Shown: positions 1 through 64,000 of the stretch, piece after piece
Layout of the letters: each line of letters opens with the position of its first letter
Position numbering within the stretch: the stretch's first letter is position 1
Assembly: GCF_037042905.1 (NCBI RefSeq)
Contig: NC_087250.1
Coordinates: 992,001 to 1,056,000 of the forward strand
Reading direction: 5' to 3'
DNA from: Lytechinus pictus
Taxonomy: Eukaryota
DNA length: 64,000 nucleotides
The notes under the pieces: generated by a model
What the model saw: the letters and a program-made list of their open reading frames with translations, nothing else
What the model was told of the DNA's origin: nothing
Databases searched by the model: none
Program-made: the position numbers and the translations under genes

Positions 1-553
1 AGTTAAATTCCAAAGAGCCGGTGTTGGGTTCCAACGATCAATCGTCGTTATGTTTCTTTGCAGCTTGAGCATACAAACGTGCCAGCCAATCATGTTCGTG
101 TTACCATATTCTGTTTTTTAACTTCTAATCTTTTTTCTATTTGAGTCAATTCTGTCACAACATTTGGCTGTTTTAGTTGTGTTGTATGGGTCGCCAGATG
201 TTCCCTTCCGTACAGTTCAAACTTTTAAAATTTTGTGACAGTGTTTCAAAACCCACTTTTGTAATTGTTACAAAATAAAATGCTACAGGCAGTTTTGTAA
301 GGAAATTCCTTACACCAGCAAATATATATTAGTCACAAAATAAGTAGATGGTAGTCTATTTTGTTACAAAGTTAACTCCAATTTTTTTTTTCAAATTAAA
401 TTATATTATTGGGGGGGGGGCATATTTGACCTACATGTACCAAGTACATGTACTAATTCTAAATGCACAGGTTGGTTAAAAAATGAAATGGATTTTATGA
501 TAACTGAAAAGTAATTTTTAAAATGACCCTCTTTCATAATTTCAGGAGGAGAC

Positions 554-695
554 ATGACGTCAACAGATAATTCACAGCTTACAGCTTCACACAGGAGGGC
601 GCTTTTTGTTTCTGTGGCAGCTACATGTAGCGAAGCAGGATTCTCAACAGGAGATAAGGATTGCTTAGAAACACTCACTGAAATCATTCAAAGCT
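554..695 (+). CDS. TAF8: TAF8 (TFIID subunit 8) first visible coding exon, start of histone fold
   Basis: AG acceptor at 544-545, ATG at 554, GTAAG donor at 696. Translates MTSTDNSQLTASHRRALFVSVAATCSEAGFSTGDKDCLETLTEIIQS, resembling the TAF8 histone fold (EAGF...ETLTEMLQS). The acceptor implies a further upstream exon. Confidence 0.88.
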
Positions 696-701
696 GTAAG
701 T

Positions 702-838
702 CATAACCCCTAACCCATATACCATAACCCTTATCCCTAACCCTTTTCCTAACCCTTACCCCTAACCCTTCACCCTTACCCTTACCCCTAACCTTAACCC
801 CTAACCCTTAGCCGTTAACCCGTTAACCGTAACCCTAG
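702..838 (+). repeat. Degenerate (TAACCC)n telomere-like tract in TAF8 intron
   Basis: About 20 imperfect CCCTAA/CCCTTA units starting a few nt after the splice donor. Confidence 0.75.
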
Positions 839-1241
839 GTTGTTTTTTGTCTCGCCTGCATAGCAGAGGGAGACTATAGGCGCCGCATTGCCGACAGCGG
901 CGTCGGCGGCATCGTCAACATTGAAATCTAAACCAAGAAAGTGTAGAGGAGATTGTTCCTGTGAGGTTGGGTTTATTACTATTTTTACCAAGGGCTGAAG
1001 GCCTGGGGAAAAATATTAATATTGCCAGTCCAACCTGGTTTTATCCTTCTAATAAGTTTAACGATGGATAAATCTAGGGATAGAAGGAAGAAAAAGAAGG
1101 AGGTAGAATTAAATGGAGGAGGAGTAAATGAATAACAATTGATGAGATGTGGGAGAACAAGGAGAATATCAATGTAATGTCAAATCTTTAGTTTTCATTT
1201 AATTTGTTTAACACCCCAATGTCTTTTTTTTTTTCTTCCAG

Positions 1242-1403
1242 TTATCACAGAATTAGGACAAAGCAGTAGGGCATACTGTGAGCTTGCTTGTCGTTCGTTG
1301 CCTATGGTTACAGATATTGCCATGGCGATGTCTCAGATGGGAGTTGACGGCTCAGATCTCAAGCAATTTGCACGTAGAAAACATAAGATAGTCATTCCTA
1401 AGC
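1242..1403 (+). CDS. TAF8: TAF8 coding exon 2
   Basis: Polypyrimidine tract + CAG, GTAAGT donor at 1404. ITELGQSSRAYCELACRSLPMVTDIAMAMSQMG matches the TAF8 pattern ISEIGRSAKSYCE...MG; phase consistent with exon 1. Confidence 0.9.
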
Positions 1404-2171
1404 GTAAGTCATTTTTAGTCAAGATTTTAAAACTTGATAGAATGTGTTTGCTGCTTGACAGCTAAACTTTGGCAATATGGATTATAAAAGGAATACAGTG
1501 AAACTTGGATAAATAGGTTAGAAGTGTTATATAATGATGGGGGAAGAGAGAGAGAGAAAAAAGGGATGTGTGGTGTGTGTGATAGGGGAAAAGTGAAAAA
1601 CTTGCGGAAGTATTAAAGGCAGATTATTTTGGTACCATACAACTCAAAATGAATTGTGCATTCCGGCGAGGAGGGGAGTGTTTGGAACCTTGACGATCCC
1701 AGAGTGGTAAAAGAAATATAAAAATAGTTGATAAAGTTACTTGGATTTAATACCAGCTACCTCACTGTCTTGTTTAATGTATGTATTATTTGAATGACCC
1801 CAGCCTAGATCAAACAGTGTAATCCCAAATGAAATTCATCTCTAAATATAAAATTAATGTGTGTTCAGAAGATATGTATGTAGAAAGTTGCCTCAAAATC
1901 TTGGAATAATGTGCATGTATATTTTGGGAATCATAAGAAAAAAATCATAAGAAATTGAAGTGTAGTCATATGCACATATACATGATTGAATGGGACTAAG
2001 CACTGCTGATTCATCGAAACATTTCAGCTGTTTTTCATCAAATCTTGAATGTCAGGCCATACGTGAAGCAAAACATGCATTGGATATTTATAATACTCTG
2101 CCTAAATAACAGAACTCACTATTGTTACTATCCTAATACCAAGCTTAATTTCTTTGTGTTTTGTTTTTCAG

Positions 2172-2296
2172 AGGACAGATTGCGACCAACCACTGACCCA
2201 TCTGGTTTACAAGTCGGTCAACGTAACAAACATCCATCCTATATTTATGATCATCTACCAGCCTTTCCTGATGCTCATACATACATACAAACACCA
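2172..2296 (+). CDS. TAF8: TAF8 coding exon 3 (proline-rich region)
   Basis: TTTCAG acceptor, GTAAGT donor at 2297; HPSYIYDHLPAFPDAHTYIQTP is the conserved TAF8 motif. Confidence 0.93.
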
Positions 2297-2921
2297 GTAA
2301 GTCGTAATTGCTCAAGGCAAATCCGTAGAATAAATGGACCGTTTTGTATGTCCAACTAGTCTACTTCCAAACCCATTTTATTCCCATTTTTACCTTTTCA
2401 CAAACTGCTCTGTCTGATAATTTGAGAGCATTTCAACCTTTTCATATGAACTATAAAACAGTCATTTCAAGATGGTCACATATATCAAAGATTTGTTAAC
2501 ATTGAATTGCCCTTTATCTTTCTTCAAGATAGAGATCTTGGTTCTCTTTTCCTATTTTGGGGTTATTTATTTTATTAAATACCTTCTCATGGTATCACTT
2601 TTTGCTGCAACTACTTTTCTTTAGCAGATACTAACTGAGATCTTCCAATGTTTTTTTAATGCGGTGTAATGTCAATCTTTGGATAACCAATTTTATTATG
2701 TATTCTCTTTTAAAATATTGCAAAATTCAATAACATTGTATATCAATATTTCATTTAAATATTTATTACCTGAACACGCGACTCTTGTGACATTGATTTT
2801 TATCATGTGAATACATTGCAACCGTTGCAATTCAGTCTCTGGACCGCAAGGATTGATTCACTAAAATCCTTTAATCAATCAATCAATTTAGCTTTAAGCA
2901 ATTATCTTTTATTTCTACCAG

Positions 2922-3069
2922 ACTTTCAAACCTCAGGATAATGATTACAAGACCGTACGGGAGAAGGCTGCTTCACAAAGACGTGATGTAGAAAGAGCTT
3001 TGACTAGATTCATTGCAAAAACAGGAGATAATCAGACACTATTCCCTGGGGATAGTAATCTCTTCCCAT
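2922..3069 (+). CDS. TAF8: TAF8 coding exon 4 (TAF8_C region)
   Basis: CCAG acceptor, GTAAGT donor at 3070; DYKTVREKAASQRRDVERALTRFIAKTG is near-identical to the recalled vertebrate TAF8 motif. Confidence 0.95.
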
Positions 3070-4670
3070 GTAAGTAGATGGTATGATATTATTAACTGAT
3101 GATAGTAATCTCTTCCCATGTAAGTAGATGGTATGATATTATTAAGTGATGATAGTAATCTCTTCCCATGTAAGTAGATGGTATGATATTATTAAGTGAT
3201 GATAGTAATCTCTTTCCATGTAAGTAGATGGTATAATATTATTAAGTGATGATAGTAATCTCTTCCCATGTAAGTAGATGGTATGATATTATTAAGTGAT
3301 GATAGTAATCTCTTTCCATGTAAGTAGATGGTATGATATTATTAAGTGATGATAGTAATCTCTTTCCATGTAAGTAGATGGTATGATATTATTAACTGAT
3401 GATAGTAATCTCTTCCCATGTAAGTAGATAGTATGATATTATTAACTGATGATAGTAATCTCTTCCCATGTAAGTAGATAGTATGATATTATTAACTGAT
3501 GATAGTAATCTCTTCCCTTGTAAGTAGATGGTATGATATTATTAACTGATGATAGTAATCTCTTCCCATGTAAGTAGATGGTATGATATTATTAACTGAT
3601 GATAGTAATCTCTTCCCATGTAAGTAGATAGTATGATATTATTAACTGATGATAGTAATCTCTTTCCATGTAAGTAGATGGTATGATATTATTAACTGAT
3701 GATAGTAATCTCTTCCCATGTAAGTAGATAGTATGATATTATTAACTGATGATAGTAATCTCTTCCCATGTAAGTAGATGGTATGATATTATTAACTGAT
3801 GATAGTAATCTCTTCCCATGTAAGTAGATGGTATGATATTATTAACTGATGATAGTAATCTCTTCCCATGTAAGTAGATAGTATGATATTATTAACTGAT
3901 GATAGTAATCTCTTTCCATGTAAGTAGATGGTATGATATTATTAACTGATGATAGTAATCTCTTTCCATGTAAGTAGATGGTATGATATTATTAACTGAT
4001 GATAGTAATCTCTTTCCATGTAAGTAGATGGTATGATATTATTAACTGATGATAGTAATCTCTTTCCATGTAAGTAGATGGTATGATATTATTAACTGAT
4101 GATAGTAATCTCTTCCCATGTAAGTAGATGGAATGATATTATTAACTGATGATAGTAATCTCTTCCCATGTAAGTAGATGGAATGATATTATTAACTGAT
4201 GATAGTAATCTCTTCCCATGTAAGTAGATGGTATAATTTTATTAACTGATGATAGTAATCTCTTTCCATGTAAGTAGATGGTATGATATTATTAACTGAT
4301 GATAGTAATCTCTTTCCATGTAAGTAGATGGTATAATATTATTAACTGATGATAGTAATCTCTTTCCATGTAAGTAGATGGTATGATATTATTAACTGAT
4401 GATAGTAATCTCTTTCCATGTAAGTAGATAGTATGATATTATTAACTGATGATAGTAATCTCTTCCCATGTAAGTATATGGTATAATATTATTAACTGAT
4501 GATAGTAATCTCTTTCCATGTAAGTAGATGGTATAATATTATTAACTGATGATAGTAATCTCTTTCCATGTAAGTAGATGGTATGATATTATCAACTGAT
4601 GATAGTAATCTCTTTCCATGTATTAAAGTAGATGGCATGATATTATTAATCGACTATAGTAATCTCTTCC
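3051..4670 (+). repeat. 50-bp minisatellite (~32 copies) spanning the TAF8 exon 4/intron boundary
   Basis: Unit gatagtaatctcttcccatgtaagtagatggtatgatattattaactgat repeated with a 50-nt period, decaying after ~4620. Confidence 0.97.
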
Positions 4671-5320
4671 CTTTCAAATCAATGGCATGACAATATCGAC
4701 TGGGATATACTATTAACTGGTCAATAGTAACCTCTTTCCATATACATAGATGTTTGATATTATTGACTGGTATGTACTATTAACCGGGGATAGTAAACTA
4801 GAAAATACAAAACTCATGATGATATTTTATTGATATTTGTCAAACATTTATTAAACTTGATATAAATACCAAATTTTTCTCAGAGTGAACTTCTCCTTTA
4901 ATGCTGTAGGAAAGTAGTTGCAGCAAGCAATGAATACATGAGAAAGTCTTTAAAATCAAGGTTTATTGTCACCATAGATCTGAGTATTGTTTATTTACAT
5001 AAATCTATATCTGTGAAATCAAGAAATCTATTTCAGCTCAAAACATTCAAACTGAAGATGACCAACACAGATATACACATGTGGGACAGTATAATTCTAT
5101 TCCATAGAAAAGGGAATGCCATGCTTCTTTTGCTAATTTCACAGCAATTCCTCAAATCTTCCATAATCCTTTGGCACATATTCTTTTATTTATACATACA
5201 GATTGGTGGTCATATTATTAGATACAGTACAAACCTCATCTTGAAATTATTTACAACTGGCATGTAAGTCTAATATATTCAAAACAAAATTATATTTTTA
5301 TTTGTTGTTTTTTGCTGCAG

Positions 5321-5604
5321 TGATAGCATGTACCCCTTCACCTGTACCGTACCTAGATGCTCTTATACCTCAGGAACATGATATCTTACAAGAAAGTGAT
5401 GATGAACAAACACAAGAGGGCGACATTAAATCAGCGGACGAGAGCGAGGAGAAGAGGGATTCCCAAGATACGGAAGGGAAGGTGAAAGGAGCGGAAGATG
5501 AGGGCGCTCAGTCGACACCGGCGAAGAGACGACATGATCCTGAGATCATTGATAATCCATTCCTAAGACAACCGAAACGGCCACGGTACAAGAAGAAGAA
5601 GTGA
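5321..5604 (+). CDS. TAF8: TAF8 last coding exon with C-terminal basic NLS
   Basis: TGCAG acceptor; IACTPSPVPYLDALIP...IIDNPFLRQPKRPRYKKKK then TGA. The five exons sum to 861 nt = 286 aa + stop, in frame. Confidence 0.92.
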
Positions 5605-5877
5605 TTGAGATGAACTCTATTCCTGTATAATATTCTGTTGTGCAGTCACATAGTTGACTGAACGACATATAAGTCAACCTGACTCAGAAAATTATTTCAG
5701 CTACTCGTAGTTGTACGATCGATTTTTATCTTTGGTAATCCTTTCCTATGACAACCACAGCTTTTTGGATCAAGAGAAAGTGACATGAGAAGAAGTTAGG
5801 TAATACATTTGAGGATTAGCTGTTCACTTATCGATGTAGCTAGTTCTTCTTCATGGATATACACTATACATTATTGT

Positions 5878-6140
5878 GGGGGGCGTCGTGGTCTAGTGGT
5901 TGTGTCTCTCAATCTGAGGGATGTGGGTTCCAGCCATGGCATGGTTTCCTTCAGCAAGATATTAACCCACTGTGCTGCACTCAACCCAGGTGAGGTGAAT
6001 TGGTACCCAGTAGGAAGACATTCCTCGAATGCTTGAGTGCCTAAATGGGCAGTGCAGCTAAAGCCGGGGTAATAATAGCAGCGCTTTGTATCCTCAGGCA
6101 AAAAGCGTTTTATAAATCTAGCTATTATTATTATTATAAT
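5878..6140 (+). mobile_element. tRNA-derived SINE with (TTA)n tail
   Basis: tRNA-like head with A-box (tggtctagtgg), body shared with copies at 24977-25253 and 27077-27305, (tta)n tail. Confidence 0.8.
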
Positions 6141-6619
6141 GAGGCTGGTTGTCCATGTAAAACACAGGAACTGAAAAACATGGTCATGTGCTAAAGCATT
6201 CTTATATGAATATCAAAAGTATGGGATCTAACGGTATCCATTGGTCCAAACTTTTGCATATACGAAAGAAAAAGTAGAATTTGAAGAAGTTTGTCCTGTT
6301 TTATCTGTTGATTATTGCTGATTGTCGATCTACAAGATCTGGTAATGTTAGGGGATGCTAGGGACTTTGGGATAGTGGATTGATTGTAAGAATGGGCCTT
6401 GCAGATTAAGGTCTGTGTTCCAGCAAGTTCTGGACTTGGGCCTGTTTCATAAAGATCAATGAATGTACTGTTCATGTTAAGTATTTAAAATAAACTGGGA
6501 GTCCCATTAATTCAAAACAATAGGCTGCAACAAGTCATTTCAATGCTGGTGATAAAAGCGCAAATCCATCTTTGGATGCTTTCTTTGTGAATTTGGGCTA
6601 CAAAGAATGTAACCATATT

Positions 6620-7053
6620 GGCCCGAATTCACAAAGGTGGTTTTGAAAACCCACGGTTGAGTCCATGGTTTATGCAGATTTCCTGTATAAATTACGCTTA
6701 ATTTAGCGCGTATCGGGCGCGTGTGTAAAAAATGTCCAATGCTGATGCGCGCTTTTGTCACAGTGCGCCAAATCGATGCCTGTTGCCGTGGATATCCACG
6801 CTATTTTATTCATGAGTCTACTGTTTTCATTAATGAGTCCACTCTTCAAACAGTGGACTCATAAATAAAATAGCATATCTAACCATGGTAACAGGCATCG
6901 ATTTGGCGCACTGTGACAAAAATGCCCATTAGCATTGGACATTTTTACACACGCGCCCGATGCGCGCTAAATTAAGCGTAATTTATACAGGAAATCTGCA
7001 TAAACCATGGACTCAACCGTGGGTTTTCAAAACCACCTTTGTGAATTCGGGCC
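6620..7053. mobile_element. Palindromic MITE with GGCCC termini and 3-bp ATT duplication (PIF/Harbinger-like)
   Basis: Almost wholly self-complementary (ggcccgaattcacaaagg...cctttgtgaattcgggcc); ATT at 6617-6619 and 7054-7056. Confidence 0.85.
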
Positions 7054-7481
7054 ATTGTGTTTAATCATGTGTCATCTGATAATTTGAACACTGATTATCA
7101 AGTAACAAATAAAACTTTGATGTCAATAACAGCAAAGCCTTAAATGATCTGTAGAAATCTGAATCCTGTGGAGAGATTTGAATGCATTAGATACGAGTAT
7201 GTCAGAGTGATAGCCAAGTGTTCCACAAAATGTATTTACATCAGAAACAATTGATTTTATTTTTTTTTCATTCTGCAAGTGATACCTCAATTTCATATTT
7301 AGCTGATAAATTTTAATAGAAGAAGCAGACTAGCAATCATTGGTTAGTTTGCAATTAATAACTTGATTGGTTGGTTGATTGATGGTTGGATGGATGGTTG
7401 GATATGATGGTGGACACTGAAGAAGAGGGAATAGAGAGATGACTGAAGAATAACCAAATACAAGAGGAAGGTGCAAGCAGA

Positions 7482-9636
7482 AAATGAGAGGGGAGGGGAG
7501 TGTATACAATAGAGAATGAGAGGGGAGGGGAGTGTATACAATAGAGAATGAGAGGGGAGGGGAGTGTATACAATAGAGAATGAGAGGGGAGGGGAGTGTA
7601 TACAATAGAGAATGAGAGGGGAGGGGAGTGTATACAATAGAGAATGAGAGGGGAGGGGAGTGTATACAATAGAGAATGAGAGGGAGGGGAGTGTATACAA
7701 TAGAGAATGAGAGGGGAGGGGAGTGTATACAATAGAGAATGAGAGGGGAGGGGAGTGTATACAATAGAGAATGAGAGGGGAGGGGAGTGTATACAATAGA
7801 GAATGAGAGGGGAGGGGAGTGTATACAATAGAGAATGAGAGGGGAGGGGAGTGTATACAATAGAGAATGAGAGGGGAGGGGAGTGTATACAATAGAGAAT
7901 GAGAGGGGAGGGGAGTGTATACAATAGAGAATGAGAGGGGAGGGGAGTGTATACAATAGAGAATGAGAGGGGAGGGGAGTGTATACAATAGAGAATGAGA
8001 GGGAGGGGAGTGTATACAATAGAGAATGAGAGGGGAGGGGAGTGTATACAATAGAGAATGAGAGGGGAGGGGAGTGTATACAATAGAGAATGAGAGGGGA
8101 GGGGAGTGTATACAATAGAGAATGAGAGGGAGGGGAGTGTATACAATAGAGAATGAGAGGGGAGGGGAGTGTATACAATAGAGAATGAGAGGGGAGGGGA
8201 GTGTATACAATAGAGAATGAGAGGGGAGGGGAGTGTATACAATAGAGAATGAGAGGGGAGGGGAGTGTATACAATAGAGAATGAGAGGGGAGGGGAGTGT
8301 ATACAATAGAGAATGAGAGGGGAGGGGAGTGTATACAATAGAGAATGAGAGGGGAGGGGAGTGTATACAATAGAGAATGAGAGGGGAGGGGAGTGTATAC
8401 AATAGAGAATGAGAGGGGAGGGGAGTGTATACAATAGAGAATGAGAGGGGAGGGGAGTGTATACAATAGAGAATGAGAGGGGAGGGGAGTGTATACAATA
8501 GAGAATGAGAGGGGAGGGGAGTGTATACAATAGAGAATGAGAGGGGAGGGGAGTGTATACAATAGAGAATGAGAGGGGAGGGGAGTGTATACAATAGAGA
8601 ATGAGAGGGGAGGGGAGTGTATACAATAGAGAATGAGAGGGGAGGGGAGTGTATACAATAGAGAATGAGAGGGGAGGGGAGTGTATACAATAGAGAATGA
8701 GAGGGGAGGGGAGTGTATACAATAGAGAATGAGAGGGGAGGGGAGTGTATACAATAGAGAATGAGAGGGGAGGGGAGTGTATACAATAGAGAATGAGAGG
8801 GGAGGGGAGTGTATACAATAGAGAATGAGAGGGGAGGGGAGTGTATACAATAGAGAATGAGAGGGGAGGGGAGTGTATACAATAGAGAATGAGAGGGAGG
8901 GGAGTGTATACAATAGAGAATGAGAGGGGAGGGGAGTGTATACAATAGAGAATGAGAGGGGAGGGGAGTGTATACAATAGAGAATGAGAGGGGAGGGGAG
9001 TGTATACAATAGAGAATGAGAGGGGAGGGGAGTGTATACAATAGAGAATGAGAGGGGAGGGGAGTGTATACAATAGAGAATGAGAGGGGAGGGGAGTGTA
9101 TACAATAGAGAATGAGAGGGGAGGGGAGTGTATACAATAGAGAATGAGAGGGGAGGGGAGTGTATACAATAGAGAATGAGAGGGGAGGGGAGTGTATACA
9201 ATAGAGAATGAGAGGGGAGGGGAGTGTATACAATAGAGAATGAGAGGGAGGGGAGTGTATACAATAGAGAATGAGAGGGGAGGGGAGTGTATACAATAGA
9301 GAATGAGAGGGGAGGGGAGTGTATACAATAGAGAATGAGAGGGGAGGGGAGTGTATACAATAGAGAATGAGAGGGAGGGGAGTGTATACAATAGAGAATG
9401 AGAGGGGAGGGGAGTGTATACAATAGAGAATGAGAGGGGAGGGGAGTGTATACAATAGAGAATGAGAGGGGAGGGGAGTGTATACAATAGAGAATGAGAG
9501 GGGAGGGGAGTGTATACAATAGAGAATGAGAGGGGAGGGGAGTGTATACAATAGAGAATGAGAGGGGAGGGGAGTGTATACAATAGAGAATGAGAGGGGA
9601 GGGGAGTGTATACAATAGAGAATGAGAGGGGAGGGG
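7482..9636 (+). repeat. 32-bp G-rich minisatellite, left part (~67 copies)
   Basis: Unit aatgagaggggaggggagtgtatacaatagag, with occasional 31-bp variants. Confidence 0.98.
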
Positions 9637-11106
9637 TGGTTTGCTGAACAAACCTTAAAATTATGAATTTGTCTTTTTCTTTCACATTTTTATTATATGT
9701 ATTTTCAAGGTTTAATTTGTCACTTTGGTGCTACCCTGAAGCTTTCGTAAGTAATGTAATTCTGCTCATGAATATGCATTTCGCAGATGCCACGTTGTTA
9801 GTTTGCAGAGAACAGGGAGAAGGGACGCTTGAAAATGAAATTATCTTATTTTACTTGATGTTGACTGGGAAATGCCGCCCAAGAAGTAAGTTTGATGACA
9901 GAAATGTTATATTTTTTGGAGGTGCTAAAAGCTAGAGATATTTTTCAGTGAATGAGCAGAAAAAGTGCATTAAAAATCGTATGCAGATACTTGAACTGTA
10001 ATGAACACGCAGTATGTGTAATGAACGCCATAGATATGTGTAATGTACAATCAGTGGATGTGAAATGAACGCGATTAGCTATGCACACTTAATTAGGAGG
10101 TTAGTTGTACTTTATGAGAAGAGTGAAGTTGTGAAACTAAATAAAAGCTTTTAATAGATTATTTCAAGAAAAGTAAAGTAGTATGAGTTAAAGGAAAATT
10201 AAGCTTATGAAATGAACAAAGGTGAATTTTAGGAGCTTGATGGGCACGAATCGTGCGTGTATGGGCGTGGTCTTTAAATTGCGTGATTTGTTTACATTTA
10301 ATTATATTCAGTCAGATATATTTGAGTAAACATTTATAAAGCACTTTAAGAATTTGTGCGTTTGTAACCAAAATAATTTTGACTTGTTAAGACAATTTTT
10401 GGTCAGAAGTTTTTCATACGAACGAGGCTTAATTATGTGCAAGGTCATGTCAGGGTCACTCGTTCCGTTTTTCGCACATTCAATTTTAGTGTGCAACCGC
10501 TAGCTAAAGAAAGCTTTCGGTCTATATTTTAGATTTTTCTGATAATGTCAAAATTGGGATAAATAATAATGAAACACCTTGGTAATTTATTTCTTACCGG
10601 ACTTATTTGGATATAAGCTGAAGTTAGCAGACAAGTTTGCTGTCTGTTTACCTTTTAAGGTAATTTTGTTCAGAATATAGAAATTACTAAGTGGGAACGC
10701 AAAGTTGATTTAAAGGTATATATTTAAGCAGTTCACTTTGATTTATTGCAAATATGTATGCATGTATTTAAGTTAGTCTTTTTCAAGACGTTAAAGAAAA
10801 TGGACAAATTTTAAACTGGTTTTTCTATCGAGGAAAACTCGGATATTTGTTTATATATATTCGTTCTATACACCTGATATGAATGATAATTAGATTTATA
10901 TTCCTTATTGTTTAAAAGAGATGACAATTTTGGGAATATTATGAAAACATTTATTTTTGTCAAAGCATTGGACATATATTTATGATCCACTTCGTTTTCT
11001 TATGTTTATACAGATTGAATAATACACGGTAGTGAGCCTGCCTAACTATCCAATTTAAAGCGGCTTTCCTAGCCTCTGTTATTTCGTAGTCTTCGACGAT
11101 CCATCA
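9637..11106 (+). repeat. BEL LTR (1470 bp, TG...CA), forward copy
   Basis: Starts TGGTTTGC exactly where the inverted copy abuts the PPT; ends ...CCATCA immediately before the PBS-like TGGCGCCCAA. Confidence 0.88.
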
Positions 11107-11180
11107 TGGCGCCCAATGTGGGGCACGAACCCACGACCCTGAGATTAAGAGTCTCATGCTCTACCGACTGAGCTAACCGG
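11107..11180 (-). tRNA. Retrocopy of mature tRNA-Lys(CTT), nt 3-76 including CCA; not a normal tRNA gene
   Basis: Minus strand reads CCGGTTAGCTCAGTCGGTAGAGCATGAGACTCTTAATCTCAGGGTCGTGGGTTCGTGCCCCACATTGGGCGCCA: cloverleaf, anticodon CTT, encoded CCA, T at position 58, first 2 nt missing. Confidence 0.95.
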
Positions 11181-12644
11181 ATCGTCGAAGACTACGAAAT
11201 AACAGAGGCTAGGAAAGCCGCTTTAAATTGGATAGTTAGGCAGGCTCACTACCGTGTATTATTCAATCTGTATAAACATAAGAAAACGAAGTGGATCATA
11301 AATATATGTCCAATGCTTTGACAAAAATAAATGTTTTCATAATATTCCCAAAATTGTCATCTCTTTTAAACAATAAGGAATATAAATCTAATTATCATTC
11401 ATATCAGGTGTATAGAACGAATATATATAAACAAATATCCGAGTTTTCCTCGATAGAAAAACCAGTTTAAAATTTGTCCATTTTCTTTAACGTCTTGAAA
11501 AAGACTAACTTAAATACATGCATACATATTTGCAATAAATCAAAGTGAACTGCTTAAATATATACCTTTAAATCAACTTTGCGTTCCCACTTAGTAATTT
11601 CTATATTCTGAACAAAATTACCTTAAAAGGTAAACAGACAGCAAACTTGTCTGCTAACTTCAGCTTATATCCAAATAAGTCCGGTAAGAAATAAATTACC
11701 AAGGTGTTTCATTATTATTTATCCCAATTTTGACATTATCAGAAAAATCTAAAATATAGACCGAAAGCTTTCTTTAGCTAGCGGTTGCACACTAAAATTG
11801 AATGTGCGAAAAACGGAACGAGTGACCCTGACATGACCTTGCACATAATTAAGCCTCGTTCGTATGAAAAACTTCTGACCAAAAATTGTCTTAACAAGTC
11901 AAAATTATTTTGGTTACAAACGCACAAATTCTTAAAGTGCTTTATAAATGTTTACTCAAATATATCTGACTGAATATAATTAAATGTAAACAAATCACGC
12001 AATTTAAAGACCACGCCCATACACGCACGATTCGTGCCCATCAAGCTCCTAAAATTCACCTTTGTTCATTTCATAAGCTTAATTTTCCTTTAACTCATAC
12101 TACTTTACTTTTCTTGAAATAATCTATTAAAAGCTTTTATTTAGTTTCACAACTTCACTCTTCTCATAAAGTACAACTAACCTCCTAATTAAGTGTGCAT
12201 AGCTAATCGCGTTCATTTCACATCCACTGATTGTACATTACACATATCTATGGCGTTCATTACACATACTGCGTGTTCATTACAGTTCAAGTATCTGCAT
12301 ACGATTTTTAATGCACTTTTTCTGCTCATTCACTGAAAAATATCTCTAGCTTTTAGCACCTCCAAAAAATATAACATTTCTGTCATCAAACTTACTTCTT
12401 GGGCGGCATTTCCCAGTCAACATCAAGTAAAATAAGATAATTTCATTTTCAAGCGTCCCTTCTCCCTGTTCTCTGCAAACTAACAACGTGGCATCTGCGA
12501 AATGCATATTCATGAGCAGAATTACATTACTTACGAAAGCTTCAGGGTAGCACCAAAGTGACAAATTAAACCTTGAAAATACATATAATAAAAATGTGAA
12601 AGAAAAAGACAAATTCATAATTTTAAGGTTTGTTCAGCAAACCA
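11179..12644 (-). repeat. BEL LTR, inverted copy (3' LTR of the minus-strand element), lacking the terminal 4 nt
   Basis: Reverse complement of 9637-11102, with no differences seen by eye. Confidence 0.92.
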
Positions 12645-12657
12645 TCCTCCCCCCGCC
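12645..12657 (-). promoter_or_regulatory. Polypurine tract of the BEL element
   Basis: Minus strand GGCGGGGGGAGGA directly precedes the LTR 5'-TG. Confidence 0.85.
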
Positions 12658-12910
12658 AACAGTAGCGGAAAAGAGCTAAAATTCTCCTGACTGAATGAAT
12701 TCTGTAATTATTATTTTATTTTATTTTTGTTTACAGACCAGATGAAAAATATTCAAGTTTTGCACCGACATAAAATTCAGGAGTATCAAAAGCAACTTTC
12801 TTTCAAAAATTCAAATTTTGCACCGACATAAAATTCAGGAGTATCACAAGCAACTTTCTTTCCTCAATGGCATTGAAAAACCAAAACACAATTTATGAAC
12901 TCCATATTGT

Positions 12911-15900
12911 CTACTCCTCATACCCTTCTGCCGGATATATTACAACAATCTTCGAAATCGGCCGCTTATAATCAGTACCTTTAGATTGTACTTTAACTGT
13001 TCGAACTTTCCCATCAGTCCCAGGATACACTTGGATAACTTTACCCAATGTCCACTTTCCTCGAACTGCATTAGGGTCAGAGAGTATAACCACGTCATCG
13101 ATTCGGACGTTCCTTCTGTCACTGTTCCATTTTCGTCGTGGCACCAGTAGTGGAAAGACGTCACGCATCCAACTCTTCCAGTACGCGTCGACGATTCGCT
13201 GGACAAACTCAAAGCGATGTCTCGGGTTCTTCGTCTCTCTGAAGGGTCCTTGAGGGACTGCGCTCGAAGATCTTCCAAGCAAAAGATCGTTTGGACACAG
13301 ATATGCTCCATCATCGGGATCATTCGGAGTTCTTCCGATAGGGCGCTGGTTGACGAGATTTGCGACCTCTTGGAGACATGTATGCAACTCAAAGGGTGTG
13401 ACCAGTTGATCCCCGACTGCTTTCTTCAAGGCGATCTTGCAACTTTTAACTAACGCTTCAGCACATCCATTGTGATGCGGTGCAGATGGAGTGGTGAACT
13501 TCCATGTCGTTCCTCTCTCGGCGCAGAAGTCCTTTAACTCCTCATAGCTCCAACCTCTCACCATCTCCCGTAACTCTCTTTCTGCCCCTACGAATTGTGT
13601 ACCGTTGTCACTTAGCAGTAATGCAGGCTGACCCCGCACAGCAAAGAATCTTCGTAGTACCTGCATGAACTCCATGGATGAGCAATCAACGGCCACTTCA
13701 AGATGTACCGCTCTTGTATTCAGGCAGGTGAAGAGGACCCCATAGTGCTTGGCGGTCTTGTTCCTTCCAACTTTGACTGATATCGGTCCAAAATAGTCGA
13801 CAGATGAGAAGTGAAACGGTGGTGTATATGGGGCAACTCTCTCATCTGGTAGATCAGACATGACTTGTGACTCAACCTGATGCTCCATGCGTCGGCAAAT
13901 CACACACCTATACTTTACAGTCTTAGCCAGTTTATGAATATTCAGGATCCAGTATTGACGTCGAACCTTCGCTGCAGTAGCTGCCACGCCTCCGTGTCCT
14001 AGCTGATGCATATGTCTCGTTATCAGCACTGATACCCAAGCTCCATGTGGCAGCAGAGCAGGGTGTTTGTGCTCATAAGAAATCAGAGCCTTGTCTAGTC
14101 GCCCTCCAACTCTGATAATTCCCTCGTTGTCTATAAAAGGGCTGAGAGTCTTGAATTCTCCACTCTGTACACGTTGATACAAGGAACTCTGGGCTTCCTT
14201 AATTAGAAAGTGTTCAGCTTTCTGCAACTGAGTTGTCGATAAGTTTCCATCTCCAAGATTGACATTAGACTTTGCCCGAAGTACAGCTTTGAGCTTGTCG
14301 ATGAACTTTAAAACATAAGCCGTTACTCGGATCAGTTTTTTCCAGCTGGAGAATCTCTTGACATCGATCACATCATTGTTCTTGACTGAGATATGATTAA
14401 CCCTTCGTCGTTCTGCTTCAATCTCAGTCTCTGCTTCTGGAATAGCCTTTTCTGACGGCCATTCCTCGTAAGATCTGTACAAGAACGCAGGTCCTTGTTT
14501 CCATCTTTCTGAGAGCTTCCTTACTGGCAGGCCCCTGGAGACGTCATCTGCTGGGTTCAGCTCTCCGGGAACATACTTCCATTGTGCAGGGTTGGTATAA
14601 CTTTGGATTTCTCCAATCCTTGCTGCGACGAATGGCTTAAATCTCCTACCCTCACTTCGAATCCAGGAGAGGGCAATCATGCTATCAGTCATGAAGATGA
14701 TCTTTTCAGGCTTCAGACTCAGTTCTTTCATCACTGTTGTGTAGACTCTTGAAGCCATTACTGCCGCCTGAAGTTCAAGTCTAGGCACAGTCATCTTTTT
14801 CAGGGGAGCAACTCGAGATTTGGCAACTACAAATCTAACAGCATATTTACCATTTTCCAGCTTCCACTGCAAATACACACAGACTCCAAATGCTACCTCA
14901 GATGCATCAGCAAATATGCACAGTGAAGGGTGACCAACAGCCATTGGTGGAGTCAGGCATCTCTCATATTTGATATCATTCAAGTCCTGCATCTCTTTCA
15001 TGAATGTCACCCACCACTCCTGTAGATCGGGAGGCAGAAGTTCATCCCAATCATATCCTCTTTGCCACAACTGCTGCATTCCAATCTTTGCACGAACTAG
15101 AAAGGGGGCAGCAAATCCTATCGGATCAAATATTCGTGCAATTCTACTCAGAATCTTCCTTTTGGTAAGTACACTCGATTCTTCTTTTCCATCATTAGGA
15201 AAACTGCTGACTGTGTCCTTCAGTTTGTAGAAGAACATATCTTGCTGGTTGTCCCATGCTATTCCCAGCACTTTGTCTTCCAAGGCGGCTTCGAGGATTT
15301 TTGTTTTACCTTCCTTCTTACTTTCTCCTCTCAAAGCTTCGTTGCTGGTCCAGCCTTTAACTTTAAAGCCACCTTCCAAAAGTACTTGATCAATTTCACT
15401 TGTCAGCTGCTCTGCTTCGCCTACATCTCTCACCGAGTCACATATGTCGTCCATGTAGACACTCTCCTTCAGTACCTGTGCTGCTTTCGGATATCTAGCC
15501 TCTGCTGCTTCTGCTGTCATCCTGAGTGCCAACTGGGCCATAGCTGGTGCTGGCTTGTCGCCAAATGTAACAACTTTCATAATGTAAACATCTGGCTTTT
15601 TATCAGTCTCCATATCTCGCCACAGGTACCGATGTACATTCATATCTCTCTCAGGAATTGAGACCCTGTGATACATCTTAGAAATGTCACCACAAAATCC
15701 TACTTCATTCATCCGGAATCTCAGCAATACTCCAAGCAGATCATTGAGAAGATCTGGACCCTTTAGCCAATAGTCATTTAAGCAATGACCCTGATATGAT
15801 GAAGACGAATTGAAGACGATGCGTACAGGGGTACTTCTCTTCTCAGGCCGGAGAACAGCGTGGTGGGAAATGTAGTGAACAGGACCCTCGTACTGAGCTA

Positions 15901-18052
15901 CTTCATTCTCTGTTAACTTTCGTGCAAATCCATTCTCTATCAGTTCCCTCATTTGTTTTCTATATGCATCTGCATGGTCTGGGTTTCGAGCTAGTCTTTT
16001 CTCAGTCGAACACAGTACCTTCTCTGCTTGTGCTCGATTGTTAGGAAGTAGGTTGGGATCCTTTCTCCATGGATAAGCAATCTCCCACTTGTTTCCAACC
16101 TTTCTACTAGACTCTCTGATAATCTGCTCCTCAACCTTCTCCTGCTTGCTCAAAGGGCTTGGCTCACAATGGCAGGAACTAGACTGCACCCCCATAGATT
16201 CTGAGCTCCAGAAATCGGTCAAGTCAATTGGGGATGTCAACTTCACATGCAGCACATTCATCCTATCATTCCTTCTTTTGGGAGCACCAAAGATGACCCA
16301 GCCCAGTGGGGATTTTCGGGCTACTAACTGTCCCTTCTCTCTCGTTTCACCAAGATGCATCTTTGGGTAGTCAATACCTATGAGAAGATGAACTGACCCA
16401 CTTCCTCTGCGTAGATCCTCAGACTTCAGATTAAACTGCTTGGAAACTTCATTCATCTTCACTTGTGCAATATTTTCACTGATACAGGGTAATGCCACTG
16501 CTGCTAAAGAATGAATGGCATTGGTAGAGAGGGACCTCACTTTTATCTGATACTGTTTGGTTTCCATCTGCTCTTGCTCTCCACCAACCTTAGTGATTGT
16601 GATATTTATGTTGCTTCCCTTCAGATTCATCTCCTTAGCAACAGACATCTTGATGAGGCTTACTTGAGCTCCAGAGTCTAAGAGCACATTTCCCTTACAG
16701 ACTGCTCCTTGTTGCCCCAGGATCTCCGCTGTAACTACGGGTAACAGTGCCTCAGAGTTGCCCGCAAAGGCGACATCTACATTTCCACCTCGGACCTCTG
16801 TTGAAGCATGAAGGAGGGGGTGGTGGAAGTACTTGCATGGTTCTCCGGCAGTAGTTTCACTACATCGACGTTTCCGTTTACAGTTTGACATTCTGTGATC
16901 CTTACCAGCCTTCTTTAGACAGCTAAAACAGGCATGATGATCCTTGAGTAGCTTCAGTCTCTCGGATTGTGACATGGCTAAAAACTTACGACACTGATCA
17001 AGCCAATGTGATGATGTTTCACAGAGCCAGCATTTGTGAAATAACCTCTGGAATTTGTTTTCCTGGCTGGCTACTGTCTTCCCGACTAGATGTACACCAC
17101 TTGACTTCGAATCACTTCGGACTGGGGCCGAAGCTCTCATCCTTGACTTCAGTTCAACTGTAAGCCATGTCAGAAACATTTCAAAGCTTGCCTTGCCACT
17201 TGCCTCTTGATGCCTAAACCACACCAGTCGGTCTTCCGGGCTTAGCTTCCTTTCCATTATGGCAAGCATATGGCTATTGTTCAAATTTCCTGGCTGGTTG
17301 ATTTCCATGAGGGTATTGTAACTCCTCCGAACGAGATGCACAAACTCACAAAATCTTTCATCTTCTCCGCTTTTGAGTGGTTTGACTTTTGAGATGTCAT
17401 TGATTATAGCGTCGGCAACAAAGCGCTCATCTCCATATATCATGTCCAACTGTTCCCATGCTGCTTGGTAGTTATGCCCAATTCCTTTAATCAACTGCAA
17501 GGGTTTGCTCTGTAAACATGACCTCAGAATCATTAGGGCATCTCTATCCTCATACTGTCTGCCAACAGCATGTAAAAAATCTGCCTTGAAAATGCAGTAA
17601 TCACGGATGTTGCCATCAAAGGTGGGAAGTTTAGGCCTTTCCATCCTATAAACAGATCCTGACATTCTCCTTCCTGCTTCAGGAGGCTGATTTGTCTGTC
17701 TTGGTGACTGATCTTGCTGTTCATCTGCTGATAAAGTTGTTTCCATACTCTGATGGCTTGTCGATGCTCTAAGATGATGCTCTTGGAGCTGCTGTGCTTC
17801 TCTGTGGCTCTCATTATCTTTGCAATAGTCTCTTTCAAGGATCTGCAGCTTCAAAAATGAATTGTGGCACTCTTCCATCCACAACTCTTCTCTTTCAAAT
17901 TCCTCGTCATCCTCTAGCACTTCCGAATAACTGTCATGCTTATTTTGTAAATCCTCAAAAGCACCAGCATACTGTGCAAACGATTCCTGAACTTCTGGAA
18001 CAGGTCGCTCTCCATCGATCAAGCTCTGAAGGGCCTTTCCAAACCTGGACAA
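12911..18052 (-). CDS. BEL/Pao Gag-Pol polyprotein (Gag, 3 zinc knuckles, protease, RT, RNase H, integrase)
   Basis: KLPTFDG Gag motif; CWLC...H...C, CFSCL...H...C and C...C...HHPLLH knuckles; LLDSGA protease; YMDD RT; FADAS and PRLELQAA RNase H; H..GH...CVIC plus SDNGT integrase; BEL-type C-terminus (WTLGKVIQVYPGTDGKVRTV). The true start is probably ATG 18110 across a 1-nt frameshift. Confidence 0.96.
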   Translation of the reverse strand: MSRFGKALQSLIDGERPVPEVQESFAQYAGAFEDLQNKHDSYSEVLEDDEEFEREELWMEECHNSFLKLQILERDYCKDNESHREAQQLQEHHLRASTSHQSMETTLSADEQQDQSPRQTNQPPEAGRRMSGSVYRMERPKLPTFDGNIRDYCIFKADFLHAVGRQYEDRDALMILRSCLQSKPLQLIKGIGHNYQAAWEQLDMIYGDERFVADAIINDISKVKPLKSGEDERFCEFVHLVRRSYNTLMEINQPGNLNNSHMLAIMERKLSPEDRLVWFRHQEASGKASFEMFLTWLTVELKSRMRASAPVRSDSKSSGVHLVGKTVASQENKFQRLFHKCWLCETSSHWLDQCRKFLAMSQSERLKLLKDHHACFSCLKKAGKDHRMSNCKRKRRCSETTAGEPCKYFHHPLLHASTEVRGGNVDVAFAGNSEALLPVVTAEILGQQGAVCKGNVLLDSGAQVSLIKMSVAKEMNLKGSNINITITKVGGEQEQMETKQYQIKVRSLSTNAIHSLAAVALPCISENIAQVKMNEVSKQFNLKSEDLRRGSGSVHLLIGIDYPKMHLGETREKGQLVARKSPLGWVIFGAPKRRNDRMNVLHVKLTSPIDLTDFWSSESMGVQSSSCHCEPSPLSKQEKVEEQIIRESSRKVGNKWEIAYPWRKDPNLLPNNRAQAEKVLCSTEKRLARNPDHADAYRKQMRELIENGFARKLTENEVAQYEGPVHYISHHAVLRPEKRSTPVRIVFNSSSSYQGHCLNDYWLKGPDLLNDLLGVLLRFRMNEVGFCGDISKMYHRVSIPERDMNVHRYLWRDMETDKKPDVYIMKVVTFGDKPAPAMAQLALRMTAEAAEARYPKAAQVLKESVYMDDICDSVRDVGEAEQLTSEIDQVLLEGGFKVKGWTSNEALRGESKKEGKTKILEAALEDKVLGIAWDNQQDMFFYKLKDTVSSFPNDGKEESSVLTKRKILSRIARIFDPIGFAAPFLVRAKIGMQQLWQRGYDWDELLPPDLQEWWVTFMKEMQDLNDIKYERCLTPPMAVGHPSLCIFADASEVAFGVCVYLQWKLENGKYAVRFVVAKSRVAPLKKMTVPRLELQAAVMASRVYTTVMKELSLKPEKIIFMTDSMIALSWIRSEGRRFKPFVAARIGEIQSYTNPAQWKYVPGELNPADDVSRGLPVRKLSERWKQGPAFLYRSYEEWPSEKAIPEAETEIEAERRRVNHISVKNNDVIDVKRFSSWKKLIRVTAYVLKFIDKLKAVLRAKSNVNLGDGNLSTTQLQKAEHFLIKEAQSSLYQRVQSGEFKTLSPFIDNEGIIRVGGRLDKALISYEHKHPALLPHGAWVSVLITRHMHQLGHGGVAATAAKVRRQYWILNIHKLAKTVKYRCVICRRMEHQVESQVMSDLPDERVAPYTPPFHFSSVDYFGPISVKVGRNKTAKHYGVLFTCLNTRAVHLEVAVDCSSMEFMQVLRRFFAVRGQPALLLSDNGTQFVGAERELREMVRGWSYEELKDFCAERGTTWKFTTPSAPHHNGCAEALVKSCKIALKKAVGDQLVTPFELHTCLQEVANLVNQRPIGRTPNDPDDGAYLCPNDLLLGRSSSAVPQGPFRETKNPRHRFEFVQRIVDAYWKSWMRDVFPLLVPRRKWNSDRRNVRIDDVVILSDPNAVRGKWTLGKVIQVYPGTDGKVRTVKVQSKGTDYKRPISKIVVIYPAEGYEE

Positions 18053-18213
18053 CTTGGCTTTTGCCCCTCTCCGCTGCAGGCGCAGATTTCTTAACCTTCT
18101 CGGCTGACATATTTCTTAAAGACTTCTGATCCCTGATGTAAAGAGTCGTCAGATCCAGACAGCAGACTACTTGTGGTGACCATCAGACCTCTTCCCAGAT
18201 GAAAGAAATTGAA

Positions 18214-19956
18214 TTGCACAGTATGCTGGTGCTTTTGAGGATTTACAAAATAAGCATGACAGTTATTCGGAAGTGCTAGAGGATGACGAGGAATTTGAAA
18301 GAGAAGAGTTGTGGATGGAAGAGTGCCACAATTCATTTTTGAAGCTGCAGATCCTTGAAAGAGACTATTGCAAAGATAATGAGAGCCACAGAGAAGCACA
18401 GCAGCTCCAAGAGCATCATCTTAGAGCATCGACAAGCCATCAGAGTATGGAAACAACTTTATCAGCAGATGAACAGCAAGATCAGTCACCAAGACAGACA
18501 AATCAGCCTCCTGAAGCAGGAAGGAGAATGTCAGGATCTGTTTATAGGATGGAAAGGCCTAAACTTCCCACCTTTGATGGCAACATCCGTGATTACTGCA
18601 TTTTCAAGGCAGATTTTTTACATGCTGTTGGCAGACAGTATGAGGATAGAGATGCCCTAATGATTCTGAGGTCATGTTTACAGAGCAAACCCTTGCAGTT
18701 GATTAAAGGAATTGGGCATAACTACCAAGCAGCATGGGAACAGTTGGACATGATATATGGAGATGAGCGCTTTGTTGCCGACGCTATAATCAATGACATC
18801 TCAAAAGTCAAACCACTCAAAAGCGGAGAAGATGAAAGATTTTGTGAGTTTGTGCATCTCGTTCGGAGGAGTTACAATACCCTCATGGAAATCAACCAGC
18901 CAGGAAATTTGAACAATAGCCATATGCTTGCCATAATGGAAAGGAAGCTAAGCCCGGAAGACCGACTGGTGTGGTTTAGGCATCAAGAGGCAAGTGGCAA
19001 GGCAAGCTTTGAAATGTTTCTGACATGGCTTACAGTTGAACTGAAGTCAAGGATGAGAGCTTCGGCCCCAGTCCGAAGTGATTCGAAGTCAAGTGGTGTA
19101 CATCTAGTCGGGAAGACAGTAGCCAGCCAGGAAAACAAATTCCAGAGGTTATTTCACAAATGCTGGCTCTGTGAAACATCATCACATTGGCTTGATCAGT
19201 GTCGTAAGTTTTTAGCCATGTCACAATCCGAGAGACTGAAGCTACTCAAGGATCATCATGCCTGTTTTAGCTGTCTAAAGAAGGCTGGTAAGGATCACAG
19301 AATGTCAAACTGTAAACGGAAACGTCGATGTAGTGAAACTACTGCCGGAGAACCATGCAAGTACTTCCACCACCCCCTCCTTCATGCTTCAACAGAGGTC
19401 CGAGGTGGAAATGTAGATGTCGCCTTTGCGGGCAACTCTGAGGCACTGTTACCCGTAGTTACAGCGGAGATCCTGGGGCAACAAGGAGCAGTCTGTAAGG
19501 GAAATGTGCTCTTAGACTCTGGAGCTCAAGTAAGCCTCATCAAGATGTCTGTTGCTAAGGAGATGAATCTGAAGGGAAGCAACATAAATATCACAATCAC
19601 TAAGGTTGGTGGAGAGCAAGAGCAGATGGAAACCAAACAGTATCAGATAAAAGTGAGGTCCCTCTCTACCAATGCCATTCATTCTTTAGCAGCAGTGGCA
19701 TTACCCTGTATCAGTGAAAATATTGCACAAGTGAAGATGAATGAAGTTTCCAAGCAGTTTAATCTGAAGTCTGAGGATCTACGCAGAGGAAGTGGGTCAG
19801 TTCATCTTCTCATAGGTATTGACTACCCAAAGATGCATCTTGGTGAAACGAGAGAGAAGGGACAGTTAGTAGCCCGAAAATCCCCACTGGGCTGGGTCAT
19901 CTTTGGTGCTCCCAAAAGAAGGAATGATAGGATGAATGTGCTGCATGTGAAGTTGA
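18214..19956 (+). pseudogene. Inverted, truncated duplicate of the BEL gag-protease region
   Basis: Reverse complement of 16237-17979; the 579-aa ORF is identical to the minus-strand polyprotein until it runs into the minisatellite. Confidence 0.93.
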
Positions 19957-20660
19957 AGGGGAGGGGAGTGTATACAATAGAGAATGAGAGGGGAGGGGAG
20001 TGTATACAATAGAGAATGAGAGGGGAGGGGAGTGTATACAATAGAGAATGAGAGGGGAGGGGAGTGTATACAATAGAGAATGAGAGGGGAGGGGAGTGTA
20101 TACAATAGAGAATGAGAGGGGAGGGGAGTGTATACAATAGAGAATGAGAGGGGAGGGGAGTGTATACAATAGAGAATGAGAGGGGAGGGGAGTGTATACA
20201 ATAGAGAATGAGAGGGGAGGGGAGTGTATACAATAGAGAATGAGAGGGGAGGGGAGTGTATACAATAGAGAATGAGAGGGGAGGGGAGTGTATACAATAG
20301 AGAATGAGAGGGGAGGGGAGTGTATACAATAGAGAATGAGAGGGGAGGGGAGTGTATACAATAGAGAATGAGAGGGGAGGGGAGTGTATACAATAGAGAA
20401 TGAGAGGGGAGGGGAGTGTATACAATAGAGAATGAGAGGGGAGGGGAGTGTATACAATAGAGAATGAGAGGGGAGGGGAGTGTATACAATAGAGAATGAG
20501 AGGGGAGGGGAGTGTATACAATAGAGAATGAGAGGGGAGGGGAGTGTATACAATAGAGAATGAGAGGGGAGGGGAGTGTATACAATAGAGAATGAGAGGG
20601 GAGGGGAGTGTATACAATAGAGAATGAGAGGGAAGGGGAGTGTATACAATAGAGAATGAG
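19957..20660 (+). repeat. 32-bp G-rich minisatellite, right part (~22 copies)
   Basis: Same unit and orientation as 7482-9636. Confidence 0.98.
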
Positions 20661-22402
20661 AAGAAAACAGTGCAGAATGTGGGCCAGAGATGAGAGAGAG
20701 AAAAAATTAATACTGAGAACACAGTTATGTTCAAATGGGAGCTGAAATATTGAAATTTGAAAAGAGATTGAGTAAAAGAGGGATCATTAATAAATGTAAG
20801 TTTGAGATAAGGCACAATATAAGGGGTGAAGCTTTGTTAAAATATCAAAAAGTCACACGATGTAAAAAGGAACAGTATATGTTTGTTATATTATGACTTG
20901 ATGTGATGAAACAACTTATAGCAAAGATATTACCTCCTCTCATCTCATTCTCTTCTTTTGAATTTTCTACACCTCCCTCTCTTAAGATCCAAGCCCCTTT
21001 ATTTCCTAACTAATCTATACCTTTTATTTCCTTCAAAAGGAAAAAAAAAGAAAAGTAATAATGGTGGGCTGTCAAAAACCTCAAAGTTTCAAAGATAGCT
21101 TAGAATTTGGTTTTTAGATTTATGACATAGTAAACAACATCCTTTTGCATTATCCTTATGGTGATAAAAGGCTGCTAACAGCTTTTCGTAAGCTGTTTTC
21201 AAAACTTTTCAATTTTACGGCAAATCAAAATCATGTAGATCATACGTGTAAATTGTATTGCACATGGAATATATTGTTTTCAATAAACTTTCCTGAAACA
21301 TGCTGGGATAAGAAGTCACGCAGTAAAAAAAAAAAAAGAATCTTTTGCTTTGAGTTATCCATGGAATTTCAAAATACATTATACTCATACCCAATGAGAG
21401 AAACACAACAGTATTATTTATTCTTAATTTATTGAACATTTGGAGACAAAAATTAAAAAATGAATGTCAAACACATGTTGTAATATCCATTTCTACAAAA
21501 CGTTAATTATCTTGAATATGAAGTCATATAGTTCCCTGTGACATACAATCAATTGAGTGTATCGGTACTTCTATGGCAATGCATGTAAGAAAAGTTACAG
21601 TCAATTGCAACATTAATCATATCTTTTTATGTTACACCCCCCACCCACTAGACTTGAATAACCCCTTTTCAAATAGGCATGCATGTACAAACCATCAGAA
21701 ACATTTCAAATATACAAAACAAAATAAAGAGATTAGAATTACATAGGAATCAATAGCAAAACGGCATTGGTTAACTATATAAGAATGCAATCTATACATG
21801 CATGGATCCAGAGTTTGAATTTACAAAACGGGGTGTAAATTGGCACAAAAATTTTACAAACAAAAAATGTTTGAAAAAGTATTTAAAAAGATAATCGCTC
21901 CCAAATGAAAGCATTTTACAGGGACCGTCCTCTTTTTGCAGGGTAGGTGCCCACCTTCTGTGCAAACCTGGATCAGCACAAAAAATAATTACTATTGATT
22001 TATCACAAAGGAATAGAAAATTAGAAAAATAAACAAATGTACTATGAAATGAAATAAATTAACGTGACTAATATTCAAACTAAACATCAAAATAAATTTC
22101 ATGAAATGTGCCAGCTGTCAATACTCTAATTGCCAGTCAGCTATGACCTAGTGAAATTCAATTTTGTGATCGTCTGATTTAAAAGGACACACAACACAAC
22201 AACTGAAGGAAGCACTGAATTTACTACAAGATAAGATGAAATAATACCAACAGTCTTTTCACAAAGCTGTTTATATGACTTAACACAGAACCGCTGTCCC
22301 ATTGTTGTGCTAAATTGAGATTCTCAAATTCTTAACATGATGTGAGTGCTCTTCCTATAGCTCTAATCAAACCTTTAACATGCAGATTCAGATGCTTTTT
22401 AA

Positions 22403-22509
22403 AGGACAAGTCCAACCCAACAAAAAGTTGAATTGAATAAAAAGAGAAAAATCCAACAAGCGTAATACCGAAAATTTCATCAAAGTCGGACTGATGTGGA
22501 CTTGACCTT
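22403..22509. mobile_element. Internally deleted Kolobok-like MITE
   Basis: ttaa-aggacaagtcca...tggacttgacct-taa; same termini as the longer copy at 61344-61945. Confidence 0.6.
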
Positions 22510-23218
22510 AAAAGAGAAATCAAATCTTCATCGGTCTGATTTTGATTTTATTTGAAGGGAATCAAAGAATTCTCCATTCATTTGTAAACAGCTTTATGAA
22601 ACACCATCAAGATCAGAATGACTACAGAATCAATGATACTCACTGTTAATAACAAAGACACTACAAGGAAAAGACTGACGGTGGATGGAACGCTTGGGAA
22701 GAGCGCCCGACAGCGTTCGGTAGGTATGTACATTTGCGTATCGTCATTTTGGGTTGTGTATAAACATATGGGGGAAATGGTAGAGGGGTGAAGAGGTGAT
22801 TTTGACATTTTAAGGCATTTTTCTTTAAAAACGCTAACAAAATTAAAAGGCATACATGTATATCTCAGAGATTTCTTGGAAAGAGGAAGTAGAATTTTCT
22901 AAATTCGCCGCCCCTGTGCCCTCTCCCTCATACCTTCTATCATTTTCCCTATAGATACGGTCTATGCACAACCTGCACGCCAATTACCCAAGTTTGATGC
23001 CCTTCCCCATGAATGAAATAGAGCATTTAAAAAAAATCACCAAAGTGCCCCATCTTCCCCTTATAGTGTCTTTGATTTGAATACCATCTCTATCATCATG
23101 TATCTTAGCAGGAATCCTATTCAGCATCTTTCACACTATCATTCACCATTGATTTGTATAGGCCTATATGCTGAAAATTAGCCAGAAAAGGGCACTGAGT
23201 TCTTCATCAAACAGTTAC

Positions 23219-23813
23219 AGGGGAATCCAACCCAAATAAAAACTTGTTTTTATAAGAAAGAGAAAACTCAGACAAGTTGATAGGTAAAAGTTTGAACAAT
23301 ATTGGACAAACAACAAGAAAGTTATGAATTTTTAAAAGTTGTAAATATTGGTAATCACTATACCCATGGAGACTTCAAATTGGTCGCATATGGGATGTCA
23401 TAGTGATGTAAGGCAAGGACTACTCTTCTATGTACTCCAATACATATTATGGCTAAAATGTCATTTATCCCAAAAGTTTTATTTCAAATTATAGTTTTCT
23501 TTCATGAGAACATAAAACAATATACTACCTAGGTTATATGTAGATTACTGCCCCAAGGGAATAGGTACTTAGGAGAAAACCACAAATCCCTGATAATAAA
23601 GTACATGGCCTATGGGAAAGTTGTCCTTGCCCCTTGTCATAATTTACTTACCCAGTTGCCAATTTGAAATCTACATACTATTAGTGATCTCAATTTTAAA
23701 GCAGCTATAACTTTCTTATTGCTTGTCCGAGTTCTTTCAAACTTTCACCATTCTGTTTAATTTATTTTTCTCCTTCCCAACACAACATTTTATGGCCAAG
23801 GCTGGATTCCCCT
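23219..23813. mobile_element. Kolobok-like MITE (AG...CT termini, TTAA target)
   Basis: TIR aggggaatccaacc / ggctggattcccct, flanks ttac and ttaa, internal subterminal inverted repeats. Confidence 0.7.
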
Positions 23814-24567
23814 TTAAAACAAGTATTAGGTTGAAGTCATATTCATCTAAACCAAATATAAAGCATTAATACAATCCAATTGCAATGATTCGAGAGATAT
23901 TCATATATGTATGAATAAACATAATATAAGGCACTATTTGGTTTCAAAAATACAATAAAATAATCAATTACAACACTACATGTAAACCACACAATCATAT
24001 TATTCAGTATCTTCTTAAAATTAAGTCTGAATTGCCCTAGTACACAAGCTAGAGGTGCTTGTCAAATTGATTTCTCTGATTGATTGCAATGGTCAATGTA
24101 ATCAAACTAATAAACTCTACAATCCATTACTGTTCTGTGTTAGAGGGGCCATATTCTGAAATTTTTTTCTCGAATTCTGTTTTATCTTCACTGCAAAATC
24201 TGTATATCTAGTATCTTTCTTACACTGAACGTGTATGAGCTTCATGCCTTGAGCTGCAAAATGGCACAAAGATTAATTCAGTACATTCACATATCTTGAG
24301 ATACTGTACATAGGTATTCTGAAAATTGTGAATCTTTTTTTTTCTTAACTTCTTAGAAATTTAAACAAAATTTACAGGAGTATGTTGGTCACTGTGATAT
24401 ATTCCTTACTTGATTCTGGTAGAAGTATTTTATTCGGGGAGACATTTCAAAATGTACATGTAAGATTTTTCAGCCATTTATGATTAAATGTAAAGTGATG
24501 AATTCTCTTTTCTTTCAGATGTCAGCATAAGTGTACAGAGGGAGTAATGTATATTTTGCTACTTTTC

Positions 24568-24828
24568 AGGTTGTGAGGTCCAGTGGTTAGAGCATTGGAC
24601 TCATAATCGCAAGGTTGTGAGTTTGAATCCCTACTCTGCCATTGTCTCTACTTTGATAAAAAGGCCCGTGAGCAATATCTGTCGTCTATATAAGGTCAGC
24701 CACTATGACTGATTAACCTAGACGTAAAATGTTTCCTAGGTAATTGGTTATATACCAGCTTGGCGTTTACCAGCAAAAAATGCTGTCCTGCCGAGTTCCT
24801 ACGGGAGTTACCATAAACAGAAACAGAA
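24568..24828 (+). mobile_element. Second tRNA-derived SINE family
   Basis: tRNA-like head gtggttagagcattggactcataatcgcaaggttgtgagtttgaatccc with A/B boxes, unrelated body, (aaacag)n tail. Confidence 0.6.
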
Positions 24829-24976
24829 TTTTAAAAGAGATGACTCTATAAATTTATCTAAGCAAAACATTTAAAGAGGGTAAGAGAAAAATAGAGATAA
24901 AGTATGGGCAGTCTATAAAGAGAAAGATAATTTCATAATACTGATTTAATCTAACAATAGCAAGATAATTTAACGT

Positions 24977-25253
24977 AGGTGCGTCGTGATCTAGTGGTTC
25001 TCACTCTCGCCTTTGAAACAGAGGGTCGTGGGTTCAAATCCCAGCCACGGCGTGTTTTCCTTCAGCAAGAAATTTATCCACACTGTGCTGCACTTGACCC
25101 AGTTGAGGTGAATGGGTACCCGGCAGGAGTAATTCCTTGCATGCACTGAGCGCCGGTGATGGTAGCTCAAGCTAAAGCCGGGGAAATAATAGCAGCGCTT
25201 TGTATCCTCAGGCAAAAAGTGCTTTATAAATCCAGCTATTATTATTATCATAA
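24977..25253 (+). mobile_element. tRNA-derived SINE, same family as 5878-6140
   Basis: A box, B box ggttcaaatcc, shared body, (tta)n tail. Confidence 0.82.
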
Positions 25254-25605
25254 TATAGGAATAGGACAATTTCCAGAATACCACTCGCTATGCCTGAATG
25301 TTGATAAATTTTGTTAAGTCTGTAGTACATGTATATCTCCCGATGGAAATATTGCTGGGCGGGTGGGTGTAATATTGCATTGATGCAGGTCAGTAATCTG
25401 TTTGGTTCTGACTGACGACAAATAACATGATTCTGGTCTAATAGCATTCTAATACTATGTGTATGTGCATATCTTGCTAAATCTGATATGATCATAGTTC
25501 AATATAGGACCATTGTCGCTAAACATGATAATCATAATAATTTTAATAATCAATAACAGCAATAATTATGATAAAAATATTAAAATAATTTCAACAATAA
25601 CATGA

Positions 25606-25654
<49 letters not shown>
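25606..25654 (+). repeat. (TAC)n microsatellite
   Basis: About 16 perfect TAC units. Confidence 0.9.
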
Positions 25655-25657
<3 letters not shown>

Positions 25658-25989
25658 CATCTAATGTAATCTTAAAAGGGCTCTGCAGCCTATCTCGAAC
25701 ACAGACTACTACTACTACTACTACTGCTACTACTTGTAATAATAAAAACAATAACAATGATAAGAATAAGAATAATACTACCATTGAAAATATTAGTTAT
25801 AATAAAAATAATGATCAATAACAATAAAAGTAATAGTTTTACGAATGAACTATACAAATCAATACTGTGTACAGTTCATACACGATTTAATCTTATGAAA
25901 TAAAAATCTGCATCTAACATATCGCTCAAAAAATACAAATGTATGAACAGAGCTTATATTCTCTACTTAATTTGAGCATACAATACCAA

Positions 25990-26208
25990 TCATGTTCTCA
26001 CTTTGGTATTATTAGCAAACAAACTCCTAATCATAATGACCTGTATGATTAATGTTACTAACATAACTATGGTGTTGACAGATGACCAGAAATTCACACG
26101 TTCAAAGTTACGTTCTGTTAGATACCGGTCCCGGAACTCTATGTTGCGCCATTGTCGTTGGTGCGTCTGCGACTTACGTAGGTTGTCGCTCACAATATCT
26201 AATGATGT
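25990..26208 (-). CDS. TMED5: p24-gamma (TMED5/TMED1-like) exon 5: coiled coil, TM helix, cytosolic tail
   Basis: CAG acceptor; EFRDRYLTERNFERVNFWSSVN...IQVIMIRSLFANNTKVRT then stop, typical of the p24 C-terminus. TMED5 vs TMED1 orthology not resolved. Confidence 0.9.
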   Translation of the reverse strand, partial: TSLDIVSDNLRKSQTHQRQWRNIEFRDRYLTERNFERVNFWSSVNTIVMLVTLIIQVIMIRSLFANNTKVRT

Positions 26209-27076
26209 CTGCAAAAAATAAAAACAAAATATCATTTTACACCATGCAGGTTGTTTAACTCACACATCTTTAAAATTCTGCTTTCTACCCTCAAATTGGC
26301 ATCAGCTATATTTCTCTAATATGGTTTGATAACAACATGGATATAAAATGAACCACAGATGAAAGATAAACGATTGAAGTTGCCAACTGTATTTTAAAGC
26401 AGTGATTTTATTGTTTCATTTCATTTTAGGAAGTGCAATGATAAGCTTCACCTAAAAAAAACTTTTCCTAAGGAATTGCATCACACACACTAGATATGGT
26501 ATCATCTTCTGCTTATTCTTTCTTATCAAATGCAACCTTTCCTTTCTTGCTTTATCCTCTCATATTCAATCCAATGTTCATCTGTTGTTGTTTTTCTTTG
26601 TCAATATGACTCTTTGTACAATTAGAATAAAAAACAAATGCAAAAGGAGCAACCATGTATACAGATATCACTCATTTTATTATTGAGGCGAATTTGGTAG
26701 CTAATTGGCCCCAGTTCTAAGAATCTGAATATTCCATATTCTGGAACTCTGAAACCTGGGAGAAATTTCCAGAAAATAATGATTTAAAATGATAAAGTAA
26801 AACTGACAAAGAAATAACTTAAAATTTCATCAAATCAGACAAAGAATAAATATTAAGTTTATGACATCTTGAAGTTTCGCATTATTTTGGTGAAAAAGTT
26901 TCATGTAGCTGTATGCACATATTCAAGAACATGCAATGAGAAAGCTGATGATGTCATATACCCAGTGGCCACTTACTCTTTCGTATTTTATAATATGAAA
27001 TGCTTTTTATTCAAACTTAGTCCAACAAAAATAGGATAGAAAACTGATTTAGTGTGTAAGGTAATCATCGATACAA

Positions 27077-27305
27077 CTTCAATTCCCAGCCATAACGTAT
27101 TTTCCTTAAACAAGAAATTTATCCACATTGTGCTGCACTCAACCCAGGTGAGGTGAGTGGGTAACCGGTAGGAATAAAGTCCTTGAATGCTTGAGTGCTG
27201 AGCTAAAGCTGGGGGTAATAATAGCAGTGCCCTCTGGGAGAACAATTTGCGGAACTGAAGTGGCTACCCTTGATAAATACTATTATTATGATTAGTATTA
27301 TTATT
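27077..27305 (+). mobile_element. 5'-truncated SINE, same family as 5878-6140
   Basis: Shared body (tgtgctgcactcaacccaggtgaggtga) and (tta)n tail. Confidence 0.7.
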
Positions 27306-28179
27306 ACTTTAAGGGAGACATACATGTCATACACACATGTATGAAAATATGAAATAATTACGATTTCATGTAATAACATAATATGAGGACATGGAACCAT
27401 CAGACCACATATGCAAAATTGAAAATTCAATAACATTGTTATTTTTTATCAAATTTTGTTGAAATTTTAAGTATTTTGCTCAGTAACTTTTACTGTATTT
27501 ATTTAGATATAATTATTATCAGCCCGGAGCACCCCTAAAATTCTGATCTAAGGTTGTAGTGTATCTGTGGCTAATCAACTGTGACAAACATCTCTAACAA
27601 TATGTGATCAATTTAACAGCTCATTTAACAATAAATTCATCCATATAACTGTTTGGGAATAATAGTAAACCCAGTTTCCTTCACTATTAAGGTACAGTAT
27701 GTAAGATGAAAAAGCACAGGAAACGGAAACAAAACAATATAAACAATAAAATGAGGTTTCCCGTAATTTTAGAATGGAGTAAAGACCATGGTCTATTAAG
27801 TTAAACTCAACTTCAGAAAATAGGTCTTAGGGAATTAGTTTAACTTACTATGGAAGATTGACTTGGCGCATAGTGACAGATTCATAATAATCTTGGATAC
27901 CAGCATAATTCCACGGCAGTTAGAGATGTAGAAAAACCATCAAATGTAATTACTAACTTTTATGATCATTATTTATGTATGTACAAATATTGGAATATGG
28001 AGAATTTTCAGATTTTGTGCAATTAATAGAACAGGCAAATTATGCATACCAAAATGAAGCACTAAAAGCCGTGTGTCTAGAAGAATTATTGCACACTTTA
28101 TATTAACAACACTGTAAACGATGAAGTATTCTGGAAATTAAAAATCATAATGATAATTTTTTTATGCCTGATATCTTAC

Positions 28180-28299
28180 TTGAATCTCCTCCATGGTAAT
28201 CTCAACCTCTTCGTTTCTATTAGCAACCGCATCCATCCATTTAGGAACATCAGATTCTCCTTCATCCTCATAGTCTAACGCTAAGTCAAAATAAACAAT
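28180..28299 (-). CDS. TMED5: TMED5-like exon 4
   Basis: CAG acceptor / GTAAG donor, 120 nt; IVYFDLALDYEDEGESDVPKW...EEIQ continues the GOLD-domain end in frame. Confidence 0.85.
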
Positions 28300-28969
28300 C
28301 TGTGAAGGATAAAAAGAATTTATAAACTCAAATAATGCTAGGGTATATTTACAGATAAGGTGTGATGATAATAATTATGATGGTAATGATGTTAACAATG
28401 ATGATGTGTATGGTGGTGACAATGATGACCAAGATGATGATCATAATGATGCTGCTGCTGCTGATATTGATGATGATGGTGATGATGATGAATAACCTAC
28501 TTGAATTCAAGTCATTTGACACCCAAACCATTAGTATTATCTTCTGCTCTTTGAATTTGGAATATTACAACCTATTCTTACATTTTGAAATGCAGCTACA
28601 AGCTTACCAAACGTTTGCCAGAATGAATAACAAGTGCATATGCAGCCTTGATCCCAACTAATTCACCTCATTCATTATTAAAAGGTGAAAGGAATATGGT
28701 TCTCAGGAAAAAAAACCCCATTATACAAATTGAAATTGAATCTGTAAAGAGGCCTATAATATATTTATGAATTAATTTTGTTTAAGGCTACAGTTGCTTC
28801 TTCAATACATGAATAATAATACAATAAAAAAACACCACACAAATCAAAGATAAAATGTATACTTTCAAACACTTTTCTTTGTTATTACACCACCGATCAC
28901 TGAAGGTTTCAGGACAGTAAGATCAATTCAGAGTAATTCCCGGCTATGATTTGTATATCCATTTCTATC

Positions 28970-30860
28970 ATAGTTTCAAAGCTCTAAACATTATTTTAAA
29001 TCACTATCTTTTCACATACATAGTTTCAAAGCTCTATACATTATTTTAAATCACTATCTTTTCACATACATAGAACTTTTCAAAGCTCTATACATTATTT
29101 TAAATCACTATCTTTTCACATACATAGTTTCAAAGCTCTATACATTATTTTAAATCACTATCTTTTCACATACATAGTTTCAAAGCTCTATACATTATTT
29201 TAAATCACTATCTTTTCACATACATAGTTTCAAAGCTCTATACATTATTTTAAATCACTATCTTTTCACATACATAGTTTCAAAGCTCTATACATTATTT
29301 TAAATCACTATCTTTTCACATACATAGTTTCAAAGCTCTATACATTATTTTAAATCACTATCTTTTCACATACATAGTTTCAAAGCTCTATACATTATTT
29401 TAAATCACTATCTTTTCACATACATAGTTTCAAAGCTCTATACATTATTTTAAATCACTATCTTTTCACATACATAGTTTCAAAGCTCTATACATTATTT
29501 TAAATCACTATCTTTTCACATACATAGTTTCAAAGCTCTATACATTATTTTAAATCACTATCTTTTCACATACATAGTTTCAAAGCTCTATACATTAATT
29601 TAAATCACTATCTTTTCACATACATAGTTTCAAAGCTCTATACATTATTTTAAATCACTATCTTTTCACATACATAGTTTCAAAGCTCTATACATTATTT
29701 TAAATCACTATCTTTTCACATACATAGTTTCAAAGCTCTATACATCATTTTAAATCACTATCTTTTCACATACATAGTTTCAAAGCTCTATACATTATTT
29801 TAAATCACTATCTTTTCACATACATAGTTTCAAAGCTCTATACATTATTTTAAATCACTATCTTTTCACATACAGTTTCAAAGCTCTATACATTATTTTA
29901 AATCACTATCTTTTCACATACATAGTTTCAAAGCTCTATACATTATTTTAAATCACTATCTTTTCACATACATAGTTTCAAAGCTCTATACATTATTTTA
30001 AATCACTATCTTTTCACATACATAGTTTCAAAGCTCTATACATTATTTTAAATCACTATCTTTTCACATACATAGTTTCAAAGCTCTATACATTATTTTA
30101 AATCACTATCTTTTCACATACATAGTTTCAAAGCTCTATACATTATTTTAAATCACTATCTTTTCACATACATAGTTTCAAAGCTCTATATACATTATTT
30201 TAAATCACTATCTTTTCACATACATAGTTTCAAAGCTCTATACATTATTTTAAATCACTATCTTTTCACATACATAGTTTCAAAGCTCTATACATTATTT
30301 TAAATCACTATCTTTTCACATACATAGTTTCAAAGCTCTATATACATTATTTTAAATCACTATCTTTTCACATACATAGTTTCAAAGCTCTATACATTAT
30401 TTTAAATCACTATCTTTTCACATACATAGTTTCAAAGCTCTATACATTATTTTAAATCACTATCTTTTCACATACATAGTTTCAAAGCTCTATACATTAT
30501 TTTAAATCACTATCTTTTCACATACATAGTTTCAAAGCTCTATACATTATTTTAAATCACTATCTTTTCACATACATAGTTTCAAAGCTCTATACATTAT
30601 TTTAAATCACTATCTTTTCACATACATAGTTTCAAAGCTCTATACATTATTTTAAATCACTATCTTTTCACATACATAGTTTCAAAGCTCTATACATTAT
30701 TTTAAATCACTATCTTTTCACATACATAGTTTCAAAGCTCTATACATTATTTTAAATCACTATCTTTTCACATACATAGTTTCAAAGCTCTATACATTAT
30801 TTTAAATCACTATCTTTTCACATACATAGTTTCAAGGCTCTATATATTATTTTAAATTAT
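28970..30860 (+). repeat. 50-bp AT-rich minisatellite (~38 copies) in TMED intron 3
   Basis: Unit atagtttcaaagctctatacattattttaaatcactatcttttcacatac. Confidence 0.97.
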
Positions 30861-31460
30861 CTTAATAGATCTTTTCACATGTAGTTCATAGCAAAGGTAT
30901 CTCATAACAGAATTCAATTCTTTTATGCCACGTGTGAAATCACCAGCTGAGGAATACACTGTTTACACAGCTCTGCACAGATTGATTAATATTGACATTA
31001 TACAGCAGCCAGACAAGATTAAATAATACATGGAGCAATGCATTGAGTAAATCAACCTATACCATGTAATACAAATCTTAACCAAACAAGTTAAAACAAA
31101 ATCCTAAGAAAATAATGCACTTTTACAAAATTGCTATCTAAAAAGTAAAATTTCGATAAAACTTGGCAGCCATGACTTACATTGAGATGCTATTTGCAAC
31201 ATGTTCAGATTATCAGGAGCAAGATGAACTATTCTGGCAATATCATAAACCAGAATACATGTAGCCCATCATCTAGTGAGCAGTTGAAGAGATAGTCATA
31301 TTTACAGCTGATGGGGGAACTAATCTCACATGATGTCAATATCATAACTTTTTAAATTCATATCTCTGGCATTCTTTGTATTTTCATCCCTTTAAAGTTT
31401 TTGTTTTTCATGAGACTAACTTGACATACGTGTAGGTTGGATAAGAAAAGAATGACAAAC

Positions 31461-31530
31461 CTTTTCTGACATTCGACTGAAGGAATTATCAAAACACATG
31501 AGGTAGTCCCCTGTCTCTTGTAAATTAAAT
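31461..31530 (-). CDS. TMED5: TMED5-like exon 3 (GOLD domain)
   Basis: Poly-T + CAG acceptor, GT donor; FNLQETGDYLMCFDNSFSRMSEK carries the p24 GDY..CFDN.FS...K motif. Confidence 0.93.
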
Positions 31531-31665
31531 CTGAAAAAAAAAAAAGGAATGATATTATCCAGTTCTTGTTTTATCACATTCAATATAATGCCACTATGTG
31601 TATCAAAAGGGACTTGGATATTATCACCCTGGCGTTAATGTGCAGCAAGCCTTTTACAGCGCAAA

Positions 31666-34600
31666 TAGTCCGGGTTTATATAATTGAGCAAGGTGCCACT
31701 CGGAGGAGAAATTTTCATATAGTGCTTCTAGACCAGTTTCTTACGCTGAATATGAATACATGAGGTAAACAGGCTGCACCTTGAAAATTAACCTGTGAGG
31801 GCGCTTTTTCAAAATGGCCGCCAAATTTTCATAAAATTTGAATATTCGTACATAGATTTTGGCATAAGCATTCAATTGCCATAAAATCAGTGTCTTATGA
31901 AAGCCAATTAAATTTCCTACAATTTGGTACTATTTATATGGTATAAGTAGGTCATTTGGCTGAGATTTTAAGTAGAAAAATGCATTTTTTTTAATTTTTC
32001 CCAAAAATTGAAAATTTTGCAAATACATGATTTTACATAAATCTGAGAAAAATAAATCAATTACCTTGAAATGTTCCAGAAAACTTTATTGATATACTAT
32101 TATCATGTTGATGAAATTCCAACTCTGTATCATTTTTTAAAGCAAATTTATAGGGTATCAAACTTGAGTTCTTCAATATCAGAAATGTTGCTTTTTGTAT
32201 GCATTTCCATAGACTATTTAATACGTATTTATAACATGTATAATATGTATAATGTATACCGGTAGTTGAAAATTAAATGCATTGTGCAATTATCTCCGCT
32301 TTTTAACTACATGTACTTGGAGAGTTAAGAGTAGGCTTTTCTTTATCAGCCACATAAAAAAAATGTTGGTACATCAAGGCCTGACCCTCTCATGGGGGTG
32401 GGGTGTCGAAGTCACCCCCCCCCCTGCCCTTTGCTATATCATGTTGTTGTATATTGCCTATTTGCACCCATGGAGGCAAAAACAGGCAATTCTGCTACAC
32501 AGTACAGCCACTTTGATTGCTTTGAAACCACTCGGAGAGGAAAGAGTAGGCTTTGTTCTACCAGCTACATCTAAAGAAGTGGCACATCGAAGCCTACCCC
32601 TCTCGGGGGGGGGGGAGCTTTTGCTTAATATTGCCAATTCATTTAAAAATCCACAATTTCGGACCCAACATTGAGGCCAAAAAGCGTTTGTGCTTTGTTA
32701 TACACCCCATTTTATTGATTTGAAACCACTTAGAGGAAAGAATAGAGTTTGTTCTACCAACTACATATAAATAAGCGCTGGCACATCGAACCCTAGCCCT
32801 CTCAGGGGCTGTCTAAGTCACCCTCCTCTATATCATGTATATTGCCTATTTAATTGGATATTTCACCATTTTGGATCACCCATTGAGGCAAAAGGGCGTT
32901 TCTGCTACATAGTACAGCAAATTTTATTTTCTTGCTTTGACTTGAAGAGGAAAGAGTAGACTTTGCCCTATTAGCTCCATATAAAGAAGTGTTGGCAAAT
33001 CGAAGCCTATCTCCTTCAGGCGGCTGTAAAAGTTACCCCACTAATTTTCGGTATTTGGCTACTTGTTGAAAATTCACCATTTTGGAGCCCCCATTGAAGC
33101 AAAAAGGCGTCTTTGATATATAGTTCTGCCCCTTTTATTGCCTTGAAACCGCTTAGAGAGGAAAGAATAAGCTTTGCTCTATCAGCTATAAAGATGTCCT
33201 GGCAAATAAAAGCCTACCCCCTTCTGGGGGCTGTCGAAATCACCCCCTTCCCCTTTGCATTAGTGCCTATTTATTGGAAAATTCACAATTTTTTTGCCCC
33301 CATTGAGGTAAAAAGGCAACTCTGATATATAGTTCTGCCACTTTTACTGCCTTGAAACCAATTGAGGAAAGAATATGCTTTGCTCTATCAGCTACCTATA
33401 AAGAAGTGCTGGCACAATGAAGCTTACCCATCTGGGCGGCTGTCAAACCATCCCATTCCTTTTGCAATATTGCCTAATTATTTGAAAATTCACAATTTTT
33501 GAGCCCCCATTGGGGCAATATACACAGTCACTTCTGCTGTATAAAAAACCTGATTTCATTTTCTTGAAACCATTTGGAGAGGAAAGAGTAGGTTCCCCTC
33601 TTTCAGCTACATATGTCGAATTGCTGCCATATCGAAGCCTGACCCACTTCAGGGGACTATAGATGTTACCCCACCTTTTTTACGATTTTTGCCATTTCAT
33701 TGGAAAACTCCTCATTTTGGAGCCCCCATTTAGGCAAAAAAGGTGTTTCTGGTATATAGTAGAGCCACTTCTTTATATATAGCTGATAGAGGAGTGCCTA
33801 CTCTTTCCTCTCCAAGTAGTTTCAAGGCGGTAATAGTGGCAGAACTATATATCAGAACCGCCATTTTGCCTCAATGGGGGCTCCAAAATGGTGAATTTTC
33901 CAATACATAAGCAATAATATAAAACGGGTGGGGTGATTTCAACAGCCCTCTGATGGGGATATGCTTTTATTTTCCAGCATGTCTTTATATGTAGCTGTTA
34001 ATGCAAAGCCTATATTCTTTTCTCTCCAAGTGGTTTCAAGGGTGAAAAAAGGCAGAACTATATATCAGAAATGCCCTTTTGCCTCAATGGGGGCTCCAAA
34101 ATGGTGAATTTCAAGGGGGGGGGTAATTTCGACAGTCCCCTGAAGGGAGTAGGCTGTTATTTGCCAGCACATCTTTATATGTAGCTGATAGAGCAAAGCC
34201 TATTCTTTGCTCTCCAATTGGTTTCAAGGTAGTAAAAAAAGGCAGAATTACAATCAGAAATGACTTTTTGCCTCAATGGGGGCTTCAAAATTATGATTTT
34301 TTTTCAATAAATAGGCAATTATGCAAAAGGGATGGGGTAATTTCGACAGCCTCTCGGAGGGGGTAGGCTTTTATTTGCCAGCACCTCTTTATATGTGGCT
34401 GATAAAGCAAAACCTATTCTTTCCTCCCTAAGTGGTTTCAAGGCAGTAAAAGTGGTAGAACTATATATTAGAACGCCTTTTTGCATAAATGGGGGCTTCA
34501 AAATTGTTAATTTTTCAATATATATGCAATAATGCAAAAGGGATGGGGTGATTTTAACTGCATTCCGGAGGGGGTAGGCTTTCATTTGCCAGCACTTTTT

Positions 34601-36145
34601 TATATGTAGCTGATAGAGCAAAGCCTACTCTTTCCTATCCAAGTCATTGCAAGAAAATAAAATCGACTGTACTATATAGTAGAAATGCCCTTTTGCCTCA
34701 ATGGGTGATTCAATATGGTGTAATTTCCAATAATATGCAATAAACATAATATAGAGGGGGAGAGGTTGACTAAGACAGCCCCTGAGAGGGCTAGGTTTCG
34801 ATGTGCAAGCGCTTCTTAATAATATGTAGCTGATAGACCAAAGCCCACGCTTTCCTCTCCAATTAATAGCAAGAAAATAAAATTGGCTGTATGATATACT
34901 GTAGTAGAAATGCCCTTATGCCTCAATGGGTGATCCAAAATGGTGAAATTTCCAATAAATAGGCAATATACATGATATAGAGGGGGGTGACTTAGACAGC
35001 ACCTTAGAGGGCTAGGGTTCGATGTGATTGCGCTTATTTATGTAGCTGGTAGAACGAACTCTACCCTTTCAAATCAATAAAATGGGGTGTACTATAAAGC
35101 ACAAACGCTTTTTTTGCCTCAATGTTGGGTCCAAAATGGTGAATTTCAAAATAAATTAGCAATAAGCGAAAGGGGGAAGGGTGACTTCCACAGCCCCCCC
35201 CCCCCCCCGAGAGGGGTAGGCTTCGATGTGCTACTTCTTTTTATGTAGCTGGTAGAACAAAACCTACTCTTTTCCTCTCCAAGTGGTTTTAAAGTAATTA
35301 AAGTGGCTGTACTGTATAACAGAAATGCCTTTTGCCTCAATGTGTGCTTCAAAAAAATTCCAGTGATTTTCCAATAAATAGGCAATTTACAACAAACATG
35401 ATATAGCCACGGGGGGGGGGGGGGGGGGGACTTCGACACCCCCACCCCCTGATAATGTTAGGCTTCGATGTGCCAACATTTTGTTTTATGTAGCTGATAG
35501 AGAAAAACCTACTCTTAACTCTGCAAGTGATTAAACTAGCGGAGATAATTGCATTTAAGTTTTAACTATACATTATACATGTTATACGTATTAATGTATG
35601 AAAATGCATACAAAAAGCGACATTTCTGAAATTGAAGTATTCAAGTTTGATACCTTATAAATTTGCTAAAAAGAATGATACAGATTTAGAATTTCATCCA
35701 CATGATAATAGTATATCAATAAAGTTTTCTGGAACATTTCAAGGTAATTGATTCATTTTTCTTAGAATTATGTAAGATCATGTATTTGCAAAATTTTTAA
35801 TTTTTGGGAATTTTTTTTTTACAAAAAATGCATTTTTCTACTAAAAATCTCAGCCAAATGACCTACTTATTCTCTATAAATAGTACCAAATTGTAGGGAA
35901 TTTATTTGGCTTTTATATGACACTAATTTTATGGCAATTGAATGCTTATGTCAAAATCTATGTACGAATATTCAAATTTTATGAAAATTTGGTGGCCATT
36001 TTGAAAAAAGCGCCCTCACAGGTCAATTTTCAGGATACAGCCTGTTTACCTCATATATTCATATTCAGCGTAAAAAACTGGTCTCGTGCCACTATATGAA
36101 AATTTCTCCTCCGAGTGGCACCTTGCTCAATTATAACCCGGACTA
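31666..36145. mobile_element. 4.5-kb non-autonomous fold-back DNA transposon (TAG...CTA termini, Academ-like)
   Basis: Long diverged inverted arms starting tagtccggg / cccggacta, AAA on both flanks, internal ~180-190-bp subrepeats that flip orientation near 33775; no transposase ORF. Confidence 0.8.
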
Positions 36146-36611
36146 AAAAGCATTTTACAGGAATGAATTATTATATTGTATTTGTGCCTTTTTACATTGG
36201 TCAAATAAATATTACTACTACTACTACTATTACTACTACTACTACTACGACTACTACTACTACTACTANNNNNNNNNNNNNNNNNNNNNNNNNNNNNNNN
36301 NNNNNNNNNNNNNNNNNNNNNNNNNNNNNNNNNNNNNNNNNNNNNNNNNNNNNNNNNNNNNNNNNNNNNNNNNNNNNNNNNNNNNNNNNNNNNNNNNNNN
36401 NNNNNNNNNNNNNNNNNNNNNNNNNNNNNNNNNNNNNNNNNNNNNNNNNNNNNNNNNNNNNNNNNNNNNNNNNNNNNNNNNNNNNNNNNNNNNNNNNNNN
36501 NNNNNNNNNNNNNNNNNNNNNNNNNNNNNNNNNNNNNNNNNNNNNNNNNNNNNNNNNNNNNNNNNNNNNNNNNNNNNNNNNNNNNNNNNNNNNNNNNNNN
36601 NNNNNNNNNTA

Positions 36612-37450
36612 GGGGAAGGCGGGGTAAGTTGTGACACTTTTTGCATTTTGCATGTTAGTATTGATAGACTAATAATATTGTAGAAATAAGTACCTAGCCG
36701 TTAGATTTGATTCTTGGGAAATATTTTTCACCTATATAACTTTCTACCCCAACACTGAAAGTCATTGTGACCTTTGAAAAAAACGATGTCAAATGGCTCA
36801 ACTTGCCTCTGTAGGGTAAGTTGTGCCACCTTCTTGGGTAAGTTGAGCCACAAAAACTATGTAGAAAATGTATGCGGGAAGAACCAGCATGTCATTTTTT
36901 TAATTAAAGTATTTTCACTTGCTAATTCTCTATAAATACTAACATCCTCTAAAAGTAAAAGAACTGTCATGTGAATTTGCTCCTTTCTGCCTGCTCATCA
37001 ATGGCTTTTAAGGTGTTTTTTTTGGTATACTACGTTACCATAAGAATTACTATGGCTTAACTCGCCCCATGGTGGCTGGCTCAAATTACCACTGTCCGAA
37101 CTTCATGCGATTTTTTTTACATCCACACATTTCTTAGGCATCCATCATGTAAAAGACTATGACAAGAATGAGAATCAATACCTGGACTAACAATATTGAT
37201 CTTATTTCTTGATTATATTCAAAGATGTGTGCGGGTAAATAGAACTTATCTATTACTTTTTTGGCTGAAATTTGTATTTTTCCCTCTAAAAAATTACTTT
37301 TAATTCCAAAGTTGAAAACAATGTGGTGGGGTTAAGTGTTATGTAATTGGTCATCAATACATGACACCAGCACAATGTCTGACTCATTCATTATTGGCCT
37401 AGGGGTAGTGGCTCAACTTACCCCTATGCTCAACTTACCCCGCCTTCCCC
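36612..37450. mobile_element. TA-flanked MITE next to a (TAC)n tract and an assembly gap
   Basis: 20-bp TIR ggggaaggcggggtaagttg / caacttaccccgccttcccc, TA on both sides, subterminal repeats of ggtaagttg. Confidence 0.8.
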
Positions 37451-37676
37451 TACTACTACTACATGTACTAACAATAATAATAATTCCTGCCACGTACCTA
37501 CTGACCTAAGCTGGGTTGAGTGCAGACTGCAAAACAATTTCTGTGGATCAATTTCTTGAAGGAAATTAAACCATTGAGTTACTATCCAATTAATTAAAGG
37601 AAATAGCATTTGCAAATAGCTTATTCTCATCAATGTGTTGGGGTAGACTTCCCCTTTCAATACTCCTTAATACAAT

Positions 37677-37990
37677 GGCCCGTATTCTGAAGTCGGGTTT
37701 AACTTAAACTCAGGTTTAAAGTTGTGGTTTAAGTATGGATAGCCAATTGTTACATAAATCACTAACGGTAGAGATATCATATTTCAGCTCATTTGGCACT
37801 CAAATCATTCATAATTGTCTAGGAAGTATAAATGGATGATTGTCTTTACCATCGATGAATCAAGAAAGAGCACAGCAAACATAAGAAACATACAACTTAA
37901 TAAAAATTTTGAGACTTTTGGCTTGCCATAATTTAATTTAGCACAGAGTTAGACCATGGTCTATGTAAACCTGACTTCAGAATACCGGCC
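37677..37990. mobile_element. Harbinger-like MITE with AAT duplication
   Basis: TIR ggcccgtattctgaagtcgggttt / aaacctgacttcagaataccggcc; AAT on both sides. Confidence 0.8.
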
Positions 37991-38008
37991 AATGACATCA
38001 TTACTCAC

Positions 38009-38106
38009 GAATAAATTCCATCTTGTTTTCTTGCTTCTGTTGCTAAAGCTTTGTTGGTTGGTGAACGTAAAATAAAATTAATGTCTAAATCTCCTCCTTC
38101 CAATAC
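38009..38106 (-). CDS. TMED5: TMED5-like exon 2 (GOLD domain)
   Basis: TTTCAG acceptor, GTGAGT donor; VLEGGDLDINFILRSPTNKALATEARKQDGIY matches the p24 motif VL.G..LDI.F...SP. Confidence 0.93.
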
Positions 38107-38423
38107 CTGAAATAAAAAATAATTTAATTTAGGCAGTTCTCTCAAAAAACATAAACAAAAAAGGCTGAATTGAGAGGTGATTATGAAGTGAAGGGAATCC
38201 AACCTAAGTCATAAATGAGAAGAGCAAAAGAAGTAAAACAGTATGGTCAAAATTTGAGAGACATCGGACAAATAAATAAAGATGTTATTATTTCACAAAT
38301 ACTAAAATTTAGTATGTGATTCTAAATAATTAATAGTATTATACTTATTACTTATAATCACGTATTATGTTTGTGAAATAATAATTTTTATCTATAAATT
38401 GTTCTTCAAAACGGCATCACTAA

Positions 38424-41282
38424 CCGGATGTACGTCATACGTAAGCGGTTCAAGGGTCGACCCTATTGTATTTGCGTTGTATACATGTGGATCGAGGGAT
38501 CTACATGTTCATGAGATCGGTCTGGTAAGAAACCTTCATTTTTTAACATTTTATTGACCATTTTTTTAAACCTTCCTACGCATTAGGCGTAAGGTGTAGA
38601 ATTTAATAAAATCAACACAATTTACGTGATTTTTATATAAAAAATTTGTTTTGGTCAGTATATGTCAAATAATAAAAAATATCAGACATGTAGTCCTCAA
38701 GGCTAGCTTTGTACAATACCGTTTATTTTTATGTTTCTGTGAACCAAACAAAATGGCCGGCCGACGTATTTGATCTTTCTTTCCTTTTTTTTTGATGCAC
38801 CGATTTTGCAAAAATAATCTGCACCGGCGCTCGCGCTTGATGACATCGATCGAACACCGATATTAAAAATAAAATCAATTCGACTCAGGCTTAATGGAGA
38901 CTGTCTTTTTTAATTGAATGATTAAACTCTTGACATTATAACTTATGCCAACGGCGACGGGTTGGCCTCCGCAATTCTTGATCGCACACCACGCCTAATT
39001 CAACGGCAGCAAAGGCTCCCTCGCTCTCCGAGTCATGCTCACCCATAGGAACATTACCGCCGCCGTGCACAGGATAACCACTGGCACGGCACTTGCAATA
39101 CCTTTAGGGCTATTTTTTTTTAAATTAGCGATAGAGATTTTAAATCAGATAAGCTTTGGATATGAAACTTTCATTTCCTCTCTGTCTTTCTGGTAATTTA
39201 TATCGATGATTTTTCTTAAAGTCGAAGAAGGCATGGACCAGATTCGCCTGTTTTCTCTTTACGCATAGAGAGGGCGCTATATTATTTAATAAACTTGCTT
39301 GTTACGTCGGATCAGCTGTACAGCTGGTTGCGTTCTAGGCAAGCAAAAAAAAAAAGGAAAAAGTTATCAACCCAACTTTTAGGGCGGGACCACACAAATT
39401 TTAGGGGGGGTCCACCTGATTTTTTTTTTTTTTGGGGGGTGTGCAGGAAACAAAATTGATAAGCAAAAAAAAAAAAAAGTTATCAACCCAACTTTTAGGG
39501 CGGGACCACACTAATTTTAGGGGGGGTCCACCTGAATTTTTTTGGGGGGGTGGGCGCAGGAAACAAAATTGATAAGCAAAAAAAAAAAAAGTTATCAACC
39601 CAACTTTTAGGGCGGGACCACACTAATTTTAGGGGGGGGTCCACCTGAATTTTTTTTTGGGGGGTGGGCGCAGGAAACAAAATTGATAAGCAAAAAAAAA
39701 AAAAAGGGTTGTCAACCAAAATTTCAGGAGGGACCACCAACATTTTTTGACAAGCAAAAAAAGGTTATCAACAAAAAAATTAGGGGGGGGACATTCCCCA
39801 CCTCAAATTTAGGGGGACACAACCCCCCTTCCCCCCCCCCGCTTCCGCCGCCTATGTCTGCACCCCCGATAAACTAGCTTCATCATCCCACTTTTCCGAC
39901 TGAACTCGCAAGACATCTTGCTCGTTCAGTCCCCTTTCATCATATATTTATTTGTTTGTTAATTTATTGTATACATGCAAAGATTCTTTATTTATATGAA
40001 TTGTCACTGTAAACTTTTTTAAGGTAGAAAATAAAATATTAAAAAAAAAAAATGAGATGTAACCTGTTGATTTTTTTTGTACAATTTTCTATATTATGCG
40101 CCGACTACTTGAATCGGGACTGTTTAGAATGTTTGCCACACCTTAGTGAAAGATAATTTGTTGAAATATTAAAATTGGGATAGTTTTTAACTTTTCATTG
40201 TTTGAAATCAAAGTGCGTAGCTTTAGGTCCCCCCACCATACAACTAACCTTAAAGGAGAATGAAACCCAAAATGTAATACCACATATCATTGATAAGTAA
40301 ATGATAATCAAAATGAATCCACTTATACCCATATCCGATTTCCCAGAGTGGAGTACCACCTCTTCAAAGTTAGACTTCTTCAGGTTCGAAGTCTCTGAAT
40401 GGAGATCGCCATTGTTGCGAGGTTCGTTCAAAATTGTGACGTCAGCGACGTACAACTGCTCTCGGTACTAGCTTCCATGTGCAGCTAGTCACAGGCTGAA
40501 ACCAACCCAGAGTTCGCATAATATAGATACTTTTTTTACAAGAAATAAATATAATATACACATAAAAACACTTGAAAATATTATCAAAAAGCTATTCAAA
40601 TTATTCTATGGTTTAAAACACAAATTGATGAGTTTTGATGAAAATGTTTACACATTTATTTACTATTACCAAATTGGCAAATTTGACAAAGCTAAATTTG
40701 TACGTAGACAGTATATACAGCCGTCCCCGCCGCCCACTCATCACACGTATTGCAAGGTTAGTATTATAAGCCAGCACCGTGAACCGCGTTTGGCAGTGGA
40801 TTTCTATCTAGTGGGTCGCGCGTGCTAGGATCTTCCTTCTGGTGTCCACAACACACGACTTCTGTGGCTTGATTTTTCTGTGCGCGGCAGCATGTAATGA
40901 ACCCTTGAGTGCCGACCGCCGACCCACGAACCGAGTGATCGTGTTAACTGTTATGTTGGAAGTTTGGTTGTCTATCCCGTTTGAATATCGTTAAATTGTT
41001 AATTGTGCTATTTTTCAATATATCTAACGTTGTTTATTATTTGTTACCGTCGATTTTAAGTAAAACAAAACTTATCGGACGTTTGTATTGAAATACATAC
41101 TCTGGCCCATGTATTTTATGCTAGCAATCAAAGGCGAGTGCCGAGGTCGGACACCGAGTTGTACGTCGCTGACGTCACAACCCCCCACGGAGATATTATA
41201 CATGTGGAAGAAGATTAAACTTGGACGAAAGCTAGACCTGGAAACTTGGCTGCAGCTTTCTGCATTTTTCCAGTACATCCGG
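38424..41282. mobile_element. Candidate non-autonomous DNA transposon with 10-bp TIR and TAA duplication
   Basis: taa-CCGGATGTAC ... GTACATCCGG-taa; interior is CpG-richer than the flanks. The TIR is short, so the call is tentative. Confidence 0.4.
39340..39705 (+). repeat. ~117-bp tandem repeat (3 copies) with homopolymer runs
   Basis: aagcaaaaaa...gttatcaacccaacttttagggcgggaccacac...ggaaacaaaattgat repeated three times. Confidence 0.85.
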
Positions 41283-41963
41283 TAATAGGTAATAGGTAAT
41301 AGGAAATAGAACTTAGTTAGAAGGCCCGAGAGCCTACGACTTCGAGTCCCAATACTCGGCCGAAGAAATCGGTAAAATGCTCGCTACGAATAACATCAAT
41401 CCTCGTGAATTTGGAAGAATTGTTGTATTTCTCCACCTTAAGTGCAGCCACTCATTTTTTAAAGAGATTTCTGGCCTCTTCTGCGGATCAGGAATTTGGC
41501 AAAAGCTGCATTTTGTGCCCCTTTCTGACCACTCTGGCCCATGTATTTTATGCTAGCAATCAAAGGCGAGTGCCGAGGTCGGACACCGAGTTGTACGTCG
41601 CTGACGTCACAACCCCCCACGGAGATATAGGGAGTATGAGCAAAATGGCGATCTCCACGACCACGGGTAGGGTGTCTGGAGAAAAAAATTATTTTTCTTA
41701 TTTCAAGAAAATATAACATTTTCTTTGTTAATTTGAAGAGAAATGACCTTCAGACTGACAGAAATGTAACATTTTTGAAAAAAATCCAATTATTGGCTGC
41801 AAAAAAGAAGAATGAAATTAGGTAAATTTTCAGCATTTCTCTGCCATAGACTGTGTAGTTAAGAAATGGACACACACAAATCCAAATTTTTAGCTTCCGA
41901 GAGCTGTTATGAATTTATTATTAATGCCAAAAACTTGTCCATAAAGAGTCCAATAGGATTTTT

Positions 41964-42334
41964 TATGGGGAACTTGGTCGCCCGCGCGAAGTGCTACAAT
42001 ACGCGCGACCGTGCGTGCGACCATGCCCCCCAGAAACCCTCCATACGTACGCAGAATCAGGATCCCAAGATCAGACGCATTCTCACGTTCAGCTCTCGAT
42101 CAGTACAGTACTACAGTCTACTACGTATACGTCCCTCAAGTTCACACGAGTCATCAGGTTCTACGACAAGTCTACTTACAAGTTCTACGACAAGCTCTAT
42201 ATACTTACAAGTCATCGAAGTCTTCATCCTCTGTAAGATTAAGACGGACTGACCCAGGATTAAGGTGAGTATATGGTTCTCGGCAATCCAGCTTACTTTA
42301 TTTAGGTTAACATCCATATAGTTAGTTTACTATA
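41964..42334 (+). repeat. Gypsy 5' LTR (TAT...ATA termini; contains an AAG/GTGAGT donor at 42264/42265)
   Basis: Direct repeat of 53842-54212. Confidence 0.93.
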
Positions 42335-42337
42335 TAT

Positions 42338-42347
42338 TGGCGCTGCG
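42338..42347 (+). promoter_or_regulatory. Primer binding site, tentatively tRNA-Ser type
   Basis: TGGCGCTGCG 3 nt after the LTR; complementary to a tRNA ending ...CGCAGCGCCA. Only about 10 nt can be matched. Confidence 0.6.
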
Positions 42348-44921
42348 TATGAACACGACTCTGCGCTAGTTTTGTAAATGCAGTAAAACAAGCGGCGCAG
42401 AAAACCAAATTGGCTAGACATCGTTTTAAGTGCTTAAAAGTAGGGAAAAGTGTGCCGTAGGGCGGCAAAGTAAATCGCACTCTTTATAAATTGTTTAAAT
42501 TTTTGATTCAATCCGCCGTCCTACAGCGATATAGATCTGTATTATAGTTATCTTAAACAAATAATAGCAGTGTTTTAGGGCTTATTCTCAGCGTTTTTGC
42601 GTAGGTTTTAAACCCTTACACTATCCCCTTAACCCGGTTTAAATTTTGGGTGTGGCAGGACGCCACGTAGGGCACGCCATTTATGCAAATAGCGTTAAAC
42701 GTTTTCTATTGTTCGCCGCTCCCCGCATTCTATTGTGTGTTAGGGCTGAATGTATGCCTTGCCTGAGAGTTGCTTGGGGTGTGGTTCTGGCGATGATTTT
42801 GTATGTACCCCCTTTCCCTGTTAGGATTTAATTAAATTAGGATTTGAATTTTGATGTAGGATAATTAAATTTAGGAATTGTACGTAACTGAGATATATAT
42901 TTATTGTTGAATTTGGCTGTTGGTGATTTAATGATTGCGTGATTGGTGAAAGATCGTATTGCTTAACCTGACTTTCCCCCCTTTAGCTGTAGCAGACGAC
43001 GAGGAATCTACGTACGTTGAGTAGTTGAGTTATGATGATTCTGTATATGCCGTTCTTGATTCGTGAGGTCGTGTATTGATATTACGAGTGAAAACGAATT
43101 TTGACCATTTCTTATACAGATTTTCCCGTCTTGCAGTAATCATTTTTTGGCGCCAGTTAGGTTGCCGTTTTACGGATTTATTCGGCGCCGTTTAGATTGC
43201 CGTTTTGCATATAGGGAGGATTTTACTATTGCCGTTTTATAGGTGCGTGAAGTCTGAATTATACCGTGACTTTTTTGTATGGAATTATCCTAGTGTTATC
43301 TGGCTAAAACGGAGTTACCCTCATACGACTTTAGTACGTCGGGTTTCTCTTGTGGACTTTATTTAATGATCAATTTGATTTCATCTCGGTATTAAGATAT
43401 CATCTCAAAAAAAAAAAAAATAAATAAATAAAAATAAAAATAATAAAATAAGGAGTGATTGATATATTTTATATGCCGTTGCAAGCCACCAATGCTTATA
43501 TTTAGAGTGGCATTAAGCTACAAATTTTAGTGGATGGTATTTATATTAATTAATTATTTAGTCAGTTGGTGAATACTTAGAGTATTTTTTGGAGCTTGAA
43601 CATAAGTCTGGGGACTCGACCAATTATATTATATTGGCCTAACTTGTCTTCGGATTTAGTGAATATACTCATTGATTCCCGTCACGTACATTGGTGACGC
43701 TCGTATTTTGGACAATTATTGTGCTAATTTTATTTTAGGACTGAAAGTTAACTTTTGACTTTGTATTTTTATAATACGGTCCGTCTCATTATAATCCGAC
43801 GCTACTTGCGTTAGTGTAGTTCCAAAAACTCTCTCGTACTTAATCTATTCAGACTTCCGTACACCCGTGGGGAATTTATTTAGAGAAAAAAACTTAATAG
43901 TTTATTGGAGTTAAAGATTATATATTTTGACCGTTATAACAATCTCTGGCCACCGGTAGTTTGTTGCAAAGTCGCACCTGCTGTCAATTAAAAGTACAAC
44001 GATATTATTAATAGGGCCTTTGTGGATTGTTTAAGCTGATCTAGAGTTAGGATTTTGCTTGATCGTTTGTACGTTTACATTTAGGAGTTCTTTGGAACAG
44101 AAATTTGACTTACTTAGTGAATACTTGAACTTCTTGTCATTTTGAGAAAAGAAATACTTATATAAATTTTGCTCTGAATAAAAAAGAAAATAAAATTTTC
44201 ATTCGGTTCTGAGATAGAAAGTTTTGAATCTGTAATTCGAGTTTATATAGGAAAGAATTATTCCAAACAAATTTGACTTTGAGATATAATATTTTAGAAC
44301 TTCCATCTAATTATAAGAGCATAGGGTGCTTGTAATTTATTTCGGTATTCTTAGTTCATATTAGTATTGGGTCAAGGATTGGACCATTTTATATCAGTAT
44401 TTGGTCATTTTCTTTGGTCATCGACAAGCAAGGTCATTTTTAGTTTTTAATTATCTGAAGGGTGTTTTCAGTATACAAAGCTTATAGATAAGGGATAAGC
44501 AAAGTATATATATATACGCCCGAAGATAATTTAAACTTTTGTGTCAGCAGTGGAGGCATTTTCCACTTAGTACACATATAGGTGCTGGGTGCACCTGGTT
44601 AGCTCAGCATCGGAGTAGAGGCTAGTGTTTTATTTTCGGTATATTTACACATTTGTACTTAAATAATATAGGCCTCATATTGGCCATATCAGAGCTTTAA
44701 ACCTTTGATAAATTTTAATAATTAGGTTTTCCAAACAAACTTAGTTTTTAGTTGTTGTTGTTTAGCTCTCTGGTAAGATTGATGATTGAAAGTGATCAAT
44801 CCTATTTGGTGGTGATCACTGATCAGTGATAATTCTGATTTTCGAAGGAGCTTTACTCAGTACTTAGGTGCTTGTTAGCGTAAGATAGAACTTTCAAAAT
44901 TTAGTCACCCTTCATCGAATC

Positions 44922-47081
44922 ATGTCCAAGATTCAAATTAATTGTTGTGAGCCAGAGGAGCTATTGAAGGTCCCAGGAATTGGTAGTACTTTGGCCGAGC
45001 GAATATTGGTCCTCCGAGAGGCTAATGATATTACGATGGAAACTTTCTTAGATATTCCGCACATACGTAATGCCTCTGAGATTGCAGGGTATTTTGATTT
45101 TGCCCCTTATGCTGTTTTAGAATCTGGCACAAATTCTACCGATTCTATTGAGGAAAGAGTGATAGTAGGCCCTGCTGCGGCAGGTGATGTAGCAGCACAG
45201 GTGGGCGATGAGCAGCCAATCCAATCCCCCTCTCCCTACCCTTTTGAATCCTATCCTCAAGATTCGTTGCCAGGACATCTTAAAATAGTAATGGGGAGAG
45301 AGAGTGGAGAGTCAGGGGCTGCCAGCTCACGCAGAGATAAGGTAGCTAGAGGCAATTCGCCCTCACGGAAGCATGTGGTTTTCTCTTCGCCGCGAAAACG
45401 CACACCCCCACCGAGGGAAGGTGAGGATGATGGGCTTTCTTCCCCTATGAAGTCACCCTCAAGTGACCAGGCCAGTCCTAGGTCATCTAGGGATCATGCT
45501 AACCCACCAAGGGGTAGCCACGGGTCACCTATATCTCGGTCACCCACATCTGGTCGCCACAACAGCCGCCGTGGATCACCACGTACAAACCGCCGGGATA
45601 GTCGATATGATTCTCCTTTTCGGGATTATGGTGGGCGCCGACAAGGGTCACCTAGAGGTCACAGGCGGGATCGATATGATCATAGTAGGGATCGTTATGA
45701 TCGGAGTAGAGATCGTTATGATCGCAGTAGGGATCGATATGACTACTATAGGAACAGGTATCGCTATTCCCCTCGCCGATATCGAAATGACCGTTATGAT
45801 TCTCCCCCACGATATTATAGGGGTAATCACAGTCCGTGTAGAGGTCGTGATGATTGGCATAGGTCAAACTCTAACCGTTCCCACTCGCCTGACCATGGCC
45901 CTCGTAGGTCATCATCCCCCCGTAGAACACAAGACCACAATAGGCGGGATGCAAGACAGTCAAATGAAGACGTAGCAGTTGATTTATCCTCGCGTGTTTT
46001 GCAATCACTATTTGCCATCAACCGTGCCCCTGAAACGCAGGCCCCCCAATCCCAAGAGCATGATTTCGAGTCCCACAACCCACCACCGGTACGAAGATCC
46101 TTAAGTACCAGTACAGGGGAAGGGGACAGACCCCGACTGGTTTCGGTGCCAAAGTCCATAACCTTTAACGGTACGGGCAGCTGGCAAGCCTTCATTGCGA
46201 AGTTTAAATTATTCGCCAGTGAGAATGGGTGGGACGCCAAACAATCGCGTAATTACTTATGTTGGACGTTAAATGGGGAGGCTAGCTCCTATCTAGCCAC
46301 GCTTCTTGAGCGAGAGCCCGATATGCCATATAACATTATGGTGAATAGGATGGAAAAGAGGTTCACACTTAAAGAAATGCCTGAGGTATCGCAAATGAAT
46401 TTCTCTTATGCAAGACAGACCCCTGACGAGAATGTCACCAAGTGGGCTGCTCGGTTGCTTACCTTAGCCTCTCAGGCTTTTCCTAATTTGCCCGAGGCAT
46501 ATGTGCAGCAGCAGGTAGTGATGCGTTTCTGCCAGGGCTCCGCAGATAAGGAAGCTGGGCAACATGCACTCAATTCCAGACCTAAGACCGTGGAAGAGGC
46601 TGTTGATCTTGTTAAATGGTATCAACACTCACACCGAGCTATTTATGGGAAACCGCGCAGGGAGGTTAAACATGTCTCCTTGTCTGAAAAGACCCCCCTT
46701 GAACCAACCGCAAGGCAGGTGAGTGCGCCCCCTACTTCCCCAGCGTATACCGTTTTAGAGCGAAGGGTTTCCGCTTTAGAAGGGAAGATGGACTCTGCAC
46801 TAAAGCAATTGGAAGCACTTGGGTCTTTGCCGGCTACTGTTCAAAGCCTAGCTGAGAGTGTAAAAAAGTTAGTAGTTTCTCCTCGTGGTAGAGGCAGAGC
46901 ATCTCCTGCCCGAGGGAATATGTCACCGGGTCGTATTGGTGCCTGCTTCCACTGTGGAAAGTCTGGACACTTCAAGAACGAGTGTCCAGAACGAGGCCCC
47001 CGACCGAGCGTTTCCTTTGTCTGTGAAGATTTGGGAAACGATTCGGGATCGGAGGAGGAGGTCCGACCCCGATCCCACTAA
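44922..47081 (+). CDS. Gypsy Gag with N-terminal HhH (ComEA-like) motif, RS/RD-rich region, capsid domain and CCHC knuckle
   Basis: IQINCCEPEELLKVPGIGSTLAERI; (RDRYDRS)n; FNGTGSWQAFIAKF; CFHCGKSGHFKNEC. Confidence 0.92.
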   Translation: MSKIQINCCEPEELLKVPGIGSTLAERILVLREANDITMETFLDIPHIRNASEIAGYFDFAPYAVLESGTNSTDSIEERVIVGPAAAGDVAAQVGDEQPIQSPSPYPFESYPQDSLPGHLKIVMGRESGESGAASSRRDKVARGNSPSRKHVVFSSPRKRTPPPREGEDDGLSSPMKSPSSDQASPRSSRDHANPPRGSHGSPISRSPTSGRHNSRRGSPRTNRRDSRYDSPFRDYGGRRQGSPRGHRRDRYDHSRDRYDRSRDRYDRSRDRYDYYRNRYRYSPRRYRNDRYDSPPRYYRGNHSPCRGRDDWHRSNSNRSHSPDHGPRRSSSPRRTQDHNRRDARQSNEDVAVDLSSRVLQSLFAINRAPETQAPQSQEHDFESHNPPPVRRSLSTSTGEGDRPRLVSVPKSITFNGTGSWQAFIAKFKLFASENGWDAKQSRNYLCWTLNGEASSYLATLLEREPDMPYNIMVNRMEKRFTLKEMPEVSQMNFSYARQTPDENVTKWAARLLTLASQAFPNLPEAYVQQQVVMRFCQGSADKEAGQHALNSRPKTVEEAVDLVKWYQHSHRAIYGKPRREVKHVSLSEKTPLEPTARQVSAPPTSPAYTVLERRVSALEGKMDSALKQLEALGSLPATVQSLAESVKKLVVSPRGRGRASPARGNMSPGRIGACFHCGKSGHFKNECPERGPRPSVSFVCEDLGNDSGSEEEVRPRSH

Positions 47082-47090
47082 AAGCGGACC
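47033..47090 (+). promoter_or_regulatory. -1 ribosomal frameshift signal (G GGA AAC + predicted H-type pseudoknot)
   Basis: Slippery heptamer 47033-47039 in the gag frame; stem 1 gggatcgg (47045-52) / ccgatccc (47069-76); stem 2 ggtccg (47060-65) / cggacc (47085-90). The -1 frame is open into pol. Confidence 0.85.
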
Positions 47091-47101
47091 CCAATTCTAA
47101 T

Positions 47102-50100
47102 TTGGATTCCGAAAATGCCAAAGTACTTTTACAGGATTCGCTCCCTCAAGAGGAGCAAGAAACAGATATATCCTTGGTAGTACTTGAGGCTAACAGGTCG
47201 TTGGATAGCGAAGACTCTCTTCCCAGAGGAAGTAAGGAACTGGGTGTTCCCTCTCCTGAATTGATTGTTAAAGAATCCGAACTGAGAGATGGCGGTCAGG
47301 ACGGTATTGGTATCACTGAAGGGTCAGGGAAAGTTCCGAGTGTCAAGGAACTCTCCTCTCCACCCCCCATCAGCCAGGTGATTGATACGCCTAGGCCTCC
47401 ATTGGAGCCCAGCCCCTGGTTGGTACCCCCCTGGCCACCCCCTGAAGAGAATCCGCAATTAGATAGCTGGATCCTGAAGGACCTCGAACAGGCCTCGGAC
47501 GTTGTAGTCTGCCGGATAAAGTCATCATCTACTTATAGCATAACTATATTGGTCGGTAACCAATCGATGCGTGCCGTAATCGATACTGCTGCAGAGGTGA
47601 CTATAATGTCTGACAAAATCTACCATGCACTACGCCCCGCTCCTCCAGTTATTAGGTCAGTCGTCCTAAATACAGCTGGAAGAAATATGAGTATGACTGG
47701 AATGATTGTAGGACCGGTTGATATGACTCTAGGTGGCCAGACGTTTAGTGAATGCGTCTATGTTGCCCCGATAGACGATGATATGCTGCTTGGAGCTGAT
47801 CTCCTCAAGAAGCACAGTGCATTCATCAATATACCGGATTCCTTGTTAATCTTTCAGGGCGAGTGCATTGCAATGACTTGTGGTGAAGACACTGATACCT
47901 CTCAGGTTTTCGTTTCAAATTCTGTGACCATCCCCCCAATGTCAGTCAAACGAGTACAATGCGAACTTGATTCTTCTTGCACGTTTGACCAATTTATGGT
48001 AGAGCCGGATGTTGCCCTTATAGGATTGGTTCCCCGCACATTGCATTCTGGGAGTAGCTCTATACAGTTATATGCTGTGAATGCTACTGATGTTTCCATC
48101 CATTGGGATAAAGGTCAACACCTCGGACAGGCTTCTCGCGTAGGTTCTAGAGAACCCCCCGACTTTGACAATCCTATTCCAAGTGTCAGCCAGGTTGACT
48201 TGACTGGGGATGCCAAAATCCCCACCCATTTGGAAGATCTTTGGAAACGATCTTCGGAACACTTAATTCCTGAACAGCAAGGAATATTAAAGGGCTTGTT
48301 GCTAGAATTTGAGGGTGTCTTTGCCCGGGATGAATTCGACTTGGGTAATTTCACAGCCATTACCCATTCAATCGACACAGGCGAAGCTACGCCCATCAAG
48401 CAAAAGATGAGGCGTACCCCCATGAACTTTGTTCAAGAGGAGCGAGCATGTCTTAACAAAATGCTGTCCGCCGGGGTGATCCAACCTTCGATGTCGGAAT
48501 GGGCGTCCGCCCCTGTCTTAATCCGAAAACGGGACGGTAGCGTCCGTTGGTGTATAGACTATCGTAAACTTAACAACGTTACGAAGAAAGATGTCTACCC
48601 GCTTCCTTGCATCGAAGAGTGTTTGGATACCCTAGCAGAGAATTCATGGTTCTCCAAACTAGATGCAAATTCTGCCTATTGGCAAGTCAATCTCAGGCCG
48701 GAAGACCGTGAAAAGACAGCATTTATCACCAAGTATGGTTTATACGAGTTTGTTCGCATGGGCTTCGGCTTATGTAATGCCCCAGCCACGTTCTCTCGAG
48801 CAATGAATCTCATCCTCAGGGGATTGAACTGGGATATCGCTTTAGCCTTCTTGGATGATGTTGTAGTGCTCGGCACCTCTTTCTCTGATCACGTCACTAA
48901 CATCAGACAGGTGTTGGAACGATTTAGGGACTTTAAGCTTAAGTTGAAGCCAAAGAAATGTTCCTTCTTCCAACGTCGGGTAGAGTTTCTTGGTAGAGAG
49001 GTTGATGGGAATGGTCTCCACCTTAAGGAAGAGCATGTTCAAGCCGTAGTGGACTGGCCCACCCCTAAGTCCACAAAGGAGGTGGAACGGCTCCTCGGAC
49101 TTGTAAATTATCACCGTGTCTTCCTTAAAGACTATGCCCAGGTTGTAGGGCCACTCTATGGCCTCACTGGGAACAATGACTTCCGCTGGGAGGACCAGCA
49201 TCAAGTGGCTTTTGAGGAAGTCAAGAGGCTCATGACCACCGCCCCTATCCTCGCACTACCCAACTCCACGGATCCGTTCATTCTGGATACCGATGCGTCT
49301 GGCACAGCTATTGGGGCTGTTTTAACCCAAGTCCAACAGGGGCAAGAGCGAACTATTGCATATGGCAGTTTTTCCCTGACCCCTGAACAACGACGCTATT
49401 GTGTAACCAGGCGTGAGCTGTTGGCAGTGGTACGGTTTACCCGCCAGTATAGGCATTACCTCCTCGGAAAGCCTTTTACAGTTCGCACGGACCATGGGAG
49501 TCTGACATGGTTAATGAACTTTAGGGAGCCTCAAGGGCAGCTTGCCCGGTGGCTCGAAGAACTGGGCCAATATGACATGGCAGTTGAACACCGCCCTGGC
49601 AAGAAACATCAGAATGCAGATGCATTGTCTCGTATACCCGACGGCGACTTTACATGTGAGAACTACCGTCTGGGTATTGACCCCAAGAGTTTGCCCTGTG
49701 GTGGTTGTGCATACTGCCTGAAGGCCCACACAAACTGGGCACACTTCACTGATGCTGTGGACAATGTGATCCAATTGGCACAAAGGAGTAAAGTTTCGGA
49801 AGTTACCCTTGACCCCGGAGAATCGGAGGACCTCTTTATCACTCACCTGGATATTGGTCCAATCGACGGTCCATTCTCTTTTAGGGTCAACGGGGTAACC
49901 CATGATGCCGGGTCTGGTATCGACCTCACCTCAATGGACTTTCTTCGGAAAGAACAAGAGGCTGATGGTCAACTGACCCCCTTGCGCAAATGGCTGCTCG
50001 ATAAAGAGGAACCAGACGAGGGAACTGTTCTTCTGTGGGACCCCGCTGGAAAGTTCCTATGGGTCAACCGAGAGCTGTTTGTGCTTAAGGATGGTGTCAT

Positions 50101-51385
50101 TTGGCGTAAAGGCGATGACAATCTCCTACTTGTAGTGCCCAAGTCTTTGCGTACTGAAGTGATCAAGCTAAATCATGATCCTCCTTCAGCAGCTCATGCT
50201 GGTGTGAACCGTACTAAAGGTAAACTTCGGTCCAAATACTACTGGTATGGTATGTCGGGCGACATCCAAGAGTATATTCGGAGATGTGCCGTCTGTAATA
50301 AAAATAAGAAAGCCGTGAGGTATGGGAAACACCCCATGATAACTTATCATGCGGGGGCCCCGATGGAACGTGTACACCTCGATTTCATGGGTCCTTTACC
50401 CAAAACCTCACGAGGTAACGTGTACATCTTGATGATGGTGGACCAGTTCACCAAGTGGGTTGAGTGTGTCCCACTGCCCTCTCAGACAGCGGAAGTAACC
50501 GCTCAGGCAGCCATTAGCGAGTTCTTTTGCCGCTTTGGCTATCCATTCCAGATTTTTACTGATCAGGGCAGAAATTTTGAGAGCAGGTTATTCACGAACA
50601 TCTGTAAACTGCTCCATATACATAAGGCTAGGACTACCCCGTACCGACCTTCCGCAAACGGCCAGGTTGAACGTTTCAACCGAACCTTAATGGATGCGGT
50701 AAGGTGCTACATTGGGAAGTCCCAGACTCATTGGGACCACAACCTCGCCCAGATCGCTGGAGCGATTCGTTCCACGATCAACCGTAGTACGGGATTCACG
50801 CCCAATCAATTGATGCTGGGGCGTGAAACTAATCAACCAGCGGAGCTGATTTTTCCACTTCCCCCATCCGTCTCTGACCGACCTCTGGATGAATATTCAT
50901 CTCAGTTATCCCAGAGCATCCGAGAGGCGCACGATGCTGCGAGAGCCACCCTCCGGAATACACAGCGACGGTTGAAGCGGGATTACGACATAAAGGTATA
51001 CTTGCGGCAATTTAAAGAAGGGGACCGAGTATACCTTCTCGCCAAGGCGACCCCCAAGGGAAAATGCAAGAAGCTGCAATCTCCCTGGAAGGGTCCGGCT
51101 ATTATCGTGAAGCGATATACCCCTTATGTATACCGGGTGATCTATCGGAACAAGGCCCTGACTGTAAACCATGACCAGCTCAAAAGGTGCCTTGACGAGG
51201 CCAAGCCCTCAGGCCCTGACTGGAGGAAGGAAAGGTATTGCTACTGTAGAACCCCCGACGATGGATCGTTCATGATTCAATGTGATGGGTGCGATGAGTG
51301 GTTCCATGGTGCATGTGTTGGTGTTACCCATGCGGAAGGAATGTCTATTGACAAGTATTTTTGTCCTTTTTGTAGCTGTGGGTAA
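47102..51385 (+). CDS. Gypsy Pol (protease, RT, RNase H, integrase, C-terminal PHD finger); probably entered by frameshift at ~47039
   Basis: IDTAAEVT protease; RWCIDYRKLN, YPLP and FLDD RT; DTDAS RNase H; H...H...CAVC, TDQGRNF and NGQVER integrase; WKGP; C4HC3 YCYC...MIQCDGCDEWFHGAC...CPFC. Confidence 0.96.
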   Translation: MDSENAKVLLQDSLPQEEQETDISLVVLEANRSLDSEDSLPRGSKELGVPSPELIVKESELRDGGQDGIGITEGSGKVPSVKELSSPPPISQVIDTPRPPLEPSPWLVPPWPPPEENPQLDSWILKDLEQASDVVVCRIKSSSTYSITILVGNQSMRAVIDTAAEVTIMSDKIYHALRPAPPVIRSVVLNTAGRNMSMTGMIVGPVDMTLGGQTFSECVYVAPIDDDMLLGADLLKKHSAFINIPDSLLIFQGECIAMTCGEDTDTSQVFVSNSVTIPPMSVKRVQCELDSSCTFDQFMVEPDVALIGLVPRTLHSGSSSIQLYAVNATDVSIHWDKGQHLGQASRVGSREPPDFDNPIPSVSQVDLTGDAKIPTHLEDLWKRSSEHLIPEQQGILKGLLLEFEGVFARDEFDLGNFTAITHSIDTGEATPIKQKMRRTPMNFVQEERACLNKMLSAGVIQPSMSEWASAPVLIRKRDGSVRWCIDYRKLNNVTKKDVYPLPCIEECLDTLAENSWFSKLDANSAYWQVNLRPEDREKTAFITKYGLYEFVRMGFGLCNAPATFSRAMNLILRGLNWDIALAFLDDVVVLGTSFSDHVTNIRQVLERFRDFKLKLKPKKCSFFQRRVEFLGREVDGNGLHLKEEHVQAVVDWPTPKSTKEVERLLGLVNYHRVFLKDYAQVVGPLYGLTGNNDFRWEDQHQVAFEEVKRLMTTAPILALPNSTDPFILDTDASGTAIGAVLTQVQQGQERTIAYGSFSLTPEQRRYCVTRRELLAVVRFTRQYRHYLLGKPFTVRTDHGSLTWLMNFREPQGQLARWLEELGQYDMAVEHRPGKKHQNADALSRIPDGDFTCENYRLGIDPKSLPCGGCAYCLKAHTNWAHFTDAVDNVIQLAQRSKVSEVTLDPGESEDLFITHLDIGPIDGPFSFRVNGVTHDAGSGIDLTSMDFLRKEQEADGQLTPLRKWLLDKEEPDEGTVLLWDPAGKFLWVNRELFVLKDGVIWRKGDDNLLLVVPKSLRTEVIKLNHDPPSAAHAGVNRTKGKLRSKYYWYGMSGDIQEYIRRCAVCNKNKKAVRYGKHPMITYHAGAPMERVHLDFMGPLPKTSRGNVYILMMVDQFTKWVECVPLPSQTAEVTAQAAISEFFCRFGYPFQIFTDQGRNFESRLFTNICKLLHIHKARTTPYRPSANGQVERFNRTLMDAVRCYIGKSQTHWDHNLAQIAGAIRSTINRSTGFTPNQLMLGRETNQPAELIFPLPPSVSDRPLDEYSSQLSQSIREAHDAARATLRNTQRRLKRDYDIKVYLRQFKEGDRVYLLAKATPKGKCKKLQSPWKGPAIIVKRYTPYVYRVIYRNKALTVNHDQLKRCLDEAKPSGPDWRKERYCYCRTPDDGSFMIQCDGCDEWFHGACVGVTHAEGMSIDKYFCPFCSCG

Positions 51386-51408
51386 CCCATTTCCTTTTCT
51401 CTTTTCAG

Positions 51409-52722
51409 ATGGATGAGCTAGAACTCCACGCCGAGTCAACCTTCGAGGTGGAAATGGACACCCGGCCCCCCTCTACCCCCCCAGAGGCTATCCCTCCAGA
51501 GGCTGCCTGGCAGGCAGAAATAGATGCACGGATGGGCCCAATCCCGCCCCCTGGCAGTAGACAAAAACGTACGTGGCTCCGTAAGTTGCGTCGATTACGG
51601 AGTCGGTTAAGGGCAGGGTCCAGGGATTCCCCTAATTCCCTAAAGGAAACTCCCGGTCCTGCCCCTGTCATGATGAAGGGCGTTAAGCCATCCAAAGGAA
51701 TGGGGAGGGGGAGAGGGTTTGCAAGGGTCCGCAAGGGTCCCATAACACCCGGGACGCCCGGTACTTTCCATAGTAAGGGGAGAGGGAGGGGTCTCTTGAA
51801 TTACCTCAACCGAGAAGATTTCTCTTTAATGGATGCCCCCGCTCGGTTAATGGATGCCCCCGCCCCTGCTCCGAGCTCCCATCCCCCGCCTCTGCTAGGG
51901 TTTGATAGCCATTTTCACCCAGACAGGTGTGGTTGGTACAGTAAGAGAAAGGGGAAGAGCGTGGTGACAAAGCACCCGGTAGAGATAGTCGGAGGGGTCC
52001 TGAACTTCTGTGACCCAGAGTTCTTTATGGACCCCGGCTTTCTTTCCCGGGTGCTGGCTCACAGCCCCCCATACAACAAGAGGGACGGGAGCTGGAGATT
52101 AGCAGTAGGGATACACCCTAAACAGGCCTCACAGTACACCGAAGATCAGTGGCAGCGTTTGGTTGCCCTACTTCAAAGCCCCTTGGTTGTAGGCGTAAGC
52201 GAACTGGGCTTTGACTTTTCTGTCAACTCCCAGTGGTGGCCTGACCAGGAAGCGCTCTTTCTGCGACTTCTTGGTCAGGGCACCCAAGGGAGGGTCCTTA
52301 TCCTTCACCTAAGGGGTGATTCGAAGAATAATACCGCGTACGCGGCGCACACTTTGGCCCGCCGGCTTCTTGCAAAGCACTGCTCCCCACTCCAAAGGAT
52401 ACACATCCATAACTTCTCCAGCGATGCTTTGCAAGCCGGGAAATGGATCGCTGCCTTTCCATATTGCTATTTCGGTATTGCCGGGATGGCAGCGTACTTC
52501 ACAACAGAACAAATTCAAGGCCTTAGGGCCGTCCCCGCGGATCGGCTAATTCTGGAGACCGATGCTCCGCATCTCCCTCCTCGCCCGGACATGACGGTGA
52601 CTTCACCTGAAAGCCTGGGTGATGTGGGGGCGGTGGTAGCCAACCTGCGGGGGCAGCCCTTGGCCACTATAATGGCCCAAGCCACATACAATGCAAAACT
52701 ACTGTATGGCCTGTTAGGGTAA
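51409..52722 (+). CDS. TatD-family metal-dependent DNase with a basic/RG-rich N-terminal extension (Gypsy ORF3)
   Basis: DSHFH, AVGIHP, GVSELGFD, LILHLRG, IHIHNFS and RLILETDAPHL reproduce the TatD motifs (DxHxH, GxHP, GExGLD, HxR, HCF, ETDxP) in order. Confidence 0.9.
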   Translation: MDELELHAESTFEVEMDTRPPSTPPEAIPPEAAWQAEIDARMGPIPPPGSRQKRTWLRKLRRLRSRLRAGSRDSPNSLKETPGPAPVMMKGVKPSKGMGRGRGFARVRKGPITPGTPGTFHSKGRGRGLLNYLNREDFSLMDAPARLMDAPAPAPSSHPPPLLGFDSHFHPDRCGWYSKRKGKSVVTKHPVEIVGGVLNFCDPEFFMDPGFLSRVLAHSPPYNKRDGSWRLAVGIHPKQASQYTEDQWQRLVALLQSPLVVGVSELGFDFSVNSQWWPDQEALFLRLLGQGTQGRVLILHLRGDSKNNTAYAAHTLARRLLAKHCSPLQRIHIHNFSSDALQAGKWIAAFPYCYFGIAGMAAYFTTEQIQGLRAVPADRLILETDAPHLPPRPDMTVTSPESLGDVGAVVANLRGQPLATIMAQATYNAKLLYGLLG

Positions 52723-53833
52723 TAGGGTTATGTTATTCATTTTTTTGGTGGCCCCTGTCTCATGTTTTATTTTTCTGTCCAAAATCTTGCCCTTCCTACT
52801 TTGGAGGTTAATTAAAAGATAAAGTCGCGGCCTATCCATGTAATTGAGGGGTCTTAGGTTCTTCTCTTCTGCGATGCAGTATTTTCTCTCTCCGGAGAAC
52901 GTTTCTATTCTGTATCGTGGCGGAGAAGGACTGAGAAGTTTTCCCAACGTACCGGGCCGAACTAGACCAGATTTTACATTCCCAAGTGGAAAGTGTCTGT
53001 TGGCTGTCATCTTTCGGACCCTCCTTAGTCTTCAGGGACTGGTAAAGGTTGCGGACTCTTATATTCCATAAAGCCTAAGGGACATTGGTTTAGTTTTTTG
53101 AAATATTGTGCCAAATTGTGTCGCACGTAAAGTTATATATCCAGGTGATATTATATTTATTCCAACCGTGGTGCCAAAATACGTCACAAGTGAGTTTATA
53201 AATTTCTTTACATACTATCCAGCGGATATAGGTTTGGTTTTCAAAGACAATATTGTGCCAAGTTGTGTCACACAAAGTTTTTTAGTTATTTCAACCATTG
53301 TGCCGAATGACGTCACAGGTAAAATTATACATTTCCTTTAATGATATCCAGGCGATATGGTCTTCAATTTAGTTTTAAAGTCTGCTGGCCAAGCAAGGCT
53401 TATTACTTGGTTATCATCCTCCAAAGTTTGGGGATTGAGATTTGGGGCCATCCATATTTTTTTGTGTGTAAATAGTCCTTTTCACGCATGAACTACATGA
53501 ACTACATGAACTACATGCTTAGTAGCTCGTAACCTAAAGACATGTATACATATATATGTATATGTTCAATAAAGTTTTTTGAGGGTCTGTTTAATGCCCA
53601 CGAGTATAGGGAAAGAAACCTAAATTTCCTTAGTATATGTTTTCGTGATATTTCCGAGATACTGGGAAGTAAATAGTTCCTTTCAGGGGTCTAGGACGAG
53701 TGTTTTTATTCCTGGTACTACATGTACCGGTTTATTGTTACTTTTTTGTCCACTCCTCAGACCTATCTTTATATCTACATGAGTGATTAGGAAAGTACAG
53801 TTAATAATCAATCTCCCCTTTATTTTTACGGTT

Positions 53834-53841
53834 GGGGGGAA
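53834..53841 (+). promoter_or_regulatory. Polypurine tract of the Gypsy element
   Basis: GGGGGGAA directly before the 3' LTR. Confidence 0.8.
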
Positions 53842-54212
53842 TATGGGGAACTTGGTCGCCCGCGCGAAGTGCTACAATACGCGCGACCGTGCGTGCGACC
53901 ATGCCCCCCAGAAACCCTCCATACGTACGCAGAATCAGGATCCCAAGATCAGACGCATTCTCACGTTCAGCTCTCGATCAGTACAGTACTACAGTCTACT
54001 ACGTATACGTCCCTCAAGTTCACACGAGTCATCAGGTTCTACGACAAGTCTACTTACAAGTTCTACGACAAGCTCTATATACTTACAAGTCATCGAAGTC
54101 TTCATCCTCTGTAAGATTAAGACGGACTGACCCAGGATTAAGGTGAGTATATGGTTCTCGGCAATCCAGCTTACTTTATTTAGGTTAACATCCATATAGT
54201 TAGTTTACTATA
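53842..54212 (+). repeat. Gypsy 3' LTR
   Basis: Direct repeat of 41964-42334. Confidence 0.93.
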
Positions 54213-54856
54213 TTTTTATGCTCTATCTGATGGTATGATTTTTATAAAGATTTGGAAACCAGATCACAATGAAAAATTGCGACAAAGTGAAAAAAATTGT
54301 GCAAAACAGAAATTTCATTTTCCCATAGAAAACGCATGGAGAAATGGCAATCTCAACACACACAAAAATAAGGGTTTGCAATTTATCTCTAAATCCTTAT
54401 TTAAAATGATCATATAAACTTGTCCTTACTGTCAAAAGAAAGCCCTGAATTTTCTCTTTCCATACATGCCAAACACAAGTTAATAATCAATTCAGATCAC
54501 ATTTTTCTAGTAGCCTGAACTTCCCCGAAAAAATGTGCCATATTTTCCCCTAAATTAGCCTGTTTTATGCTGACTCTTTTCAGTGTGGCTTCAGACACCC
54601 TACCACGGGTCTTTCTTTTCAAATATCAAAATATTGATAACTTTGACTTGGCATATCATGGGAAATAGGAAACCGTTCTGCCTCATTTTAATTTTATTTT
54701 AATCAGTGAAATGTAATCACTTTATGATCAGATAATAAATCTATCCTTTCATTTTCCTTTAAGTTGCATGCTTGTGTGAGTGTGTCATGCTGTGTGCACA
54801 TCATGAAATCGCACTAACAAAACATCTAATATATGGGGCCGAAGCGTAAAACTTGC

Positions 54857-55018
54857 CTGAAACTCGAACTCCAAATTGCTGCCGGAATTCATCGTTTGAT
54901 GGAAACACTCTCTTCTTCCTGGGGGAACTATTACTGTAAGGTCATGCATTATCCCTGATGACAATTCTGCCACAATTAATAGAATGAAATATCCCAGAAT
55001 CAATCGCAAATTCTCCAT
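54857..55018 (-). CDS. TMED5: TMED5-like exon 1: signal peptide and GOLD start; GC donor
   Basis: MENLRLILGYFILLIVAELSSG (signal peptide) then DLTVIVPPGRRECFHQ...LEFEFQ; donor CAG/GCAAGT; joins exon 2 in phase 0. Total protein 222 aa. Confidence 0.9.
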
Positions 55019-55740
55019 TTTGCGTGAGACTTTCAACCGCTCTACTGCCCACCAATGATCGCTTTACACGGTACCGGTACGCTCGATCGATGCGAGAATA
55101 GAATTAGAATCGAGCGAGCGAGCTCAAATGATGGGGCGCCGCAGGCATGGCGGGGGCTAGAAATAAAGAGTTGATATGATTATCATTTTCCTTAGAATTA
55201 TGCATGGCATGAGTCGAAATGAGTATTTTTCGCTATAAAGCTATTTTTCTTACTTGTTTTTTTCTATCAAACATGCTGTTCTATCTTATCTTAGCATCCA
55301 TTTGTTTTCTTTAGCTTATTATTAGTTTAATTCCTTAATAATTTTATTTTTTTATATTTTTCTTTTCTTTCTTTCATTTTTTCTTTTATTTTCTTTGTTT
55401 TCTTTTCTCTTCGATCTCTCTGCATCTCNNNNNNNNNNNNNNNNNNNNNNNNNNNNNNNNNNNNNNNNNNNNNNNNNNNNNNNNNNNNNNNNNNNNNNNN
55501 NNNNNNNNNNNNNNNNNNNNNNNNNNNNNNNNNNNNNNNNNNNNNNNNNNNNNNNNNNNNNNTTTTTCTTTTACATTTTCTTTTCTTTGCATTTATTTGT
55601 TTTCTTTCCTATTCTTTTAATTAATTTTATTTCTTTATCTTTTTCCTAATTCCCTTCACTTTCATTCCATATAATGGAAATTATATAAAGTTAAGTTAGA
55701 ATATAAAAACGCCTATATAGAAAGAAAAGAAAGCCGTAAA

Positions 55741-56162
55741 GGCCACCGCACATGCACCTTACGACTGTTCGCGATCCGATTTTGGAACAATTCGCATTTC
55801 GCTCATTTTTTGAAAATGTGAATGGAACATATTATTTTATTTGAGGTTAAAATCAATTGAAAGAATACTAATATAACCATTTTGAAAGATTGCAAGCCTT
55901 TATTTTGGAGTATAGGCCAAATTAGTTTCAAATCGTAGCCAATCGTACGACTGCTATGACGTCATTACGACTAGATATTAAATTCGCTTTTATTCTAAGA
56001 AGGATGACAGCATATATAGTCACAAATTTGAACATAGCTAGGTATTCGTACCATGATTTAGAACATTGCACAGTAAGATATTCCAAGTCTCAATATTAGC
56101 ATCAAATTCTACATTTCATTCTCAAATCGGGTCACAGACCAATCGTAAGGTGTGCGGTCGCC
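55741..56162. mobile_element. MITE with GGC termini (Harbinger-like)
   Basis: ggccaccgcac...ccttacga / tcgtaaggtgtgcggtcgcc; taaa on both flanks. Confidence 0.7.
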
Positions 56163-56306
56163 TAAAGAGGAATTAAAAAGAAAAAGGAGAGAGCGTATAA
56201 CGGAAGAATCCCGGGAAGAATCTTGGAGTCAATAAAGGACATTGCCTCCTCTCGATCATAATCATAGAGAAGGAAAAGGAAACTGAAAAGTGGCGGCAGG
56301 CTGATC

Positions 56307-57679
56307 CAGGGGCGGCGATCCTGGGGGGCCGGGGCTGATTGCCCCCCACTTTTTGAAGCACTGAAAGAGTGCCCTATACGCCAGAAAAATGCCCCCCCCC
56401 CCTCACGAACGTGTGCCCTTTCACCTGAGGAGGACCCGTCTATGTGTTGTCCTGTTAGTGCCAATTCTCACCCCGCCCCCGGCCTCTCGAACGTGTTCCG
56501 TACCCCTTTCATCTGAAGGACCCGTTTTGTTAGCAAGTGCCATATTCTCGTATCGGTGCCAATCTTTAACAAAATATACCCCTCACGAACGTATTTTATG
56601 CCCCTTTCACCTCAGGATCAGTTTTATGTTTGAGCAGCCTTTTTATAAGCCACCAGAAAAATGTAACGTGCAACCCCCTAAAACTCCTGGTAAATGCTGC
56701 CACCATGCGGGAGATGAAACTGAGACCGCAACTCAGAATAATTTGGAATAAATTCCAGGAAATAAAGATATCCACAATATCCTATAATCATACTCAAATC
56801 TCTCTATCAATAATCGGGTTCACGGGTAGCCTATCCGAGCTCAATGGCGGATAAGTTGTCTCTAATATCGAGACGTGCTGCAATTAATCAAATAGATAAA
56901 CATCAATCAATCAATCACATAAGACAGTCATCGTCAACAATCATAAATCACCATAAACTACATGACTGCAAACAATTGAACTAAATACCAGACAGAAGTG
57001 AATTAGCAGAAAATGTTGCGTTAAATTTCAAATAATGCTTCCAAGATGGAAGATTATTATTATGTAATAACAATCTGATTCTGTACAGCTGAATTATTTC
57101 TTAACTACGTACATAAATGATTTATATCTAGGCTCAAATCAAGTACATGTAATTTCTTGAATGCAATATTAAACAATCCCAGCAATGAATGATTACTCAT
57201 CTAAGAAAAATATACAAACCAATTTATAAAATTGGCATAACGAAAAAAAGTTGACCAACTAAATTGGTATCTTTGGAAGAAAATAGGCCAAAGAATTGGC
57301 ACATAAAAATTGACCAAATAAATTGGTTTTTTTTCATCATATAACTCAATTCTATAATTCTCACTTCAATAAATAAACAAGTCTTTTCTAGGCACTCCTG
57401 ACATTATCTAGTTTACTCTGTTCTAACTGCCTGCAGTATTCAATATACCTAGCCCCAGCTCCGTCAACAGACACCTCAGCAAGGGTAAAATGCGATATTG
57501 TTATCTGAATATTATATCAAAACCTATCACAAAATTGGATTTTCGTTTAACATATTTATATAGCCCCCTCAAAATTTTTGGCGCATTACACTACTGTAGA
57601 TAAGTCATTTTTTCCTTTATTTTAAGATAGATGCCCTTTTCCCTGTGCCCCCACTTTCAACTTCGCTCCGCCGCCCCTG
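56307..57679. mobile_element. hAT-type non-autonomous element
   Basis: TIR caggggcggcg / cgccgcccctg; 8-bp flanks ggctgatc / ggttgatc (1 mismatch). Confidence 0.75.
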
Positions 57680-58414
57680 GGTTGATCTTTAATGGTGCCA
57701 AGTGACCACTGCCCCTTAATAATTAATGAAATAGGCTTGTTATAAGGGTTTGGGGAAAAGAAAAAGACACTAGGCCTACTTTACAAAGAGGGAAAAACAA
57801 AGACAACTATGAAGGTAAGAAAAAAAAGGATGAAGATAAGTGAAAAAAGCCTTGACAGAGTTAACTGATAATTTCGCTTGCATTTCGCAGTCGCATTGCT
57901 TATGACGAAATACCTCTTTCAAAATCAAAAGGATTGGTCCAATGTAGTGCTGCTTAATTGAAAAAATATATTTTTATGCTTTTATTTGTAAATAAAATCC
58001 ATCTCAGTTTAATAAAAATATTCAATAAAATACAAGTGATCCACAATCTGCTTATAATGACAATCCTTCTCCGGCAAACTGTAAATGTTATAATTTTTTG
58101 CTGGTAGTAGATCATATTTGTTTAGAATGACTTTTTTATTTAGTTTTTTTTCTTTATGATTCATACCAAAATCAATATATTATGTTTGTTATGTAATGAC
58201 AATTGTATAGAATAAGAATTTTATGAATGCAGAAGAAAACAATCAATCGAATCAAATCAATTGGAAATAATTATGAAAAAAATATCATGCTGCTTAACTA
58301 TACATATGTTCTCATATCGACCCCATGCAGATAAATCTTGACTATTATATAGAGCTAGGTTTTCTTTTGAAAACAGACACACCACACTATTCATATCCCT
58401 TACTCTTAACTACA

Positions 58415-58910
58415 AGGGGAAGTTCACCCTGAAGAAAACTTTGTTGTAAAAATAGCAGAAAAAATAGTAAAAAATATTGGTGAAGATTTGAGGAAAATCC
58501 GTTAAAGAGTAAGAAAGTTATTAGAGTTCAAAGTTTTTGATTTGTGACGTCATAGACGAGCAGCTGCCCCATGTGTTATGTAGTATATAATGCATGAATT
58601 TCAAATTTTGCATGGTTCCTGATGACTTATTTTTGTTTTTTATTCAAGATCGGGTGTGAAATGATTTGTCTATTGATATACAAAAAGTAAAGTGAAAACC
58701 ATTTTCAATTTTCTGAGAAAATGACATTTCATTGATTTTTTACCATTCGCTATGTAGGAATGCTGCTCGCATATGACGTCACAAATCAAATAATTGGAAT
58801 TCTAATAACTTTTTAACTATTTGATGAATTTTTCTCAAACCTTCGGCAATATTTTTTATCATTTTTTCTGCTATTTTTACAATAAACTTTTGTCAGGGTG
58901 AACTTCCCCT
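58415..58910. mobile_element. Kolobok-like palindromic MITE
   Basis: TIR aggggaagttcaccctga / tcagggtgaacttcccct extending >130 bp as an imperfect inverted repeat; TTAA on the right. Confidence 0.8.
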
Positions 58911-61343
58911 TTAACTACAATCTCACAGGCATACCAGCTATCGATCCATTACTAATCTTTTACCGATAATTATAGCCAAACATAATTATTTCATAATATG
59001 AATAATTCTTAAACAAGACTTCAACTTTGACTTGTAATTCAAATACTTGCGTATTGTAAATTTTGCGTGAATCATACCCGAGTTAAAATAATTTCCTTCT
59101 GTCGACAGCATGTTATCACAATTTTGTTTTGTTCTGTTCTGTCTAATATACATTGTACACTGTATCTACATGTGTATTAACAAGCGAAAATAAATTCCTT
59201 TATGGACAATAAAGTTATTCAATTTATTATTTTCTATTCAATGAATAGGCCTATTTCAGTTCACACGTACTTCACACTTATTTATAATAGATCTATTTTT
59301 TGAAAGATACGCATCATGATTTAAAAAAAGTGCTTAAAATGTCCCGTTTTGTCTGAATATTTGGCGTATAACTAAACGGGGTGGGGGCACACGTGCTCGC
59401 CAATCGGCTGCCCCCGCCCCCTCAAAAAAAACATTCACTAAAATAAAAAAAATAAAAAAGCATTGGGGGAGGGAGAAAAGGGAGTAGGGGGAATAGAAAA
59501 TAATAATAAAAAAAGGGAAATATTGAAAATATATTTTCATCATTTAGTACAGCCTATGTGCAGCAAGAGGCCTGGGAACATAGAGATGTATACTAATTAG
59601 TATACATCTTTATGCCTGGGAATTAGTGATGGCTAAGAGGGCGTGCTACTATATAGAAAAATGAAGGTAACTTTATTTTGGTCAAGAAAAACTTGACAAG
59701 CACGCAAAAAAAAAGTTTCATTCGCAAATGAAGGTCAAACCTCTACATTGCTAAATGTACCAACCACATTAAGGAATGAATTAAGCACCCCCCCCCCCAC
59801 TTCCCGAGGCAATGATAGGTTTGTGTTCACTTCACTCTGTTTAATACCTTGCTTTGAGTTGCTCACTATATGGCAAACTAAATAGGCCGATTTCATGCCA
59901 AACACTTTAATTTATAACAAAGCACATGCGGGATCGATTATTAACGCGCTATACAAATCAATAAAATCGTTTTCTTTGTGTTATATATTGATGAAAGTGA
60001 TAAGGTTCCGTTCTTCAAGGGGATGGGGTCAATTGCCCTTGCACCCCCTGCCCCCCCCCCCCACACCTTGTGTATACCTGACTATTGCTCGCACCCGCAT
60101 CATTTATTTATTATTTATTTAGTCAAATAAGTGCCCTCCACTTAAAACTATAATCTTACATCATTCGTTTTCGGATCAGAAAATGAATTAATTTGTACTT
60201 CACGCATGCATAATTTTCTGTTCATGATAAATTCCCGACCATGTTGGGCGTCTTATGGGGCGGTCATGTCTGAGGGTGTGGAAATATTTATGTGGTTAGG
60301 TTTGAATGGTGTTGTTGTTTCAGGTCATTAAATTATTTACCAATATTCATATTTTGTACAACATATATAAAACAAGGTCTACATACATGTACGTATATCT
60401 CAATTGTCATCCAACCACAAATCTATAAATAGATTATGATCCTTATCACAAATTATGTTAATCGAATAAATCTCACTTGAGGCGGATATGAAAATCGTTT
60501 AATATGCAATAAGAAAAATTCCTACCATTTATTGTTTTATTTAGTTTTGTGGTCTTCTAGTTTCTATTGATGATAAAAACTAAATTGTGAATGAGCCGTT
60601 GTAATATCTTTGTGAATATTAGGATAATACAAACCTCATTCAATGAATCAATTATCTTGAGGGGAAGAGAAAAGAAGAAAAAAACGATAAGAAAGGAAGA
60701 AAGAATGAAAGAGAAGGAGGGAGAAAGAGTGATTATGAAAGTAAGAGAGTATAGGAAAGGTTTCACTTGACAAATAGTATGAATGAATGAATCAGTCTCG
60801 AGGAAAAGAGAAACAGAAGGAAAACGGGGGGGGGGGGGAGAAAGAAAGAAAGAAGTGAAGAAAAAAGGAAGGAAAGAAATAAATAATTACAAATACAAAA
60901 CAAATATATTGAATTCCAATTATATTGGAACACATTACATAACAGCATTTGAATAATACTTAGTCAAAAAGCAATTTGAGAGTACATAAAACAATATGTA
61001 TAAATATCATTGAATCTAAAAAATTTGATTGATATAAAAAATACCAAAAATAAACAGGATAAAAGAAAGAAAAAACAACAACAAAGAAATATCAAGTAAT
61101 GTAAATATACACAAGAAAGGAAATTTAAATGGAGAGAGAATGAGGGTGGTCACGTGATGAGGGGGGAAGGCGCAGAAGGGAGGAGAGTAAGAAGGAAAAT
61201 GAGGAATAGGAAGAAAGACAAAATAATATTTATTATAAAATTATAGGCACAGCCTGATAAAGGACCGTAAAGACTATCTAAAATGAATACTACCTAATGA
61301 ATACAAATAGTAAAATGTGTCATTATAATTACAAAACTTGCTT

Positions 61344-61945
61344 AAGTCCACCCCAACAAAAAGTTTATTTGAATAAAAATAGAAAAATCTAACGAGCATA
61401 ACACTGAAAATTTCATCAAAATCGGATGTAAATAAGAAAGTTATGACGTTTTAAAGTTTCGCTTAATTTCACATAATAGTTATGCACATCCTGGTCGGTA
61501 TGCAAATGAGGGAACTGATGACATCACTCACTCACTTTTTCTTTTGTATTTTATTATCTGAAATATGAAATATTCTAATTTTCTCCTCATTGCCGGTGAA
61601 ACAAAGTTGTATTTCTCACTGAACATGTGGAGTTACCATTGCTTAACATTATATGGTTCAGTCAAGTTGGTCCTTATTGTCAAATCTGTAAAAATTAAAA
61701 TATTGTATAATTCAAACAATAAAAAACAAAAGAAATAGTGAGTGAGGGACATTATCGATTCTCTCATATGCATGTGACTAAAAATTAATTGTGCATGTAA
61801 CTATTTTGTGCAAAAAATAAGCGAAATTTCAAAATGTCATAACTTTCTTATATTACATGCGATTTTGATGAGATTTTCAGTATTATGCTTGTCTGATTTT
61901 TCTCTGTTGATTCAAGACAATTTTTTTCTGAGGTGGACTTGACCT
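61344..61945. mobile_element. Kolobok-like MITE, left terminus clipped
   Basis: aagtccacccca ... gaggtggacttgacct-ttaa with long imperfect inverted arms. Confidence 0.7.
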
Positions 61946-62995
61946 TTAATAATTTTACCCTCATTGTAATGAGAACAATGACACTAACTAAAGCTTTGAA
62001 GCAAGAGAGTGTTAGATTAAATACTATATCACTCTATATAGTCCAATCTCTGAGAGTGTTTCCTAAATTGGTAGTTTGAAATATCAGAGAGGAATTTTAG
62101 AGTGCGCTTCTTTGTTTATTTTTTCTTTTCAACATCAGGGTTTTTTTAATGCCCCCAAGACGCTCTGAAAGTAAAATCACCGTTTGATTAATAATTTATG
62201 GAAGGGGTGGGAGGGGATGGAAAAGGGAAATTCGGGATAAATCTGATTAACTTTAGTAAATCAAAAATTAGAATTATGTGAGTACACAGAATTATTACGT
62301 GGTTGTACTTAAGAAAGGAAACTGAAAGAGAAAGGTTTTTTTTCCAAGGTTCATTTAAACATGACCGACTTTAATTGCTGGTTCTGGAGCGTCAACAAGC
62401 CTATACTGAAATCAATAAAATGAAGATATGTAGCAAGAGGTTATTGGTGCATGATTGCAGATGTATCCCCATAAAAAACAAATATCTTCCCACGCCATTT
62501 TCCCAGCCAATTTCATTTATCTTACCGAGATGAATTTTATTGATTAATATGTATATTTTGCAATTCAATTCAATTATTTTTATTTCATTTCCATTCAAAA
62601 CATAATACAAAGTAATATAAAGTAATACAAATCAAGTACAATTTTACAGAAGGGCATTCTTACTTCGTAAAAAAAAACCAAAAAAAACATATATACATTT
62701 ATCAATGTGTTTATTCATTTACTTATCTATTTATTCATGAATATGGCCTTCTTATTGATTTGTTATTCAGAGACTTATCAATTCACATGATTTATATTTT
62801 AGGTAGTAGTCATTCATGATTTTTTCTATTTTGAATATAGTTATTATTACCTCAAATTCAATGCAATTAAAGACTTTTTTTCTTCCGATTGACATTTCAT
62901 CCGTTTTCATATAAAATATACAAATCAATAATATTTATTATCCATCAATATCACTATCACCTTTCTCATTATATATGATGATGATAATACTGTCA

Positions 62996-63026
<31 letters not shown>

Positions 63027-63606
63027 TAATGATAATAATAATAGTAATAATAATAATAAGCCTAATATAGGTTTTTCCGTCCAATTTCGTCAAAATTTCA
63101 ACCGATTTAATGATGTAATAATTCAATCGCAACTAATTTGAACGACCTATGAGATCAGAATTTAAATAGCCAAATACCTAATTCAATTTAATTCTATATT
63201 GGCACTTGATTTCATGGTTATCTCATTTAAACATGTATAAAGAACGATCAAATTAAAATAGCTGAAGAAGAGTTTTCAAATTCGCAACGGTACCCTCCTT
63301 GCGAACGTTTAGGAATTCAAAATCATTAATATGCAATCACTCATAAGATATGGACAGTGTTTTTTTTTACTTATTTTGAATAATTATGGAAATGGGTTTT
63401 AATTCTAAATTGGATGTTTACAATTTTACTGAAATGTATCATCCATATCATCGAAACAACAACTCGTTTTTGTTCCACTTCCATAACTATAGACTGTGTT
63501 CAATACCATGTTTCTTATCCCGATATAAATTGCAATTATGTAAAATAAAAAAGAACAAGATGATGAAGAAAAAATACCTACCATTGGCACAGGTCACCCA
63601 CCCACT

Positions 63607-63794
63607 CACTGGCGGATCCAGGGGGGGGGGGGGCACACAGCCGGCTCGTGCCCCCTCCCTTTGAGAGGCACAATTAAAACAATTTTCGTGGACGAAATAC
63701 CCTTATTCTTTAGTTAATTCTTTTTTTTTGCTCGTCAAATTCTTCGGGAAATTGTGCCCCCCCCCCCCGTTGGGAAATCCTGGGTCCGCCCCTG
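63607..63794. mobile_element. Short hAT-like MITE
   Basis: cactggcggatccagg / cctgggtccgcccctg termini with G/C-run subtermini. Confidence 0.55.
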
Positions 63795-64000
63795 CACTAT
63801 CGATCACTAAAAGAATAACCGTTTACAACCATATCCTATAAGTGATGCATGAATTACGTCTTTATCAAACATAATGGAATAAAATTATTCTAACTGAAAA
63901 GATCAGGGAAAAAATAGAAAGATGGGCAAAGTTTGAAGAAAAAAAATTGCATAATGTAATAAAAAAAAAAAAAGAACTGAGAAACATGTTATCTGAATTT

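What the first reader, a model, noticed from the sequence alone, without database searches (positions are those of the whole stretch)
9637..19956. BEL/Pao insertion shaped like an unfolded reverse-transcription intermediate (double hairpin)
Seen on one strand: LTR(+) starting exactly at the PPT-defined TG; antisense copy of the tRNA; LTR(-); PPT; pol; gag; ~100 nt of leader (-); then a fold-back gag-protease(+). There is no 5' LTR/PBS upstream of gag and both LTR copies sit at one end, inverted. Established: plus-strand strong-stop DNA is U3-R-U5 plus a copy of the primer 3' end, and minus-strand DNA runs U5 to gag. Inference: plus strong-stop DNA became linked to the minus-strand sequence, the minus 3' end snapped back and self-primed, and the dumbbell-like cDNA was integrated and replicated into two large palindromes. 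This could be a one-off failed second strand transfer or a recurrent hairpin-based route for this family. The arms look identical, so the event is recent.
Basis: partly seen in the sequence, partly recalled or inferred. Interest (0 to 1): 0.9.

Follow-up and report, generated by a model that had tools for sequence, protein, structure and literature searches.

The report
Fossil of failed retrotransposon reverse transcription
A 10.3-kb insertion in a sea-urchin satellite array has the shape of a stalled, folded-back DNA copy of a BEL/Pao retrotransposon, including a copy of a mature lysine tRNA, so it seems to preserve a dead-end step of reverse transcription in a genome.

Summary
The anatomy is real and exact. 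In Lytechinus pictus, window 9637-19956 holds one BEL/Pao element with two perfect palindromes. LTR(+) and LTR(-) (1466 nt, 0 mismatches) flank a 76-nt loop. A 1743-nt gag-protease fold-back (0 mismatches) flanks a 234-nt loop.

New evidence favours a reverse-transcription origin:
- The loop is an antisense copy of tRNA-Lys(CTT) nt 3-76. It carries CCA, which genes do not encode, and T at position 58, where 121 of 122 genomic genes have A. That is the expected trace of m1A58 read-through.
- Six canonical copies of the same young family place the second fold-back within 0-3 nt of the 5' LTR/leader boundary, where finished minus-strand DNA should end.
- The insertion lacks the family's 5-bp target duplication, and one end lies inside protease.

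One correction: the sequence at the primer-binding position is not complementary to tRNA-Lys. The tRNA was probably copied after a template jump, not as the cognate primer.

The best reading is a dead-end cDNA (failed second strand transfer) captured by end joining, a one-off event. An assembly artefact is not excluded, because the only assembly I could reach is the window's own and no reads could be checked.

The parts
7479..9636 (.). Left flank: 32-bp satellite array, ending at a complete unit
   Evidence: TRF gives 67.6 copies at 99%. Unit phase.
9637..11103 (+). LTR copy in sense orientation (U3-R-U5, TG...CA), starting at the base that follows the polypurine tract in canonical copies
   Evidence: 99.1-99.7% identical to the LTRs of canonical copies L002-L007. 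Zero mismatches to the inverted copy.
11104..11106 (+). 3-nt spacer (TCA). In canonical copies it lies between the 5' LTR and the leader, so it is expected only on cDNA ends or beside a 5' LTR.
11107..11180 (-). DNA copy of mature tRNA-Lys(CTT), nt 3-76 including CCA, with T at position 58. It is antisense on the + strand and forms the loop of palindrome 1.
   Evidence: ARAGORN, Rfam 52.6 bits, comparison with 122 genomic genes
11179..12644 (-). Inverted LTR copy. It lacks the terminal A of U5 and shares 2 nt (GG) with the tRNA copy.
12645..12654 (-). Polypurine tract, abutting the LTR as in canonical copies
12911..18110 (-). gag-pol gene of the BEL/Pao element. Relative to the 1732-aa canonical product it has one frameshift (a single-base indel) and no premature stop in the long frame.
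18111..18216 (-). Leader up to the boundary with the missing 5' LTR. 18205-18214 is the complement of the conserved motif at the primer-binding position.
   Evidence: The match to canonical copies stops at 18216, which corresponds to L002 9895.
17980..18213 (.). Single-copy loop of palindrome 2 (start of gag plus leader), 234 nt
16237..17979 (-). Template arm of palindrome 2 (gag to protease), part of the gag-pol gene
18214..19956 (+). Fold-back copy of gag to protease in sense orientation. Its first 3 nt (TTG) are shared with the canonical leader end. It stops inside protease.
19957..20661 (.). Right flank: the same satellite in the same orientation, restarting 10 nt back in the unit

Best explanation
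This is a dead-end product of reverse transcription of a young BEL/Pao retrotransposon of Lytechinus pictus that was joined into a break in a satellite array. Read 5' to 3' on the + strand it is one continuous DNA strand.

1. Plus-strand strong-stop DNA starts at the first base of U3 and runs through R and U5 to the 3-nt spacer. That is the 5' end of its minus-strand template.
2. It carries no copy of the family's own primer-binding sequence. Synthesis continued instead on a tRNA-Lys(CTT), from its terminal A76 to nt 3, passing the methylated A58.
3. Through 2 nt of shared sequence this end became continuous with antisense U5, and so with the whole minus strand (LTR, polypurine tract, pol, gag, leader).
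4. The minus strand ends at the U5/primer-binding boundary, where it would wait for the second strand transfer. That transfer could not happen, because the plus strand lacked the matching sequence.
5. The free 3' end folded back on 3 nt of complementarity 234 nt upstream and primed itself, copying 1743 nt.
6. The two ends of this strand were joined to chromosomal ends without integrase, and the complementary strand was filled in, which unfolded the hairpins into two palindromes.

Shown: the anatomy, the junction positions and the features of the tRNA copy. Inferred: the order of events, the enzymes, the cause of the failure, and the mode of capture.
For: - Two perfect palindromes sit inside collinear satellite flanks.
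- The tRNA copy has CCA, which none of 122 genomic tRNA-Lys-CTT genes encodes consistently. It has T at position 58, where 121 of 122 genes have A. It also has the covarying U7-A66 pair of a genuine isodecoder. Positions 1-2 belong to the LTR arm.
- m1A58 is the normal stop for plus-strand strong-stop DNA, and reading past it gives a product unfit for transfer (PMC8599865).
- In all six canonical copies the 5' LTR plus spacer ends, and the leader begins, at the very position where LTR(+) meets the tRNA copy and where the antisense body stops, within 0-3 nt. A random breakpoint in about 5.6 kb would do this roughly 1 time in 1000.
- The second strand transfer needs complementary primer-binding sequences at the two 3' ends. 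Self-priming of minus-strand DNA is a known dead end (PMC6088434).
- Canonical copies have 5-bp target duplications. Here the flanks overlap by 10 bp, one end lies inside protease, and that junction has no microhomology.
- Capture of Ty1 replication intermediates at breaks is established in yeast (PMC11372161).
- The family is young, with 0-3 mismatches between the LTRs of a copy.
Against: - No sequencing reads or second assembly could be examined. The only public copy I could reach, L008, is the window's own assembly.
- Zero divergence between arms is expected for a recent event, but also for an artefact.
- The tRNA is not complementary to the family's primer-binding position, so step 2 needs an end-to-end template jump that is not shown here.
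- The join between the tRNA copy and the minus strand needs a ligation or a strand-displacement step that cannot be read from the sequence.
- The fold-back site has no favourable predicted structure.
- One locus gives no frequency.
Confidence: 0.62

Rival explanations
1. Assembly or library artefact. Fold-back chimeric reads, or reads of extrachromosomal cDNA, were assembled into a locus that in reality holds a canonical insertion or none.
For: Perfect palindromes with short spacers are a classic form of long-read and amplification chimeras. The arms are 100% identical. The locus lies in a satellite array, which is hard to assemble. No independent assembly or reads were available, and the sequencing technology could not be found.
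Against: Chimera breakpoints fall at random. Here both inner ends fall on replication landmarks within 0-3 nt, and one loop is a copy of a mature, modified tRNA rather than an adapter. The 234-nt loop is genuine element sequence. Both satellite flanks are collinear, as for a true insertion. At most, an artefact could explain where the molecule was placed, not the molecule itself.
Confidence: 0.15
2. Same dead-end cDNA, but tRNA-Lys was the true minus-strand primer in that replication cycle, so the loop is a read-through copy of the primer itself.
For: The tRNA copy starts at A76 exactly where the first minus-strand base is expected, 3 nt after U5. This is the natural geometry of a primer still attached to the minus strand.
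Against: The first 10-18 nt of the leader in this copy and in all canonical copies do not pair with the tRNA-Lys 3' end (duplex only -6.7 kcal/mol). The motif at that position is conserved in three divergent families and does not begin with TGG. No 12-nt match to the tRNA-Lys 3' end with 2 or fewer mismatches exists anywhere in the four elements tested.
Confidence: 0.1
3. A normal provirus was rearranged afterwards at the DNA level, by fold-back inversions from replication template switching or break repair in the satellite.
For: Fold-back inverted duplications with short microhomology are known products of break repair (bioRxiv 10.1101/2024.03.07.583931, abstract seen). The junctions here show 0-3 nt of microhomology.
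Against: It cannot explain a CCA-bearing tRNA copy with T58 between the LTRs. It also cannot explain an LTR copy that starts exactly at U3 nt 1 and ends with the cDNA-specific spacer, the exact replacement of the 5' LTR at its boundary, or the lack of the 5-bp duplication.
Confidence: 0.03
4. A genomic tRNA-Lys gene flanked by two independent, oppositely oriented insertions of a tRNA-targeting element.
For: Some retrotransposons target tRNA genes (PMC5006619, abstract seen).
Against: There is no genomic DNA at all between the LTRs and the tRNA. The tRNA lacks nt 1-2, carries CCA and has T58. No target duplications are present. None of the canonical copies fetched lies beside a tRNA gene.
Confidence: 0.01

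Closest known systems
Plus-strand strong-stop DNA that reads past m1A58 of a tRNA (retroviruses, shown in vitro and in TRMT6-mutant cells; PMC8599865)
   Same: The strand starts at the polypurine tract/U3 border, runs U3-R-U5 and continues as an antisense tRNA copy beyond position 58. Such a product cannot complete the second strand transfer.
   Different: Here almost the whole tRNA (nt 76 to 3) is copied. The tRNA does not match the element's primer-binding position. The product is preserved in a chromosome rather than seen in a reaction.
Self-priming (fold-back) of minus-strand DNA, a dead-end reaction that nucleocapsid protein suppresses (PMC6088434)
   Same: A free minus-strand 3' end folds on itself and is extended, which gives an inverted duplication.
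   Different: The known case concerns the short minus-strand strong-stop DNA and a stable hairpin. Here the full-length minus strand folds back on only 3 nt with a 234-nt loop, and 1.7 kb is copied.
Capture of Ty1 cDNA replication intermediates at double-strand breaks by end joining in yeast (PMC11372161 and the work it cites)
   Same: The insertion has no integrase signature, it carries nucleotides found only on cDNA ends, and its junctions have little or no homology.
   Different: The yeast events are mostly short LTR fragments in experimental cells. This is a 10.3-kb insertion in an animal genome assembly that keeps both hairpins.
Canonical BEL/Pao (Belpaoviridae) provirus
   Same: Same proteins, LTRs and polypurine tract. 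It is 98.7-99.7% identical to canonical copies in the same genome.
   Different: Two inverted LTRs sit at one end, there is no 5' LTR and no 5-bp duplication, and a partial inverted gag-protease copy is present.
L1 twin priming inversions (from my own knowledge, not tested here)
   Same: An aberrant second priming event during reverse transcription leaves an inverted segment in the insertion.
   Different: Twin priming uses the target DNA as primer and inverts the 5' part of the element. It gives no duplication of an arm and no tRNA copy.

Membership tests
BEL/Pao LTR retrotransposon (Belpaoviridae) | Pao-type aspartic peptidase with RT, RNase H and integrase in one polyprotein, and a DUF1759-type gag | tested here: met
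   Pfam: Peptidase_A17 E 8e-50, DUF1759, DUF5641, RVT_1, rve. 980 relatives, the closest in Lytechinus.
BEL/Pao LTR retrotransposon (Belpaoviridae) | [quoted passage not shown] | tested here: not met
   The motif at that position, conserved in three urchin families, does not start with TGG. It matches no tRNA among 830 and not tRNA-Lys.
Canonical integrase-mediated provirus | Two direct LTRs flanked by the family's 5-bp target duplication | tested here: not met
   The LTRs are inverted and adjacent, the right end lies inside protease, and the flanks overlap by 10 bp. Five L. pictus copies and the L. variegatus relative have 5 bp.
Plus-strand strong-stop DNA with tRNA read-through | 5' end at the polypurine tract/U3 border, and a 3' extension that is an antisense copy of a mature tRNA starting at A76 | tested here: met
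Plus-strand strong-stop DNA with tRNA read-through | Trace of passage over a modified base (m1A58) | tested here: met
   T at position 58 against A in 121 of 122 genes. Whether the L. pictus tRNA is methylated there was not testable.
Plus-strand strong-stop DNA with tRNA read-through | The copied tRNA is the element's cognate primer | tested here: not met
   No complementarity to the leader
Self-primed minus-strand DNA | The inverted duplication starts at the predicted 3' end of minus-strand DNA (the U5/primer-binding boundary) | tested here: met
   The match to canonical copies ends at 18216, and the arm starts at 18214 with 3 shared nt.
End-joining capture of cDNA at a chromosome break | Junctions without an integrase signature, and cDNA-only nucleotides present | tested here: met
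End-joining capture of cDNA at a chromosome break | A pre-existing break and dependence on end-joining factors | not testable with these tools
   Sequence alone cannot show it.
Assembly artefact | Junctions absent from independent reads | not testable with these tools
   No reads were available. L008 is the same assembly, and exact look-ups of junction-spanning ORFs found nothing.

The most novel reading that the evidence does not exclude
Hairpin-closed (dumbbell-like) cDNA, capped by a copied cellular tRNA, could be a regular by-product or alternative replicative form of these sea-urchin BEL/Pao elements, and could enter the germline repeatedly without integrase. The unusual non-tRNA-like sequence at the primer-binding position might make the second strand transfer failure-prone. 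The inverted U5-leader fragment fixed in the LTR of another copy (L001) would be a second trace of this tendency.
Probability: 0.06. Interest if true: 0.85.

Novelty: new variant of a known kind. Interest (0 to 1): 0.62.

Why it matters
Dead-end products of reverse transcription are known almost only from test-tube reactions and engineered cells. Examples are read-through of the tRNA stop, failed second strand transfer and self-priming.

If the junctions are confirmed in reads, this locus would be a natural, base-exact record in which all three occurred in one molecule in an animal and still reached a chromosome without integrase. The record includes the misincorporation left by a modified tRNA base.

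It also gives a concrete search pattern (LTR, spacer, CCA-bearing antisense tRNA, inverted LTR) for finding more such fossils in long-read genomes. In passing it shows that the primer of sea-urchin BEL/Pao elements is not the expected tRNA 3' end.

Tried and rejected
- **tRNA-Lys as cognate primer.** Local alignment and duplex energy of the tRNA against the leader gave nothing. No 12-nt match to the tRNA 3' end with 2 or fewer mismatches was found in four elements. A 9-of-10 likeness inside the LTR (about LTR positions 237-247) was judged to be chance.
- **Tf1-type self-priming.** The best complement of the leader inside the LTR was 11 of 12, without covariation in the L. variegatus relative. 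No complement of the conserved motif occurs in the LTRs or the whole elements, even allowing G-U pairs.
- **A tRNA fragment as primer.** None of 830 eukaryotic tRNA genes holds the complement.
- **Favourable structure for the snap-back.** None was found; z = +1.2.
- **A purine tract or microhomology at the protease end.** None.
- **Independent support for the junctions.** Exact look-ups of junction-spanning ORFs failed. This is uninformative.
- **Sequencing technology of GCA_037042905.1.** Not found in the paper library.
- **Other hypotheses rejected on the sequence.** A tRNA gene flanked by two insertions, a tRNA-derived SINE, autointegration (the junctions are not LTR termini) and a missed adapter (the loops are not adapters).

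Full report
**What is there.** The window comes from the sea urchin Lytechinus pictus. The long ORF at 12911-18052 (minus strand) is 100% identical to an annotated L. pictus protein. Locus L008 of assembly GCA_037042905.1 (chromosome record CM073231.1) matches the window at 100% over 11.7 kb, so it is the same assembly. The ORF is a BEL/Pao polyprotein.

Region 9637-19956 holds two perfect inverted repeats:
- 9637-11102 against 11179-12644: 1466 nt, 0 mismatches, 76-nt spacer.
- 16237-17979 against 18214-19956: 1743 nt, 0 mismatches, 234-nt spacer.

Both flanks are the same 32-bp satellite in the same orientation. The N runs in the window are far away.

**The family.** Cluster members of the protein led to seven other copies in the same genome.
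- Six of them (L002-L007) are canonical: 5' LTR, body, 3' LTR. They are 98.7-99.7% identical to the window copy.
- Their LTRs run from TG to CA, are 1466-1476 nt long and differ by 0-3 mismatches within a copy. The family is therefore young.
- Five L. pictus copies and the L. variegatus relative L009 have 5-bp target duplications.
- The window copy of gag-pol has one frameshift relative to the 1732-aa canonical product and is otherwise open.

**First landmark.** In every canonical copy the 5' LTR is followed by a 3-nt spacer (TCA or ACA) and then the leader.
- In the window, LTR(+) is followed by the same TCA and then directly by the tRNA copy.
- The antisense body of the element matches canonical copies up to window position 18216. 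That is through the first leader base and two spacer bases, and no further.
- The fold-back arm begins at 18214, so 3 nt (TTG) are shared.

Both inner ends therefore map to the same canonical position, the U5/primer-binding boundary. In the standard scheme this is where the minus strand starts and where the finished minus strand ends before the second strand transfer (PMC6088434). A random breakpoint in the 5.6-kb body would land within 3 nt of this position about once in a thousand.

**Second landmark.** The 76-nt spacer is an antisense tRNA-Lys(CTT). I fetched 122 genomic tRNA-Lys-CTT genes that share its 50-nt core from metagenome contigs and compared them column by column.
- Position 58 is A in 121 of 122 genes and T in the copy.
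- Positions 74-76 are random in the genes and CCA in the copy.
- The copy carries a covarying U7-A66 pair that a few genuine genes also have.
- Positions 1-2 are GC in the genes but AT in the copy, where they belong to the LTR arm.

The copy therefore covers nt 3-76 of a mature tRNA and shares 2 nt with antisense U5. That U5 copy lacks its last base and the spacer. CCA and the change at position 58 mark reverse transcription of a processed, modified tRNA. m1A58 is the normal stop for plus-strand strong-stop DNA, and reading past it is known to give an unusable product (PMC8599865).

**Polarity.** Only the + strand reads as a possible synthesis path:
- a plus strand from U3 nt 1 to the end of its template;
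- an antisense tRNA copy;
- antisense LTR, polypurine tract, pol, gag and leader, which together are the minus strand;
- sense gag-protease.

On the opposite strand the tRNA would be in sense, which no template provides.

The tRNA is not shown to be the primer.
- The leader starts with a 10-nt motif (ATTCAATTTC). The same motif sits at the same place in two other BEL/Pao families that are only 56-57% identical in protein (L130, L131). It occurs once per element.
- It does not begin with TGG and does not pair with tRNA-Lys.
- It has no complement among 830 tRNA genes or inside the elements.
- ICTV describes tRNA-Arg or tRNA-Gly primers for this family of elements.

The plus strand in the window carries no copy of this motif. 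That alone would block the second transfer. The tRNA copy is best read as an end-to-end template jump from the run-off plus strand onto a tRNA. This step is inferred.

**Insertion.**
- The left end is U3 nt 1.
- The right end lies inside protease with no microhomology and no nearby purine tract.
- The satellite restarts 10 nt back in its unit, and no unit variant could turn this into a 5-bp duplication.

This fits capture by end joining, which is established for Ty1 intermediates in yeast (PMC11372161). It does not fit integrase. How the folded strand was unfolded is inference.

**Rivals.**
- An artefact cannot be excluded without reads. It would, however, have to place two chimera points on replication landmarks and supply a modified-tRNA copy. 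At most it could explain the placement of a real molecule.
- DNA-level rearrangement of a provirus, a tRNA gene flanked by two insertions, autointegration and adapter loops all fail on the sequence.

**Recurrence.** Of the 8 copies examined, 6 are canonical and only this one has the LTR-tRNA junction. L001 carries a different aberration. A 78-nt inverted piece, made of the motif region, the spacer and the end of U5, replaces about 550 nt of its LTR, with 5 nt of microhomology at one junction. The family does leave traces of strand switching, but a hairpin route of propagation is not supported.

Noticed in passing
L002-L007 about 9894-9906; L009 about 5889-5901; L130 about 4510-4522; L131 about 4954-4966; window 18205-18214 (complement): A 10-nt motif (ATTCAATTTC) lies 3-4 nt after the 5' LTR in three divergent sea-urchin BEL/Pao families, once per element. 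It sits where the primer-binding site must be. It is not complementary to any tRNA 3' end or to any of 830 tRNA genes, and it has no complement inside the elements. The primer of these elements is unknown.
   Followed up: partly
L001 5896-6203, 9588-9895 and 15466-16445: Another copy of the family has an LTR variant. About 550 nt of the LTR are replaced by a 78-nt inverted copy of the start of the leader, the spacer and the last 53 nt of U5. One junction has 5 nt of microhomology. The locus also holds a perfect 3.7-kb tandem duplication (5221-8915 and 8913-12607).
   Followed up: partly
window 41964-54141: A young Ty3/gypsy-type retrotransposon whose LTRs are 100% identical over at least 300 nt. 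It has gag (zinc knuckle) and pol with a PHD finger after the integrase. A third ORF (51409-52722) carries a TatD-related DNase domain (E 4e-29).
   Followed up: partly
L002 and L006 flanks: Two otherwise canonical copies lack the 5-bp target duplication, which may reflect recombination between copies.
   Followed up: no
window 3051-4671 and 28969-30857: Two unrelated 50-bp satellite arrays (32 and 38 copies, 96-98% matches). The whole window is rich in tandem repeats and transposons.
   Followed up: no
window LTR 9866-9896 and L009 LTR: A 30-nt block is identical between the L. pictus and L. variegatus LTRs, amid diverged flanks. Its function is unknown. The L001 rearrangement breakpoint lies inside it.
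   Followed up: no

What the first reader, a model, noticed from the sequence alone, without database searches (positions are those of the whole stretch)
11107..11180. Whole mature tRNA-Lys primer copied into DNA, with CCA and an m1A58 misincorporation scar
Seen: the palindrome loop is tRNA-Lys(CTT) nt 3-76 and begins precisely at the LTR terminal CA, the PBS position. It includes CCA, and the T-loop reads TTCGTGC rather than TTCGAGC; the changed base (11125) is the 19th from the 3' end, i.e. position 58. Established: eukaryotic CCA is added post-transcriptionally, and m1A58 normally stops plus-strand synthesis after 18 nt and causes misincorporation when read through. Inference: the RT read through m1A58 almost to the tRNA 5' end, then switched to U5 via a 2-nt GG microhomology (11179-80), losing 4 LTR nt. 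This records an RNA modification in the genome, names the primer, and argues against a pure assembly artefact.
Basis: partly seen in the sequence, partly recalled or inferred. Interest (0 to 1): 0.9.

Follow-up and report, generated by a model that had tools for sequence, protein, structure and literature searches.

The report
Primer tRNA copied into retrotransposon DNA
A sea-urchin BEL/Pao retrotransposon insertion holds a DNA copy of almost the whole mature lysine tRNA that primed its reverse transcription, with the added CCA tail and one changed base at tRNA position 58, so it looks like a preserved failed replication intermediate.

Summary
Bases 11107-11180 are the complement of tRNA-Lys(CTT) nucleotides 3-76, CCA included. 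They start directly after the terminal CA of a 1470-nt LTR (9637-11106) and form the loop of a perfect 1466-nt palindrome.

Twelve environmental tRNA-Lys(CTT) genes match this copy at every position from 3 to 73 except position 58. They have A there, no CCA, GC at positions 1-2 and a T-run terminator. In 119 natural matches, position 58 is A in 118.

The element is a young BEL/Pao retrotransposon of Lytechinus pictus. The finding is one corner of a 10,320-nt insert in a 32-nt satellite. One strand of the insert reads LTR, tRNA complement, antisense LTR, PPT, antisense gag-pol, a second hairpin turn, then 1743 nt of sense gag.

Best reading: plus-strand strong-stop DNA ran through the primer tRNA, which made a dead-end intermediate, and this was captured at a chromosome break.

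Whether T58 is an m1A58 misincorporation or reflects a rare U58 primer variant is not settled. I did not fetch sister copies of the element, and I could not reach the host's tRNA genes or the raw reads.

The parts
7479..9636 (+). Left part of the 32-nt satellite array that received the insert. It ends at unit position 20.
   Evidence: TRF; phase check with 0 mismatches in the last 96 nt.
9637..11106 (+). LTR in sense orientation, 1470 nt, TG...CA. This is the left palindrome arm and has the extent of a plus-strand strong-stop DNA, from U3 nt 1 to the U5 end.
   Evidence: Arm limits; sequence; no other copy in the window.
11107..11124 (+). Primer binding site: 18 nt complementary to tRNA-Lys(CTT) nt 59-76, CCA included.
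11125..11180 (+). Read-through part: complement of tRNA nt 58 down to nt 3. Base 11125 corresponds to tRNA position 58 (T in tRNA sense). Bases 11179-11180 (GG) are shared with the right arm.
11179..12644 (-). LTR in antisense orientation, nt 1-1466, lacking the terminal 4 nt. This is the right palindrome arm and is 100% complementary to 9637-11102.
12645..12657 (-). Polypurine tract directly upstream of the LTR, in element sense on the minus strand.
   Evidence: and the flank print-out.
12911..18110 (-). BEL/Pao gag-pol gene (DUF1759 gag, aspartyl protease, RT, Peptidase_A17, integrase, DUF5641). It has 0 in-frame stops and 1 frame break relative to the 1732-aa sister models. A single frame stays open for 1713 codons.
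   Evidence: Pfam; 1706/1713 identical to a RefSeq L. pictus protein; break count.
17980..18213 (-). Loop of the second palindrome, 234 nt: the element's leader and the start of gag. The antisense strand ends at 18213.
18214..19956 (+). Inverted duplicate (element sense) of 16237-17979, 1743 nt, 100% complementary. Covers part of gag and protease. It abuts the satellite with no LTR end.
19957..20661 (+). Right part of the same 32-nt satellite, same strand, starting at unit position 11. Ten nt (unit positions 11-20) are therefore present on both flanks.

Best explanation
This is a preserved aberrant reverse-transcription intermediate of a young BEL/Pao retrotransposon of Lytechinus pictus, inserted into a satellite array.

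Shown: one strand of the 10,320-nt insert (9637-19956) reads without interruption in this order:
- LTR sense, from U3 nt 1 to the U5 end
- complement of mature tRNA-Lys(CTT), nt 76 down to nt 3
- LTR antisense, minus 4 nt
- PPT antisense
- gag-pol antisense, up to the leader
- a turn, then 1743 nt of gag in sense

Inferred mechanism:
- tRNA-Lys(CTT) primed minus-strand synthesis.
- Plus-strand strong-stop DNA, started at the PPT, copied the LTR. It did not stop after 18 nt at m1A58. It ran on through the tRNA to nt 3, placing A opposite position 58, which reads as T in tRNA sense.
- The extra 56 nt cannot pair after plus-strand transfer, so the molecule was a dead end.
- Its 3' end then became continuous with minus-strand sequence at a 2-nt GG/CC overlap, 4 nt inside U5. 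This could be by fold-back self-priming, by a template switch, or by flap removal and ligation.
- At the other end the antisense strand turned back, with no microhomology, and was extended for 1743 nt.
- The product was captured at a chromosome break. Only the left end is an LTR terminus, and the flanks share 10 nt rather than the short duplication an integrase makes.
For: - tRNA identity, CCA and position.
- Twelve environmental tRNA-Lys(CTT) genes are identical at nt 3-57 and 59-73. They have A58, GC at nt 1-2, no CCA, and a T-run within 15 nt. One lies in a cluster of four tRNA genes.
- Position 58 is A in 118 of 119 natural matches.
- The arms end exactly at U3 nt 1, next to the PPT, which is where plus-strand strong-stop DNA begins.
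- BEL/Pao identity and host.
- Both palindromes have 0 mismatches, over 1466 and 1743 nt, so a later random substitution landing on position 58 is unlikely.
- The satellite is in phase on both flanks, on the same strand, with a 10-nt overlap.
- Literature: m1A58 is the stop for plus-strand strong-stop DNA, and without a stop the plus strand becomes non-complementary after transfer (PMC8599865).
- Literature: m1A causes both arrest and misincorporation, with low C next to a 3' G (PMC4787781).
- Literature: Ty1 cDNA replication intermediates are inserted at double-strand breaks in yeast (PMC11372161).
Against: - The host's own tRNA-Lys(CTT) genes were not seen. The comparison rests on environmental eukaryotic genes.
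- No sister copy's LTR-PBS-leader junction was read.
- No raw reads were available, so the assembly itself is unverified.
- A natural T58 variant gene exists (L090).
- The order of events and the enzymes at the two turns cannot be read from the sequence.
- The second junction has no microhomology.
- Long perfect palindromes with short spacers are expected to be unstable in chromosomes.
Confidence: 0.6

Rival explanations
1. The structure is the same read-through intermediate, but T58 is not a misincorporation. The primer was a rare tRNA-Lys(CTT) transcribed from a T58 gene variant. It cannot carry m1A58, so it gave the reverse transcriptase no stop signal.
For: A gene-like copy with T58 and otherwise identical sequence exists in an environmental eukaryote (L090). 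It comes from a sample series whose other copies have A58. This reading explains the T and the read-through with a single cause.
Against: Only 1 of 119 natural copies has T58, and that copy lacks a T-run terminator. From established tRNA knowledge, A58 pairs with T54 in the T loop, so a U58 tRNA should be unstable and rare. The m1A route needs no special gene.
Confidence: 0.15
2. The read-through happened on a primer with unmodified A58 and was copied correctly. The T arose later by mutation, or is a random polymerase or consensus error.
For: A single base change cannot by itself be tied to a cause.
Against: There are 0 mismatches in 2 x 3209 nt of palindrome arms, so later mutation is very rare in this insert. 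The one change falls on 1 of 71 comparable positions, and that position is the known stop and misincorporation site.
Confidence: 0.08
3. One or both palindromes are assembly or library artefacts, such as chimeric long reads or amplification chimeras. The true locus would then be simpler.
For: Two perfect palindromes lie within 10 kb inside a satellite array, which is hard to assemble. Inverted chimeras are a known artefact class (my own knowledge).
Against: Fold-back reads give symmetric centres or adapter loops. Here the loops are asymmetric and biological: a tRNA with CCA, and the element's own leader. The arm ends coincide with reverse-transcription landmarks. The satellite flanks match in strand and phase. 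Even under this rival, the LTR joined to the complement of the whole tRNA must have existed as DNA.
Confidence: 0.1
4. The full tRNA complement is an inherited feature of this element family, or the tRNA-like stretch is an ordinary tRNA gene, SINE head or LINE-made retro-copy that happens to lie at the LTR end.
For: Sister copies were not read. Retro-copies of tRNAs exist (tailless retropseudogenes, PMC5322556). Two environmental contigs carry tRNA-Lys-like copies with CCA.
Against: The gene hallmarks are absent: nt 1-2, A58 and a T-run terminator. CCA is present. Tailless retropseudogenes are typically 3'-truncated, whereas this copy is complete at its 3' end. The copy starts at the exact base after the LTR's CA. 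The family has at least six copies with open 1732-aa frames, so it replicates, which 56 unpaired extra nt after the PBS should hinder (PMC8599865).
Confidence: 0.04

Closest known systems
Termination of retroviral plus-strand strong-stop DNA at m1A58 of the primer tRNA (HIV-1 with tRNA-Lys3; PMC8599865)
   Same: A tRNA primer is used, with an 18-nt PBS copied from tRNA nt 59-76. Position 58 is the decisive base. Read-through gives a plus strand that cannot complete transfer.
   Different: Here the outcome of a failed stop is seen as chromosomal DNA in an invertebrate BEL/Pao element, not in an assay. The primer is Lys(CTT). Nearly the whole tRNA was copied.
Reverse-transcription signature of m1A in RNA sequencing (PMC4787781)
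   Same: A mismatch sits exactly at an m1A site. With G as the 3' neighbour, the mismatches are low in C, which fits the T seen here.
   Different: That signature is a population statistic from laboratory enzymes. This is one event by an unknown element enzyme, so it cannot be told apart from a U58 template.
Capture of Ty1 cDNA and its replication intermediates at chromosome breaks in yeast (PMC11372161 and the work it cites)
   Same: Insertion does not depend on two LTR ends. The inserted pieces carry nucleotides found only in cDNA. Single-stranded intermediates can be donors.
   Different: This insert is 10.3 kb with two hairpin turns, sits in an animal genome assembly, and carries a near-complete tRNA copy.
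Self-primed (hairpin) products of reverse transcriptases, and autointegration inversion circles (PMC7197481 for the latter; self-priming from my own knowledge)
   Same: Inverted duplications of element sequence with short asymmetric loops.
   Different: Autointegration joins an LTR end to an internal site. Here the junctions are tRNA-to-LTR and internal-to-internal, so autointegration does not fit.
Olsen and Swanstrom 1985, J Virol, 'A new pathway in the generation of defective retrovirus DNA' (my recollection only)
   Same: As I recall it, a cloned defective avian retroviral DNA with an inverted LTR arrangement, explained by aberrant strong-stop DNA.
   Different: I could not find or read it in the library. 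Treat it as a lead, not as evidence.

Membership tests
BEL/Pao LTR retrotransposon (Belpaoviridae) | Pol with Pao-type peptidase A17 region, RT and integrase, and a gag with DUF1759 | tested here: met
   Pfam: Peptidase_A17 7.6e-50, DUF5641 9.2e-25, DUF1759 7.3e-11, plus RVT_1, rve and Integrase_H2C2. Relatives are echinoderm and other metazoan BEL/Pao-type proteins.
BEL/Pao LTR retrotransposon (Belpaoviridae) | LTR ending TG...CA, PBS complementary to a tRNA 3' end next to U5, and a PPT next to U3 | tested here: met
BEL/Pao LTR retrotransposon (Belpaoviridae) | Two direct LTRs flanking the internal region, and a short target-site duplication made by integrase | tested here: not met
   The two LTR copies are inverted and adjacent. 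The right end of the insert is internal sequence. The flanks share 10 nt. This copy is a rearranged product, not a standard insertion.
Functional nuclear tRNA gene | Complete acceptor stem (nt 1-7 pairing with 66-72) | tested here: not met
   nt 1-2 are replaced by arm sequence and do not pair.
Functional nuclear tRNA gene | No encoded CCA, and a T-run terminator shortly downstream | tested here: not met
   CCA is present and no T-run follows. All 12 identical environmental genes lack CCA and have a T-run.
Functional nuclear tRNA gene | A at position 58 | tested here: not met
   T at window 11125. A in 118 of 119 natural matches.
Plus-strand strong-stop DNA that read through the primer tRNA | Complement of the mature tRNA 3' end, CCA included, starting at the base after U5 | tested here: met
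Plus-strand strong-stop DNA that read through the primer tRNA | The copy continues past tRNA position 58 | tested here: met
   It continues to nt 3.
Plus-strand strong-stop DNA that read through the primer tRNA | 5' end at U3 nt 1, the PPT border | tested here: met
   The left arm starts at 9637. The mirror position 12644 abuts the PPT.
Plus-strand strong-stop DNA that read through the primer tRNA | One-off event: sister copies have only the 18-nt PBS | not tested
m1A58 misincorporation scar | The host tRNA gene has A58 and the host tRNA carries m1A58 | not testable with these tools
   No tool here searches host genome DNA or tRNA sequencing data. Indirect support only.
Long-read fold-back or missed-adapter palindrome artefact | Symmetric centre or adapter sequence in the loop | tested here: not met
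   The loops are an asymmetric tRNA copy (76 nt) and 234 nt of element leader.
Long-read fold-back or missed-adapter palindrome artefact | The structure is absent from independent reads | not testable with these tools
   No read data.
Autointegration inversion product | An LTR terminus joined to an internal target site | tested here: not met
   The junctions are tRNA-to-LTR and internal-to-internal.

The most novel reading that the evidence does not exclude
A chromosome holds, base for base, a complete failed reverse-transcription intermediate as one continuous strand: plus-strand strong-stop DNA, the primer tRNA, the minus strand, then a turned-back plus strand. Within it, an RNA modification (m1A58) is recorded as a DNA substitution. 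If so, genomes may contain a readable archive of primer identity, primer modification and template-switch behaviour of retroelement enzymes acting in vivo. Two environmental contigs with CCA-bearing tRNA-Lys copies hint that such copies recur.
Probability: 0.45. Interest if true: 0.75.

Novelty: new variant of a known kind. Interest (0 to 1): 0.6.

Why it matters
Each step is known from retrovirus biochemistry or yeast genetics: the m1A58 stop, read-through, self-priming, and capture of cDNA at breaks. A natural chromosomal record that combines them in an invertebrate BEL/Pao element is unusual.

It names the primer tRNA of this family. It shows that its reverse transcriptase can traverse a whole folded, modified tRNA in vivo. 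It also suggests a purely descriptive survey: look in genomes for LTR-adjacent tRNA complements longer than 18 nt and tabulate the base at position 58 and where the copies end. For genome annotators, it explains a perfect palindrome that would otherwise be dismissed as misassembly.

Tried and rejected
- Ordinary tRNA gene: rejected. It has CCA, lacks nt 1-2, has T58 and has no terminator.
- tRNA-derived SINE or LINE-made tailless retro-copy: rejected. The copy is complete at its 3' end, starts at the exact base after the LTR, and has no SINE body.
- Autointegration: rejected, because the junction types do not fit.
- Fold-back or adapter artefact: unlikely, because the loops are asymmetric and biological.
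- Microhomology at the second turn: looked for and none found (print-out).
- Other copies of the LTR or PBS in the window: none.
- Literature searches for an earlier description of a genomic LTR-tRNA-inverted-LTR structure: none found.
- MFE folding of the 76 nt: it does not give the cloverleaf and its z-score is only -1.29, so it is uninformative. The covariance model is the relevant test.
- N runs 36269-36609 and 55429-55562: left alone.

Full report
**Observation**

The stretch 11107-11180 is the reverse complement of a tRNA-Lys(CTT).
- ARAGORN calls it at 11107-11182 on the minus strand.
- The Rfam tRNA model scores 52.6 bits against a gathering score of 29. It is the only Rfam match in the 64 kb.
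- On the minus strand the copy begins at tRNA nt 3 and runs to the discriminator G. It ends in CCA and is followed at once by the complement of the LTR end.
- The two bases ARAGORN adds at the 5' end belong to the palindrome arm and do not pair with the 3' acceptor strand.
- Counting from the 3' end, the 19th base (window 11125) is tRNA position 58. It is T, where the covariance-model consensus has a conserved A.
- The 18-nt PBS occurs once in the window, against 0.02 expected by chance.

**What the tRNA copy differs from**

The host's tRNA genes cannot be searched with these tools. I therefore scanned metagenome contigs with the window's own T arm plus 3' acceptor strand, leaving position 58 free.
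- There are 119 matches in 114 contigs. Position 58 is A in 118 and T in 1.
- Twelve matches are identical to the window copy at nt 3-57 and 59-73. All twelve have GC at nt 1-2, A58, no CCA, and four or more T within 15 nt downstream, the mark of Pol III genes. One of them lies in a cluster of four tRNA genes.
- The window copy is thus this conserved invertebrate-type tRNA-Lys(CTT) with three differences: nt 1-2 missing, CCA added, and one substitution, A58 to T.
- CCA follows the discriminator in 4 of 119 matches, about what chance gives.
- The one T58 match (L090) is gene-like but has no CCA and no T-run. It comes from a sample series whose other copies have A58.

**The element and the host**

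The minus-strand reading frame 18052-12911 (1713 codons) carries DUF1759, aspartyl protease, RT, Pao peptidase A17, integrase and DUF5641. It is 1706/1713 identical to a RefSeq protein of Lytechinus pictus. Its 90% cluster holds 11 members, six of them 1732 aa long, on several chromosome-scale scaffolds.

The window is therefore sea-urchin DNA, and the element is a young, multi-copy BEL/Pao retrotransposon. This copy has no in-frame stop and one frame break relative to the sister models. I give the count only.

**Anatomy**

The finding is one corner of a 10,320-nt insert (9637-19956) inside a 32-nt satellite. On the plus strand the order is:
- Satellite, ending at unit position 20.
- LTR sense, 9637-11106, TG...CA.
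- tRNA complement, 11107-11180.
- LTR antisense, 11179-12644, lacking the last 4 nt, with GG/CC shared at the joint.
- PPT antisense, 12645-12657.
- Internal region antisense, up to 18213 in the leader.
- 18214-19956, an inverted copy of 16237-17979.
- Satellite again, on the same strand, starting at unit position 11.

The first palindrome has exact arms of 1466 nt and the second of 1743 nt, both without a mismatch. The outer end of the first palindrome is exactly U3 nt 1, mirrored by the PPT border. The second turn has a 234-nt loop and no microhomology. The LTR has no further copy in the window.

**Mechanism**

Shown:
- One strand of the insert is continuous through plus-strand strong-stop DNA, the complement of the primer tRNA, minus-strand sequence, and a turned-back plus-sense stretch.
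- The left arm has exactly the extent of a plus-strand strong-stop DNA.
- On the other strand, the tRNA-CCA joined to the U5 complement is the RNA-DNA junction of minus-strand strong-stop DNA.

From established knowledge and the literature:
- Plus-strand strong-stop synthesis normally ends after 18 nt at m1A58. Without that stop, the extra sequence cannot pair after transfer (PMC8599865).
- m1A causes arrest and misincorporation, with low C when G follows (PMC4787781).

Inferred:
- The reverse transcriptase passed position 58, placed A opposite it, and copied the tRNA to nt 3.
- The stranded 3' end then became continuous with minus-strand sequence at a 2-nt overlap. This could be by fold-back self-priming followed by copying of a remaining RNA or the co-packaged genome, by a jump onto the end of another plus strand, or by flap removal and ligation to the 5' end of its own template.
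- The antisense strand later turned back, or jumped end to end.
- The product was captured at a break. Only one end is an LTR terminus, and the flanks share 10 nt.
- Capture of Ty1 replication intermediates at breaks is documented in yeast (PMC11372161).

The sequence does not tell me which variant of each step applies.

**Rivals**

- A primer from a T58 gene variant would have no m1A stop. It would explain both the T and the read-through, and L090 shows such variants exist. They are rare (1 in 119), and a U58 tRNA should be unstable. I give this 0.15.
- A later mutation or a random error at exactly position 58 is unlikely, given 0 mismatches in 6418 nt of arms.
- An assembly artefact cannot be excluded without reads. 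Against it, the loops are asymmetric and biological, the arm ends match reverse-transcription landmarks, and the satellite flanks agree in strand and phase.
- A tRNA gene, a SINE, a tailless retro-copy and autointegration each fail at tested features.

**Comparison with what is known**

Each step has precedent. I found no description of a chromosomal LTR, whole tRNA and inverted LTR arrangement with a change at position 58. I recall a 1985 paper by Olsen and Swanstrom on defective avian retroviral DNA that may describe a related molecule. I could not retrieve it, so it is only a lead. I rate this a new variant of a known kind.

- I did not fetch sister copies of the element from the host genome. 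BEL/Pao elements are classed as Belpaoviridae, and I could not tell whether the bar applies. As a result, the test of one-off against inherited, and the question of whether 18213 lies next to the PBS, remain open.
- The metagenome pattern was host tRNA sequence taken from the window. Two of its hits (L076, L077) may lie next to LTR-like ends. I read only the immediate surroundings.

**Verdict**

The primer-copy reading is well supported. The m1A58 scar is probable but not separated from a U58 primer. The event is larger and more informative than the finding stated. Interest 0.6.

Noticed in passing
window 41964-54213: A second, unrelated Ty3/gypsy-like LTR element with 372-nt LTRs that are 100% identical. 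It has a gag-like ORF with helix-hairpin-helix and zinc-knuckle matches, and a pol ending in a PHD finger. A third ORF (51409-52722) matches TatD-related DNase, which is an unusual passenger for an LTR element.
   Followed up: partly
window 7479-9636 and 19957-20661: A single 32-nt satellite array split by the insert. Both parts are on the same strand and in phase, with unit positions 11-20 present on both flanks. The purine run of the satellite at the left junction resembles the element's PPT, but it gives no exact overlap.
   Followed up: yes
window 3051-4671 and 28969-30857: Two different 50-nt tandem arrays, of about 32 and 38 copies at 96-98% matches.
   Followed up: no
window 31666-33675 and 34117-36145: Arms of about 2 kb in inverted orientation at 80% identity, containing 209-211-nt tandem repeats. 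They lie next to the N run 36269-36609, which I left untouched.
   Followed up: no
L076 about 545-593; L077 64-138 (minus strand): Environmental contigs with partial or diverged tRNA-Lys(CTT) copies that end in CCA, keep A58, and are followed by one or two A and then TGT. They may be other retro-copies of the mature tRNA next to LTR-like ends.
   Followed up: partly
L090 4165-4237: A gene-like tRNA-Lys(CTT) copy with T at position 58, no CCA and no T-run, from a sample series whose other copies have A58. This shows that T58 variants occur naturally.
   Followed up: partly
window 6610-7063: Short nested inverted repeats (122-nt arms at 97%, 99-nt arms at 87%) just upstream of the satellite.
   Followed up: no

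What the first reader, a model, noticed from the sequence alone, without database searches (positions are those of the whole stretch)
41964..54212. Intact Gypsy lineage with three accessory DNA/chromatin modules: HhH-Gag, PHD-integrase, TatD
Seen: a single element with LTRs identical by eye and all ORFs open combines a ComEA-like HhH motif, a PHD finger, a stand-alone TatD nuclease, atypical LTR ends and a 2.6-kb leader. I do not know a described family with this combination, but could not search. Inference: a probably active retrotransposon with its own DNA-binding, chromatin-reading and DNA-processing toolkit.
Basis: partly seen in the sequence, partly recalled or inferred. Interest (0 to 1): 0.85.

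Follow-up and report, generated by a model that had tools for sequence, protein, structure and literature searches.

The report
Sea-urchin Gypsy retrotransposon carrying TatD nuclease
This is an intact, very young LTR retrotransposon of the sea urchin Lytechinus pictus from a widespread marine-invertebrate lineage; it carries a DNA-binding Gag head, a histone-reading finger on its integrase and its own TatD nuclease gene, which genome annotations mistake for a host gene.

Summary
There are two 372-nt LTRs with no mismatch, a 4-bp target duplication, a 2586-nt leader and three open reading frames. Gag has an N-terminal ComEA/EEPD1-like (HhH)2 domain. Pol (PR-RT-RNH-IN) is reached by a -1 frameshift at G GGA AAC and ends in a CFP1/PHF2/BPTF-type PHD finger. 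A separate ORF3 encodes a TatD-fold nuclease with all metal-binding motifs.

It is not a one-off. L. pictus holds at least two more full-length copies on other chromosomes (98-99% identical, all ORFs open). Their ORF3 differences are 6 synonymous and 0 nonsynonymous.

The same three-module layout recurs at 57-69% integrase identity in a pearl oyster and on metagenome contigs. The crown-of-thorns starfish copy (a contig that starts inside pol) keeps IN-PHD-TatD. Nearly every TatD relative with enough upstream sequence sits just downstream of a PHD-integrase.

The "TATDN2" and "YcfH-like" genes annotated in echinoderms and molluscs nest inside this transposon TatD clade.

PHD-retrotransposon fusions and enzymatic ORF3s (bdelloid DEDDy exonuclease) are known. 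I found no paper describing TatD or HhH-Gag in an LTR element. Repbase and Dfam could not be checked.

Verdict: real, probably active, a new variant of a known kind. What TatD does, and whether ORF3 is expressed by splicing, are inferred only.

The parts
41960..41963 (+). 5' target-site duplication (TTTT)
   Evidence: The same 4 nt follow the 3' LTR. Copy L005 has ATGC, Pinctada ATAC and Ostrea ATAT.
41964..42334 (+). 5' LTR, 371 nt, with termini TA...TA
   Evidence: 100% identical to the 3' LTR. Ends read directly from the sequence.
42198..42203 (+). TATA-like box in the LTR (inferred promoter element)
   Evidence: Motif scan. Inference only.
42262..42270 (+). Consensus 5' splice-donor-like site AAG|GTGAGT in the 3' part of the LTR
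   Evidence: A GTRAGT site lies at the equivalent LTR position in the Pinctada (L052) and Ostrea (L051) elements. Its function is inferred.
42338..42349 (+). PBS-like site (TGGCGCTGCGTA), 3 nt after the LTR; primer tRNA not identified
   Evidence: It does not match the 3' end of the window's tRNA-Lys.
42335..44921 (+). Leader, about 2.6 kb, AT-rich (GC 0.35), non-coding
   Evidence: No ORF over 61 aa, no Rfam hit, no match elsewhere in the window. It diverges 1-2% between copies against 0.3-0.45% for the ORFs.
44922..47081 (+). gag (719 aa)
   Evidence: ORF list and Pfam.
44928..45056 (+). N-terminal ComEA/EEPD1-like (HhH)2 domain of Gag
   Evidence: HHH_3 at 32.1 bits. A family profile matches EEPD1 at E 9e-15 and ComEA at 1e-10 in the PDB. 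It is conserved in relatives.
45132..46121 (+). Arg/Ser/Pro/Asp-rich low-complexity linker of Gag, including a 21-nt tandem repeat (45667-45742) that encodes DRYD repeats
46242..46481 (+). Capsid-like (PNMA/retrotransposon Gag) region
   Evidence: Pfam PNMA, weak here. Above or near the cut-off in relatives.
46941..46991 (+). CCHC zinc knuckle (nucleocapsid)
   Evidence: Pfam zf-CCHC, 24.1 bits against a cut-off of 20.8.
47033..47039 (+). -1 frameshift slippery heptamer G GGA AAC, in the gag frame
   Evidence: Relatives have U UUA AAC at the same place.
47045..47076 (+). 8-bp stem (47045-47052 pairs with 47069-47076), 5 nt after the slippery site
   Evidence: The z-score is only -1.05, so this is suggestive only.
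47027..51385 (+). pol reading frame (-1 relative to gag)
47543..47812 (+). Aspartic protease
   Evidence: Pfam gag-asp_proteas.
48521..48997 (+). Reverse transcriptase
   Evidence: Pfam RVT_1, E 9e-31.
49187..49573 (+). RNase H
   Evidence: Pfam RT_RNaseH and RT_RNaseH_2.
50135..50650 (+). Integrase (H2C2 zinc domain plus DDE core)
   Evidence: Pfam Integrase_H2C2 and rve.
51239..51373 (+). PHD finger at the extreme C-terminus of integrase, CFP1/PHF2/BPTF type
   Evidence: Pfam PHD, E 1e-9. The best PDB matches are all H3K4me3 readers.
51389..51408 (+). Polypyrimidine tract plus CAG, a 3' splice-acceptor-like site ending exactly at the ORF3 ATG
   Evidence: Similar tracts lie 0-8 nt before the ORF3 ATG in L014, L025, L034 and L052. 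Its function is inferred.
51409..52722 (+). ORF3 (437 aa): Pro/Arg/Gly-rich N-terminal 160 aa followed by a TatD domain
   Evidence: No hydrophobic segment of transmembrane strength.
51901..52710 (+). TatD-fold metal-dependent nuclease domain
   Evidence: Pfam E 4e-29. All metal-ligand motifs are conserved. AlphaFold2 model pLDDT 90. Best structural matches are TatD, YcfH and TATDN3.
52723..53833 (+). 3' untranslated region
53834..53841 (+). Polypurine tract GGGGGGAA
53842..54212 (+). 3' LTR
54213..54216 (+). 3' target-site duplication (TTTT)

Best explanation
The region is one complete, recently inserted and probably still mobile Ty3/Gypsy-type LTR retrotransposon of the sea urchin Lytechinus pictus. 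It belongs to an old lineage of marine-invertebrate elements found in echinoids, a starfish, a pearl oyster and many unassigned metagenome contigs. Their conserved layout is HhH-Gag / PR-RT-RNaseH-IN-PHD / ORF3-TatD.

Shown here:
- the anatomy;
- at least three near-identical full-length copies, at least two with different target duplications;
- purifying selection on RT-IN and TatD;
- recurrence of all three modules, and co-divergence of TatD with integrase.

Inferred mechanism:
1. Transcription starts in the 5' LTR downstream of a TATA-like box.
2. The full-length RNA is both genome and Gag/Gag-Pol mRNA. Pol is made by -1 ribosomal frameshifting at G GGA AAC.
3. ORF3 is translated from a subgenomic mRNA. 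It is spliced from a GTGAGT donor in the LTR to a pyrimidine-tract/CAG acceptor that ends at the ORF3 ATG, as env is in retroviruses and CERV is in Cer1.
4. The (HhH)2 head of Gag binds nucleic acid backbone without sequence specificity, in place of a membrane-targeting matrix domain.
5. The C-terminal PHD finger tethers the intasome to H3K4-methylated nucleosomes. It occupies the position the chromodomain has in chromoviruses.
6. The TatD protein acts in trans as a metal-dependent 3'-5' exonuclease-type enzyme on single-stranded or RNA:DNA replication intermediates. That makes it an accessory end-processing or clean-up nuclease alongside RNase H and integrase.

My probabilities: what it is, about 0.9. 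TatD is needed by the element, about 0.65. Spliced expression, about 0.55. The specific nuclease step, 0.3 or less.
For: Anatomy.

Host and copies:
- P0001 (L. pictus, annotated as TATDN2) is identical to ORF3 apart from a 7-aa indel.
- L005 and L006 are full-length copies on chromosomes CM073227.1 and CM073226.1, 99.2% and 98.0% identical.
- All ORFs are open and both LTR pairs are 100% identical.
- The target duplications differ: TTTT here and ATGC in L005.

Selection: variable codons, synonymous to nonsynonymous, are ORF3 6:0, the RT-IN core 6:0 and gag 6:4. The nonsynonymous changes in pol cluster in the linker before the protease. The leader diverges 3-5 times faster than the ORFs.

Recurrence:
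- A 55-kb ENA contig has the order HHH_3-gag, pol-PHD, TatD, as does JGI contig L004.
- Of the 44 loci from the metagenome TatD scan, 17 have at least 1.3 kb of sequence upstream of the TatD match and are not L004 found again. Fifteen of these carry IN and/or PHD there in the same orientation; L039 and L045 do not.
- Pinctada imbricata L052 has 100% identical LTRs plus gag, pol-PHD and TatD.
- Acanthaster L001 (the contig starts inside pol) has PR-RT-RNH-IN-PHD-TatD.
- An HhH profile hits the gag 5' end in 15 loci, L052 among them.

Domains:
- The TatD metal motifs are conserved in 12 divergent sequences. The model has pLDDT 90 and its best structural matches are TatD, YcfH and TATDN3.
- The best PDB relatives of the PHD finger are CFP1, PHF2, BPTF, DIDO1, PHF8, Spp1 and TAF3.
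- The HhH profile is closest to EEPD1 and then ComEA.

Evolution of TatD: transposon-linked TatDs are spread through a single clade with 100% SH-aLRT support against bacterial TatDs. The genes annotated as host genes nest inside that clade. Integrase and TatD identities correlate (Mantel r 0.54, p 0.0025).

Frameshift: slippery heptamers lie in the gag/pol overlap in six elements.

Splice signals.

Precedents: spliced ORF3 mRNAs in Cer1 (PMC10309623) and ORF3 exonucleases in bdelloid LTR elements (PMC5408684).
Against: - There is no transcript, protein or transposition data.
- The splice sites are motif matches. Only 2 of 10 elements pass a strict acceptor filter, and L004 and L010 show no acceptor next to the ATG.
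- The frameshift stem is no more stable than shuffled sequence (z -1.05).
- The primer tRNA was not identified.
- The S:N counts rest on few substitutions, some shared between copies.
- The L006 copy has no target duplication.
- The Ostrea relative lacks both TatD and HhH, so neither module is indispensable to the wider PHD lineage.
- H3K4me3 binding is inferred from sequence similarity alone; the finger has two of the four BPTF cage aromatics, as CFP1 does.
- TatD substrates vary widely within the family, so the step it serves is a guess.
Confidence: 0.78

Rival explanations
1. ORF3 is a passenger. On this reading a host TATDN2-like gene was transduced or trapped between LTRs, contributes nothing to the element and decays neutrally.
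For: NCBI annotates identical or related ORFs as host genes named 'TATDN2' or 'YcfH-like'. One 16.8-kb contig holds two TatD ORFs and no gene with a pol domain. One locus has no pol within 10 kb upstream (L045). The Ostrea relative does without TatD.
Against: The three copies show 6 synonymous and 0 nonsynonymous differences. Metal ligands are kept at 31-55% pairwise identity across elements. TatD lies directly downstream of PHD-IN in 15 of 17 testable metagenome loci and in two named species. TatD co-diverges with integrase. The annotated 'host' genes nest inside the transposon clade, not the reverse.
Confidence: 0.05
2. TatD is a counter-defence factor, not a replication enzyme. It would degrade stray cytosolic cDNA or RNA:DNA hybrids, or host small-RNA precursors. 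The element would then escape nucleic-acid sensing or silencing, much as host TREX1 clears retroelement cDNA.
For: The fold is that of a 3'-5' exonuclease-type TatD enzyme with an intact site. The protein is separate and trans-acting, with a basic RG-rich N-terminus and no membrane segment. It evolves faster than integrase (31-55% against 55-69% identity), as conflict-facing genes often do. From general knowledge, secreted TatD DNases of parasites degrade extracellular traps. QatD is a TatD-family defence nuclease.
Against: No direct evidence. The faster rate could simply reflect weaker constraint. The long variable N-terminal regions (160 to about 800 aa) fit either role.
Confidence: 0.2
3. 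ORF3 is translated from the full-length RNA by termination-reinitiation after pol, or by an internal entry site, not from a spliced subgenomic mRNA.
For: The pol stop and the ORF3 ATG are only 23-34 nt apart in the window element, L014, L025 and L052. Strict acceptor motifs are missing in most relatives.
Against: The gap is 254-435 nt in L004, L010 and L029. A pyrimidine tract plus CAG ends 0-8 nt before the ATG in five divergent elements. A GTRAGT donor lies in the last third of the 5' LTR in all three elements for which the LTR is available. ORF3s of LTR elements are typically expressed from spliced messages (PMC5408684; PMC10309623).
Confidence: 0.25
4. The element looks intact but is no longer mobile. 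The three copies would then come from segmental duplication or gene conversion.
For: L006 lacks a target duplication and abuts a related, diverged element. Only three copies were examined.
Against: The copies lie on different chromosomes with unrelated flanks. Two have clean, different 4-bp duplications. Every copy has a 100% identical LTR pair and open ORFs. Substitutions are biased towards synonymous sites.
Confidence: 0.1

Closest known systems
Chromoviruses (Ty3/Gypsy elements with a chromodomain after the integrase GPY/F region, e.g. MAGGY, Tf1)
   Same: The pol order is the same. A small histone-mark reader is fused to the very C-terminus of integrase, directly after the GPY/F-like region. 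The presumed role, tethering integration to marked nucleosomes, is the same.
   Different: The expected target is therefore active promoters, not heterochromatin. No chromodomain is present.
PHD-retrotransposon fusions catalogued in surveys of chromatin readers (Grau-Bove et al., bioRxiv 10.1101/2021.11.30.470311; CR1 PHD, Kapitonov & Jurka 2003, and Chlamydomonas REM1, Perez-Alegre 2005, as cited in PMC6673714)
   Same: PHD domains co-occur with RT and integrase domains in many eukaryotes.
   Different: As far as I could read, those reports do not describe this marine-invertebrate lineage, its HhH-Gag or its TatD ORF3.
Bdelloid rotifer LTR retrotransposons (Juno, Vesta) with enzymatic ORF3s: DEDDy 3'-5' exonuclease or GDSL esterase (PMC5408684)
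   Same: A third ORF in the env position encodes an enzyme, not an envelope protein. In both cases it is a 3'-5' exonuclease-type enzyme, presumably expressed from a spliced message.
   Different: The fold is unrelated (TatD TIM-barrel amidohydrolase against DnaQ-like DEDDy). The host phyla differ. The bdelloid ORF3s showed no clear departure from neutrality, whereas here synonymous-only change and deep conservation are seen.
Cer1 of C. elegans and its CERV protein (PMC10309623)
   Same: [quoted passage not shown] That ORF is expressed from a spliced mRNA and encodes a non-envelope nuclear accessory protein.
   Different: CERV is a nematode-specific RNA-export factor with no enzyme fold. Cer1 has no gag-pol stop, whereas this element uses a -1 frameshift.
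Cellular TatD family (E. coli TatD/YcfH/YjjV, human TATDN1/TATDN3; TATDN2 by annotation)
   Same: The Pfam family, the HxH / E / H / H / D metal-ligand motifs and the predicted TIM-barrel fold are shared.
   Different: ORF3 scores below every NCBIfam equivalog cut-off. It forms its own invertebrate clade apart from bacterial TatDs. It is multi-copy and sits inside LTR elements. Its relation to vertebrate TATDN2 could not be tested.
ComEA / EEPD1 (HhH)2 DNA-binding modules
   Same: The 60-aa two-hairpin pattern is the same. A profile of six Gag N-termini matches EEPD1 at E 9e-15 and ComEA at 1e-10.
   Different: Here the module is fused to the N-terminus of a retrotransposon Gag, where retroviral matrix would be. 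I found no report of this.

Membership tests
Ty3/Gypsy (Metaviridae) LTR retrotransposon | Two direct LTRs flanked by a short target-site duplication | tested here: met
   LTRs identical at 372 of 372 positions. 4-bp TTTT duplication.
Ty3/Gypsy (Metaviridae) LTR retrotransposon | pol domain order PR-RT-RNaseH-IN (integrase last) | tested here: met
   Pfam hits in that order along the 1427-aa pol.
Ty3/Gypsy (Metaviridae) LTR retrotransposon | Gag with a capsid-like region and a CCHC nucleocapsid knuckle | tested here: met
   zf-CCHC is above its cut-off. The PNMA-like capsid match is weak here and stronger in relatives.
Ty3/Gypsy (Metaviridae) LTR retrotransposon | PBS next to the 5' LTR and a polypurine tract before the 3' LTR | tested here: inconclusive
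   The PPT GGGGGGAA is present. A TGG-initiated site lies 3 nt after the LTR, but no matching tRNA was identified.
Ty3/Gypsy (Metaviridae) LTR retrotransposon | Canonical LTR termini 5'-TG...CA-3' | tested here: not met
   The termini are TA...TA here and TG...TA in the Pinctada and Ostrea relatives. This is a common, not universal, feature, so it does not exclude membership.
Named Gypsy clade (Mag, Mdg1, Mdg3, CsRn1, Gmr1, Cer1, errantivirus, chromovirus) | Placement on an RT or pol tree with reference elements | not testable with these tools
Chromovirus | Chromodomain at the integrase C-terminus | tested here: not met
   Only a PHD finger is found there.
Errantivirus / env-carrying Gypsy | ORF3 encodes a membrane fusion glycoprotein (signal peptide, transmembrane anchor) | tested here: not met
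   ORF3 is a TatD enzyme. Its maximum 19-residue Kyte-Doolittle hydropathy is 1.36, with no Pfam env hit. Env-carrying elements are reported absent from Echinodermata (PMC13524379).
TatD nuclease family (PF01026) | Pfam score above the gathering threshold | tested here: met
   102 bits against a cut-off of 27.
TatD nuclease family (PF01026) | Metal-ligand motifs (N-terminal HxH, Glu, two His, Asp) | tested here: met
   DSHFH, SELGFD, LHLRG, IHIHNF and LETDAP are present, and are invariant or nearly so in 12 relatives.
TatD nuclease family (PF01026) | TIM-barrel amidohydrolase fold | tested here: met
   AlphaFold2 pLDDT 90.2 and pTM 0.89. The top 17 Foldseek matches are all TatD-family structures, with TM-scores of 0.56-0.81 normalised by target length and 0.68-0.74 by query length.
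TatD nuclease family (PF01026) | Metal-dependent nuclease activity | not testable with these tools
   Needs a biochemical assay.
Host TATDN2 orthologue (as annotated by NCBI) | Single-copy cellular gene outside mobile elements, orthologous to vertebrate TATDN2 | tested here: not met
   The identical ORF lies inside three LTR elements. The annotated invertebrate 'TATDN2' and 'YcfH-like' proteins nest within the transposon-linked clade. No vertebrate protein was found among the 30 of the top 150 HMMER hits whose sources were looked up. Orthology to vertebrate TATDN2 itself was not tested.
H3K4me3-reading PHD fingers (CFP1/PHF2/BPTF class) | C4HC3 zinc ligands | tested here: met
   All eight ligands can be read in the last 50 residues of pol. 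Pfam PHD E 1e-9.
H3K4me3-reading PHD fingers (CFP1/PHF2/BPTF class) | Aromatic cage and actual methyl-lysine binding | tested here: inconclusive
   In the BPTF alignment, the Tyr before the first Cys and the Trp before the His align with residues I recall as cage residues. A Met replaces the third, as in CFP1 and PHF2. Binding itself was not tested.
ComEA-like (HhH)2 domain (PF12836) | Pfam score above threshold and conservation in relatives | tested here: met
   32.1 bits for the isolated N-terminus. All 6 aligned relatives match, best E 6e-10. The profile matches EEPD1 and ComEA structures.

The most novel reading that the evidence does not exclude
The TatD ORF3 of this retrotransposon lineage and animal TATDN2 (the R-loop/RNA:DNA-hybrid nuclease of vertebrates) may share a direct origin. 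Either TATDN2 is a domesticated ORF3 of such an element, or the element captured an ancestral TATDN2 before echinoderms and molluscs diverged. In either case the transposon enzyme would act on the RNA:DNA hybrids of reverse transcription. That would tie a vertebrate genome-stability gene to a retroelement accessory nuclease. It would also mean that 3'-5' exonucleases have been recruited at least twice (TatD here, DEDDy in bdelloids) for the same unknown step of LTR-element replication.
Probability: 0.12. Interest if true: 0.85.

Novelty: new variant of a known kind. Interest (0 to 1): 0.6.

Why it matters
- It adds a conserved, selected nuclease gene of the TatD family, and a ComEA/EEPD1-like DNA-binding head on Gag, to the accessory functions known in LTR retrotransposons. 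It shows that the two travel with a PHD-integrase across echinoderms and molluscs.
- It gives a testable system for two open questions. One is why unrelated LTR elements recruit 3'-5' exonuclease-type enzymes into the env slot. The other is whether an H3K4me3-type reader steers integration to promoters, the mirror image of chromodomain targeting to heterochromatin. The L. pictus copies are young and intact, and this species is becoming a genetic model.
- It has a practical consequence. Proteins annotated as 'TATDN2', 'YcfH-like hydrolase', 'TatD family hydrolase' or 'DDE-type integrase' in invertebrate genomes are transposon genes. The same holds for those in symbiont MAGs (Sedimenticola, Candidatus Thiodiazotropha). 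Both the annotations and the MAG bins need correcting.

Tried and rejected
- A tblastn of pol against the phage collection was uninformative and a wasted call.
- The word-indexed search with ORF3 alone found only 4 proteins. The exhaustive HMMER search and the alignment-based search were needed.
- I looked for a vertebrate TATDN2 among the best HMMER hits with all three cluster look-ups and found none. The origin question stays open.
- P0125, the L. variegatus 'TATDN2' model, has no gene record in the contig index, so its exon structure could not be examined.
- Leader: no repeats of note, no Rfam family, no similarity to the rest of the window, and no nested element. I rejected the idea that the long leader is a nested insertion. 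Its start is about 67% similar to the leader of a related element in L006, so it belongs to the element.
- PBS: it does not match the tRNA-Lys gene in the window. I did not pursue other tRNAs.
- Frameshift pseudoknot: only a simple stem is predicted and it is not better than shuffles.
- A strict splice-acceptor filter recovered the ORF3 site in only 2 of 10 elements, so the evidence for splicing stays moderate.
- NCBIfam places the TatD domain in no bacterial equivalog.
- Paper searches pairing TatD/TATDN2 with LTR retrotransposon, retrotransposon, Gypsy and transposable element found nothing relevant. A search for helix-hairpin-helix with Gag found only the unrelated Cer1 paper.

Full report

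Yes, in every detail.
- The two LTRs (41964-42335 and 53842-54213) are identical at all 372 positions.
- The LTR begins TAT and ends ATA, not TG...CA.
- A polypurine tract GGGGGGAA abuts the 3' LTR. A TGG-initiated PBS-like site starts 3 nt after the 5' LTR.
- The leader, 42336-44921, is 2586 nt. It has no ORF above 61 aa, GC 0.35, no Rfam hit and no similarity to the rest of the window.
- There are three ORFs: gag 44922-47081, pol (open 47027-51385, -1 frame) and ORF3 51409-52722.
- Pfam finds HHH_3, a PNMA-like capsid region and zf-CCHC in Gag. In Pol it finds protease, RT, RNase H, Integrase_H2C2, rve and a terminal PHD finger. In ORF3 it finds TatD_DNase at E 4e-29.
- HHH_3 is just under its cut-off in the whole protein. 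It reaches 32.1 bits when the first 70 residues are scanned alone.

**2. Host and copies**

ORF3 is identical, apart from a 7-residue indel, to an NCBI protein of Lytechinus pictus named 'putative deoxyribonuclease TATDN2'. That protein is encoded at two other places in assembly GCA_037042905.1, on chromosomes CM073227.1 and CM073226.1.

Both places hold full-length copies of the same 12.25-kb element, 99.2% and 98.0% identical to the window copy.
- In all three copies every ORF is open and the indels are in frame. Each copy's own LTR pair is 100% identical.
- The flanks are unrelated. L005 has a different clean duplication, ATGC.
- L006 has no duplication and is followed by a roughly 67%-identical relative, so it has probably recombined.

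This is the signature of a family that transposed very recently.

**3. Selection**

Across the three copies the variable codons split as follows, synonymous to nonsynonymous.

| Region | S:N |
|---|---|
| ORF3 | 6:0 |
| gag | 6:4 |
| pol, whole | 9:13 |
| pol, RT-to-integrase core (48400-51000) | 6:0 |

- Eleven of the 13 nonsynonymous changes in pol lie between 47105 and 47870. That stretch covers the linker before the protease, the protease itself and a little beyond.
- The leader has 1.0-2.0% substitutions plus many indels, against 0.3-0.45% in the ORFs.
- The numbers are small and some changes are shared. Even so, six of six synonymous changes in ORF3 is unlikely under neutrality, where roughly a quarter to a third of random changes are synonymous.

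**4. The architecture is a lineage trait, not a chance combination**

- A search with the integrase-PHD part found more than 1000 relatives, and nearly all of the 120 listed carry PF00628. Named hosts are Lytechinus, Acanthaster, Ostrea, Pinctada, Haliotis, Nucella, Gigantopelta and Ptychodera.
- A 55-kb ENA contig (74% integrase identity) has HHH_3-Gag, Pol-PHD and TatD in order. So does a JGI contig at 58% (L004).
- A scan of metagenome contigs with a TatD alignment gave 44 loci. Seventeen of them have at least 1.3 kb of sequence upstream of the TatD match and are not L004 found again. Fifteen of these carry IN and/or PHD upstream in the same orientation. The exceptions are L039 and L045.
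- Pinctada imbricata (L052) has a complete element: 238-nt identical LTRs, duplication ATAC, gag, pol-PHD and a 743-aa TatD ORF.
- Acanthaster (L001) has a degraded copy on a contig that starts inside pol, showing PR-RT-RNH-IN-PHD-TatD.
- A profile of six Gag N-termini finds the HhH module at the gag 5' end in 15 loci, including Pinctada and a Ptychodera locus.
- An Ostrea edulis relative (L051) has PHD but neither TatD nor HhH. So the PHD lineage is broader than the three-module group.

**5. The three modules**

*TatD*
- Twelve sequences sharing 37-50% identity with ORF3 keep the N-terminal HxH, the Glu and Asp of the SExGxD motif, two His motifs and the ETDxP Asp.
- The AlphaFold2 model is confident, with pLDDT 90.2 and pTM 0.89.
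- All 17 best structural matches are TatD-family proteins: S. aureus TatD, TATDN3, E. coli TatD, YcfH, YjjV and TATDN1.
- It reaches no NCBIfam equivalog cut-off.
- The N-terminal 160 residues are Pro/Arg/Gly-rich with basic clusters and GRG motifs. There is no membrane-strength hydrophobic segment. It is therefore not an envelope protein.

*PHD*
- All eight zinc ligands are present.
- The best PDB relatives (E 5e-15 to 1e-10) are CFP1, PHF2, BPTF, DIDO1, PHF8, Spp1 and TAF3. To my knowledge all of these read H3K4me3.
- The Tyr and Trp that align with BPTF cage residues are kept, and a Met takes the place it has in CFP1 and PHF2.
- The finger follows the GPY/F-like stretch of integrase, exactly where chromoviruses carry their chromodomain.

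*HhH*
- The first 60 residues follow the ComEA two-hairpin pattern.
- The family profile matches the animal protein EEPD1 best (E 9e-15), then ComEA (1e-10), topoisomerase V, Pol X and RuvA.
- This points to a non-sequence-specific nucleic-acid-binding module, perhaps of animal origin.

**6. Evolution of the TatD gene**

- In a tree rooted on bacterial TatDs, all invertebrate sequences form one clade (SH-aLRT 100).
- Transposon-linked TatDs are scattered through it from base to tips.
- Proteins annotated as host genes nest inside it. They include L. variegatus 'TATDN2', S. purpuratus LOC105441457, Diadema, Patiria, Argopecten, Mytilus and Ptychodera entries. The nearest neighbours of ORF3 are the S. 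purpuratus and L. variegatus proteins.
- Pairwise identities of integrase (55-69%) and TatD (31-55%) correlate (Mantel r 0.54, p 0.0025). This fits one old acquisition followed by co-divergence.
- I looked up the sources of 30 of the top 150 HMMER hits and none was a vertebrate protein. The relation to vertebrate TATDN2 is untested.

**7. How it is probably expressed (inferred)**

*Gag-Pol*
- The gag and pol frames overlap by 55 nt.
- Within the overlap, in the gag frame, lies G GGA AAC (47033-47039). An 8-bp stem follows 5 nt later, though it is not more stable than shuffles.
- Five relatives have U UUA AAC in the same overlap. Frameshifting by -1 is therefore well supported for the lineage. 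One relative has a fused gag-pol.

*ORF3*
- A 20-nt pyrimidine tract ending in CAG stops exactly at the ATG.
- Looser versions lie 0-8 nt upstream of the ATG in L014, L025, L034 and Pinctada, but not in L004 or L010.
- A consensus donor AAG|GTGAGT sits at 42262-42270, about 65 nt after a TATA-like box in the LTR.
- GTAAGT donors occupy the same part of the LTR in the Pinctada and Ostrea elements.
- I therefore favour a spliced subgenomic message, as for retroviral env, Cer1 CERV (PMC10309623) and ORF3s of other LTR elements (PMC5408684).
- The rival is reinitiation after the pol stop, only 23 nt upstream.

**8. What the modules probably do (inferred)**

- The PHD finger most likely tethers the integration complex to H3K4-methylated nucleosomes.
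- The HhH head most likely gives Gag an affinity for nucleic-acid backbone instead of membranes.
- From general knowledge, TatD enzymes are metal-dependent 3'-5' exonucleases of single-stranded DNA and RNA. AP-endonuclease activity has been reported for TATDN1 and TatD, and RNA:DNA-hybrid RNA degradation for TATDN2.
- I commit to an accessory end-processing or clean-up role on reverse-transcription intermediates, at 0.3 or less. A counter-defence role, clearing immunostimulatory cDNA, is the main rival at about 0.2.
- Bdelloid LTR elements independently carry a DEDDy 3'-5' exonuclease in the same slot. This suggests a common unmet need.
- The non-canonical 3' LTR end ...TA is shared by the Lytechinus, Pinctada and Ostrea elements. 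It may or may not be related.

**9. What is known already**

- PHD domains in retrotransposons, including fusions with RT and integrase, are documented.
- Enzymatic non-env ORF3s are documented.
- Env-carrying Gypsy elements are reported absent from echinoderms (PMC13524379).
- Four full-text searches pairing TatD/TATDN2 with retrotransposon terms returned nothing relevant. The only nearby item is a giant-squid Hox-cluster figure that lists 'TATDN2' beside a gene with a transposable-element name (POGK) and other non-Hox genes.
- A search for HhH with Gag returned only an unrelated use of the term.
- Repbase, Dfam and GyDB could not be queried. Consensus entries for such elements may exist without the modules having been described.

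**10. Verdict**

The element is a real, intact and probably active member of an old but apparently undescribed three-module Gypsy lineage. I rate it a new variant of a known kind and of moderate to high interest for transposon biology. It also has an immediate consequence for genome annotation and for cleaning MAG bins.

Copies were only compared. The assembly gaps in the window (36269-36609 and 55429-55562) lie outside the element and were left untouched.

Noticed in passing
window 12911-18052 (-) and 18273-20012 (+): A BEL/Pao LTR-retrotransposon polyprotein ORF of 1713 aa is fully open, with DUF1759, protease, RT, Peptidase_A17, integrase and DUF5641. It lies head-to-head with an inverted partial gag-protease copy of the same kind.
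   Followed up: partly
window 11107-11182 (-): A tRNA-Lys(CTT) gene (ARAGORN and Rfam). Its 3' end does not match the PBS-like site of the Gypsy element. The Ostrea relative L051 does have a tRNA-Lys-type PBS.
   Followed up: partly
P0083 (JGI metagenome contig, 6471 nt): A relative in the same PHD-integrase lineage (59% identity) has a full Tpt1/KptA RNA 2'-phosphotransferase domain (148 bits) inserted between integrase and the PHD finger. The lineage has therefore recruited more than one nucleic-acid-end enzyme.
   Followed up: partly
P0019, P0039, P0045, P0117, P0144, P0154, P0173, P0287: Proteins of this retrotransposon lineage are deposited as parts of bacterial MAGs (Sedimenticola sp., Candidatus Thiodiazotropha spp.). 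They are named 'TatD family hydrolase', 'RNase H-like domain-containing protein' or 'DDE-type integrase'. This is almost certainly host-animal DNA binned with symbiont genomes.
   Followed up: no
P0001, P0125, P0126, P0177, P0211, P0289, P0292, P0293, P0302; PMC6962438: Transposon ORF3s are annotated as host genes ('TATDN2', 'YcfH-like', 'TatD-like') in sea urchins, starfish, an acorn worm, scallop and mussel. A 'TATDN2' listed among the non-Hox genes of the giant-squid Hox cluster, beside POGK (a gene with a transposable-element name), may be the same thing.
   Followed up: partly
L006:12794-18300: The third L. pictus copy has identical LTRs but no target duplication. Its 3' LTR runs straight into sequence that resembles the leader and gag-pol junction of a roughly 67-86% identical relative. 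This suggests recombination between two elements, or a tandem arrangement.
   Followed up: partly
window 51838-51858 (ORF3): The window copy carries an in-frame 21-nt duplication (7 extra residues, a repeat of the MDAPA motif) that the two other copies lack.
   Followed up: yes
window 45667-45742 (gag): A 21-nt tandem repeat (3.6 copies) encodes DRYD repeats inside a 330-residue Arg/Ser/Pro/Asp-rich linker between the HhH head and the capsid region. Relatives have much shorter linkers.
   Followed up: partly
window 7330-9685 (-): Long ORFs are open in all three frames of one strand, and the strand composition is extreme (GC skew 0.78, AT skew 0.31 at 8001-10000). This looks like a purine-rich repeat, not a gene.
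   Followed up: no
window 41099-41196 and 41531-41628: An exact 98-nt direct repeat spaced 432 nt apart, 340 nt upstream of the element. Its nature is unknown.
   Followed up: no
ENA contig of sample ERZ26222911 (16.8 kb; no DNA available): The contig holds two TatD ORFs of 822 and 833 aa, 3.4 kb apart. None of its called genes has a pol domain. These could be a domesticated or non-autonomous form of ORF3.
   Followed up: no
L051:14237-15112 (Ostrea edulis): The oyster relative lacks TatD and HhH. It has a 291-aa ORF with no Pfam match in the ORF3 position, and keeps the GTAAGT donor in its LTR.
   Followed up: partly

Follow-up and report, generated by a model that had tools for sequence, protein, structure and literature searches.

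In retroviruses and errantiviruses, env is expressed from a subgenomic mRNA in which a 5' donor close to where the element begins is joined to a strong acceptor before the env ATG. Such env messages are summarised in a study of the bdelloid rotifer LTR retrotransposons Juno and Vesta, in which the third open reading frame (ORF3) codes for an enzyme, either a 3'-5' exonuclease of the DEDDy type or a GDSL esterase (Rodriguez, Kenefick and Arkhipova 2017, PMC5408684). ORF3s are typically expressed by spliced messages, and the ORF3 products of Juno and Vesta have no coiled coil (PMC5408684). A second point of comparison is human TATDN2, which degrades RNA in R-loops and has little DNA nuclease activity; its AP-endonuclease activity is only very weak and its activity on plain RNA:DNA duplexes minimal, it cuts hairpin RNA, and its binding to R-loops needs a long disordered N-terminus (PMC10711561). 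The human protein has been reported to be insoluble (PMC10085689).

We analysed a 64,000-nucleotide stretch of the Lytechinus pictus genome (the window), which contains an LTR retrotransposon with a TatD frame, here also called ORF3, in the position of env. As in Juno and Vesta, the env slot holds an enzyme with intact catalytic residues and no transmembrane segment (PMC5408684), and activity is predicted in both. Unlike theirs, the enzyme is a TIM-barrel TatD protein of the amidohydrolase fold and not an RNase D-like DEDDy nuclease (no DEDDy domain was found in ORF3, which matched PF01026 only and has the TatD fold), it apparently goes back to a single capture at the root of the clade, with joint inheritance with pol since then, and pol has a PHD finger instead of a dUTPase. 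Like env of retroviruses and errantiviruses, ORF3 comes third, after pol, with a candidate 5' donor and a strong acceptor just before its ATG; unlike env, it has no TM-like segment or fusion-protein features and its predicted product is a nuclease, and unlike in env mRNAs the donor lies within the LTR, upstream of the primer-binding site. With human and animal TATDN2 (Group II; PMC10085689, PMC10711561, PMC12709183) ORF3 shares the HxH motif, the E/H/H/E/D ligands and a long low-complexity N-terminus, and with animal TATDN2-like proteins also an insert after HxH and a sister-clade position in the tree. In contrast to TATDN2, it is intron-less, borne by an element and spread over many diverged families, with activity that is predicted only, and many ORF3s add a C2H2 finger and a helical domain unmatched in host proteins. 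A search of the open literature, including the accessible text of PMC6238403, found, among the papers it listed, no report of TatD in LTR elements (Repbase and subscription papers lay outside its scope); the accessible text of PMC12440569 does not use the term TatD, and that of PMC6962438 merely names a TATDN2 gene. The arrangement is of the same kind as that of the rotifer ORF3s, with a different enzyme, and we did not find TatD cargo described for such elements.

Architecture of the element and its third frame

The element is a complete and very young Ty3/gypsy LTR retrotransposon (Metaviridae). Behind gag, Pfam matches follow in the order protease, RT, RNase H, then integrase, and LTRs, a polypurine tract and a short target-site duplication are all present (Table 1). 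We set the LTR ends from six copies. The 4-bp duplication was found in 5 of the 6 full-length copies of the window's family. The usual, though not universal, TG...CA ends are absent from this family, whose LTRs run TAT...ATA; TG...CA is found in several sister families. The window's LTR is matched in the genome by six LTR pairs of 97-100% identity, and a genome search found no close solo LTR. The RNase H motifs of pol are intact by motif scan. The helix-hairpin-helix at the start of Gag (window 44922-45100) was matched by tblastn in 5 of 9 families, and the PHD finger forms the end of integrase in all nine; two outgroup gypsy elements have neither PHD finger nor TatD.

Table 1. Features of the ORF3-bearing element, in window positions.
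Feature	Position	Strand	Basis or remark
Left target-site duplication TTTT, 4 bp	41960..41963	+	Empty-site reads compatible with a 4-bp duplication
5' LTR, 371 nt, TAT...ATA termini	41964..42334	+	100% identical to 3' LTR
TATA-like box	42198..42203	+	Motif scan; ATG-free up to donor
Candidate splice donor AAG|GTGAGT, GT at 42265	42262..42270	+	Rank 2 of 709 GTs
Primer-binding-site-like TGGCGCTGCG	42338..42347	+	Position right behind the LTR; starts with TGG
gag: N-terminal helix-hairpin-helix, PNMA-like capsid part, CCHC knuckle	44922..47081	+	Open frame
pol: protease, RT, RNase H, integrase	47027..51385	+	Pfam; catalytic motifs present; frame open
C-terminal PHD finger of pol	51239-51373	+	Pfam
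Polypyrimidine tract and AG acceptor, pol stop to ORF3 ATG	51386..51408	+	Rank 1 of 759 AGs
ORF3, 437 aa, with an acidic start, a basic region (GRGRG) and a TatD domain	51409..52722	+	
TatD domain, Group II (HxH), TATDN2-like	51901..52710	+	Pfam, structure model, tree, shared insert
Polypurine tract	53834..53841	+	Sequence
3' LTR, 371 nt	53842..54212	+	Identical to 5' LTR
Right target-site duplication TTTT, 4 bp	54213..54216	+	

The element is inserted into another repeat (window 41100-41960 and 54213-54600), and RNA reads spanning the empty site of that repeat occurred in two runs. Elsewhere in the window are two perfect long inverted repeats, at 16237-19956 and 9628-12653, with arms of 1743 and 1475 nt at 100% identity; 32-nt and 50-nt tandem arrays adjoin them.

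A preliminary description made from the letters of the window had placed a TatD nuclease between pol and the 3' LTR, and this was confirmed: the frame is open throughout, with its ATG 23 nt past the pol stop. Its only Pfam match is TatD, with the whole PF01026 model aligned to aa 165-434 (E 4e-29, at 102 bits where the curated cut-off is 27), and 10 PDB sequences of the TatD family match it. The structure model (pLDDT 91.4) likewise has the TatD fold, and the 15 best PDB entries listed for it are TatD or unnamed TatD-like proteins at TM 0.69-0.77. The metal ligands are retained by motif position (H168, H170, E265, H300, H334, E383 and D385), as had been noticed at the outset for HxH, E, H, H and D, and they correspond by motif to residues assayed in PMC10085689 and PMC10711561. 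The HxH motif stands in DSHFH at aa 166-170, behind an N-terminal extension of 164 aa, both of which are Group II traits (PMC10085689). The product of ORF3 is very probably an active nuclease.

The absence of a TM segment was also upheld, as the highest 19-residue hydropathy was 1.36 and fell inside the TatD barrel. The reported basic N-terminus with GRGRG repeats needed correction, since residues 1-30 are acidic, with a net charge of -7, and the basic part is aa 41-135 (25 K/R versus 2 D/E), with GRGRG at 99 and 124. With its acidic start, hydropathy of at most 1.36 and no Pfam match besides TatD, ORF3 gives no sign, by these measures, of the signal peptide, TM anchor or fusion-protein homology of an env gene. 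Identical copies gave rise to a 430-aa RefSeq protein that starts at the same ATG as ORF3, and proteins identical over the TatD region carry the RefSeq label 'putative TATDN2 [Lytechinus pictus]', so that ORF3 is annotated as a host gene. The length of 437 aa in the window, against 430 aa in sister copies, comes from a 21-nt tandem duplication (window 51829-51870) that keeps the frame.

Longer ORF3s have a conserved C2H2 zinc finger and a helical domain (together ~150 aa) before TatD, as at L021:2752-3264 on the minus strand; the ORF3 of the window is without it. This region was present in ~100 of the best 150 homologs and in 6 of 11 ORF3 frames examined. It models well (pLDDT 91.4), but had no Pfam match, no Atlas match at 0.9 and no Foldseek match at E 0.001, and its best structural Z of 3.3 gave no family or fold match, so that neither a known nor a novel fold is indicated.

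Diverged families, selection and the host TATDN2-like gene

The genome harbours at least 90 TatD-like matches, and we took 20 kb around 26 of them for family analysis. Nine diverged families, the window's included, had the layout gag-pol(PHD)-TatD; at five of the 26 loci the 13 kb upstream contained no pol, and several more loci were disrupted. Compared with the window, the other families were 75-88% identical in RT and 32-47% identical in TatD, with LTR pairs at 95.8-100%. The ligands HxH, E, H, H, E and D were kept in all nine pol-linked families. Decay of ORF3, which the preliminary description had named as a possible objection, was not the rule in the window's own family, where ORF3 was whole in five of the six full-length copies. 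For the TatD domain, comparison with an older subfamily copy gave a dN/dS of 0.072, from 81 synonymous and 25 non-synonymous differences, and ORF3 differed from four sister copies by 3-6 synonymous and 0-1 non-synonymous changes. By this measure ORF3 is under purifying selection, and we regard the shared layout together with selection as close to certain.

The branching of the nine families was the same in the pol tree and in a 43-row TatD tree, with several weak nodes; a 9-row TatD tree taken alone was mostly unresolved, with one of six branches starred. From these trees we conclude that TatD is co-inherited with pol in the nine families. ORF3 is missing from a tenth family, which belongs to the PHD-pol clade of the other nine (loci L178 and L190 at G000:C3:56786988; C29:962610; C28:311375). 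Its C3 copy is young and full-length, the gag and pol frames being open and the LTRs matching at 98.3%, which shows that ORF3 is accessory or is supplied in trans. An antisense frame of 607 aa in this family was considered as alternative cargo and rejected, since by eye it resembles an insertion of a non-LTR reverse transcriptase.

A profile search beyond this genome yielded homologs of which the best 150 representatives at 50% clustering all had E < 1e-75; of the 133-150 rows per ligand column, 125-144 retained the ligand. Named homologs came from L. variegatus, S. purpuratus, Ostrea, Pecten, Ruditapes and Elysia and are known from proteins alone, those of molluscs and other urchins including XP_060555212.1, XP_056014015.1, XP_033730888.1, RUS80029.1 and XP_030850575.1; none of 206 homolog proteins fetched had a gag or pol match. 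Viral contigs gave two distant matches. In a metagenome scan, 79 of 80 loci were 24-32% identical and apparently ordinary microbial TatD, and the remaining one was a short contig at 35%. One ORF3-like protein, P0075, carries the label of a Sedimenticola MAG (MES9883066.1, on a 6-kb contig); it is probably animal DNA in a symbiont bin.

The genome has one TatD gene that contains introns and encodes a long N-terminal part, at C3:58.22-58.23 Mb (protein P0218). This protein and seven full-length animal relatives have HxH; we call them TATDN2-like by the description in PMC10085689, their source names being 'uncharacterized'. The insert G[GC]Vxx[FY]CxP, common to ORF3 and the host proteins, occurred in 8 of 8 host rows versus 0 of 16 bacterial-like rows. 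Searched with an ORF3 profile, host TATDN2-like proteins scored 152-187 bits, YcfH 113, TATDN3 48 and TATDN1 44.

The preliminary description had proposed placing ORF3 in a TatD tree with TATDN1, TATDN2, TATDN3 and bacterial TatD. In the 43-row tree (15 of 58 rows had been thinned out, and another four were without the motif at which the sequences were cut), which held no TATDN1, TATDN3 or human TATDN2 row, ORF3 grouped with the host proteins and apart from bacterial-like rows: the ORF3 clade (100/98) was sister to the eight TATDN2-like proteins (96/86). The ORF3-like protein P0018 fell outside the ORF3 clade. This position as sister to intron-containing host genes points to one old capture, and the intron-less copy in the element would fit capture of a processed mRNA. 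ORF3 is far removed from host TATDN2, with clade stems of 0.37 and 0.64 changes per column, and the substrate may have changed over this distance. The earlier idea of a captured, intact nuclease under selection in the env slot was thus borne out by the PF01026 match, the ligands, a dN/dS of 0.07 and the host TATDN2-like sister clade.

Splice signals and probable expression of ORF3

The two splice signals pointed out in the preliminary description, an acceptor AG (51407-08) immediately before the ORF3 ATG and a consensus donor in the 5' LTR, are both present and rank first and second in the element by a simple score devised for this analysis (Table 1). The AG past the pol stop was the best acceptor of 646-1157 AGs in eight of the nine families and second in the ninth, although the 450-nt post-pol window holds only 2-7% of the AGs. 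Among non-coding AGs alone it ranked 1 or 2 in all eight families tested, while at the equivalent place in three ORF3-less elements the rank was 6, 13 and 36. No strong acceptor precedes gag in the window (rank 37 of 759).

The donor is less uniform. Six of nine families have GTRAGT within the LTR's 3' half (one of nine on the antisense strand), and three lack it there; in three of the six donor-bearing families the 9-mer was weak (ranks 24, 41 and 81). Dinucleotide shuffles of the LTRs gave a mean of 0.63 and a maximum of 4 families in 2000 trials, a test somewhat flattered by the choice of motif and LTR half after viewing the LTRs. Around the donor of the window, 22-25 of 25 nt were kept in four older LTRs whose overall identity was 77-80%.

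RNA coverage of the 11.9 kb was sparse, with 16, 10 and 10 reads in three runs (~6% of each), many of them on the flanking repeat, and contig set X1 covered the element evenly, like DNA. The proposal that ORF3 is expressed separately from a spliced RNA therefore has the conserved signals in its favour, but no read joined 42264 to 51409 at a depth that was too low for this purpose. No processed copy of the predicted junction turned up when the genome was searched for exact matches. Three LTR-ORF3-LTR copies without gag-pol were considered as reverse-transcribed spliced RNAs and rejected, because their breakpoints (42332/51496, 42347/51612 and 43799/52189) lie away from the splice sites and indicate ordinary deletions. 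In a RefSeq model of the L. variegatus counterpart of two pol-less host copies, which is a gene model and not reads, an upstream exon is joined in phase to the same type of acceptor. Together these signals make a message spliced from the LTR to ORF3 likely.

The alternative to such a message is that ORF3 is translated either as a fusion of Pol and TatD, through a frameshift or read-through, or by re-initiation past the pol stop, and is packaged, with the splice signals incidental. The ORF3 frame of the window opens 10 nt before the end of pol, its ATG is 23 nt beyond the stop, and in C5b ORF3 lies in frame behind the pol stop. Across families, however, the first ATG in the ORF3 frame lies anywhere between 24 and 427 nt past the pol stop and overlap of the two frames is often lacking, and this variation argues against a fusion; a frameshift or read-through common to the families was rejected on the same grounds. 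The acceptor is the only feature common to the pol/ORF3 junctions across families, and we consider a fusion very unlikely.

Possible roles and wider meaning

Our main reading, to which we give a probability of about 40%, is that ORF3 is a TATDN2-type nuclease in the env slot, expressed from a spliced message and acting as an accessory RNA 3'-exonuclease on R-loops. A processed host TATDN2 mRNA would have been captured at the base of the PHD-bearing Ty3/gypsy clade. Splicing from 42264 to 51409 would drop the primer-binding site, gag and pol and place A at -3 and G at +4 of the ORF3 ATG. The basic stretches of the protein may direct it to act in the nucleus, where, by analogy with human TATDN2, its substrate would be RNA in R-loops, and it could strip RNA from R-loops at transcribed copies of the element. 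The benefit may be easier transcription of the 12-kb genomic RNA and, where elements reside, a reduction in replication damage or in RNA-tethered silencing. This is the most likely role in view of the basic GRGRG region and the probable message apart from Gag-Pol; taken by itself, the RNA/R-loop role, argued from analogy, falls just short of even odds.

The functions first put forward leaned towards DNA: trimming or repair of cDNA, resolution of RNA:DNA hybrids and removal of DNA used by host sensors or competing elements. With intact RNase H motifs in pol, ORF3 is no replacement for RNase H, and the TATDN2-like host kin and the activity profile of human TATDN2 make cDNA trimming and generic hybrid removal less likely than had been proposed.

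An RNA substrate may also be attacked for other ends, and ORF3 might be a counter-defence nuclease that degrades small guide RNAs or RNAs of the host or of competitors in trans, unrelated to R-loops. ORF3 is accessory and losable; unrelated DEDDy 3'-5' exonucleases occupy the same slot in rotifer elements, for which a link to silencing has been discussed (PMC5408684), and human TATDN2 cleaves hairpin RNA (PMC10711561). Against this, ORF3 is under strong purifying selection (by dN/dS only) with no hint of an arms race. The 3' ends of piRNAs are usually methylated and resist 3'-exonucleases. We regard counter-defence as rather unlikely.

Slightly less credit goes to a spliced, separate ORF3 directed at DNA, which would trim or repair cDNA ends or integration intermediates or cut AP sites, in the manner of TATDN1, TATDN3 and bacterial TatD. 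Most characterised TatD proteins, Group II included, are DNA 3'-exonucleases or AP endonucleases (PMC10085689), ORF3 is much diverged from host TATDN2, and the C2H2 finger and helical domain of some ORF3 frames could bind DNA. However, the closest host clade is TATDN2-like, and human TATDN2 has the low DNase and AP activities noted above (PMC10711561); moreover, it is not evident how a product separate from Gag-Pol would enter the particle, and the ORF3-less family still transposes. A DNA-directed role is accordingly unlikely. That ORF3 is a mere passenger, a recently captured host sequence of no use to the element, might be read from the family without ORF3 and the many decayed TatD fragments in the genome, but is largely refuted by the dN/dS of 0.07, by ligands kept across nine families with TatD domains 32-47% identical to the window's and by co-inheritance with pol.

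Some ORF3 copies stand outside elements. Two without pol (G000:C15:31243155-31253400 and C18:26152719-26164200; L007, L008, L041-L044) are sister to the window's ORF3 at 51% identity, with one ligand His changed to Gln. A Gln-rich host exon 8-9 kb upstream has a GTAAGT donor in phase with the retained acceptor, and Lytechinus variegatus RefSeq XP_041481951/2 has the same exon-acceptor join; this looks like a host gene that took in ORF3 as an exon. A further pol-less frame, of 1180 aa (G000:C4:20313728-20317300; L072), has a degenerate active site and a decayed tandem copy beside it, is 89.5% identical to L. variegatus XP_041463689.1, and is possibly a second host capture.

Put together, and more tentatively than the main reading, it is possible that an ancient, hitherto undescribed gypsy clade spread through echinoderms and molluscs captured the germ-line R-loop RNase TATDN2, expresses it by env-like splicing and uses it to manage its own R-loops and perhaps RNA-guided silencing, that hosts re-captured it at least twice as an exon, and that many 'TATDN2-like' annotations are retrotransposon ORF3s. 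Nuclease cargo in the env slot was known before from rotifer elements, where it has no demonstrated function. A second, unrelated nuclease fold under clade-wide selection would suggest that a step in the life cycle of intracellular LTR elements has repeatedly rewarded a separately expressed 3'-exonuclease. As ORF3 is small and well modelled, and families with and without it occur naturally, its substrate and role can be tested directly. These ORF3s may also serve structural work as compact relatives of TATDN2, and they flag the mis-annotation of element genes as host TATDN2.
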